A stretch of 36,390 nt of DNA from a virus (IMGVR_UViG_3300010398_000021:1-36390); one strand, 5' to 3'. Positions 1-36,390 are shown, numbered from the stretch's first letter. Notes: generated from the letters alone by a model not told the origin. Numbers and translations are program-made.

Positions 1-803
1 ATACGGGCTGTGGCAGTATGGGGATCACCTGACTCACATGCTTCCAGATAGCTTCCATCGTGGAAGAGGTTCCATTCGATCGCGCCGACGACATAGGACT
101 CTCCTGACTTGGCGTCGAACTTGGCAAGCTTCATTCCTTTGTCGGCAATGAAGATCGAGCGGAACGACTCCTCGACATTCTGGAGGTTACCTCCAGTGCC
201 GAACTCACTAAAGCTAGAGCTAAAACGGCCGGTACTAGTACCAGCAATATTATAAGAAGTACGGATACGGCCATCTTTGTCTACCTCTGTCTTGAGTACC
301 TGTATCTTCTTCTGCAATTCGCCCATCATAAGGAGATGGGAGCAGATTTGCCGAGCGATTAGATACTCGGTTTGGATTTTTTCGAGCGCGGCGATGTCGG
401 TGGTTGGTCTTCCACCGCGCCGAATAACGGGAATGCCGAGCGCCTCATAGAAGAGGTAGCGTTTGTCGTCATTGGATCGCCAGTTGAAGCTAGGTAGGCC
501 GACGCCATCAAGCACAATGATTTCAAGCTGCCGCTCAAGGCGCTCAAGTAGATCAAAGTATTCGTCGATGACACTGGATTTGCGCGCATGGTCAACTCGA
601 ACGCCACGCAGCCGCATTTCGAGCACTGGACCTTGTAGGTCTCTTGAAAAGTTATAGACGGGTCCAGTATCGTCGTCCAGTTGTGGTAGGAGCACGTCGA
701 GGATTTCTCCGGTGATGCATGCATCGATTCCATTGTATACCCACTCTCTTTCCATTGCGGTGTAGGTTGAAGGGTCGGCTTCATCGGTGGAGATGATCTT
801 CAC
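1..803 (-). CDS. polA: Family A DNA polymerase, C-terminal gene of a split polymerase (runs off the window edge)
   Basis: Not in the ORF track (no stop inside window). Manual translation from GTG at 803: MKIISTDEAD...WVYNGIDACITGE (ExoIII YxxxD)...EMRLRGVRVD...FNWRS...DGRIRTSYNIAGTSTGRFSSS...NLQNV...FRSIFIAD...KFDAKSGE (motif A)...GDPHTATA; GTGA overlap with upstream stop. Confidence 0.92.
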   Translation of the reverse strand, partial: MKIISTDEADPSTYTAMEREWVYNGIDACITGEILDVLLPQLDDDTGPVYNFSRDLQGPVLEMRLRGVRVDHARKSSVIDEYFDLLERLERQLEIIVLDGVGLPSFNWRSNDDKRYLFYEALGIPVIRRGGRPTTDIAALEKIQTEYLIARQICSHLLMMGELQKKIQVLKTEVDKDGRIRTSYNIAGTSTGRFSSSFSEFGTGGNLQNVEESFRSIFIADKGMKLAKFDAKSGESYVVGAIEWNLFHDGSYLEACESGDPHTATAR

Positions 804-970
804 TTGCGCTTCTCACAGTGCTCAGCGAAGGTCTTGATAACGCCGGTCTTGACGTTCCTGAAGCCGATTGCCTTACACTTCTTGCACCGTAGGCGAAGGT
901 GGCCGTTGCCGTTATGATGGGATAGCTCTTCCCAATCGTGTGGATCGGGCCTAAAGACCGGTGCTTTCAT
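800..970 (-). CDS. Small hypothetical protein (56 aa, His/Cys, possible Zn-binding)
   Basis: Manual translation MKAPVFRPDPHDWEELSHHNGNGHLRLRCKKCKAIGF...HCEKRK; GGAG upstream; stop overlaps polymerase start. Confidence 0.6.
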   Translation of the reverse strand: MKAPVFRPDPHDWEELSHHNGNGHLRLRCKKCKAIGFRNVKTGVIKTFAEHCEKRK

Positions 971-1133
971 TTTCTCCATCCAATAGCCAGTCGATCATCT
1001 TGTGGATATTGTCACGCGTCTGGGCCTCGGTTAGTGGAATGAGGGCTATTCGGCACTTGGCTGCCCTCTGCCACTCGACGGAGGGCACTTCCACTTTATC
1101 GTGTGGATCGAAGATAATGTGGAGCCTACTCAT
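951..1133 (-). CDS. Hypothetical protein (60 aa)
   Basis: Tiles the operon with short overlaps to both neighbours. Confidence 0.55.
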   Translation of the reverse strand: MSRLHIIFDPHDKVEVPSVEWQRAAKCRIALIPLTEAQTRDNIHKMIDWLLDGENESTGL

Positions 1134-1500
1134 TGCTTAGTGTCCTGATGCCCGTCAGCCTGCCCGGTATCGTATATCCCGTCGCCCGTATACACAGGGC
1201 TTGGGCCACGGCGTAGCAGACAAGCAAGTCGAACGGTATCCATACCCAAAATAGGATTGTTGAAAAACTCAAGCTGTAGAGTGCGATATACGCCGTGGTC
1301 GGCGGTGCGTTGTAGCGCGTACCGGCTAGGCGCATCCCAATGCATGTGCGTCGGAAGATCATGTGATAGCTCAAGCACAGTCCGACAGTCGTCAGCTTCC
1401 AGTAGATGCTCGGCAACAAGACGTAGAAGGGTAGCGACAGCACTAGAATGATAGTACAGTTCACCATACTGGCGATTGTCTTCTGCTTTAGGGTGCTCAC
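1126..1500 (-). CDS. Multi-pass membrane protein, weakly RDD-like
   Basis: Three to four hydrophobic segments; TCIGMRLAGTRY resembles the RDD T-x-G-K-R-x-x-G-x-R-V motif; starts immediately after stop of UDG-exo gene. Confidence 0.55.
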   Translation of the reverse strand: MSTLKQKTIASMVNCTIILVLSLPFYVLLPSIYWKLTTVGLCLSYHMIFRRTCIGMRLAGTRYNAPPTTAYIALYSLSFSTILFWVWIPFDLLVCYAVAQALCIRATGYTIPGRLTGIRTLSNE

Positions 1501-2595
1501 TCATTGGTCCCTCTTAATGGTTGTGGTTTTGCGTTCGGTTTTCCACGCGCCTTCGTCCGTGTAGATTGATCCAAGATAGCCAAGCGCCTTGAGAGACTCG
1601 GGCTGTAGGGCGTGATGGAGCAGCATGGTGTCGTGCTCGGCCCCACGGACACGTACCCCAACACTTCGCCAGAGAAAGGCGATGTCGTAGAGTCCATTTT
1701 GGAAGACCTTTTTAATCGTTCGGTCTTCGAGAACTCGTTGGACATGATGCCAAGCAAGTACCTCTGCATTGAGATTAGGGAAGTAACTTCGGTTCTTCTT
1801 TCGCCGGTCAAAGAACGGCACAACGAGCGCAAGGTTTGGTCTCGGGCTGAGGCCGATGCAAGTAATGTCTTCGCCAGACGTCTCGATGTCGACGCTAAGG
1901 ACCCGGCAGTTGCGTACATGGCGGTCGATGAACGTCCGTATGTCTTCGACATTGGGTTCAATCCATATCTCACGGTGAGGTCGGCGGATTTCAGGGAAGG
2001 CCGACTCACGCTTGGCTTTGATTAGGTCGGCTACCGTCGTGGGTCGAAGCTCCCACTGGCGCAGCACAGCAGCAGGATGATAAGTAGGCAGAAGCTTAAA
2101 CCCAGTAGCAGTATGAGTAGAGAGACGTGTGGTACCCCTGAGCTTGGTGATACCTGTAGAGCCTGCCAAAGCCCATAAAGCAGAATTGCCGAGGCAGACA
2201 ATAAGCTCAGGCTCAAGGCTAATGATTTCATCTCCTAGCCTTTCTAGTTCGGGGATGAACTCGGTGCGGACCCACTTGGATTTGGTGAGGGGCGGGTAGC
2301 CGACGATGCCCTCGCGTTGGCTGCCGCAGAAGTTCTCGATCTTGTTGTACTTTGGGCGGGCATTGAATACGTTAGTGGTGCGGACGGCGTCGGAGTGAAG
2401 CTCCCATACCTTGGCGACATGGCGAGAGTTACCCTCACGGAAGTAGCGATGCAGGAGGTCCGCATCGCCGTTGGTGAGGGTAATGATGTCGGCCTCGTGC
2501 AGCATCTTGAGTAGCTCCACCCCGGCGGCGCCAACGAAGGGAACGTGCACACGTTCTTCGCTCTCGCCCCAGGCCTCGCCGACGAGGAGGATCAT
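1501..2595 (-). CDS. Uracil-DNA glycosylase (family-4-like) fused to the N-terminal part of a DnaQ-type 3'-5' exonuclease; N-terminal gene of split PolA
   Basis: UDG motifs LVGEAWG..E...PFVGAAG, TTNV..ARP, PELIVCLG, PTYHPAAVLR; ExoI VDIETSG, ExoII FQNGLYDIAFL, HDTMLLHH; no ExoIII before stop. Start placed at ATG 2595 (ATGA overlap with upstream gene). Confidence 0.9.
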   Translation of the reverse strand: MILLVGEAWGESEERVHVPFVGAAGVELLKMLHEADIITLTNGDADLLHRYFREGNSRHVAKVWELHSDAVRTTNVFNARPKYNKIENFCGSQREGIVGYPPLTKSKWVRTEFIPELERLGDEIISLEPELIVCLGNSALWALAGSTGITKLRGTTRLSTHTATGFKLLPTYHPAAVLRQWELRPTTVADLIKAKRESAFPEIRRPHREIWIEPNVEDIRTFIDRHVRNCRVLSVDIETSGEDITCIGLSPRPNLALVVPFFDRRKKNRSYFPNLNAEVLAWHHVQRVLEDRTIKKVFQNGLYDIAFLWRSVGVRVRGAEHDTMLLHHALQPESLKALGYLGSIYTDEGAWKTERKTTTIKRDQ

Positions 2596-2789
2596 CGCAC
2601 CTGCTCCACTGTGAACAGGGACGATGTGCACCTCTCAAAGTGACGGCGCCTGATCATTGCGCTGACGTACTGGTTGGGAATCTCGCACAGGTCTTTCTCC
2701 GTTAGGCCGTAGAAGTAAACAAAGAATGGATCGCCGTCCTCGTTCCACACCTTGATGCGGACACAGTCTCGGCTTCTCCTGTCGATCAT
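2592..2789 (-). CDS. Hypothetical protein (65 aa)
   Basis: ATGA-coupled at both ends. Confidence 0.6.
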   Translation of the reverse strand: MIDRRSRDCVRIKVWNEDGDPFFVYFYGLTEKDLCEIPNQYVSAMIRRRHFERCTSSLFTVEQVR

Positions 2790-3124
2790 CGCATATCTTC
2801 CAACTGAAGATTGTTGTAGCCGCCGATGTCTTCCCAGTGTTCACGGTAATCTGATCGGCCGGATAGGATGCGCGACCACTTCATCATCTCCTGATCGTAC
2901 ACCTCGCGCATGACGTCAGTCATCTTGCCCCAGCCGGGTGCCTCATGGCCGATCTTCTTCAATGCTTGAGAGAGCTTGGCGTTGTCCTTGAAGTTGCCGT
3001 GGGTTTTCCACCGCTCACGGTTGAGGGGGTGGGATAGCTTGGGCTGCTCACCGGAGTTGGTCTTAGCTGGCTGCCCAGCCATTAAGTTTTCCATCTCTTG
3101 TAGGTTTACGTCTGGTTCTGGCAT
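2786..3124 (-). CDS. DUF6378-like phage protein
   Basis: Pattern ER..THG.F...A...Q.LK...K.SRILSG...EHWEDIGGY; GGAGA SD before ATG 3124. Confidence 0.7.
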   Translation of the reverse strand: MPEPDVNLQEMENLMAGQPAKTNSGEQPKLSHPLNRERWKTHGNFKDNAKLSQALKKIGHEAPGWGKMTDVMREVYDQEMMKWSRILSGRSDYREHWEDIGGYNNLQLEDMR

Positions 3125-3147
3125 GGGATTTCTCCATTGGAAGGGGT

Positions 3148-3224
3148 GGTCCCCCGCCGGGGACTGTGACAAACAGGTTCGACGGGGGACCTAGTCGGGT
3201 TACGTCGTGGCTGTTACCCGACTA
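3148..3224 (-). other. Two tandem stem-loops downstream of the SSB-like gene
   Basis: GGTCCCCCG 3148-3156 / CGGGGGACC 3183-3191 and TAGTCGGGT 3192-3200 / ACCCGACTA 3216-3224, both perfect 9-bp inverted repeats, no U tract. Confidence 0.7.
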
Positions 3225-3737
3225 TTAGACTTTCGCTGTAGACTTCACGTTAGCGTAGAACGCCGAGCCGTCCTTGGCAGCACCGTGGACGACGTTGGCG
3301 ATAACCTGCTGGCCGGGCAGTTCCTCGATGGCCTCGGCAAAGGACTTGCCTTTGATCGTGATGCCACAATCTTCGATGAACTTCCGGAGACGGTACTTGG
3401 AGTCTTCGGTCAGCCAGAGGGTGTAGCGAAGGGTGCGGTTCTCCAGACCGCCCATCTTCTCAAGCTCCTCCGTATCAACATCCTTGTACGGTTCGAGCGG
3501 TTGCAGGGTGAACTCAGCGTACTCCGTCTGCTGCTGAGTCGACTTATCGTACCGGGGCAGCCCGGCGACGAGGCAGATGTACGAGCCGGTGGGGATAGGC
3601 TTGGGCCGCTCGGCATCCTCGACCTGTTGATCGAGAATGGACGAGAAGCTTAGGCTCTCCTGTTCCTGCTCTGGCTCTTGTTGTGGTTCGGGTTTCTTGT
3701 TTAGGTCACGTCGAACGATAGTGGGCTTGATAGCCAT
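3225..3737 (-). CDS. DUF669-like putative single-stranded DNA binding protein
   Basis: PIPTGSY.C.V...EF.L...LW.TE....RL..F...CG...PG..V...V.H...YANVK pattern; adjacent to AAA ATPase and nuclease as in Sak4-SSB modules. Confidence 0.7.
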   Translation of the reverse strand: MAIKPTIVRRDLNKKPEPQQEPEQEQESLSFSSILDQQVEDAERPKPIPTGSYICLVAGLPRYDKSTQQQTEYAEFTLQPLEPYKDVDTEELEKMGGLENRTLRYTLWLTEDSKYRLRKFIEDCGITIKGKSFAEAIEELPGQQVIANVVHGAAKDGSAFYANVKSTAKV

Positions 3738-3740
3738 TGT

Positions 3741-4568
3741 TTAGACCTTTCGTAGTGAAGATTTGGCTGGTTTAGGTACCTCCCGCAGAGCCTCGAATAG
3801 CTCTGCGAGCCCTGTGTCCGTTGGCAAAGACTTTTCGCCGATAGGCTTGGCCGTTGCCAAACTGATCTGTGAGTCTGATTCTAGCTGTATGGTTCGTTTA
3901 CCTCCTCTGTTGACATAACGGATATAGTTAGGGAAGTAGGCCGGTATCTTTGGTCCTAGCTTCTGGCCTACCCCTTGTGGGAAGATTTGGTCAGGTCCAA
4001 CAACTTGAGGTTGGTACTGTCCGTGTCCGAAGACGAGGACGTTGGTTTCGAAGAGCGGCGACGTGAGCCCGGCGAGGACATCCTCGATCGCGTTTTGAGA
4101 GTCAGCGTAAGTCGCTCGTTTATCATACTCGCCCGAACGTCCTTTAGGCGTGAGAGGCTCTCTCCAGTCAAACGCCGAATCGCAGAGACGACTGAGGGTA
4201 TCAACCACAAGGATAGTATCACTTCCCCATTCTGCGGGTCGACCGAGATCGACGTCATCGTACTTCCAATGGTCAAGCATCCGGATGGCTTGGATGAACG
4301 CTGTCGGCTTACCATCTATCACTGGTCCTTCTGGTGTCATCTTGCGCTTGTCGCGCAAGGTACGGAACTCGACGTTGCCGATTAGCTCGGGGCAGCGCTG
4401 CATGATCATGAACTTGAGTGGATCGAGCAGGTTGTCCATGTCGAGGATGCGAAGTTTGTAACCCACTTCGACGAGCGAGACCATCGAACTGGTTTTGCCA
4501 GACTTCGGATCACCGATAGCTAGGCACTTGATAAAGCTGTTACTTTGGTGTTGGGCTAGACTGGGCAT
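3741..4568 (-). CDS. AAA_24 / Sak4-like ATPase (recombinase candidate)
   Basis: Walker A GDPKSGKTS, ILDMD, Walker B ILVVDTLSRL, VFGH. Confidence 0.8.
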   Translation of the reverse strand: MPSLAQHQSNSFIKCLAIGDPKSGKTSSMVSLVEVGYKLRILDMDNLLDPLKFMIMQRCPELIGNVEFRTLRDKRKMTPEGPVIDGKPTAFIQAIRMLDHWKYDDVDLGRPAEWGSDTILVVDTLSRLCDSAFDWREPLTPKGRSGEYDKRATYADSQNAIEDVLAGLTSPLFETNVLVFGHGQYQPQVVGPDQIFPQGVGQKLGPKIPAYFPNYIRYVNRGGKRTIQLESDSQISLATAKPIGEKSLPTDTGLAELFEALREVPKPAKSSLRKV

Positions 4569-4800
4569 TGGCTTTCCTTATTCGTATCTCAACGGCGTCG
4601 CCGGTGGTTAGGTTTGGGAAGTCTTGGCCCATGTAGAGACTCTCATGTGAACCCTCGAAGAGTACGAACCAGCCGACGGATTGGGTCTTGAAGACCGAGT
4701 CCGGGCCATGCCCGGCGACATGAAGGCGCTGAAAACGATGCTCTACGTCGGCGACGGTGGTGTTGATGATGTAGACTACCTCGGCTGAAGTGGGTTCCAT
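4540..4800 (-). CDS. Hypothetical protein (86 aa)
   Basis: GAGG SD before ATG 4800; fills gap between nuclease and ATPase. Confidence 0.6.
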   Translation of the reverse strand: MEPTSAEVVYIINTTVADVEHRFQRLHVAGHGPDSVFKTQSVGWFVLFEGSHESLYMGQDFPNLTTGDAVEIRIRKANAQSSPTPK

Positions 4801-5810
4801 GGGGTTCCTCGTTTGAATGATGACTCTAGGAACTTCTCTCGTACGCTTGGGTCTTTCTGGCATATCTCACGGAAGCGGCAGCCGCCGAACTTGTCACAGG
4901 CCGTATCGTTATGGGGCCAGTAGCCAACCTCGGCATAGTATTCAGCCATGCCGAGCCAGTACTCTAGGTCTCCTAGCCATTCCGTCAGTCGGCCTTGGGA
5001 TCGTTGGGTGACACCACGGGTGGAGCGGGTCTCGTCGACCATCAGCTGGATGGCCTCGATGATCACGCCCTTCACCGGCGAGGGCTTTGGGTTTTCGTCT
5101 TCGAGCACTTGACCGGCAGCGAAGGTGTAGAGTGTCATCTGATTATTTGGGTCGTATTGATCGAAGTAGTAAGGGCCGGGAGTCGATGTGGTCGTTTTGT
5201 AGTCCATGACGTACAGGCAATCACTGAACTCGACAACACGGTCAAGATGTCCGCACAGGACATAGGGCTGGAATAGTACGTCTTCTCCGTCTCTCGTGGA
5301 TACAGCCGCCCGTGGTCCAAAGTCCAGCTCAAAACGAAAGCTAAGCTCGACAGCAGCAGTGCCAGTAGAGGCCCGAATATATGTTGTTGCTGGGTCTTCT
5401 TCATATTTGTCCAGATAGTCGACGATGGCGCGGATAAGAGTGTTGCGGTTCTTATACTTGCCGGGTCGGGTTTCGGTGTCGGGGTTCCAGCCGTATGTGC
5501 GGCAGAGGGTGTCGAGCACAACATCGTGCACGGCATCATCGTGACTCGCACCGTCGGTACGGAGGAGTTGGTACATCTGGAGCGAGGTGTGGACTTCCTG
5601 TCCAAAGCGAATGTGGATGGACTCGCCTTCGCTCTGCCACCCGTCGATCATGATGTACTTGTAGAGGCGTGGGCATTGCTTCAGATAGCTGATGCTCGTA
5701 GCATCCCATGCGTATTGGATGTTGGAGTTGGGAAGGAATGGGGACGGAGCCTCGATCGGCGGCGGTTCGAGGTCCATAGCGGACTTGATTGGCTGGTTGA
5801 GGATGCTCAT
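4776..5810 (-). CDS. PD-(D/E)XK nuclease, Cas4/RecB-like with Fe-S type cysteines
   Basis: TSIS..KQCPR, G..VH, GHLDRV, VMDYKT, Q..LY, C-terminal CDKFGGCRFREIC. Confidence 0.88.
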   Translation of the reverse strand: MSILNQPIKSAMDLEPPPIEAPSPFLPNSNIQYAWDATSISYLKQCPRLYKYIMIDGWQSEGESIHIRFGQEVHTSLQMYQLLRTDGASHDDAVHDVVLDTLCRTYGWNPDTETRPGKYKNRNTLIRAIVDYLDKYEEDPATTYIRASTGTAAVELSFRFELDFGPRAAVSTRDGEDVLFQPYVLCGHLDRVVEFSDCLYVMDYKTTTSTPGPYYFDQYDPNNQMTLYTFAAGQVLEDENPKPSPVKGVIIEAIQLMVDETRSTRGVTQRSQGRLTEWLGDLEYWLGMAEYYAEVGYWPHNDTACDKFGGCRFREICQKDPSVREKFLESSFKRGTPWNPLQPR

Positions 5811-6031
5811 ACGCGCCTCACGAACTTGGGCTTGTCTGGTGTCGCTGTGGGTTTGATTTGCTGAATGATGCTGCTCATGTCGACGGTGATCTTCGGTCGA
5901 TCTTTCTTTGGCTTCTCACCGGCTTCAACCCGTGCACGGTTGTTGCGGTGGTAGGCCACTAGGATGTCGATGTCGTCGGGTACGACTAGATCGTTCGGTG
6001 GTTTGTTCATGATCTCGTCAATCGTGCTCAT
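5807..6031 (-). CDS. Hypothetical protein (74 aa), ends FVRRV
   Basis: Coupled to nuclease start (ATGA); GGAG SD. Confidence 0.7.
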   Translation of the reverse strand: MSTIDEIMNKPPNDLVVPDDIDILVAYHRNNRARVEAGEKPKKDRPKITVDMSSIIQQIKPTATPDKPKFVRRV

Positions 6032-6191
6032 CTGCTACTCCGTAGTTAACCTTGCTGCGCCGTTCGCGCAGGTAGCGGTGGATAATCTCACGCACATAAC
6101 CGGACCAGCCTCGGCCGTAGATGCGCTCTAGCTCCTCTACGTCGTTGAGGTAGAGCCGGATGGAGGTGAGGAAGAGTGGCTGCTCATTCAT
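6018..6191 (-). CDS. Small ribbon-helix-helix-like DNA-binding protein
   Basis: FLTSIRL beta strand, helix, then WSGYVREIIHRYL; ATG 6191 coupled to upstream stop. Confidence 0.55.
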   Translation of the reverse strand: MNEQPLFLTSIRLYLNDVEELERIYGRGWSGYVREIIHRYLRERRSKVNYGVADEHD

Positions 6192-6388
6192 GTGACTTTG
6201 TTCACCGGGTTCTTGACCAGCCATACCTCGCCGTTTGGCATAAAGCAGACACGGACGTTGGCCAGTTCGGGGTTCTTGTTTCGCGCCTTGTATAGTTCGC
6301 GCGCCACTTCGCGCTGGTCGTCCGTGGGAATGGCAAGGCCAATCTCGGCCTTCTGTGCCCTATACCAAAGAGCGAGCCAGTCAGTCAT
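6188..6388 (-). CDS. Hypothetical protein (66 aa)
   Basis: AGGAG SD, ATGA coupling both ends. Confidence 0.65.
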   Translation of the reverse strand: MTDWLALWYRAQKAEIGLAIPTDDQREVARELYKARNKNPELANVRVCFMPNGEVWLVKNPVNKVT

Positions 6389-6792
6389 ACACGTCTCCTG
6401 AATCGTGCTGATGTAGGTAGCGGTGCTTGAGTTGGAGCCACTCGCTCAGGTTCCGGGGTTTGCTCAGGTCGATCTTCCTCGTCGGTGATTGGTTCGATGA
6501 CCTTGGCAAAGGATTGGGTAGGCTCAAGGCGGACCCAAACCTTGTCGTTGTATTCGAGTCGGATGGTGATGATGTCATAGGGTGATCTGCCGTGCAGCGG
6601 ATGGTCTGGTTCAGGGTAGATGGTGGCGTTGCTTTCACGATGTAGCTTTCTTGCGTAGTGCATACGGGCCCTGAGGCGCTCTGCCGCCTCACTGGACTCG
6701 CATGGTACCTTGACCCCTTTGGGGTGCTCTAGCGCTGCATCGAATGCTTCATAGCAATCGGTATAGGCTAGAGTTGAAGACGGGTAAGGCAT
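6385..6792 (-). CDS. Hypothetical protein (135 aa), ends FRRRV
   Basis: ATG 6792 overlaps helicase stop (TGATG). Confidence 0.7.
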   Translation of the reverse strand: MPYPSSTLAYTDCYEAFDAALEHPKGVKVPCESSEAAERLRARMHYARKLHRESNATIYPEPDHPLHGRSPYDIITIRLEYNDKVWVRLEPTQSFAKVIEPITDEEDRPEQTPEPERVAPTQAPLPTSARFRRRV

Positions 6793-8261
6793 CAGTCCCA
6801 CCTAATCGTTAGGGAGTTGATCTCAAAGAGGTTCCTTTGAGACCGGGTTTGAGTGACGTAGCGAAGGTTCAGGTCTTGGTCATTCTCTTTCATCAACCAA
6901 GGATCGAGCATGTAGACAGTCTCGAACTCAAGGCCCTTGCTCTTATGGCCGGTGAGCAGTTGGATTTTGCCGTGCTGGGCAAAGAGATGCTCAACGTACT
7001 TGATAGCCGTGCCAAGATCGTCGCCATAGGTAGCGAAAATCTTCATGCAGTCGGCCATGTCATTGGCGGTTGAGGATTCTTTGGCTAGTTTTTCAAGTCG
7101 CCAATCCTCGATAGCGTTAAGGACAGCAACTTTAGGGGTATGTTCAGGCCCAAGCTTTCGCATAAGGCCGATAAGCTTTGGGCCAACATCTGACCCTGCG
7201 ACCGTGACAGAGCGGCCGTTCTGGAGAAGTTGCATAGCGAGCTTGAAAAGTGGAGCGTTGTTACGACAGATGATTGTTGCGTTCTCAGCGAAATCTCCAG
7301 CGTCCATTCCTTCGAGTTGCTCAACGTGGCCTCCCGGCTTGATCCATTTGAAGTTTGGTACGCGCCAACGAGCAGCCTCGACTATCTTCTCTGGACAACG
7401 GAAGCTGACGCTAAGCTCGGTCTTGGTCATGTTCCATTTCACTTGGGCTTCGGCCATAGCGTTAGTCTTAGCTCCACGAAATCCGTAGATGTTCTGCCAT
7501 GGATCGCCAACTCCAACAACCCGCCCTCTGACAAGGCGTTCAAGCATTGCATAGTTGGTAGGGTTGAGGTCTTGCATTTCGTCGACGAGGATAAGTGGAA
7601 ATCGAGGGAATGCTCCGCCGAACATCGCCGGCACATAAATCTGATCGTTGAAGTCAATTGCTCCGGCGTAAGCGGCTTGAATTGATCTTTCGAGGACCTC
7701 GTCGACGAGATCGATGACAAAGTCACCCGGCTGCTCTTCCAAAGCGGCAATGAGTTGCTCTCTGGTGCAGAGCCGAGGAGTGTCAGGGTAGATACCGTCG
7801 GGGATGTAGCCGAGCGCTTTGGCCATTGCGACGCCGCCGATGACCTCGAAGAACGCGTCACGCATTTCGTCGGCGAGGCGCTTTGGCTTGGTTTCTTGGA
7901 TGATGACTTTGAGGATGTCATTGGTCTTCTTCTGGTTGACAACCAGCCGCTTGCCAATCGTCTCTGATAGGACACGATGGCCACAGCTGTTGAAGGTTTG
8001 GCAGGTTGTAGTGGAAAGCATCCGCTCGGTTGCTTCCTTAGCGTTTCGAGTATTGAAGACTAGGTAGAGGATTGGTTGCTTCTTGATTTGCTTCTCACCC
8101 ATTTCGAGGGTGGTGGTCTTGCCGGTTCCGGCATAGGACCACATGATGATGTTGTCGTCGGTCTTGGTGAGCAAGTCGAGGTAGTGGAGTTGCTCGTCGG
8201 TGGGTGGTGGCGGCGGCTCAGAGGCGGCCACCGATGAAACGAGATCGTTGAGGATACTCAT
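6792..8261 (-). CDS. Superfamily 1 (UvrD/Rep-like) DNA helicase
   Basis: AGTGKTTT, LVFN, TFNS, DFND, LVDEMQD, VGDPWQNIYGFRGA, SFRCP, TGHKSKGLEF, YVTQTRS. Confidence 0.95.
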   Translation of the reverse strand: MSILNDLVSSVAASEPPPPPTDEQLHYLDLLTKTDDNIIMWSYAGTGKTTTLEMGEKQIKKQPILYLVFNTRNAKEATERMLSTTTCQTFNSCGHRVLSETIGKRLVVNQKKTNDILKVIIQETKPKRLADEMRDAFFEVIGGVAMAKALGYIPDGIYPDTPRLCTREQLIAALEEQPGDFVIDLVDEVLERSIQAAYAGAIDFNDQIYVPAMFGGAFPRFPLILVDEMQDLNPTNYAMLERLVRGRVVGVGDPWQNIYGFRGAKTNAMAEAQVKWNMTKTELSVSFRCPEKIVEAARWRVPNFKWIKPGGHVEQLEGMDAGDFAENATIICRNNAPLFKLAMQLLQNGRSVTVAGSDVGPKLIGLMRKLGPEHTPKVAVLNAIEDWRLEKLAKESSTANDMADCMKIFATYGDDLGTAIKYVEHLFAQHGKIQLLTGHKSKGLEFETVYMLDPWLMKENDQDLNLRYVTQTRSQRNLFEINSLTIRWD

Positions 8262-8279
8262 TTGCCGACGGCCCTCCAG

Positions 8280-8465
8280 TCAATGCGCGCCCGGCGCTTT
8301 GGTGTCGGTGAGGCGACGAAGGATGCCGACAAGGAAGAATATCTCGCCGAGCCTGATGTTACCGAGAGGTCGGGAAAGGGATTCTCGTATCGTGGCAGCT
8401 TCCTCGCTCGTGAGAGTAATCTTTCGATTAGCTTTGGCAGCTTTTGCATGTGCAGACCTTTTCAT
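8280..8465 (-). CDS. Hypothetical protein (61 aa)
   Basis: ATGA coupling upstream; followed by GGAGG SD of helicase. Confidence 0.55.
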   Translation of the reverse strand: MKRSAHAKAAKANRKITLTSEEAATIRESLSRPLGNIRLGEIFFLVGILRRLTDTKAPGAH

Positions 8466-8671
8466 TGCAGACCTCGTCTGGCAAGGACGGTGATGTGTCC
8501 TTGCAGCTTCTTCAAGTTTTCAGTTACGTGCCACCAGCCTCGGGCCAGTACGGTGCCAGGGCCGGTGCCTTCGGCATTCTCTAGGTGCATGAGCATCGCT
8601 GCGTCTTCTTGAGCAAGACGCAGGTGCTCCATCAGTTTGTAGTAGGTTTCGCCTTTGGTTGGGACGGTCAT
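8462..8671 (-). CDS. Hypothetical protein (69 aa)
   Basis: ATG 8671 coupled to upstream stop; helical sequence. Confidence 0.6.
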   Translation of the reverse strand: MTVPTKGETYYKLMEHLRLAQEDAAMLMHLENAEGTGPGTVLARGWWHVTENLKKLQGHITVLARRGLQ

Positions 8672-8886
8672 CTCGGCGAGCCATCTGGCTGTCGGGTGAT
8701 GGCGACGTTGACCCACATTGCGACTTCGCGCAGCTTGCGTAGGATGTAGGTCTTGTCGGGGCCATCAGGTACATTGTCCTCAATCATACTCGCATATGAG
8801 TTAGCGCAGTTGCGAAGATCACGCATTACCGACATCTGGTACTCGGTCGGCTGTAGGTATTCGAATGTAGAGTCATGCATGGTCAT
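8668..8886 (-). CDS. Acb2/Tad1-like helical hairpin protein (candidate nucleotide-signal sponge)
   Basis: TFEYLQPT..Q...M..LR...A..I...VPDGPDKT..LRKL.EVAMWVNVAITR matches the F.YH.P...Q...P..REKS.A..KLEE..MWAN.AIAR pattern. Confidence 0.65.
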   Translation of the reverse strand: MTMHDSTFEYLQPTEYQMSVMRDLRNCANSYASMIEDNVPDGPDKTYILRKLREVAMWVNVAITRQPDGSPR

Positions 8887-9059
8887 ATCCTTTCTGGGAT
8901 TTGCCCTGCTATGATGAGGGCCTTTTCAAGATACTCTAGGCGCACTCGGTGCATCTTGAAGCGCTCCATGTGCGTGTGCACGATCCGCACTAGCAGGAAC
9001 ATGGCTACCGTTAGGGTTACTGCCCATATGCTGATGACCACGTTAAACGCTGTTTGCAT
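8883..9059 (-). CDS. Small single-pass membrane protein (58 aa)
   Basis: Manual translation MQTAFNVVISIWAVTLTVAMFLLVRIVH...; stop overlaps next ATG. Confidence 0.55.
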   Translation of the reverse strand: MQTAFNVVISIWAVTLTVAMFLLVRIVHTHMERFKMHRVRLEYLEKALIIAGQIPERI

Positions 9060-9066
9060 GGGGAAT

Positions 9067-9088
9067 GGAGGGACATTTGCGTCCCTCC
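9067..9088 (-). other. Stem-loop downstream of PEP-CTERM gene
   Basis: GGAGGGAC-ATTTGC-GTCCCTCC perfect 8-bp stem; no clear U tract. Confidence 0.55.
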
Positions 9089-9102
9089 CCTCTGGTTGTT
9101 GG

Positions 9103-9735
9103 TTAGGCTAGGCTGACTACCTTCCGCCGATTACGGAAGGCAAAGGCTAGTCCTACGAAGCCGAGCAACATCATGCCCCACGTGCTTGGCTCTGGCACTG
9201 CACCGGCGGCAACGTCGACACGATAGTGCTCGAAGTCAGTGATGTTACCACCGGCATCGAGCAGCGTGTACATGTTGATCGTCTCACCGTTGATGGCCGA
9301 CAACGTGAACCCGGACTGTGCGTTCGGGTCGATCATGCCGAGGTTGAACGTGAACAACGTGGTGCCGCCGCCGGGTTCGTTGGCGGTGACGAATGCTGTC
9401 ACGGTCCCGGTGCCCTTCAGAGAGAACACGTCAGTGGCGGTTGGCAACACCGAGGTGTTGGTTGCGTCAAAGACCTGTATCTGGAGGTCGCTCGTGTTGG
9501 CAATCTTAATGTCGTTGCCATTCTGAGCACCCACAAACAGTGCGTTTCCAGACAGGTCAGTGAAGTCAACGACACCTTGGTTCATGCCGTTGAAACTCCC
9601 AAGGATTAGACCACCTACTTGAGAGTCAAACACCACGTTGTCACCAGTCCCGCTCAGTTTGTCGAGTATGGTGACGTCAGCCATCGCAGCGATTGGCGTC
9701 ATTGCCATTGCTGTGGCCAATAGTAGTTTCTTCAT
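9103..9735 (-). CDS. Exported PEP-CTERM (PEPxxW subtype) sorting-domain protein
   Basis: Signal peptide MKKLLLATAMAMTPIAAMA; C-terminus AVPEPSTWGMMLLGFVGLAFAFRNRRK (VPEP + TM helix + basic cluster); AAGGA SD. Confidence 0.93.
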   Translation of the reverse strand: MKKLLLATAMAMTPIAAMADVTILDKLSGTGDNVVFDSQVGGLILGSFNGMNQGVVDFTDLSGNALFVGAQNGNDIKIANTSDLQIQVFDATNTSVLPTATDVFSLKGTGTVTAFVTANEPGGGTTLFTFNLGMIDPNAQSGFTLSAINGETINMYTLLDAGGNITDFEHYRVDVAAGAVPEPSTWGMMLLGFVGLAFAFRNRRKVVSLA

Positions 9736-9783
9736 TGTAGTCCTTTCATATTACCCCGTTTGGTAGTGGAGTCCCCTTCTCGT

Positions 9784-10110
9784 TCACCGGTATATTTCGT
9801 CCGGTGCTTGTTCGATCTCGTCAGCCCACACTTGGCCTTTTCCGTAGTTGACTACTTGGTAGGCCGCTCGACAGTCTCGGTTGGCACAGTAGACGTAGCA
9901 GCCGTCGATGTAGAAGTCATCCTCATGGCACTTGGGACAGATACCACTGCGCAGACATGAGCCTTCTTGGTTGGCGCGTGGTGTCCCATCGGTAACTGGG
10001 ACAATGTATGGCCGTCGCCGACGGTCGAATAAATGGCCTAACACGACCACCACTAGGAGCATGGTGGCCGGAATGATTATTTGCCAAATGGACGTTGGTG
10101 TGGGGATCAT
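9784..10110 (-). CDS. Membrane-anchored Zn-ribbon protein
   Basis: N-terminal TM helix followed by RRRR; CPKC...CANRDC. Confidence 0.65.
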   Translation of the reverse strand: MIPTPTSIWQIIIPATMLLVVVVLGHLFDRRRRPYIVPVTDGTPRANQEGSCLRSGICPKCHEDDFYIDGCYVYCANRDCRAAYQVVNYGKGQVWADEIEQAPDEIYR

Positions 10111-10403
10111 ACGCGCCGATTGAATGGTTGTTTGGGTGGAAGTGTTAGGCCGAGCCGGGCGAGCAGGGGGACCGGCGTTTCGTCGGCCATGTGTTCCCTG
10201 ACGCTGTAAAGCGTCCCGGCGTAAGCGCCGCTCTCGATCTTAGAGAAGGCGTGGTTGAGAGCAAACTCGATGCAGTTGCCAGTGGCGACGACCACGTGCA
10301 CATCGTCGGTGCAGTTGACCTGCCAATCAGTTTCGGACAGCTTGATTAGGTGAGTTACATACCAGCCGTCAGGCATGGTCTCGTTGAGTGTATCCTCGAT
10401 CAT
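10107..10403 (-). CDS. Hypothetical protein (98 aa), ends FNRRV
   Basis: ATGA coupling both ends. Confidence 0.7.
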   Translation of the reverse strand: MIEDTLNETMPDGWYVTHLIKLSETDWQVNCTDDVHVVVATGNCIEFALNHAFSKIESGAYAGTLYSVREHMADETPVPLLARLGLTLPPKQPFNRRV

Positions 10404-10720
10404 TTGGCACTCATCTTCTTCACAAGGGCGAGTGCCTTGAGGCGCTGCTCAGGCGTGAACTCACCACGAGGCAGACGGCCACGAGGCTTGGGATGGGTGA
10501 TGTGCGTCATTGGGTACTTGGCACGGGCCACTGACTTCAGTGGATGCTGCCGGTGAACCTCACGCAGCACATTGAGGGCCTTGGCAAAACCGGCCTCGGT
10601 CAAAGCATGCTTCTGGATGTACGGCATTGGGGTGCCGGGCATTTCCACGTACACGTATTCGTCATCGACCCAGCACGTCAATGCCCAAGGCGGGCGAAAC
10701 GTGGTTACACTGGCAGACAT
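10400..10720 (-). CDS. Hypothetical protein (106 aa)
   Basis: AAGGA SD before ATG 10720. Confidence 0.65.
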   Translation of the reverse strand: MSASVTTFRPPWALTCWVDDEYVYVEMPGTPMPYIQKHALTEAGFAKALNVLREVHRQHPLKSVARAKYPMTHITHPKPRGRLPRGEFTPEQRLKALALVKKMSAK

Positions 10721-10767
10721 AGCAGCGGTTCCTTTCGTTGGCGGGATCGTTTCATAAAGGGCTCGGC

Positions 10768-10908
10768 CTACTTGAGCACTAGGCAAATCAGAGCGCCGAG
10801 TATGCCACCCGTTAAGGCTGTCTCACCGCCGGTGATCTGGCCTAGGCCGTAGCCTATGGCTGCGCCGATGATGACGACTACGGCTATTGCTATGGCTCGA
10901 CTGCTCAT
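10768..10908 (-). CDS. Small two-helix, Gly-rich membrane protein (46 aa), first gene of leftward transcript
   Basis: Manual translation MSSRAIAIAVVVIIGAAIGYGLGQITGGETALTGGILGALICLVLK; GGAGAG SD; directly downstream of promoter. Confidence 0.65.
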   Translation of the reverse strand: MSSRAIAIAVVVIIGAAIGYGLGQITGGETALTGGILGALICLVLK

Positions 10909-10932
10909 AAGATGCTCTCCCATTCTACCCCT

Positions 10933-10961
10933 ATTGTACCACAAAACGAAGAAAAAGTCAA
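10933..10961 (-). promoter_or_regulatory. Leftward sigma70-type promoter with extended -10
   Basis: Minus strand TTGACT-17 nt-TACAAT, with TGTGG immediately before the -10. Confidence 0.85.
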
Positions 10962-11002
10962 GTCTGATGTATCTGATTACCTGATAGTCTCATAGGAATA
11001 GC

Positions 11003-11040
11003 TATGCGCCCAGCGCATAGGTGGTATGCGCCCAGCGCAT
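11003..11040. repeat. Two identical 16-bp palindromic sites (operator candidates)
   Basis: TATGCGCCCAGCGCAT at 11003-11018 and 11025-11040 (ATGCGC-CCA-GCGCAT), 22 bp apart, between divergent promoters. Confidence 0.8.
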
Positions 11041-11072
11041 GGCTCAGGGCGGGGGTGCGACAATTTGCCACA

Positions 11073-11101
11073 TAGACAAAGCCATCGGCGATGTGTATGA
11101 T
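11073..11101 (+). promoter_or_regulatory. Rightward sigma70-type promoter
   Basis: TAGACA-17 nt-TATGAT with TGTG upstream of the -10. Confidence 0.75.
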
Positions 11102-11107
11102 ATACGG

Positions 11108-11175
11108 GTAGTGCCGAGGTGTGTAAGAGGCAATCCTGCCCGTCACCATGATGGTGCTGCGCATCTCGACACTAC
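11108..11175 (+). other. Structured 5' leader (three-way junction)
   Basis: 18-bp stem 11108-11125/11158-11175 with three G-U pairs and one mismatch, enclosing GGCA-ATCC-TGCC and CACCA-TGA-TGGTG hairpins. Confidence 0.6.
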
Positions 11176-11202
11176 AATCCCACACAACAGAAGGAGGCCA
11201 AT

Positions 11203-11829
11203 GTGGCCCAGTTTGATATTCAAATTACGAAGGCTAAGGATAGCCTTCAGGTCGACAGCGACGTCGATGTGTCCGACGAGGAAGTATACAAGTGGTGCCT
11301 TGCTGAAGGCATTAAGGTCTATCTCAACAAAGGCATGGGCAAGATCACCAAGGCGAACTATCCAGACGAGGAGAAGCGGAAGGAAGCCGCACTGGAAATC
11401 GCCATGCAGAACCTTGAAGACCTCAAGGCAGGCAAGATGCCCAAGCGTGGTCGTGTATCGGCTAAGGCCGGTAAGGTGCCCGGTAAGGTTATGACCGAGG
11501 CTCGGCGGTTGGCGAAGAACCTCATCAAGGATGAGATGAAGCGTCAGCAGATCAAAGTCTCACACGTTGAGGCGAGTGAGATCACGAAGGCAGCTAATCA
11601 GCTGCTTGAGGCTGATCCAAGCCTCATCGAGCAAGCGTACAAGAACCTCGAAGAGAGGGAGAAGGTGCCAGTCAAGATCGACATCAAGAGTGTCATCAAG
11701 ACTTCACCCACCAAAGTTGCTGCTGCTGAAGCCAAGAAGGCGAAGGCTAAGGCCGCTACGAGCGCCAAGCAAGCTGCAATGGTGCAACCAAAGGCACGGC
11801 CGACGGTACAGCCTACCGTCCGGCACTAA
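11203..11829 (+). CDS. Basic early protein (208 aa) with Lys/Ala-rich tail, possible DNA-binding protein
   Basis: AAGGAGG SD; central domain paralogous to 14370-14600; AEAKKAKAKAA tail. Confidence 0.8.
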   Translation: MAQFDIQITKAKDSLQVDSDVDVSDEEVYKWCLAEGIKVYLNKGMGKITKANYPDEEKRKEAALEIAMQNLEDLKAGKMPKRGRVSAKAGKVPGKVMTEARRLAKNLIKDEMKRQQIKVSHVEASEITKAANQLLEADPSLIEQAYKNLEEREKVPVKIDIKSVIKTSPTKVAAAEAKKAKAKAATSAKQAAMVQPKARPTVQPTVRH

Positions 11830-11938
11830 CAGTTACCGAGGCTCATTGCTGTACACAATGAGCCTCACACATACCAGCAATGAGTGGCCACTGGTTAGTG
11901 CACATAACCAAGCAAGCTCAGGATGGTATGAGCACAGG

Positions 11939-11967
11939 GGAAGGGGCGCTTATGCGCCTCTTCCTTT
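11939..11967 (+). terminator. Possible intrinsic terminator
   Basis: GGAAGGGGCGC-TTAT-GCGCCTCTTCC followed by only TTT. Confidence 0.45.
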
Positions 11968-11995
11968 CCCCATTTAGCTGCCATGAGGAGCACCT

Positions 11996-12193
11996 ATGGC
12001 AATCTATATCACGGTTAACCTGAAGGATGGACGCACGTTCGACGTGCCCAAGCCTGAAGGTGAGAAAGGCGGCAAGGATAAGTTCGTTCTTGGTGCCTAT
12101 GCTCATGTCAAGAAGCTCTATCCCACATGGTCGTCGATGGTTTTGACAGTGGTCAACGACGATGAACATCTTCAAACAGGAGGTCAGTCATGA
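11996..12193 (+). CDS. Hypothetical protein (65 aa)
   Basis: GAGGAG SD. Confidence 0.7.
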   Translation: MAIYITVNLKDGRTFDVPKPEGEKGGKDKFVLGAYAHVKKLYPTWSSMVLTVVNDDEHLQTGGQS

Positions 12194-12801
12194 CTGACGT
12201 AGTTACTGCGCCGACGGAGGCGGAAATGATCAATATCCGAAACATGTTCTCGAAAGCTGCCGATGCAATCGTGAGTGCCAGTGAGCTTGGTAAGCGCGTT
12301 ACCGAGCTTGAGAAGGAACAGCATCGGCAGAAGGACGAGATCGAGGGCCTAAAGGCGAGCAATCAGTGGCTCAACGATCAGCTTAACACGGTGCGGCAGC
12401 AGCGTGATGCGTTGCAGCGTGAGATCGAGGAGAAGCGTCAAGGCATGGAAGTGCTGAGCCGTGATCTCGCCAATGCTCATGACATCAACACGGTCAGCAA
12501 TGCTCGTATCACCGAGCTTAGTGATAAGCTGCACGCCAGTCAGCGTGAGAGTGACGATCACTTGCTGAGGGCAATGACTGCCGAGGAAGAGCTTGACAAG
12601 GTTAAGGCCAAGCTCGATGAGGCATTCGAGTGGATGGATGCAGCAAAGGCGCTGTTTCATCGGAATGCGCCGAAAGCAGCAGAGCCTGTGCCCTTTCCCG
12701 CTACTGACGGCGGCACTATTCATGCCGTTGTTGGTGAGCCTGAACCTGCTCAGCCTGCTCATGAAGAGGTGAAGACCGGCACCGACCCTTACCGTTGGTA
12801 A
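12190..12801 (+). CDS. Coiled-coil protein (203 aa)
   Basis: AGGAGG SD; long heptad-like E/Q/K/L-rich segment. Confidence 0.8.
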   Translation: MTDVVTAPTEAEMINIRNMFSKAADAIVSASELGKRVTELEKEQHRQKDEIEGLKASNQWLNDQLNTVRQQRDALQREIEEKRQGMEVLSRDLANAHDINTVSNARITELSDKLHASQRESDDHLLRAMTAEEELDKVKAKLDEAFEWMDAAKALFHRNAPKAAEPVPFPATDGGTIHAVVGEPEPAQPAHEEVKTGTDPYRW

Positions 12802-12819
12802 GCAGAACAACGGCGACTA

Positions 12820-12849
12820 AGGCGGGATGGAGACATCCCGCCTCTCTTT
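12820..12849 (+). terminator. Intrinsic terminator
   Basis: AGGCGGGATG-GAGA-CATCCCGCCT then CTCTTT. Confidence 0.7.
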
Positions 12850-12858
12850 GTCCCTTAT

Positions 12859-12932
12859 GAGCCTTCAGTACATGGTTGCGTCATGTAGCTGACACCTACC
12901 AACGGGTGCCGGGGGTCACTCCCCGGAGGCTC
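12859..12932 (+). ncRNA. Candidate 74-nt four-way-junction (cloverleaf-shaped) RNA element; not a canonical tRNA
   Basis: P1 12859-64/12927-32, P2 12865-75/12881-92, P3 12893-97/12904-08, P4 12909-14/12921-26 with no unpaired junction nucleotides. Confidence 0.5.
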
Positions 12933-12948
12933 TTCAAAGGAGGCCGCA

Positions 12949-13161
12949 ATGATCCCCATAACTGATGAAGAGTTTGATGCGTTGTTTGACACGCATGGTT
13001 CCAAGATCATCTACGGTTTTACCAATAACTATGACGTGTACGTTCACCGTTGGCATACGCCAATCAAGGTAATGGTTAGCGGCGTAGTTGAGAATTGGTA
13101 CTATGCGCCTAGCTACAATCCCCGACATGTACCAGTGGTGATGCCATGCGCACGTTCCTGA
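12949..13161 (+). CDS. Hypothetical protein (70 aa)
   Basis: AAGGAGG SD. Confidence 0.65.
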   Translation: MIPITDEEFDALFDTHGSKIIYGFTNNYDVYVHRWHTPIKVMVSGVVENWYYAPSYNPRHVPVVMPCARS

Positions 13162-13251
13162 TGTGGGTATGGTATGCATTCATGCTGTACGTCCTGTTAC
13201 AAGCGGCAGGGTGCTTTTGGCAGGGATAGGTAGTCTCAAGAGGAGGTAACG

Positions 13252-13446
13252 ATGCAAGTGGCTGTGTATCGGTATAAACCCACCAACATCTATGTCAAGA
13301 TCAAAGGAGAGACATACGAGAAACAAACCCAAGACTTCGTTGGAATAGTTGAAGCGGATAGCCTCATTCAAGCTGCCGAGGCATTTCCGGTTTGTGACTT
13401 CACTCTAGCATTCTACGAGGTAAAGGACGATGAGCACAAAGCATAA
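13252..13446 (+). CDS. Hypothetical protein (64 aa)
   Basis: AGGAGGT SD. Confidence 0.7.
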   Translation: MQVAVYRYKPTNIYVKIKGETYEKQTQDFVGIVEADSLIQAAEAFPVCDFTLAFYEVKDDEHKA

Positions 13447-13639
13447 AGACTGCCCATTCCAGATGAAGCGCGCCAAGATAGACGATCGACAGTATGTCTG
13501 GAAGCTGATCGACATCACCACTAACTGCACAGTGGCTTGTGGCACAACAAGCAATCCATTCAATGCGCCGCAGTATATCAGGCGCATTCAAGCGTCCCTC
13601 AACAGCAGATACATGCTCGACAAGCTGAGGATATGCTGA
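13430..13639 (+). CDS. Hypothetical protein (69 aa)
   Basis: AAGGA SD; tiles operon. Confidence 0.6.
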   Translation: MSTKHKDCPFQMKRAKIDDRQYVWKLIDITTNCTVACGTTSNPFNAPQYIRRIQASLNSRYMLDKLRIC

Positions 13640-13845
13640 TGACATGGAACTATCATCTCCCACACATACAGAAATGCGCATTCAAGAGCCACGACGGTGA
13701 GCAGTTTGAAGCTGCATATGCCGTTGTTGATCGTGATAATGAGCCCATTGTGTTCCTGACTGTGGATGAAGAGGATGGGTTTTGGTGCGTGTGGCATTAC
13801 GATGAAGTTGCAGAATGGAAACTGTTCAGTGAGAGGAGAGTGTGA
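13639..13845 (+). CDS. Hypothetical protein (68 aa)
   Basis: GAGGA SD before ATG 13639, TGATG coupling. Confidence 0.6.
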   Translation: MTWNYHLPHIQKCAFKSHDGEQFEAAYAVVDRDNEPIVFLTVDEEDGFWCVWHYDEVAEWKLFSERRV

Positions 13846-14099
13846 TGGCACACTGCATAGCATTCACTCGTAAAGGGCATAAAGGGCAAGCTTCATTCAT
13901 CGACATTGATAATGCTATGTGGAAGCACTTCAATGCTCGGCCGGATGATAACTGGTATCGTGAGTGGTACAACACCATCGCAATGGGCCTAGCTGCTGGG
14001 CTGGACTATGAGAAGCTGCGTGAAATCTATCCCGAGCGTACCGACATCGTTGATTGGCTTGAGAAGCATTACACATACAAGACATGGAGGGAATGGTGA
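13845..14099 (+). CDS. Hypothetical protein (84 aa)
   Basis: AGGAG SD; TGATG coupling both ends. Confidence 0.65.
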   Translation: MAHCIAFTRKGHKGQASFIDIDNAMWKHFNARPDDNWYREWYNTIAMGLAAGLDYEKLREIYPERTDIVDWLEKHYTYKTWREW

Positions 14100-14575
14100 T
14101 GAAGGGATACACCATCTACCTCATCCACATCGAGCCAAGGTATCGCCATGCTGGGCATTACCTCGGCATATGCCGCAATGGCAGAGATGTGGCCGATAGG
14201 TTTAAGGAGCATTACGAAGGTCGTGGTGCTGTGTTAACGCAACATGCTAGGCGCGCTGGCTGCCAGTTACAGTTAGCGCGTGTGTGGTTCAATTGTGAGT
14301 TTGCACAAGAACGGCGCATGAAGGGCAGATCGTTACTTCCATTGTGCCCAATATGCAAGGAGAAAGCAAATGAGAAAGGCATACGTACCAGATATGATCG
14401 TAAAGGTAGAGGCAAGAAGAATAGCCCGGCTACGCATCAAGAAGGCAATGAAGCGCGACGGATTGAAGATAAGCAACTTCGATGCAGCGGAGATAACCAA
14501 GGCAGCGCAGGAGTTGATCGAGCGAGATCGTTCTATCTTGGCGACAGCACGCTACAACATACTGCGGCGCAATAG
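14099..14575 (+). CDS. GIY-YIG-like endonuclease with C-terminal CxxC
   Basis: TIYLIH...HYLG...RFKEH..GRGA.L...ARVW...ERRMK...CPIC; GGAGG SD. Confidence 0.7.
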   Translation: MKGYTIYLIHIEPRYRHAGHYLGICRNGRDVADRFKEHYEGRGAVLTQHARRAGCQLQLARVWFNCEFAQERRMKGRSLLPLCPICKEKANEKGIRTRYDRKGRGKKNSPATHQEGNEARRIEDKQLRCSGDNQGSAGVDRARSFYLGDSTLQHTAAQ

Positions 14576-14600
14576 GAGCACGCGCCAAGCTCAGCGGTAG
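14370..14600 (+). CDS. Basic protein (76 aa), stand-alone paralog of the central domain of 11203-11829
   Basis: AAGGAG SD; EARRIAR..IK..MKR..LKIS...AAEITKAAQELIE aligns with EARRLAK..IK..MKR..IKVS...ASEITKAANQLLE. Confidence 0.8.
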   Translation: MRKAYVPDMIVKVEARRIARLRIKKAMKRDGLKISNFDAAEITKAAQELIERDRSILATARYNILRRNRSTRQAQR

Positions 14601-14761
14601 CCGGGTACGCTTGCCAATAGGAAGCCCGTGGATGCGTTTTGCTGGTATGGGCGCTAGGGCAGTACCGGGCGGGTGCATTCGGCGCATCAGCGGCCAATTG
14701 TAGGGCACTGGGAGGCATTCGGCAGACGGGCAAGGGGCAGGTAGTCTCAACAGCGCAAACG

Positions 14762-14800
14762 AAAAGGGCCGGAGCAACTAAGCTCCGGCCCTTTCTTTTT
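14762..14800. terminator. Bidirectional intrinsic terminator at convergent junction
   Basis: AAAGGGCCGGAGC-AACTAA-GCTCCGGCCCTTT flanked by A tract and CTTTTT. Confidence 0.88.
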
Positions 14801-14813
14801 GTGCTTTATGCCG

Positions 14814-14888
14814 TTAGATGCGGCACATGAATATGATCCACACCATTGCGCCAGCCATTAGCAGGAATGCCGTGTGTGCGTCGATCAT
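14814..14888 (-). CDS. 24-aa hydrophobic peptide
   Basis: MIDAHTAFLLMAGAMVWIIFMCRI; GGAGGT SD three nt before ATG (short spacing). Confidence 0.5.
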   Translation of the reverse strand: MIDAHTAFLLMAGAMVWIIFMCRI

Positions 14889-14901
14889 GTTACCTCCAAT
14901 G

Positions 14902-14925
14902 AAAAGGGGCGCATTAGCGCGCCCC
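14902..14925 (-). terminator. Probable intrinsic terminator
   Basis: GGGGCGC stem followed by TTTT on the minus strand, just after gene 14950-15279. Confidence 0.6.
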
Positions 14926-14949
14926 ATGTAGTCTCAGGTGTAGGTAGTC

Positions 14950-15279
14950 TCAGGCGCGGCGACCGTTGGCAGCTTGCTGCGCATAGAACGCGGCGAGATC
15001 GAGCGTCTTTTGCCCGTGGACCGGCTTCAACGTGGGCGCAACACGCGCCTTTTCAGCGACGCTCAACTTGCCGAAATTGTAGTTGAATGCCAGATCACGA
15101 TTAGCCGGTAGGCCATTGTCGCGCATGTAGGCCGTGAAATCCCGCTCGAATGCCTCTTTGGCCTCACGTGCTTTGGTGCGCATCTCAACGAGCGCATCCC
15201 ACGCGCCTTCGAGATGCGGCGGGACCAGTACGTTGTTGATCCATGCCTCTTTGGCGATTTCGCTGCGCTTGAATGCCAT
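14950..15279 (-). CDS. Hypothetical protein (109 aa)
   Basis: AAGGA SD; own terminator downstream. Confidence 0.75.
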   Translation of the reverse strand: MAFKRSEIAKEAWINNVLVPPHLEGAWDALVEMRTKAREAKEAFERDFTAYMRDNGLPANRDLAFNYNFGKLSVAEKARVAPTLKPVHGQKTLDLAAFYAQQAANGRRA

Positions 15280-15398
15280 TGCCGTGTTCCTTCTATGTTG
15301 CGCTGCAACGTGGCCCAGTGCCAGTGCTCAGGCGCCGTGCATCATGGCGCGCCGATTGTGGCAACAGTGTGGCGCGCCGGTGCGACATCTCGCCGCAT

Positions 15399-15592
15399 CC
15401 CTAGTGGTGCCCTTATACTCCCCTTGTGGTGCCCTCATAGCCTGATAGAGAGATACCCCGCCCGTGTGCCGCTCCTGCCTTCCTTCCTGTGTGATGTGTG
15501 TGTGTGTGAGAAGACAGATAGAGACACGGGCGGGGTGTCCGTCTATCAGGCTATGAGGTGTCTACAAGGGCACCACAAGGGCACCACAAGGG
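15399..15592. repeat. Large imperfect inverted repeat with 11-bp iterons and (TG)n loop
   Basis: Perfect arms 15433-49/15542-58 (17 bp), 15455-67/15524-36 (13 bp), 15421-35/15567-81 (15 bp); ACAAGGGCACC tandem copies from 15564. Confidence 0.85.
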
Positions 15593-15808
15593 ATAGTAGC
15601 GGCGCAGCGCATCGGCCCAGCGCAGCGCAATGGCCATGCCGTGACCCATCTCGATGCGCCAGTGCCGTTGACTATCGCCATACCATCGCTGATGCGGGGG
15701 CCGGGGGCCAAAAGCCGCCGCCTTGGGTGGCGGCGGACTGCCTCTCAATCCGAAATAAAAATTTCGACTTGTAATACAATTGTACCACAAGAGGCTCAAC
15801 GAAGGGGC

Positions 15809-15837
15809 TTGATTTATAAATCTAGGTGTGGTACAAT
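15809..15837 (+). promoter_or_regulatory. Rightward sigma70-type promoter of the packaging/structural operon, probably leaderless
   Basis: TTGATT-17 nt-TACAAT with TGTGG extended -10; ATG at 15845 lies 7 nt after the -10 with no SD. Confidence 0.75.
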
Positions 15838-15844
15838 GGTAGTC

Positions 15845-16261
15845 ATGATGGAATTCGTCGACGCGGGTTGGCTCCTCCGACCGTGCGTGTATTTGCTTAT
15901 CTGGAGGGGCGAGGTAGTGTATGTCGGGCAGAGCAGGAAGCCGCTGAGCCGACTGTACACGCACGTGAGCGCCATGCGTGGCGCCGCCCGAGGGCGAAGT
16001 CAGCCGTCGTGGTTGAGCAGCAAAGCCGTTCGGTTCGATGATCTGCGCGTCCGGCCGTGTGCTTCCGCCGAGCTTAACGACCTTGAGCGGAGTCTCATCG
16101 AACAGTACAAGCCGAAGCATAACAAGGTTCACAAAATCCGGTTGAAGGAACATCCCAAGGTGCCCATTGAGCTACTGGTGAACAATCGCCGGTTGGTCCT
16201 TCAGCGGAAAGGGGCGCCAAGGGCGCCCCTCGCTGCATCTGGATTTGTGAGGAGAGTATGA
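15845..16261 (+). CDS. GIY-YIG endonuclease, ends FVRRV
   Basis: CVYLL...VVYVGQS...RLYTH...LERSLIEQYKPKHN. Confidence 0.82.
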   Translation: MMEFVDAGWLLRPCVYLLIWRGEVVYVGQSRKPLSRLYTHVSAMRGAARGRSQPSWLSSKAVRFDDLRVRPCASAELNDLERSLIEQYKPKHNKVHKIRLKEHPKVPIELLVNNRRLVLQRKGAPRAPLAASGFVRRV

Positions 16262-16824
16262 AGAAGCCCATCCACATCGGTCCGGTTCGTGAACTGACCC
16301 AAGCGGAGACGGCGATGCTCCGTGAGCGCCGGGCCATGCCGCGCATCGCTAAGCTGCGTGACGCTCACCATCAGGTCGCGTTGCTCTTCGCCATGGGCCA
16401 CACGCCGTACGAGGTGCGTGACATCACTGGGTATTCGTACGAACGGGTCCGGACTCTCCATGCCGACCCTGCGTTTCAGGACCTAATCGCACGGAAACGT
16501 GAGAAGGTAGAGCAGACGCACATGGACGCTCAAGCCGCCTTCGCCGCCGAGTCGGTGCGTCTTCGGCAAGCGGCGGTCCGACACTTAGCTCAGTTCTATG
16601 AAGAGGCGGACGAAGCCGGTGAGACGGTCAGCCCCAAGACGTCGCTTGCCATTGCTGTCGAGATGGCTGATCGCACCGGCTTCGGACGTCACACTAGCTC
16701 CACTAACGTCAACGTCGCCATCGGCGAAGAGTTAGAGGAACGCATCCGCAAGTTCAACGCGATGAAGCAGGTTGAGGTCCTTCCCGGACCGAAACCAGTA
16801 CTGCCATTCAAGAGACGCGCATGA
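16258..16824 (+). CDS. Probable terminase small subunit (N-terminal HTH)
   Basis: HHQVALLFAMGHTPYEVRDITGYSYERVRTL HTH, helical core, position directly before terminase large subunit. Confidence 0.65.
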   Translation: MKKPIHIGPVRELTQAETAMLRERRAMPRIAKLRDAHHQVALLFAMGHTPYEVRDITGYSYERVRTLHADPAFQDLIARKREKVEQTHMDAQAAFAAESVRLRQAAVRHLAQFYEEADEAGETVSPKTSLAIAVEMADRTGFGRHTSSTNVNVAIGEELEERIRKFNAMKQVEVLPGPKPVLPFKRRA

Positions 16825-16855
16825 CTTGAGCCATGCGCGCTGAGGGGGCCCCGCC

Positions 16856-18346
16856 TTGGACGAACTGCTCGCTTGGTTGGCTTCGTGCAACAAGGACCCA
16901 GTGGCATTTGTGCTCAGTGCCTTTCCTTGGGGCAAAGCAGGCACCACGCTTGAGCGGGCCACAGGACCTGAACCTTGGCAGCTTGAGGTCCTGAAGAGAG
17001 TCCAAGCGGGGCTCCCTCTCCGTTCCGCCATCCAACTCGCCGCAGCTACCGGCCACGGGGTCGGCAAATCTGCCCTCGTGGCATGGCTGATCCTGTGGTC
17101 CTTCTCCACTGGGCCTGACACGCGCGGCGTCATCACCGCCAATACCGAAGCCCAGCTGAAAACCAAGACCTGGGCCGAACTCGGTAAGTGGTTCAATCTC
17201 TTCATCGGCAAAGACCAGTTCTACCTCACTGCCACCGCTCTTCTCTCCCGTGACCCGTCGCGTGAGCGCACATGGCGCATCGACCAGGTCCCATGGAGCG
17301 AGAAGAACACCGAGGCCTTCGCCGGGATGCACAACAAAGGCAAGCGCATCCTGATGATAATGGACGAAGCCAGCGCCATCCCCGACATGATATGGGAGGT
17401 CGTTGAAGGTGCCCTTACAGACAGTGACACTGAGATTATCTGGCTTGCGTTTGGTAATCCTACTCGAAACACCGGAAGATTTAAAGAATGCTTTGCGGGC
17501 GGGCGATTTGCTAAATGGTGGCAAACCATTCAACTGGATAGTCGAACCGTTAGCATCACTAATAAAGACCAGATCAACCGATGGATAGAAGCCTATGGCG
17601 AAGATAGTGACTTTTGCCGAGTTCGAATCAAGGGCGAATTCCCGAGACACGGCGAGATGGAATTCATCGCGGCGGCCGACGTTGACGCAGCGATGCTTCG
17701 CGACGTCACTTCCTCAATATCCGATCCCCTATCCCTTGGATGCGACGTGGCTCGATTCGGCAGCAATGAGTCGGTCTTGGCTTTTAGAAAGGGTCGAGAT
17801 GCACGAACGATCCAATGGCAGTTCTACCGAGGGATCAACACCGTCGAACTCGCCACAAGGATAAACGATGCGTATCACTCCTATCGGACTGATGGAATAT
17901 TCATTGATGGGGGCGGTGTTGGGGGCGGCGTTGTTGATAATGTTCGTCATATGGCCCTGCATTGTTGGGAAGTCCAGTTCGGCGGGAAGGACGACGTCGG
18001 CGGTTACGACACGGGAAACCAAGGTGAGAAGTACGCCAATAAGCGAGCTGCCATGTGGGGCGCTATGCGGGAGTGGATCAAGCAAGGAGCAATCCCGAAT
18101 GATCCTGAGCTTAAAGCCCAGCTTATCGGCCCGACTTACACATATAACAATCGCAACGAAATCCAACTAGAAACCAAGGAAGAGATGATGCGGCGAGGGG
18201 TCGAGTCCCCCGACCGGGCGGACGCTCTTGCCTTGACGTTCGCTTATCCCCTCGCCGCACACGCCTACGCCGGTGGTGAGTACCCACACAAGCCCCTAGT
18301 CGAGTACGAGTACAACCCCTTCGACACGGAGAGAATGCGTGCCTGA
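16856..18346 (+). CDS. terL: Terminase large subunit
   Basis: Walker A TGHGVGKSAL, ITANT, MIMDEASAIPD, GNPTR, nuclease GCDVARFG, IDGGGVG, SPDRADALALTF. Confidence 0.95.
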   Translation: MDELLAWLASCNKDPVAFVLSAFPWGKAGTTLERATGPEPWQLEVLKRVQAGLPLRSAIQLAAATGHGVGKSALVAWLILWSFSTGPDTRGVITANTEAQLKTKTWAELGKWFNLFIGKDQFYLTATALLSRDPSRERTWRIDQVPWSEKNTEAFAGMHNKGKRILMIMDEASAIPDMIWEVVEGALTDSDTEIIWLAFGNPTRNTGRFKECFAGGRFAKWWQTIQLDSRTVSITNKDQINRWIEAYGEDSDFCRVRIKGEFPRHGEMEFIAAADVDAAMLRDVTSSISDPLSLGCDVARFGSNESVLAFRKGRDARTIQWQFYRGINTVELATRINDAYHSYRTDGIFIDGGGVGGGVVDNVRHMALHCWEVQFGGKDDVGGYDTGNQGEKYANKRAAMWGAMREWIKQGAIPNDPELKAQLIGPTYTYNNRNEIQLETKEEMMRRGVESPDRADALALTFAYPLAAHAYAGGEYPHKPLVEYEYNPFDTERMRA

Positions 18347-18725
18347 GAACGGCCAAGCCCCACCCGACCCTGAGACCAGCTGGCTCGACCACGTCGGCTC
18401 TAACTACGACCACGCTAACTCTAACCTTCGCCTCAACCAGCAAGAGCGCAACGTCTACATGCACCATCTCCGTAACCTCAACCGGGGCGGGGTGCAGAAC
18501 GACGACGGCACAACTTCGACCTACCGCGCCATCACCGCCGGGTTCGGCGACAAGACCTACGTCCTTCCCACCGTCTGGAACAACAAGATCGTTTCAAACG
18601 AACGGGCCATGGCCCTAGCTAAGCAGGAAGGGCTGGACAAGTTTCCGTCCTATTCCAATCCTGACGTGGCGCTCAAGCGCTACATGCAAATCCACGATTA
18701 CATGGAGGGAGACCTTCGCCGATGA
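18339..18725 (+). CDS. Hypothetical protein (128 aa)
   Basis: GGAG SD, tiles operon. Confidence 0.7.
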   Translation: MPENGQAPPDPETSWLDHVGSNYDHANSNLRLNQQERNVYMHHLRNLNRGGVQNDDGTTSTYRAITAGFGDKTYVLPTVWNNKIVSNERAMALAKQEGLDKFPSYSNPDVALKRYMQIHDYMEGDLRR

Positions 18726-18922
18726 GTTTCATGAAACCTCCAGCGATGCAGGCGGTTACGCCAGTGGCGCCACCTCCACCGCCCAATCCGCCGACCTACG
18801 GTCAACAGGCTAAGCAGCAGCGGCCGTCAACCACACCGTCGATGCAGTTCACCGCCTCAGTGCTTGGCACTCTGCCTCAGTCCGGTCAAACGGCTCAGCG
18901 GTCACTCCTCGGCGGCGCGTAA
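18722..18922 (+). CDS. Small Pro-rich pre-portal protein
   Basis: PPPPPNPP and C-terminal SLLGG, as in small genes preceding podovirus portals. Confidence 0.7.
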   Translation: MSFMKPPAMQAVTPVAPPPPPNPPTYGQQAKQQRPSTTPSMQFTASVLGTLPQSGQTAQRSLLGGA

Positions 18923-20040
18923 TGGCTCTCGTTGTACCCATCACCGGCAATCAGCCGCCTCGCCGTGACGATCCCGGCGACGGCAACCTTATCATGGCCG
19001 CCGGTATCATGGATGGGCACGACCGCCTCGTCAATCCAGAGTTCAAGGCAGCTGAGGCTAGCTGGCTCTCCGACTGGTGGTACGGCAAGGAGAAGCCGGG
19101 CACTCCACCCAGCGCCCCTATGGGCGAGCCCGGCGAGAGCGACATGGCCGTGGGTAAGGCCGTCTCAGGTAAGGAAGGCGGCTTCGGCGGTACAGAGCAC
19201 TATCCCACGAAGGAAGAGGCAGAGTTCGCCAAGTCCGTTGGGCTCGGCTACGGCAAGTCGTGGGAACGCCACTTCATGGATCAGAACCTTCGCGTCTATG
19301 GCGAGTCCGGCAAGGCCGGTTGGCTGCCACAACCGCTATTCCAAGCAGGCAAGACCTCCCCAGAAGCCTTCAAACAAGCCTTCGTTCACGGCGATCCAAA
19401 GACCTTCGACTTCCAACAGCTGAGCCCTGAAGCTAAGCAACGAATGGGCGACGTGGTCGCTCGGGCGGCTCTCGCCGCCGGGCGTGATCCTATCGCCACA
19501 CTCGGTTTTGATCCGCAGAAGTCTGCCTTCTCAATGCAGAAGCAGGCCACGACCCTCGGTGGCTTCACCCTCGCCTACGATCCGACCAAGAAGATCACCA
19601 CACCAAAGCAGATGAAAGAGGCTCGGATTCCCGACACTCCGATCTACATCAACCAAGCCCACAACGAAGTCCTTGACGCTCCGTCCGTCATGGTTCACGA
19701 GTCCGTTCACCGTGGCCTTCAGCTTCTCTTCGATCGAAGCCAAGAGGCCGTTCACGAATATAACAAGATGTTCGACCGTTGGGCAGATGCCAGAAGCAAG
19801 GTGCAAGCTCTGAAGGAATCCGACGCCGACCCAAACGAACTCCTCGTCCGTCACATCATGCGCACGACAATGGGCAACCCCGAACAGTGGCACAGCATGG
19901 GCCAGCTAGTCCGCAACGATCAGATCGAAGCCGCCGAGGAATTCTTTCAAGACCCAAAGAACCTAGCAAGTGTCGCCAAGATACAAGCCATGGCCGCTAA
20001 GGAAGTCGCCAAACTCCACGGCGGCCGAGGACCACGCTAA
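18922..20040 (+). CDS. Hypothetical protein with zincin-type HExxH motif
   Basis: IYIN...SVMVHESVHRGL and a downstream NELLVR glutamate. Confidence 0.65.
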   Translation: MALVVPITGNQPPRRDDPGDGNLIMAAGIMDGHDRLVNPEFKAAEASWLSDWWYGKEKPGTPPSAPMGEPGESDMAVGKAVSGKEGGFGGTEHYPTKEEAEFAKSVGLGYGKSWERHFMDQNLRVYGESGKAGWLPQPLFQAGKTSPEAFKQAFVHGDPKTFDFQQLSPEAKQRMGDVVARAALAAGRDPIATLGFDPQKSAFSMQKQATTLGGFTLAYDPTKKITTPKQMKEARIPDTPIYINQAHNEVLDAPSVMVHESVHRGLQLLFDRSQEAVHEYNKMFDRWADARSKVQALKESDADPNELLVRHIMRTTMGNPEQWHSMGQLVRNDQIEAAEEFFQDPKNLASVAKIQAMAAKEVAKLHGGRGPR

Positions 20041-21819
20041 ATGCCGATCCAAGCCGGAACCGTACCAAGTATAGGACCCAACTTCAGGCCGGTCACGAAA
20101 ATCCCGTCCGAGGCCGACCTGAAACTGCGGCAGCATGCGGAAGGTCGCCTGATAGGACTCCGAGTAAACCGCTACTCATGGTGGGTCCACTGGCGTGAGC
20201 TGGCCGACTTCATGCTGCCGCGCCGCTACAAGTGGCTTATCACTCCGAACCAAATGGGCCGAGGATCGCCGATCAATCAGCACATGATTGACTCCACGGC
20301 GACCCTTGCAGCATATAAATGCGCGGCGGGGATGATGAGCGGCACGGCGAACCCCACGCGGCAGTGGTTCCAACTCCGCGTGGGGACCCTCGACTCTACC
20401 CAAACCGGCCCCGTCTCACTATGGCTTGCTGAGTGTGAACGTATCCTCATGCTCATCTTCCAAGAGTCCAACTACTACACCAGCGTTGCCATAGCCCTCC
20501 TCGATCTGGTGATCTTCGGCACCTGCGTCCGGGTGATCTACGAAGACTTCGACAACGTCATCACCTGCATCAACCCATGCCTCGGTGAGTACTACCTTGA
20601 AAACGGATCGAACCTCCAAGCCAACGCCGTCTACCGAGAGTTCACCTACACCGTCAACCAAGTCGTCGAGCAGTTTGGCATTGAGAACACGTCAGCGGCT
20701 ATACAGAGACTCTATGCTCAAGGCGGGACCTCTCTCACAAGAGAACTCGTTGTTGCGCACGCTATTGAGCCGAACCACGACGGACGCAAGTTCGGCATAC
20801 CGGACAAATTCAAATGGCGCGAAATCTACTGGGAATGGGGCGGGTCGGCCGCTCCACAAGGCGGCTCGTCGTACGCACCGAGCCTTTTGAGGAAGCAGGG
20901 TTTCTACGAGCAGCCCTTCGCGGCGGGTCGGTGGGACCTCGTCAGCAACGACGCCTACGGCCGCTCTCCGGGAATGGACGCCCTGCCGGACACCAAGCAA
21001 CTCCAACAAGAGTCTCGGCGGAAGGCGCAGGCAATCGACAAGCAAGTAAATCCCCCCATGCTGGCCGACATTCAGCTGAAGAACCAACCAGCTTCGCTGC
21101 TGCCCGGTGGCGTTACCTACGTCAGCGGCCTGATGAACTCTACTAAGAACCAAGGCTTCGCCCCGGTTTACCAAGTGAATCCTAACATCAAGGACATGAT
21201 GGAGGACCTCAATGAAGTTCGGCAACGGATCAGCAAAATCTTCTATAATGATGTCTTTGCTGTTATCTCCCAGTACCAAACCCGATCAAACGTTACCGCA
21301 GCTGAAATTGACGCTCGACGGGCCGAGGGATTCCTCGCCTTGGGTCCTGTATTCACCCGGCTCCAAGTCGAGTTCTTTGGAAAAGACATCGAACGAGTCT
21401 TCGGAATCGCCCAAAGGGCCGGGCTGATCCCACCGGCCCCGCCCGAGGTTCAGGGCCAAGGCATCAACATCAAGTACCGCTCGATGCTCGAAATCGCCCA
21501 AGACGCGGCGGCCTCGGCCGGTATCGAGCGCATCTTCCAAGTCGCCGGGCAGATGGGTGGCATCGACCCGGCGGCAATGGACAACGTTGACATTGACTAC
21601 GGCATCGAGAAGATGTCCTTCCTGCTCAACAACGACCCGCGCCTGATCCGTTCGCCCGACGCACTACAGCAGATTCGACAGAACCGGCAGCAGCAGCAAC
21701 TCCAAGCCGAGCGTGCGCAGCAGGCCGAGCAACTTGCCAAGGCGGCGAAGGTCGCCGGTGATGTTGACGTCGGCGGCGGACAGAACGCCATTCAAGCCAT
21801 GCTTGGGCAGCAACCGTGA
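20041..21819 (+). CDS. Portal (head-tail connector), T7 gp8/BPP-1 type
   Basis: WRELADFMLP, DSTA..A...AAGMMSG, WFQL, DLVIFGT, RW......YGRSPGMDALPD.KQLQ, TAAEI..R..E....LGPV..RL. Confidence 0.95.
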   Translation: MPIQAGTVPSIGPNFRPVTKIPSEADLKLRQHAEGRLIGLRVNRYSWWVHWRELADFMLPRRYKWLITPNQMGRGSPINQHMIDSTATLAAYKCAAGMMSGTANPTRQWFQLRVGTLDSTQTGPVSLWLAECERILMLIFQESNYYTSVAIALLDLVIFGTCVRVIYEDFDNVITCINPCLGEYYLENGSNLQANAVYREFTYTVNQVVEQFGIENTSAAIQRLYAQGGTSLTRELVVAHAIEPNHDGRKFGIPDKFKWREIYWEWGGSAAPQGGSSYAPSLLRKQGFYEQPFAAGRWDLVSNDAYGRSPGMDALPDTKQLQQESRRKAQAIDKQVNPPMLADIQLKNQPASLLPGGVTYVSGLMNSTKNQGFAPVYQVNPNIKDMMEDLNEVRQRISKIFYNDVFAVISQYQTRSNVTAAEIDARRAEGFLALGPVFTRLQVEFFGKDIERVFGIAQRAGLIPPAPPEVQGQGINIKYRSMLEIAQDAAASAGIERIFQVAGQMGGIDPAAMDNVDIDYGIEKMSFLLNNDPRLIRSPDALQQIRQNRQQQQLQAERAQQAEQLAKAAKVAGDVDVGGGQNAIQAMLGQQP

Positions 21820-22295
21820 CCGATGAGCCCTACAATGCAGCAGAGCGTCAGCATATTCGGCAGGCGGCGAAGCAGTCGAAGCTCATTGCTGTCCAGCGCG
21901 GCCAGTTTATTGCCAATATTATGTCCACTGTCCCCGGCCGAGCGTGGGTCTTCGACCTCCTTGAAGCAGCCCACGTCTTCGCTAGCACATACTCCGACAT
22001 TGCCCTCCGCACCGCCTTCGGCGAGGGCGAACGATCAATGGGCCTCAGAATCCTGGCCGACATCATGCAGGCCTGCCCCGACCAATACGTCACAATGATG
22101 AGAGAACGAAATGAGCGATCCACAACTGAACAATCCCGGCGTCCAGCCGCCACCGCAGCAGACTCCACCGCCGGAGCCCCCGCCGAAGGAGCCGACGACG
22201 GAGACGAAGCCGCCGACACCGACGACGACATCTACGACGAGTACAACCGAGCCCAAATCGCTCCTCAATCAGGAACCGAAGACCGGCGCACCTGA
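21816..22295 (+). CDS. Bbp19-like protein
   Basis: MST..GR.WV..LLE...VF...AF.EGERS.GL.ILA pattern; position between portal and scaffold. Confidence 0.75.
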   Translation: MTDEPYNAAERQHIRQAAKQSKLIAVQRGQFIANIMSTVPGRAWVFDLLEAAHVFASTYSDIALRTAFGEGERSMGLRILADIMQACPDQYVTMMRERNERSTTEQSRRPAATAADSTAGAPAEGADDGDEAADTDDDIYDEYNRAQIAPQSGTEDRRT

Positions 22296-22797
22296 GAAGT
22301 ACGAAGAGTTCAAAGTCCCTGAGGGCTACTCGCTCGACGCCGAAGTCGCTACCGAAGCCGGTAAGCTCTTCAAGGACTCCAACCTGAGCCAAGCTCAAGC
22401 TCAGAAGCTAGTCGATTTCTACGTCTCAAAGACGAACGAAGCTTTCCGCCAGCCATACGAAGCCTACGAGGCTCTCCGAACTGAGTGGCGAGAAAAGGCG
22501 AAGGCTCACCCTGAGATCGGGGGGAGCTTCGACCGAGTCCTCTCTACCGTCGCCAAGGCGATCGATAGCGTGGGCGATGCCGCACTCGCGTCTGAGTTCC
22601 GGCAAGTGATGGACATGACCGGCGCTGGAGACCATCCGGCCTTCATCCGGTTATTCTACAAACTCGCTTCTCAGCTAACGGAGGGTCGCCCCATCATGGG
22701 CAACGGCCCTGCCAAGGCTGGGCAACAGGACCCGTCGAAGGGCAGGCCCGTCACAGCGGCGCAAGCCCTTTATCCGACACTCCCATCTGGAGCCTAA
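22111..22797 (+). CDS. Capsid scaffolding protein
   Basis: Pro/Thr-rich N-terminus, APEKYE.F.VPEG, LSQAQAQKLVD, GAGDHPAFIRLF, AQALYP; directly upstream of capsid. Confidence 0.8.
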   Translation: MSDPQLNNPGVQPPPQQTPPPEPPPKEPTTETKPPTPTTTSTTSTTEPKSLLNQEPKTGAPEKYEEFKVPEGYSLDAEVATEAGKLFKDSNLSQAQAQKLVDFYVSKTNEAFRQPYEAYEALRTEWREKAKAHPEIGGSFDRVLSTVAKAIDSVGDAALASEFRQVMDMTGAGDHPAFIRLFYKLASQLTEGRPIMGNGPAKAGQQDPSKGRPVTAAQALYPTLPSGA

Positions 22798-22800
22798 CAC

Positions 22801-23844
22801 ATGGCAACCATAGGCGCTTTGGCGCTTACGTATGGCGACTGGGCCAAACGCATGGATGACGGCTACCGTGTAGCCACCATCATCGAACTGCTCAGTCAGA
22901 CGAACGAAATCCTCGAAGACATGCTCGTGATGGAGGGCAACCTCCCCACTGGCCACAAGACCACCGTTCGGACCGGCTTGCCGATCGGTACATGGCGCCT
23001 GCTCAACGCTGGCGTCCCGAATGCCAAGTCGACCACGGCGCAGATCGTCGACACGTGCGGCAATCTGGAAACCTACGCCGTGATCGACAAGGACATTGCC
23101 GACCTCAACGGCAACACCGCTGAGTTCCGGCTCAGCGAAGTGAAGGCGTTCCTTGAGGGCATGTCGCAGCAAGTGGCGACGACGCTCATCTACGGCAACC
23201 AGTTTGCCAACCCTGAGCGTTTCACCGGCCTTGCGCCTCGGTACCCTACTGTCACCACCGCCAACTCTCAAACGGCGGCCAACGTCCTCGATGCCGGTGG
23301 CACGGCGTCGGTGAACACGTCCATCTGGATCGTGTGCTGGGGCGCGGATACGCTCTTCGCCACCTTCCCGAAGGGCAAGATCACCGGCCTCCAACACCGG
23401 GACATGGGCGAGTGGCCGGTGCAGGATAGCGCCGGTAACACGTATCAGGCCTACCGAGATCACTTCAAGTGGGAGATCGGTCTGGTGCTTCGTGATTGGC
23501 GCTACGCAGTCCGCATCGCCAATATCGACACCACGATCCTCACCGGTGTCTCGGCAGCCAACCTGATCAACTTCCTCGTCCGAGCGCTGTACCGTCTGCC
23601 GACCCAGCCAGTCAGCGCCGGTACAGTCCAGACCTCGGACACTCCGGAAGTTCGGGCCAACATGGGCCGCACGATCATCTACGCTAATCGTGTCGTCCGC
23701 ACCTACCTCGATCTCCAAGCTATGAACAAGACCAACGTCCTGCTTCGTATCGAAGAGTTCGACGGTAAGCCGATCACAACCTTCCGAGGCGTACCCGTTC
23801 GGACCTGTGACGCAATCCTCAACACGGAAGCAAGGGTGGTCTAA
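22801..23844 (+). CDS. Major capsid protein, BPP-1 Bbp17 type
   Basis: IIELLSQTNEILEDM..MEGNLPTGH.TTVRTGLP, FTGLAPRY, TSIW.V.WG, GL.LRDWRY.VRIANID, FRGVPVR..DAILNTEA. Confidence 0.95.
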   Translation: MATIGALALTYGDWAKRMDDGYRVATIIELLSQTNEILEDMLVMEGNLPTGHKTTVRTGLPIGTWRLLNAGVPNAKSTTAQIVDTCGNLETYAVIDKDIADLNGNTAEFRLSEVKAFLEGMSQQVATTLIYGNQFANPERFTGLAPRYPTVTTANSQTAANVLDAGGTASVNTSIWIVCWGADTLFATFPKGKITGLQHRDMGEWPVQDSAGNTYQAYRDHFKWEIGLVLRDWRYAVRIANIDTTILTGVSAANLINFLVRALYRLPTQPVSAGTVQTSDTPEVRANMGRTIIYANRVVRTYLDLQAMNKTNVLLRIEEFDGKPITTFRGVPVRTCDAILNTEARVV

Positions 23845-23845
23845 C

Positions 23846-24427
23846 ATGATCCTTGACAGACTCCTCACCTTCACTGGCAACGTTGCCACTGGCACTATCA
23901 CTGACTCGCCGACGGCGACCGGTGATGCCAGCAACGTCATCGACCTTGGCGTCAACTATCCGAGCCCGCCTCCAACGCTGTTGTCCACCGATCCCGGTGG
24001 CCCACTGGCGCGTGGCGGTGCCCGTGACATCGGCGTTGGCGATGACCCAATGCTCAAACTGTTGGTCGTCGTCACCACCACCTTTGCTGGGCTGACCAGC
24101 CTTACCTGCTCCCTCTCAGGGGCGCCGGATAGCACCACCACACCTAACACCCCTGGCACATTCACTACCATGTGGACGAGCCCGGCGGCTGTGGTTCTGG
24201 CCAACCTCGTGCAAGGCGCGTACCTCGCCAACGTGGACGTGCCTCGGCAAATCCCTGGCCAACCGATGCCTCGGTTCCTCAAGCTCACCTTCACGGTGGC
24301 TGGGACCGGTACGGGCGGCTCGGTGTATGCTGGTATCGTGATCGACCGGTTCGACCAGCCTTGGGGTGGCACGGCTACAGTGCCTGCACCTTCTGGCTAC
24401 GTCCCCGGCGTTGTGGTCAACAACTAA
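23846..24427 (+). CDS. Capsid cement/decoration protein, Bbp16-like
   Basis: MILD..L.F, SNVIDLG, RDIGVG...L.VVVTTTF, RFLKL.FTV.G...G.V.AGIV.D. Confidence 0.8.
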   Translation: MILDRLLTFTGNVATGTITDSPTATGDASNVIDLGVNYPSPPPTLLSTDPGGPLARGGARDIGVGDDPMLKLLVVVTTTFAGLTSLTCSLSGAPDSTTTPNTPGTFTTMWTSPAAVVLANLVQGAYLANVDVPRQIPGQPMPRFLKLTFTVAGTGTGGSVYAGIVIDRFDQPWGGTATVPAPSGYVPGVVVNN

Positions 24428-24834
24428 TGCGCTGGCTATGGGCAATCGTGGTTGGGGCGGCACTTGCCGCCCTGACCGGGTCCTCGGCCATACCACAAGG
24501 CATTGGACCACAGCAGTTCTTTTGCAACAGGTCTGCCAACGGCGCTGGTGCCGTTGGCACGACGCAGATTGTAGCTCCAATCGCCACTCAGGCCGTGACG
24601 TTTTGCGGCTTTGAGGTAACGGCGGCGGCTGCGGCTACCTTCCAGATCATCACAGGCGCAGGTGCCACCTGTGGTACCAACACTCTGAACATAACGGCGG
24701 CATATGACCTCGGCGCGCTTAGCGGGCTCACCGGCACCAGCCGCCAAGTCTCTGGCGCACAGGGCGCAGGGATGTGCGTCATCGTTACTGGCACCGGCCC
24801 TGTTCACTATACGGTGTACTACGCGCAGCTATAG
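24427..24834 (+). CDS. Signal-peptide-bearing beta-rich protein, 4 Cys (paralog 1)
   Basis: True start ATG 24427 (TAATG): MRWLWAIVVGAALAALTGSSA-IPQG; aligns with 24844-25272. Confidence 0.75.
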   Translation: MRWLWAIVVGAALAALTGSSAIPQGIGPQQFFCNRSANGAGAVGTTQIVAPIATQAVTFCGFEVTAAAAATFQIITGAGATCGTNTLNITAAYDLGALSGLTGTSRQVSGAQGAGMCVIVTGTGPVHYTVYYAQL

Positions 24835-24843
24835 GAGGGCCTA

Positions 24844-25272
24844 ATGCGCAGGCTTTGGCTAGTAGTCGCTGCCCTTATCTGTTCGCTGGGGCCTGCCGTT
24901 CCGCAGGGGCAGGTTGGCCCGGCCAACATGATCTTGTGTAACCAAGTCGCCACTATGGCGGTTGGGCCCAGCACGATCCAGACACTCATTCCCGGCTCGG
25001 CACAGAAGACGATCAACCTGTGTGGTTGGCACGTCACCAACACCGCTGCCACTGGTACCTTCAGCATATCTTGGGGACAGCAGACCACGACCCCGTGCGA
25101 CACCAACACCAAGGTCCTTGTCCCGGCAATGAACGTCACCAACACGGCGCCGTCTGCTGACCACTCCGGTTATGCCTTCACCTCAACCCCGGCGGCTACG
25201 CCCGGCTACGCCATCTGCGTCACGCCTAGCGTCGCCACCATCGCAATAGTCCTATACTACAGCGTCATCTAG
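24844..25272 (+). CDS. Signal-peptide-bearing beta-rich protein, 4 mature Cys (paralog 2)
   Basis: AGGAGG SD; MRRLWLVVAALICSLGPA-VPQG; CN, CG, C.TNT, CV, YY conserved with paralog 1. Confidence 0.75.
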   Translation: MRRLWLVVAALICSLGPAVPQGQVGPANMILCNQVATMAVGPSTIQTLIPGSAQKTINLCGWHVTNTAATGTFSISWGQQTTTPCDTNTKVLVPAMNVTNTAPSADHSGYAFTSTPAATPGYAICVTPSVATIAIVLYYSVI

Positions 25273-25281
25273 GAGGGCCCA

Positions 25282-25800
25282 ATGGCCAGATGGAAGTTAA
25301 TTGAGGCCCACTACCTCAATGCGACCGGCAAGGATCAGAGTGAGTGGGAGTCAAAGGAAACCGACCGTACCTCCGGCCGCACGGCTCGGATCGTTTACAA
25401 GGTGCCCCGGCTGCTCGATCCTAAGGACCAAGCCGACTTCAATTACCGTGAAGATGGCATCATCGTTGTGTGCCATGAAGGTAAGGGCAAGCCGAGGGAC
25501 ATCGTTTTCGAGGGCGACCCTACGCCTGGGATGGAGCCGATGGACGACGAGGCCATGGCCATCACCGAAGCTCTTCGTCCCTCTTGGCATGACCCGATCA
25601 ACGAGTTCTCGGCGATGAGCCGTGATGAGCGGATGATGCTGAACCTGCAAGAGCAGATCGCCGACATTAAGCAGAACGGTATAGCAGGGCCGAAGATAGT
25701 ACAGGCAGGTGGCGTCAGCCGAGAAGAGTTCGAGGCGCTACAGGCCAAGTACGCGGAGTTACAGGCCCAGTTAGCTGAGAAGCCCACACGGAGGGTGTGA
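25282..25800 (+). CDS. Hypothetical protein (172 aa) with C-terminal coiled coil, ends PTRRV
   Basis: AGGAGG SD. Confidence 0.75.
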   Translation: MARWKLIEAHYLNATGKDQSEWESKETDRTSGRTARIVYKVPRLLDPKDQADFNYREDGIIVVCHEGKGKPRDIVFEGDPTPGMEPMDDEAMAITEALRPSWHDPINEFSAMSRDERMMLNLQEQIADIKQNGIAGPKIVQAGGVSREEFEALQAKYAELQAQLAEKPTRRV

Positions 25801-26150
25801 TGCCCCTAATTGCCGCCGTAGGAGGCCCACAGACAGTCGCGTCGGCGTCTGGTGGCAAAGTCAAAGGGTTCAACGCCATAGGTGCCACACCCATTGTCGT
25901 AGCACCTGCCAATGCGCAGCGGGTGCGGATCGTTTTCCATAACCCCGGCGCTGCTGCCACGCTCTACGTGGCCCCGATGGTCGACCGAGATGGGCTGCCA
26001 GTGGTGCCAACGCTTACTGCTTTAGGCGCAACCTTCGCCGTCTTTGGCGGCGCCTACGTTACGATCGAGGGTGAGTGCCAAGGTGCTTGGCAGTGCTTGG
26101 CCTCAAGCGGCGTCAACAACCCTCTAACGGTGATGGATAGCAATGTATAA
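25797..26150 (+). CDS. Beta-rich hypothetical protein (117 aa), possible structural protein
   Basis: GGAGG SD; ANAQRV.I.FHNPG...LYV pattern; no signal peptide. Confidence 0.7.
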   Translation: MMPLIAAVGGPQTVASASGGKVKGFNAIGATPIVVAPANAQRVRIVFHNPGAAATLYVAPMVDRDGLPVVPTLTALGATFAVFGGAYVTIEGECQGAWQCLASSGVNNPLTVMDSNV

Positions 26151-27798
26151 GCATCTGCTAATTATTGCCGTTCTGGCGGCAGCTGGATCGCTTGTACCCT
26201 CGTCTCCGGCTGCCGCTCAGGGTTGCGGCTCCAATAACCCCAACTGCATTGTGCCAATGGCACCGCCGGGCGACGCCTCTAACCGAGCGGCCAGCACATT
26301 GTGGGTGCAACAGAACGCTGCTGGTCCAGGGGCAGGCGTTAGTAGCTGGAACGGCCGGTCGGGTATAGTCGTTCCGGCTATTAACGACTACAACTTCACG
26401 CAGATAGGTCCCGGGCTGCTCGGCTTCAACCAGATGCCGACGGTTGCCGACAGCCAAGTCTATATGAACACCGGCGCCACGGTGGCTGGCGTCACAATCC
26501 CTAACTGCACCGGCGGCCAGCAGAGCCTGCTCTACACCGCCTCGTCGCACACCTTCAGCTGCAACACCGTCAACCCAATCGTCAACAGCGTGTTCGGCCG
26601 GACGGGCGTCGTCACCTCGGCCAACGGCGACTACTCCTTCGGCCAAATCTCCGGCCAGACCAGCTTCGCCCAGCTGCCAGTGGCGGGCATCAACTCCGTC
26701 TACGGCAACATCAGCACGCCAAGCGCCTTGGCAATGCCAGCGTGCAACAACCCGAACCAAGCTCTCCAATGGGTTCCCAACGGCGGCTTTAGCTGCCTCG
26801 TTATATCCGGTGGTGGAGGCGGTGGTGGTCTCCCCACGATCAACGCCGACAGCGCCCTCGGCAACCCATCTGGCTCTGCCACCAACCTCCTGACCGGCAT
26901 GGCCCTACCAGCCTGTACAGGCAGCACCAGCGCCCTACAATACTCCACTGGGACCCACGCGTTCAGCTGCGGCACAATCACTGCCACGTCGCCGGTGACG
27001 AGCGTCTTCGGTCGCACTGGTGCCGTCGTCCAGGTGAGCGGTGACTATACCTTTTCCCAGATCGGCGGCACAGCCACCCTAACCCAGCTACCGACAGCTA
27101 CAGCCAACTCTCTGCTTGGTGGCCTGACGGCCACTGCCCCAAGCTACTTGGCTGTGCCGTCATGTAGCACTGCCAACCAAGCCCTTCAGTGGACCAGCGG
27201 CACCGGCTTCAGCTGCGTCACGATCACGGCTGGCACAGGCACGGTTACCTCGTTCTCGTCCGGTAACCTAGCGCCACTGTTCACCACGGCGGTTACCAGC
27301 CCGACGGTTTCACCGGCTCAGACGTTTACCCTCTCTGCTGCTGCGGCCAATACGGTGTTCTCGAACTGGACCAACAGCAGCGTAGCCCTTCCACAGTTCA
27401 ACACCTATCCGACCTGCAATGGCGCCAACCAAGTCCTCAACTACTCGCCGGGCACTGGGCTCACCTGCGTCACCCTTCCAGCACCACCGGCGAACCCGTT
27501 GATAGCATCCGGCACCGTGGCACTAGCCACAGCGGCTATTGCCTCAGGCGCATGCGCCACAGCAGTGACGGGCACAGCTACAGCCGGTAACGCCGCCAAC
27601 ATCCTCACCACAGACATCGTCACCACCTCCTTCAATGGAGATCCCACTGGCGTCGTCGGCTACCAACCGCTCACCACTGGTATGCTCACCATTATCCCTT
27701 ACCCAACGGCTGGTGCAGCTAACTTCAAGGTCTGCAACATCACTAACGCGTCAATAACTCCGGGAGCGATAACGTTGAACTGGCGAGTAGCCCGATGA
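26143..27798 (+). CDS. Fibre-like repeat protein with signal peptide and paired cysteines
   Basis: MYKHLLIIAVLAAAGSLVPSSPAAA-QG; PMAPPGDASNRAASTLWVQ fibre motif; three VxSxxGRxGxV repeats; five P-x-C...L-x-[WY]...C repeats; 14 Cys. Confidence 0.8.
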   Translation: MYKHLLIIAVLAAAGSLVPSSPAAAQGCGSNNPNCIVPMAPPGDASNRAASTLWVQQNAAGPGAGVSSWNGRSGIVVPAINDYNFTQIGPGLLGFNQMPTVADSQVYMNTGATVAGVTIPNCTGGQQSLLYTASSHTFSCNTVNPIVNSVFGRTGVVTSANGDYSFGQISGQTSFAQLPVAGINSVYGNISTPSALAMPACNNPNQALQWVPNGGFSCLVISGGGGGGGLPTINADSALGNPSGSATNLLTGMALPACTGSTSALQYSTGTHAFSCGTITATSPVTSVFGRTGAVVQVSGDYTFSQIGGTATLTQLPTATANSLLGGLTATAPSYLAVPSCSTANQALQWTSGTGFSCVTITAGTGTVTSFSSGNLAPLFTTAVTSPTVSPAQTFTLSAAAANTVFSNWTNSSVALPQFNTYPTCNGANQVLNYSPGTGLTCVTLPAPPANPLIASGTVALATAAIASGACATAVTGTATAGNAANILTTDIVTTSFNGDPTGVVGYQPLTTGMLTIIPYPTAGAANFKVCNITNASITPGAITLNWRVAR

Positions 27799-30044
27799 GG
27801 TTGGCAATGGTCTTTCTGGCGTACTGCTTTGCAGTAGCGCTCGCTCAGGCGCAGGTCGGCCCTATGTTTCCAGGGCCGGGACCAGCGTCCTTCGGCGCGC
27901 CGCCACCATCGTGCACATCTATTGGGACGGCGGGCGCCAATGCCCAAACCGCTACGTCGGTGCTGACTACCACTGGCGCCGTTCCGGCTGGTGCCGCCAT
28001 CGTTGTTGCCAGCACTACTTCGGGCGATGTCTTCACTAATCAAGGCGGCAACATATCTGGCATCACCGATAGCGCAGGTAACGTATACACAAACGTAAGG
28101 GTTTGGCTCCCTGGTGCAGTGTTCAACGGCGCCGTCGTCGAGCTATGGGTTACGGGTAATGCTAAGGCGATAGCCACCGGTGGTACAATTACAGTCAGCT
28201 ACACCGCTTCGTTATCTACTCGCCCGTTTGTGTGGAGTGCGGTTGCCGTCAATAACATTAGTGGGCTGGATGTAAGCAATATCACCACCGGGATAACAAC
28301 GACTACGCCAACGGTGAGCGTGACGCCAACCCAAAGCCCCGGCCTTGCCATCGGGTTCGTGGGCGGGAATAGCACGTCCGCCCCAACGATTACAGAGGCG
28401 AGCGGCTGGGCGAACTCCGCGCGTAGTACGGCCTTCAATCAAGCTGGCGTTTTCCAGAGCCTCAACGTGGCGTGTAAACAGTTTCCAACGGCTGTTGCAC
28501 AAACCTACAACCCAACCTACAGCGCGGCATTCAATAATGCCGCTGACATCATAGTAACATTCCCGGCTGTACAGCCGGTTGGATCCTGTATCCCCAACAC
28601 AGCAAGCAACACAGTCGGCAACGTCAACAACACCTCTATTATGCCAGCTACCGACGTCGATGTGCTGGCGCTACAGCACTTCGACAACAACGGCACTGAC
28701 ACTAGCATCTGGAACCGGACAGGGACGCTGACTGGCACCGCATCGTTCTCTAGTGTGCAGAGCAAGTTCGGTGGGTTCTCTCTATTAAATCCCACTGGAG
28801 TGGCGACCGCCTATCTGCTGCCGCTTAACCAGTGGTACGAAACGTCTTTTCAGGACTGGACGATTGAGTGGTGGTACTTTGCCAACAATACCACTCAGAC
28901 CGGCTTCAACTTCTTCACCGACAACAACCAAACCCAGTTCGGGCTGGACAACGTAACCAACGGCTACTTTGTAAACCTAGCTGCGACCAACCCATGGGCC
29001 TACACGGCACCCATTCCATTGACTACTGGCTGGCATCATGTGGTCTGGCAGCGCAGGTACGACACAACAAATGGCGGCGCTGGTGCTGGCTGGAACTGGT
29101 ACTTCTGGCTTGACGGTCAAGCTAGACCTGTCACAAATACGACACCTCAGGGTGCCGGTGGTCCTGCCATTGGGATGGTTGGCGGCTTCACTGGGGGACC
29201 GACCACAAACGCCTTCCGATATAATGCCGGTTTCAATGGCTACATAGATGAGCTACGCATCTCTCAAGTGGCCCGATACGGCGGCAGCCCATTCTTCACC
29301 CCGCCGACTGTGCCATTCTGTGACCCACAATCTGGCACCACGGCTGGAGCACTGCTTGGCTTTTCTGCGCACCAAAATAATCAATTCACCCCACCATCAC
29401 CGCAGCCACCATCCATTACCACTTTTAGGGCTGCACCAGCCGGATCGACGATCGTCATAACTATAGGTGGGCAGACAGCTTCTGGTTCACCTATTACGGC
29501 TATGACTGATAGCGCTGGTAATACTTATACAAGGGCAAGGCTATCGAGTAGTGGGTTGGTAGTGCTCGACCAGTGGTACGCCAAGAACGTGACCGCTTTG
29601 CCTGCCGGTGGTACGATCTCGTTCACTGGGACTGGCACGGTCATATCGTTTGACGCCGCTGCAATCTTTCTCACCGGCATGAACGCTACGACGCCGCTCG
29701 ACGTGCAGAACAGTGTAGCTACCAGCGGTGTAAGCCCAACGATCAGCACCACGACAACCCGCGCCAACGAGGTAATGGTCGGTGCATGGTCAGGCTACAC
29801 TTGGCAATGTAACGCCGCTAACCCGCCAGTGAGGCCGATGGGCGCTGTTGAGGCTCCCGGCTGGCAACCTTGGCTGATCAGATACATTACGGACGTCCAG
29901 ACCTGCCAACAGGTAACGACCTACATATCGCTTAAATCGGCACCGACGGCTGGCTCTCAGACCTTCAATCCTACTATCATCGACAATGGCAATGCCAGCA
30001 TTCAGAACAATGGCCACTTGTCCATATTGGGGTTTGGGCCATGA
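27795..30044 (+). CDS. Signal-peptide-bearing adhesin-like protein with LamG/ConA-like domain flanked by a duplicated domain
   Basis: MRLAMVFLAYCFAVALAQA-QV; LQHFD, SKFGG.SL, DWTIEWW, GWHHVVWQR, FWLDGQ, FNGYIDELRIS; two TDSAGN.YT-containing domains. Confidence 0.8.
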   Translation: MRLAMVFLAYCFAVALAQAQVGPMFPGPGPASFGAPPPSCTSIGTAGANAQTATSVLTTTGAVPAGAAIVVASTTSGDVFTNQGGNISGITDSAGNVYTNVRVWLPGAVFNGAVVELWVTGNAKAIATGGTITVSYTASLSTRPFVWSAVAVNNISGLDVSNITTGITTTTPTVSVTPTQSPGLAIGFVGGNSTSAPTITEASGWANSARSTAFNQAGVFQSLNVACKQFPTAVAQTYNPTYSAAFNNAADIIVTFPAVQPVGSCIPNTASNTVGNVNNTSIMPATDVDVLALQHFDNNGTDTSIWNRTGTLTGTASFSSVQSKFGGFSLLNPTGVATAYLLPLNQWYETSFQDWTIEWWYFANNTTQTGFNFFTDNNQTQFGLDNVTNGYFVNLAATNPWAYTAPIPLTTGWHHVVWQRRYDTTNGGAGAGWNWYFWLDGQARPVTNTTPQGAGGPAIGMVGGFTGGPTTNAFRYNAGFNGYIDELRISQVARYGGSPFFTPPTVPFCDPQSGTTAGALLGFSAHQNNQFTPPSPQPPSITTFRAAPAGSTIVITIGGQTASGSPITAMTDSAGNTYTRARLSSSGLVVLDQWYAKNVTALPAGGTISFTGTGTVISFDAAAIFLTGMNATTPLDVQNSVATSGVSPTISTTTTRANEVMVGAWSGYTWQCNAANPPVRPMGAVEAPGWQPWLIRYITDVQTCQQVTTYISLKSAPTAGSQTFNPTIIDNGNASIQNNGHLSILGFGP

Positions 30045-30376
30045 GGCGGTGGCAATGGCTTATAGCTGCGTTCGCTCTGGTGGCGCTGCTGCTTATTGCT
30101 TGGGCCTTCCACGTCGAGGCACAGCCCAAGCCACTGTTGGAACCAATCTCGCCGCTGTATGAGGAGCACATAATAGAACTTGATCGGCAGGCAATGGACG
30201 CTGCCTACGAAGATAGGCTCCAGCATCTATTCGCGGTGTGGACAGTGGACGATACTGACCAGCCCCAACGAGTCGTCGCTGGCGCCAACAAAGCGCGCCG
30301 GGCTTATATTGCGGCTATGGTGGCAATAGACAAGAGGGCACGGGAACTAAAGGAGCTACAGCAAAAGGGGAAGTGA
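30041..30376 (+). CDS. Exported or membrane-anchored helical protein (111 aa)
   Basis: MRRWQWLIAAFALVALLLIAWAFHVEA-Q; directly upstream of endolysin. Confidence 0.7.
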   Translation: MRRWQWLIAAFALVALLLIAWAFHVEAQPKPLLEPISPLYEEHIIELDRQAMDAAYEDRLQHLFAVWTVDDTDQPQRVVAGANKARRAYIAAMVAIDKRARELKELQQKGK

Positions 30377-31191
30377 GCATGGCACAACCTGTTAACCCAA
30401 TGGTTATTGATCTGTCGCACTGGGACCCCGCTGACGACTACAGCGCCGTTATGGATGATGGTATTCACGGCGTCATCTACAAGGCTACGCAGGGCACCAG
30501 CTACACCGACGATACCTACGTCTCTCAGCGCTCTGCTGCTAGAGCCGCTGGGCTGAAGTGGGGGGCATACCACTTCGCCGATAGCTCTAGTACACAGGGC
30601 CAAATCGACAACTTCATGAGGTTCGCCGCGCCAGACCCCGATGAGTTGTTCTGCCTCGATTGGGAGGACAACGGCGGCGCCAAGATGAGCCGTTCACAGG
30701 CCGAGCAGTGGATACAAGGCGTGGAAGATCGCCTTGGCCGCCCGAACCAATGCGTAGTCTATGGCGGCAACACCATCAAGGAAGCAATCCCCAACTCGCC
30801 AAATGAGTTCTGGTCAGCGCGGCGCTTGTGGCTCTGTCAGTACAGTGACTCTGCGTCGTGGCCGACAGAGGTTTGGCCGGTCTATTGGCTCTGGCAATTC
30901 ACCGATGGCCAGTATGGGCCGGGTCCACATTCAATCAGTGGCGTTGGCCACTGCGACATTAACAGCTACCGGAACGGCCCGCCAGAGCAGCTAGAGGCAG
31001 AGTGGGCAACTGGTCAGTCCGAGCCGACGCCGCCAGAACCAACCCCGACGCCGGATGCTGGTGAGGTCTCGGTGGTGGTAGCGACCACGCCGGGAGTCAT
31101 TGTCAAGGTCAGGCAAGTAGTGTGGACGCCACAGCAGGCGATGATGACCCGGGAAGTCTTTAAGAAGATGCGTGAGAAGGAGGCCAAATGA
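30373..31191 (+). CDS. Endolysin, glycoside hydrolase family 25 muramidase
   Basis: VIDLSHWD, YKATQG, GAYHF, LDWED, VVYGG, LWQFTD, CDINSY; Pro-rich linker. Confidence 0.92.
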   Translation: MSMAQPVNPMVIDLSHWDPADDYSAVMDDGIHGVIYKATQGTSYTDDTYVSQRSAARAAGLKWGAYHFADSSSTQGQIDNFMRFAAPDPDELFCLDWEDNGGAKMSRSQAEQWIQGVEDRLGRPNQCVVYGGNTIKEAIPNSPNEFWSARRLWLCQYSDSASWPTEVWPVYWLWQFTDGQYGPGPHSISGVGHCDINSYRNGPPEQLEAEWATGQSEPTPPEPTPTPDAGEVSVVVATTPGVIVKVRQVVWTPQQAMMTREVFKKMREKEAK

Positions 31192-32432
31192 AAATAGTCA
31201 TTAGCTCTGGCCACGGACAGCTTATCCGTGGAGCTTCGTCCAGCCCTCGGCCACCTTATCTTGACGAAGTTGATGAGGCTAGGAAGGTGGTTAACCGAGT
31301 AGCGGAGCTTTGGAAGCAATCCGGCGTTGGCGTAGACGTGTTCCATGATAACACGTCTACGTCACAAAACCAGAACCTCAACACGATCGTCAACTACCAC
31401 AACTCGCGCACGCGCGACCGAGATGTGTCTGTGCACTTCAACGCCTATCAGAAGTACACGGCCGCACAGAAGCCCAATGGTATGGGTACGGAGTGCTTAT
31501 ATGTTACCCAGTCTGCCCTTGCTACTACTGTGGCTGGTGCAATGGCCAGCGCTGGCACCTTCATCAACCGAGGGCCGAAGTATCGTAGCGACCTCTTCTT
31601 CCTCAACAACACCCGGATGCCAGCCATACTCCTTGAGGTGTGCTTCGTGGATGCTGAGGTCGACGGCAACAAGTACCGGCAGAACTTTGAGCGACTGTGC
31701 GTTGCCATTGCGGAATCTGTCAGCGGAGTGAAGGTGCAAGGTCCGCCGGTTGAGCCAGAAGAACCGCCGGTCGAGCCACCTGTCGAGCCGCCCACTGAGC
31801 CTACCGGCAACAACCACCTCGACATGACCGTCAGAGGCGAAGGCAACTTCACCGTCCTCTTCAACGGGGAGCCCATCACCGTTGGCGATGGCTCTACCAG
31901 CAACCAAGTAGCCGCCGCGCTATCGTTTACTGGCGACGTCAACATCACTATCAACGGACAGGACTTCCAGAACTTCCAGCCGACGGAGCCCTCTGGCCCA
32001 CAGGCTAACCACACCAACATCACCGCCACAGTATTTGGAGGATCAAGTGATCCCAATAACTCTGCCTATCCACCTTATGATGCGTTGGGGGACACGGAGT
32101 TGTACCTCGCCCTGCCCGTCAACGTCCCCGACGCAGCCGTCCGTAACCGTGGTGTCCGCGTGTATAACAGAGCGACAGGCCAAAGCGCTGTCGGCAAGAT
32201 TCGGGATAAAGGACCCTGGCTGGTTGATGACGAGGCTTACTGCAATGGAACCGCCACGGCCATCGCCGTTACCTGCTACCAGAACCAAACGCCACTCCCA
32301 CGAGGCCCCAATGCCGGTCGAGTGCCGAGCAACGACGCTGCCATTGATCTATCCCCCGCACTATCAAGAGCTATCGGAATATCTGGAAAAGGCAAGGTAG
32401 ATTGGGAGTGGGTTGAGCCAGAGGTAGCATGA
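31188..32432 (+). CDS. N-acetylmuramoyl-L-alanine amidase (Amidase_3) with C-terminal RlpA/DPBB-like domain
   Basis: ISSGHG, DEVDEA, SVHFNA, AILLEVCFVD; PPVE linker repeats; VRVYN..TG...IRDKGPW and AIDLSPAL..AIG. Confidence 0.88.
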   Translation: MKIVISSGHGQLIRGASSSPRPPYLDEVDEARKVVNRVAELWKQSGVGVDVFHDNTSTSQNQNLNTIVNYHNSRTRDRDVSVHFNAYQKYTAAQKPNGMGTECLYVTQSALATTVAGAMASAGTFINRGPKYRSDLFFLNNTRMPAILLEVCFVDAEVDGNKYRQNFERLCVAIAESVSGVKVQGPPVEPEEPPVEPPVEPPTEPTGNNHLDMTVRGEGNFTVLFNGEPITVGDGSTSNQVAAALSFTGDVNITINGQDFQNFQPTEPSGPQANHTNITATVFGGSSDPNNSAYPPYDALGDTELYLALPVNVPDAAVRNRGVRVYNRATGQSAVGKIRDKGPWLVDDEAYCNGTATAIAVTCYQNQTPLPRGPNAGRVPSNDAAIDLSPALSRAIGISGKGKVDWEWVEPEVA

Positions 32433-32641
32433 CTGTTACGGGCACCATCAATGCGGCCGTCGATGCACTTAGGCATCAGCCGATGATGCTGTTCGTGATC
32501 GTCCTCAATGTCATCATCATCGGGGCGATCTTCTACACCAACAGGGAGTCACAACAGGCTGACCATGCACTAATCTCTAAACTCTATGAGCAGCACGCCG
32601 AACTATCTAAGCTGCTCTACAACTGCACGCCAACAAAATGA
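32429..32641 (+). CDS. Small single-TM protein, holin/antiholin candidate
   Basis: TM MMLFVIVLNVIIIGAIFY after endolysins; GAGGT SD. Confidence 0.55.
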   Translation: MTVTGTINAAVDALRHQPMMLFVIVLNVIIIGAIFYTNRESQQADHALISKLYEQHAELSKLLYNCTPTK

Positions 32642-32964
32642 ACCTCAATGACTTCATACGCAAGTTACAGCAGGACGTCAAAGCTGAGCTTGGCAGGCAG
32701 GTCGGCGTGGTGCAGCAGAAGGTCGAGGTCAAGGTCATTGAGGCAGTTAAGAAGGTACCAGACGTTGTTGGGGTTCTTGTATCGAAGGAGAGTCCAGTGG
32801 GCGCGTTTAACAAGGCTATAGTAGCGCTGGTTATGTCGGCGCTTATCATCATCGAGACGCTAACAGGCTTCAACATAGGGCTTACCGAGGGCACGCTAGT
32901 TACCATCCTCGGCGTCCTGACACCCATCTTAGTGTGGTTGATACCGAACTATCCTAAGGACTAG
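32638..32964 (+). CDS. Two-TM protein, holin candidate
   Basis: KAIVALVMSALIII...LVTILGVLTPILVWLIPN. Confidence 0.65.
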   Translation: MNLNDFIRKLQQDVKAELGRQVGVVQQKVEVKVIEAVKKVPDVVGVLVSKESPVGAFNKAIVALVMSALIIIETLTGFNIGLTEGTLVTILGVLTPILVWLIPNYPKD

Positions 32965-32966
32965 AG

Positions 32967-33206
32967 ATGGCGCGGTTCACCCCGCGCGAACAGGACGTGC
33001 TGAAGGCGTTAGAGAGCGGAGTAAGCAATACCAAGGAGATAGGGCTCAGGTTGGGGATCAGAGAAGGAACCGTAAAGGTCCACCTAGGGAACATGTATAA
33101 GAAAGAGAACGTTCACAGCCGCACGTCTCTGCTGGCTAAGCTACTCCGCGAAGAGCGGAGAGAGGAATTGCCTGTGCAGTACAGCTTCCAATGGCGCAAG
33201 GGCTAG
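32967..33206 (+). CDS. Stand-alone LuxR/GerE-type HTH regulator
   Basis: FTPREQDVL..L..G.SNTKEIG.RLGI.EGTVKVHL.NMYKK..V.SRT.L. Confidence 0.88.
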   Translation: MARFTPREQDVLKALESGVSNTKEIGLRLGIREGTVKVHLGNMYKKENVHSRTSLLAKLLREERREELPVQYSFQWRKG

Positions 33207-33209
33207 GCC

Positions 33210-34997
33210 ATGACCGTATCAACCACTATTAACAAGATCACGTATCAAGGCAACGGCTCGACGACGGCGTTCAGTTTCAACTTCGCCTTCCCGGCAGGGC
33301 TGACTAGCTCTCAGGCGGCACAGTTGCTATCGGTGGTGGTTGTTGACCCGACTGGTACATCAACGCCAATCAACTTTGGACCGGGCGTGACACAGTACCA
33401 GCTCAACATACTGCTACCGATAGCGCCTAATCCAACCAGCGTGGGTGGCGTGGTCACCTACGCGCCGAACGGTGTGCCACTAGCCGTCGGCAACTTCATT
33501 ACTATCACCCGCCTTCTACCCGATGTTCAGCCGACCTCGCTCCAGGCTCAAGGCACGCTCTATCAACCGGTGGTCGAGCAAACGTTCGACTATCTGACCA
33601 TGCTAACCCAGCAGCTGATCAATGCAGCTGGGCGCAACATCATGGCGCCGCCGACTGACCCGGCGGGGCTCAACTACGTCCTACCGGCTGCTGGTGCCCG
33701 TGCTAATTCAGCGCTGGTGTTCGACGCCAGTGGCAACGTCGCTACTGGCGTCCTACCCTCCGGCGGCGTGATCTCTACGCCCATGATCCCAGTGTGCGGC
33801 GCCGCCTCGATACCCGTGGCGCGCACAGCGCTGGGCCTTGGCACGATAGCCACCGAGGGCATCGGCGGTGGCCTTCAAGATGATGGCGCTAGCAACGTCA
33901 GGGTTATCTTTGCCATCAACAAGATCAGTGGACCGGCTACCGTCGTTATTGGGAACTACCTTCAGAGGTTCAAAGCGGTTGGCCCACTGACGCTGACGCT
34001 AAGCAAAGCCAGCACAACGTACTTCAATGGGTTTGGGTTCTGGCTGGAGGTGCTACCACAGTCAACCGGCCCAGTGACCATTGCCATCGACGCAGGTGAC
34101 CAGTTCGAGAACCTGCCGAGCGGCGCCAGCGTCGTTGCGCAGCCGGGCTCGTCTGCGTTCATCAGCACCGATGGCGCGTCCAATGCCATCTGGTACCTAG
34201 AACTCTCCCGTGGCGCTCAGGCCACGGCGCCGCCGGTTGGATCGTTCTCTGGTGGCCTGTCCATTGATGTGGCGAGCAACACGACAGCGACTTGCAGCGT
34301 TGGATCGGTTGTCGTTAGCGATGGGCAGAACTACTTCACGACGACCCCAACCGGCGGCATCAACACAGCCACCATCGGTCCCGGCGGCCTTGATGTGGGG
34401 CCACTGGCCGTCAACACGTTCTACAATGTGTGGGTAATCTACGGCACTCTATCGGGCACGTCGACGTGGATCATGAGCCTCGCCAGTACGTTCACGGCGC
34501 TGAAGGCCAATCTACCGGCGACGTACAATGCCGGTGCCCTGCTGGGCATATTGAAGACCGCCCCAGCCTCGACGAACCTGATGGGGACGAGGCAACGGTT
34601 ACGGCGGGTCGAGTACCTGCCGGGCGTCGGCGCAACCACCGGCCTCCCCAGTGTGATCAGTGGGACTCAAGGTAGTATTAGCGTTCCCACTTGGGTTAGC
34701 ACGGCGCTAACTGGCATAGTCCCGGCTGGCGCAGCGTCGTACGACGTAGTGCTATCGTATCAGACCACCTCGGGCGCGTCGGCTTGTATGGCAGCGCCCA
34801 GCAGCAACTATGGCGCAATCACCTCGACAACCAATCCGCCGCCGCTGTCGTTGAGTGGCTTCCAGACGGCTGGTGCGGGGCTCAACAATAATAGCCCAGA
34901 GACAGCTATGGCAACCTTCCTCGGCCCTGGCCCGGTGTTCTATGCCAGCAGCGGCGCCGGTGGCGTCTTCATCAAGGGATTCGACCTTAACATATGA
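33210..34997 (+). CDS. Tail fibre with T7 gp17-like N-terminal anchor domain
   Basis: YQGNGSTTAFSFNF, ITITRLLP, EQTFDYLTMLTQQL, ARTALGLGTIAT fibre motif; no signal peptide. Confidence 0.85.
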   Translation: MTVSTTINKITYQGNGSTTAFSFNFAFPAGLTSSQAAQLLSVVVVDPTGTSTPINFGPGVTQYQLNILLPIAPNPTSVGGVVTYAPNGVPLAVGNFITITRLLPDVQPTSLQAQGTLYQPVVEQTFDYLTMLTQQLINAAGRNIMAPPTDPAGLNYVLPAAGARANSALVFDASGNVATGVLPSGGVISTPMIPVCGAASIPVARTALGLGTIATEGIGGGLQDDGASNVRVIFAINKISGPATVVIGNYLQRFKAVGPLTLTLSKASTTYFNGFGFWLEVLPQSTGPVTIAIDAGDQFENLPSGASVVAQPGSSAFISTDGASNAIWYLELSRGAQATAPPVGSFSGGLSIDVASNTTATCSVGSVVVSDGQNYFTTTPTGGINTATIGPGGLDVGPLAVNTFYNVWVIYGTLSGTSTWIMSLASTFTALKANLPATYNAGALLGILKTAPASTNLMGTRQRLRRVEYLPGVGATTGLPSVISGTQGSISVPTWVSTALTGIVPAGAASYDVVLSYQTTSGASACMAAPSSNYGAITSTTNPPPLSLSGFQTAGAGLNNNSPETAMATFLGPGPVFYASSGAGGVFIKGFDLNI

Positions 34998-35004
34998 GGT
35001 AACC

Positions 35005-35187
35005 ATGCCCAGTACATCAGCTAAACAGGCCCGGTTCATGGCAATGGTCGCTCATGATCCGGCTGCTGCCAAGCGCGTGGGCGTTCCACAGTCGGTTGGC
35101 AAAGAGTTCAACCAAGCGGATGCTAAGACTGGCATCTTGCGTAAGAAGAAACCGAAAGGAAACCCGGGTAATGACAGACGATACTGA
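35005..35187 (+). CDS. Conserved small basic phage protein (60 aa)
   Basis: GAGGT SD; MPSTSAKQARFMAMVAHDP..AKRVGVPQSVGKEFNQAD, a pattern common in phage late regions. Confidence 0.75.
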   Translation: MPSTSAKQARFMAMVAHDPAAAKRVGVPQSVGKEFNQADAKTGILRKKKPKGNPGNDRRY

Positions 35188-35548
35188 AGAACTCCGTACG
35201 CTGAAAGAAATTCGGCGTGAGCTTGCCACTATCCGTGAACTCGTAGGCAAGGTGATCTTCTACATCACCGAGGCCGAGACCGAGGTCCACGAGAAGATGC
35301 GCCGATTCACTATGTACATGCACGACATCCACGACATCACGTACATGTACGAGCAGCGGGGGCTACCGGTCCCGGAGTGGATCAACCGGGAACTGGAGCG
35401 GTGCGATGATCGTTTCAGGCAATTACTGAACGAGGCACATCTGGAAGGCGGCACCTTTGCCAAGGTCCGGGCAGAGATGGCGAAAGACCCATTTGCCAAA
35501 TGGGACCACACTAGACGTATCGAACACTTCAAAGGAGATCGTAAATGA
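35171..35548 (+). CDS. Hypothetical helical protein (125 aa)
   Basis: AAGGA SD before ATG 35171. Confidence 0.7.
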   Translation: MTDDTEELRTLKEIRRELATIRELVGKVIFYITEAETEVHEKMRRFTMYMHDIHDITYMYEQRGLPVPEWINRELERCDDRFRQLLNEAHLEGGTFAKVRAEMAKDPFAKWDHTRRIEHFKGDRK

Positions 35549-35775
35549 AGCAAGGCAGAGCAACTAGGGACGTAAGCGAGTCCCACAAGGTCGAGCCGAC
35601 CAGTAAGTCGATCAACCCCACCTTCGTGGCGCAGATGGGAAATATGCAAGGCGACCACGTCACGGACAAGGGAGACATCCCGTTCAAGACTGAGCCCTTG
35701 CATCAGGGCCAGACTTTGAAGGCGCCAATGGCTGGCACCACCTGTCACCACTCTGGATCACAAGGAAAACACTAA
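35545..35775 (+). CDS. Hypothetical low-complexity protein (76 aa)
   Basis: AAGGAG SD; ends HHSGSQGKH. Confidence 0.7.
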   Translation: MKQGRATRDVSESHKVEPTSKSINPTFVAQMGNMQGDHVTDKGDIPFKTEPLHQGQTLKAPMAGTTCHHSGSQGKH

Positions 35776-36044
35776 TGGCTATCACACTGGAACGCATCGC
35801 CACTCTGTTGCAGGTAGCAGATTTGGCGGCGAAGTACGGCAACCTGAATGGCATACTGGGCCTCGCCAACGGTGAGCTTATAGAAGCCAATAAGGAGGCC
35901 CTTAAGCAGCTGGAGGAGAAGCAGAAGAAGGAAGCCGAGGAGCGGGCTAAGCAGTTTGCCGAAGCTAAAGCGGCCCAAGAGGCCGAGGAAAAAAAATCAA
36001 CTGAGTCAGCAGAACCAGAGCACGCAAGTGCAAGGAGGATATAA
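35775..36044 (+). CDS. Hypothetical charged coiled-coil protein (89 aa)
   Basis: TAATG coupling; ends SARRI. Confidence 0.7.
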   Translation: MAITLERIATLLQVADLAAKYGNLNGILGLANGELIEANKEALKQLEEKQKKEAEERAKQFAEAKAAQEAEEKKSTESAEPEHASARRI

Positions 36045-36292
36045 TGGCGAGACCAATCCTAAGCGAGTACGGGCCGGAGCGCACAGTCGGTCCAAAGAGC
36101 CCACCCGGCGGCGTCACGTCCGCTAAGCCGCTGTCGTACTCCGAACCCACTGGCCGGAAGAACATGGGCCGTGGGCCGGGCGACAACGCATCCGTCCACA
36201 AGTCAGGATCACAAGGCAGCTATGGACACTGTGACACAAGCGGAGGACCCGGCATCGGAGGGGACAAGCACCCCGGCGGTTCCCAGCGGTAA
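36044..36292 (+). CDS. Hypothetical Gly/Pro/Ser-rich protein (82 aa)
   Basis: AAGGAGG SD; HKSGSQG and HPGGSQ motifs. Confidence 0.7.
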   Translation: MARPILSEYGPERTVGPKSPPGGVTSAKPLSYSEPTGRKNMGRGPGDNASVHKSGSQGSYGHCDTSGGPGIGGDKHPGGSQR

Positions 36293-36390
36293 GGCCGCTA
36301 CGACGCCACCACCTACGGCGCCAGCGAAGATACTTCAAATCCAGCAGCTGGAGGGGCTGGCATCCCTCTTGGCACTGGATCAGGATGGCA

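Follow-up and report, generated by a model that had tools for sequence, protein, structure and literature searches.

Predicted secretory leaders and paired cysteines on fibre-slot and capsid-adjacent proteins encoded in the virion operon of an uncultured epsilon15/BPP-1-like podovirus

In the textbook view, tailed phages are assembled entirely in the reducing cytoplasm, and to our knowledge no tailed-phage virion takes up periplasmic proteins. Exported non-virion phage proteins that act in the envelope are encoded near tail or fibre genes: Lom and Bor of lambda and Llp of T5 carry Sec or lipoprotein signals and belong to known families of outer-membrane barrels or lipoproteins. Unlike these, the five proteins considered here match no such Pfam family and have no lipobox, and the large ones are fibre-like.

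Fibre-like proteins that work outside the cytoplasm are reported for Bdellovibrio bacteriovorus: its MAT fibres are trimers of tail-fibre or tailspike type, made with a signal peptide and ending in variable tips (S74, lectin, beta-sandwich) (PMC10769870). MATs are encoded by the cell and displayed by the predator, whereas the proteins described here are encoded in a phage virion operon; the likeness is one of kind only and does not extend to a comparison of the 130-aa MAT domain. In the Agrobacterium myovirus Milano, capsid, collar, neck and tail are reported to be held by many disulfide bonds, and small capsid-decorating proteins to be linked through N-terminal cysteines (PMC10491603). The main text of that article does not use the word periplasm and has the word signal just twice (PMC10491603). 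For Milano, assembly in the cytoplasm with later oxidation is assumed. Milano is a myovirus, the present phage a podovirus.

Among cultured phages, the Burkholderia podovirus BcepC6B (NC_005887; epsilon15/BPP-1-like) has the same type of head module as the phage studied here. The gene for its gp19, annotated 'tail fiber protein', immediately follows that for the gp18 fibre and precedes the lysis cassette; no paper on the location of gp19 was found. Full-text literature searches on this point turned up no paper or precedent describing exported, leader-bearing fibre or jellyroll proteins from a virion region.

The window, i.e. the whole stretch of DNA analysed (IMGVR_UViG_3300010398_000021:1-36390; 36,390 nucleotides, one strand), derives from an uncultured epsilon15/BPP-1-like (short-tailed) podovirus, and the feature region extends from 23,846 to 30,376 (Table 1). 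The virion module is common with epsilon15, phiV10 and BPP-1: a GP7-type MCP (52-56% identity to the best cultured matches), a Bbp16-like cement, a T7-type portal, tubular proteins A and B, and internal proteins. The phage differs from these three by leader-bearing additions and by the position of its lysis cassette, which sits within the structural region. Database searches found no cultured member of this clade. Replication genes in the window encode DNA polymerase A, a UvrD-type helicase and a PD-(D/E)XK nuclease. The early region also encodes a leader-bearing PEP-CTERM protein, which suggests that the phage sends other proteins to the envelope.

The context given in the preliminary description was correct: a Bbp16-like cement gene precedes the cluster, endolysin genes (a GH25 muramidase and an Amidase_3) lie downstream, and the fibre beyond them is leaderless. 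Two conserved genes for leaderless proteins, g172 and g117, interrupt the leader-bearing cluster. The leader-bearing genes are lineage-specific additions to the epsilon15/phiV10/BPP-1 virion module: the genes after cement carry no leaders in phiV10 and none there in BcepC6B, and relative to these two phages, where small leaderless genes directly follow cement, the leader-bearing genes are insertions. Across 68 cement-anchored loci, the ORF directly after cement carried a leader in 55; the other 13 were without a leader-bearing gene after cement, so the small genes are dispensable for building this capsid type.

Table 1. Coordinates of the landmark, cluster and contrast genes in the window
Feature	Coordinates	Strand	Remarks
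Bbp16-like capsid cement gene	23846..24427	+	PF21190 E 6.2e-10, phrog_427 E 8e-15; landmark on the left side of the cluster
SPa135, 135-aa secreted-type jellyroll protein	24427..24834	+	paralog of SPb142
SPb142, 142-aa jellyroll protein with leader	24844..25272	+	large virus-only family
g172, leaderless conserved 172-aa protein	25282..25800	+	inside the cluster
g117, leaderless conserved 117-aa jellyroll	25797..26150	+	last codons overlap the start of the SP551 gene
SP551, 551-aa fibre-like protein with leader	26143..27798	+	phrog_16348 E 5e-9
SP749, 749-aa protein with leader, likely LamG/ConA-like lectin core	27795..30044	+	phrog_3545 E 3e-20
TM111, 111-aa helical protein, first gene of the lysis cassette	30041..30376	+	set apart from the other four
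fibre595, ordinary leaderless tail fibre with podovirus-type N-terminal docking domain	33210..34997	+	contrast case

Leaders were called by a home-made rule (charge, a hydrophobic 9-mer, small residues at -3 and -1) rather than by a trained signal-peptide predictor. By this rule and by inspection, four products fit the Sec/signal peptidase I form, with a basic n-region, some 7-15 hydrophobic residues as the h-region, and small residues at -3 and -1: SPa135 (leader MRWLWAIVVGAALAALTGSSA, mature start IPQG), SPb142 (MRRLWLVVAALICSLGPA, VPQG), SP551 (MYKHLLIIAVLAAAGSLVPSSPAAA, QGCG) and SP749 (MRLAMVFLAYCFAVALAQA, QVGP). The N-terminal stretch of TM111, MRRWQWLIAAFALVALLLIAWAFHVEA, is followed by QPKP. 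All five ORFs were located where the preliminary description had placed them, each with a basic residue and then a hydrophobic run, and with predicted mature starts near a Gln. The leaders are more than chance, as they recur in relatives: in 34/34 sequences of an alignment of the SPb142 family (A1), in 123 of the 126 full-length members among the best 149 of that family's 2252 clusters, and in 26 of 27 distinct fibres encoded directly after g117. Predicted cleavage sites in relatives were of AxA type in 92/143 and of VxA type in 20/143.

Two other export signals were considered and rejected. The lipobox [LVI][ASTVI][GAS]C is absent from the window's leaders (SPb142 has A-L-I-C, and the L004 copy of SPa135 has L-A-L-C) and the Cys inside the SPb142 leader is not conserved in A1, which speaks against a lipoprotein (signal peptidase II) signal. 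A Tat signal was set aside because the RR of SPb142 is RK, KK or KR in homologs and that of TM111 is RQ in L004.

The predicted mature chains of SPa135, SPb142, SP551 and SP749 hold 4, 4, 14 and 6 Cys, the even counts claimed earlier, and TM111 holds none; ten leaderless proteins of the window hold 5, 5, 0, 3, 1, 1, 2, 4, 5 and 3. Even counts are strongly enriched among leader-bearing proteins: mature Cys counts were zero in 10, even in 51 and odd in 9 clusters of leader-bearing ORFs, versus 71, 76 and 104 for leaderless neighbours (Fisher odds ratio 7.8, p 5e-9, counted by clusters, which reduces the problem that related sequences are not independent). That this pattern fits disulfide folding outside the cytoplasm is well supported by the sequences compared.

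The two small proteins are related to each other (BLASTP E 4e-10, 39% identity over 101 aa). In SPa135 the leader occupies residues 1-21; its sequence differs in L004 and L003, and the mature start QGIGPQQFFCN is kept. In SPb142 the leader (residues 1-18) precedes an eight-strand jellyroll that holds four Cys (C32, C60, C85 and C125), invariant in A1, and the AF2 model (pLDDT 88) shows a helix at 2-13 and then a beta sandwich. The leaders in A1 vary in sequence, and every one opens with M-K/R, continues with a hydrophobic run and ends in an AxA-type site, followed by a conserved mature start Q..VGP..ILCN. The SPb142 profile matched 2252 clusters at E<=1e-3. Within the best 149 of these, the 123 leader-bearing full-length members had mature Cys counts that were zero in none, even in 119 and odd in 4, and longer proteins with the SPb142 domain at the C-terminus carried a leader in 9/9 cases. 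A relation of SPb142 to Bbp16-type cement was tried and rejected (hhalign comparison of A1 with A2, the alignment of cement sequences, probability 0.1; no Pfam match), and no profile relation to g117 was found. In the complete relatives G005 and G007 the small leader-bearing proteins are kept and the large structural proteins are leaderless, so the small proteins do not simply serve leader-bearing fibres. SPa135 and SPb142 may have a glycan-binding or decorating role.

Of the leaderless genes inside the cluster, g172 follows SPb142 in most of 66 loci, and searches of Pfam, PHROG, PDB and cultured phages gave no match for it. In phiV10 the corresponding position is taken by the small genes after cement, and the likeness of g172 to phiV10p12 is by eye only. 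The g117 product has a faint match to the Milano minor capsid protein gp10 (E 0.31).

SP551 consists of a leader (residues 1-25), a Cys28-Cys35 loop, an N-terminal fibre motif (PPGDASNRAASTLWV; PxxGDxSNxxASTxWV) that begins 16 residues after the predicted cleavage site, and then five 'P.C...17-18 aa...C' modules and two GR(S/T)G..V...DY.F.QI motifs. Its ATG falls within the last g117 codons ('N-V-stop'), in the same place as that of the one leaderless fibre found in this slot (L129, a single 5.2-kb contig). The L129 fibre reads MSETTITRPVGDSSNAQASTAFV, has two stop codons just upstream of its start, and retains neither Cys of the ...C.TRP.GD.SNAC... motif; in loci around L129, the gene after g117 carries a leader in 24/26. 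Among SP551 relatives in databases, 79/119 have a leader and many of the rest are truncated calls; those with a leader have mature Cys counts that are zero in 3, even in 74 and odd in 2. BcepC6B gp19 is like SP551 in its leader-like start MKKLIAILLAVPALALGA and in a 'MPSCSTSSSALNYTTGTGIGC' module resembling the five of SP551, the similarity being local and weak (E 0.063, 41% over 61 aa).

SP749 (leader 1-19) probably has a LamG/ConA-like lectin core, judging from profile matches: phrog_3545 covers residues 161-523, and the nearest Atlas cluster (score 0.95) is viral with Laminin_G_3 in 38% of its members; no Pfam model, Laminin_G included, matched at E<=0.01. In a search of 5.8 billion proteins only the window's own sequence matched, a near-identical 749-aa copy in L004 not being listed separately. 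The slot is variable. Its occupant in L003 is a 319-aa protein, similar in its type of leader and beginning QV..PGPG after it, which matches PF09206 (GH54-like, E 2.9e-12) and phrog_10356 ('virion structural protein', E 3e-19). Large proteins in leader-bearing slots of relatives match phrog_10356, a GH54-like domain, a beta-helix (a weak match, in SP-552 of G004), or Collar and Peptidase_S74 domains. The earlier label 'fibre/decoration-like' therefore held in part: SP551 sits in a conserved fibre slot with a fibre motif and SP749 looks LamG-like, but the jellyroll fold of the small proteins, known from cement proteins, is also found in many unrelated proteins.

The contrast protein fibre595 matches 14 PHROG tail, fibre or spike families over residues 1-147, a region that the N-terminus of BcepC6B gp18 resembles; this type of N-terminal domain was present in 1/5 near-complete or complete relatives. 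SP551 and SP749 match none of the 14 families, and a podovirus N-terminal docking domain (about 150 aa) was accordingly rejected for both. Since the phage has this ordinary leaderless fibre, SP551 is not needed for adsorption.

TM111 had been counted as a fifth member of the set and is better left out: its hydrophobic stretch is longer (18 residues), and the protein is helical, has no Cys and heads the lysis cassette. At its ATGA, TM111 shares bases with the SP749 stop codon, and its own stop is where the GH25 gene begins. Matches were weak only (DUF2244 at E 1.3e-4, below the cut-off, and phrog_32111). An N-terminal anchor and a helical tail, both i-spanin features, are present, but no spanin family was matched in Pfam or PHROG, and a search of 29900-33300 for a partner ORF with a lipobox found none. 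The product is most likely a membrane-anchored lysis-cassette protein of a different kind from the other four.

The reading that we prefer, with a probability of roughly 0.5, is that SPa135, SPb142, SP551 and SP749 are exported and disulfide-folded in the periplasm, and that the fibre-like ones dock on the particle at lysis. The four late-gene products would be exported by Sec to the host periplasm, where signal peptidase I would cut the leaders and the mature chains would be folded with disulfide bonds by the host Dsb system. The particle would be built separately in the cytoplasm; lysis would mix the compartments, and the fibre-like proteins would then attach. We infer that SP551, and perhaps SP749, docks by its mature N-terminus onto the released particle, because of the fibre-slot position, the fibre and lectin domains, and the relative G003 (96% complete), whose ORFs of at least 200 aa include no fibre candidate besides two leader-bearing ones.

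A less probable but serious alternative is that the proteins are exported and disulfide-bonded but never enter the particle, and act in the periplasm, on the infected-cell surface or free after lysis. As candidate roles, they might bind or cut a polysaccharide receptor and so block superinfection, keep progeny off debris or clear slime. The lectin-like SP749, the GH54-like glycosidase domain of its L003 replacement and the weak beta-helix match in G004 suit such roles. SP551 is without the docking domain of fibre595, a normal fibre is already encoded, the small genes are dispensable in the 13 loci noted above, the PEP-CTERM protein is a further envelope-bound product, and T5 Llp and lambda Lom and Bor are precedents near tail genes. 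On the other side, throughout the clade the fibre slot keeps its place after g117 and its translational coupling, and the L129 variant, which works without leader and Cys pair, is hard to fit to a purely periplasmic job. An off-particle role would also leave G003 without any fibre, Collar and S74 chaperone domains, which are typical of virion fibres, occur in some relatives, and neither Ail/Lom nor another outer-membrane family was matched in Pfam.

It is improbable that the hydrophobic N-termini are not export signals, either because the true starts lie downstream or because the helix is retained as a particle or inner-membrane anchor during assembly. The record's own gene calls do trim two leaders, beginning SPb142 at M38 (P0002, 105 aa) and SP551 at M39 (P0037, 513 aa); short calls also make up 4/36 matches of the 142-aa family, some fibre leaders have no basic residue (e.g. 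MFNILILLLGLLAAPAMAQ), and TM111 is probably a membrane anchor. However, the upstream ATGs are favoured by an AGGAGG six bases before that of SPb142 and by overlap of the SPa135 (with cement), SP551, SP749 and TM111 starts with the preceding stop codon. Downstream starts, which the preliminary description had named as a way in which its claim could fail, are not conserved: relatives have other residues in place of M38 and M39 (M39 is Leu in L083 and absent in L052). The leader form is kept as protein across families, with in-frame indels and a small-x-small site followed by Gln while the sequence drifts; the even-Cys bias has no cytoplasmic explanation, and there is neither a lipobox nor a conserved twin-arginine motif. 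Genuine secretory leaders on the four late-operon proteins are therefore well supported, and the conserved leaders, the unconserved downstream starts and the even-Cys bias together support export and disulfide folding well, on comparative grounds, so that the claim of the preliminary description withstood all three checks; actual export, cleavage and Dsb-dependent bond formation are what these features predict.

Very improbable is that the genes are morons for lysogenic conversion, expressed from a prophage and placed in the late operon by accident of insertion: their insertion relative to phiV10 and BcepC6B and the swapping of cassettes in the SP749 slot would suit this, but no integrase or repressor was seen within the window, the starts overlap neighbouring virion genes rather than having their own promoters, a search of 185,579 species genomes did not find the A1 family (one weak stretch, E 9e-4, was the sole match), and the nearest Atlas clusters of SPb142 are 100% viral.

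Against the view that tailed phages are built in the cytoplasm only, this clade, with uncultured members in the thousands, puts predicted secretion leaders and paired Cys on fibre-slot and capsid-adjacent proteins, and the small-protein family by itself runs to 2252 sequence clusters. BcepC6B gp19 is one cultured lead to it. Tentatively, and with less confidence than in docking for the present phage, a large clade of uncultured podoviruses may have a second, periplasmic branch of morphogenesis, in which receptor-binding fibres and small jellyrolls are exported by Sec, cross-linked by host disulfide enzymes and added at lysis to particles built in the cytoplasm, and infectivity depends on host Sec and Dsb and on maturation after lysis. 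If the proteins join the particle, there would be an extracytoplasmic assembly step, host Sec and Dsb would be phage dependency factors, and gene callers that trim leaders, as happened twice in this record, would hide the signal. If they stay off the particle, they would form a large, fast-evolving and little-studied arsenal of free periplasmic lectins and glycosidases made late in infection.

The window (36.4 kb, from IMG/VR) was estimated by CheckV to be 74% complete, and its right half is, as assigned by sequence, an epsilon15/BPP-1-type virion module of a podovirus. Coordinates are collected in the table below.

Features of the window and of related loci (relatives' loci and genomes named by handle)
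Feature	Coordinates (strand)	Match or detail
PEP-CTERM protein, early region	9103-9735 (-)	210 aa; PF07589, E 6e-9
GIY-YIG nuclease-like ORF	15641-16261 (+)	weak match, E 3.6e-4, below Pfam cut-off
Large terminase	16856-18346	
T7-type portal	20041-21819	PF12236
Scaffold	22111-22797	
Major capsid protein (MCP)	22801-23844	PF20911; 52-56% identity to best cultured matches
Bbp16-like cement	23846-24427	
Amidase_3 endolysin	31188-32432 (+)	220-residue C-terminal extension, no family match
LuxR/GerE-type DNA-binding protein	32967-33206 (+)	79 aa; PF00196, E 1e-14
Protein in SP749 slot, locus L003	11851-12810	319 aa; PF09206
Inserted ORF, locus L169	2869-3306	145 aa
Extra leader-bearing protein, genome G003	41544-43841 (-)	765 aa
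Extra leader-bearing protein, locus L039	1288-2853	521 aa

On the 3' side of the cluster under study are a GH25 muramidase, an Amidase_3, a pair of small membrane proteins, a regulator of the LuxR type (placed between the lysis and tail fibre genes) and, at 33210, a fibre without a leader (fibre595). The two wall hydrolases are adjacent and both are leaderless. What would continue past the window's right end is seen in G001/L004, a relative that is 99% complete and encodes there tubular proteins A and B together with large internal proteins; therefore a normal podovirus tail set exists, separate from the leader-bearing genes. Two further genes lie further upstream in the window: the GIY-YIG-like ORF just upstream of the packaging genes may encode a homing endonuclease, and the early-region PEP-CTERM protein opens with a classic leader (MKKLLLATAMAMTPIAAMA) and carries its sorting motif at the C-terminus. 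The latter suggests that the host is a diderm possessing an exosortase system, into whose pathway the phage would send this protein.

As the preliminary description had stated, a basic-hydrophobic leader stands at the start of all five ORFs (SPa135 at 24427, SPb142 at 24844, SP551 at 26143, SP749 at 27795, and 30041), the predicted mature starts are at or beside a Gln, and the predicted mature chains contain 4, 4, 14, 6 and 0 Cys. The 24844 ATG is preceded by AGGAGG six bases upstream, and the other four ATGs (24427, 26143, 27795, 30041) overlap the stop codon of the preceding gene. The gene calls of the record begin downstream of the leader for 24844 (from M38, 105 aa) and 26143 (from M39, 513 aa). 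Both methionines are replaced in relatives, and the 26143 ATG and the fibre start of the related locus L129 share their position within overlapped 'N-V-stop' codons; therefore the upstream starts are the conserved ones, and the concern that the true starts lie downstream of the leaders was not borne out. Four further database members of the SPb142 (142-aa) family were called short, likewise without the leader, so gene callers can hide leaders. Two genes within the cluster, g172 and g117, are conserved and leaderless.

Inclusion of 30041 in a five-gene set was not supported, although its N-terminus is leader-like. The protein lacks Cys, has a hydrophobic stretch of 18 residues and a helical tail, and its gene is coupled to those of the endolysins; it is probably a lysis protein anchored in the membrane. 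A search for an o-spanin partner found none.

SPa135 and SPb142 are paralogous (E 4e-10). A word-index search gave 36 relatives of SPb142, of which 32 were aligned with the window's two proteins (alignment A1). In all 34 sequences the leader, which varies, is accompanied by a small-x-small site, and the start of the mature chain is conserved; four Cys are invariant. With the full profile search (1.84 billion representatives), 2252 clusters were retrieved at E<=1e-3 and 384 at E<=1e-10. Among the best 149 of the 2252, 126 were 125-200 aa long and 123 of these carried a leader, which answers the question of leader conservation in homologs; the mature Cys count in the 123 was even in 119, odd in 4 and zero in none. 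The same 149 included 14 shorter calls (leader in 11) and nine long proteins of 283-748 aa with an SPb142 domain (leader in 9/9). In at least seven of the nine (P0266, P0275, P0280, P0287, P0291, P0296, P0297, P0302 and P0305) the domain is C-terminal, where the jellyroll looks like a tip domain.

The nearest Atlas clusters to SPb142 were all viral, and in BFVD it resembled many phage proteins of 105-120 aa without an assigned function, a few of which are named virion proteins. A1, run against 185,579 species genomes, matched weakly once (E 9e-4), which was taken as spurious; the PDB sequence search reached E 0.6 at best with A1, was empty for g172 and for alignment A4, and reached E 0.31 for g117. 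Pfam scans of representatives of three of the four sequence types of the small post-cement leader-bearing proteins matched no family, and tblastn against 50,697 cultured-phage records gave no match for g172, g117, SPb142 or SP551. Descent of SPb142 from a diverged cement or g117 copy was rejected (hhalign probability 0.1 against each), as was a Lom-type outer-membrane barrel for the small proteins after cement, given their short length, beta-rich make-up, paired Cys and lack of a family in those Pfam scans.

Gene order was compared across the 66 loci that the SPb142 profile retrieved: MCP, cement, one or two leader-bearing small genes, SPb142, g172 and g117, followed by a large, usually leader-bearing protein, sometimes a fibre595 homolog, g164, tubular A/B and internal proteins. 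The ORF directly after cement was leader-bearing in 60 of the 61 loci with both cement and SPb142, mostly from families other than SPa135. A census anchored on cement, and thus blind to leaders, found 462 relatives; 80 of them were kept, and in 68 the sequence extended 1300 bases or more past cement. A leader-bearing ORF directly followed cement in 55 of the 68; SPb142 was present in 24, each time with its leader. In the other 13, cement was directly followed by a g172-type gene, so the small leader-bearing genes are a common addition, dispensable for the capsid type. Cultured phiV10, unlike the window, lacks leaders on the genes that follow cement. The leader observation is real and general.

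Even Cys counts in exported proteins are a sign of disulfide formation. Parity was assessed on 278 leader-bearing and 1154 other ORFs of the fetched loci, grouped at 30% identity into 321 clusters. Mature Cys counts of leader-bearing clusters were even in 51, odd in 9 and zero in 10, against 76, 104 and 71 for the others (Fisher odds ratio 7.8, p 5e-9, with some spurious ORFs in the 'other' set and a crude cleavage-site picker).

The gene after g117 encodes an N-terminal fibre motif, PxxGDxSNxxASTxFV; 26 of 27 distinct proteins with this motif have a hydrophobic leader, and in 21 of the 26 Cys flank the motif on both sides (QN.TC.TRP.GD.SNAC...). In the window-type protein a Cys loop directly precedes the motif, and SP551 adds five 'P.C...C' modules, visible at the protein level only, tandem DNA repeats being absent from 26143-30044. 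Our own leader rule was passed by 79 of 119 SP551 database relatives (mature Cys: 74 even, 2 odd, 3 zero); the other 40 comprise many truncated gene calls and some true leaderless fibres. Among cultured phages (tblastn, 50,697 records), one L179 fibre had only a weak tailspike match. BcepC6B gp19, an annotated tail fiber protein whose gene is flanked by the gp18 fibre and the lysis cassette, shares with SP551 a leader-like start and its type of Cys module, at a BLASTP E-value of only 0.063.

SP749 looks LamG-like and matches phrog_3545; in a search of 5.8 billion proteins the window's own copy was the sole match (the near-identical 749-aa L004 copy is not separately listed). In L003 another leader-bearing protein occupies its slot: it has a GH54 arabinofuranosidase-like domain, a PHROG match named 'virion structural protein' and the retained 'QV..PGPG' mature start, as if a cassette had been swapped while the N-terminus stayed conserved. 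Extra large leader-bearing proteins also occur in G003 and L039, just upstream of the terminase genes and outside the main cluster.

Full-text literature searches turned up no publication that deals with Sec signals in the fibres or virion proteins of tailed phages, which is no proof of absence. The term 'signal peptide' is absent from the LME-1 paper and occurs in the 7-7-1 paper in the reference list only; the phage Milano paper (PMC10491603), which reports that tailed-phage particles can be disulfide-held, has no 'periplasm' in its main text and 'signal' twice. Bdellovibrio cells export fibre-like trimers behind signal peptides (MAT fibres; PMC10769870).

We estimate a probability of about 0.9 that the leader-bearing proteins are exported, and their export with disulfide folding is well supported by the comparison of leaders and Cys parity. 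Docking of the fibre-like ones onto the virion is put at even odds or slightly below. Against it, no precedent is known, the window phage has its own normal fibre, and two relatives (G005 and G007) retain the small leader-bearing proteins but have large structural proteins without leaders. For it count the slot position, translational coupling, fibre-type domains and a leaderless variant. Moreover, in G003 (96% complete) the only ORFs of at least 200 aa outside the head, tubular and internal sets are two leader-bearing ones, and a fibre595-type docking domain occurs in only one of five near-complete or complete relatives. The leaderless variant comes from the loci around L129 that have a downstream ORF: 24 of 26 have leader and Cys pair, one (L169) has an unrelated Cys- and His-rich insert between g117 and the expected fibre start, by eye resembling an HNH-type endonuclease, and in one (L129/L161) the fibre starts MSETTITRPVGDSSNAQASTAFV; stop codons lie immediately before this start, and neither Cys is kept. 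This single, anecdotal case suggests that the same protein can function from the cytoplasm when its disulfide has been lost.
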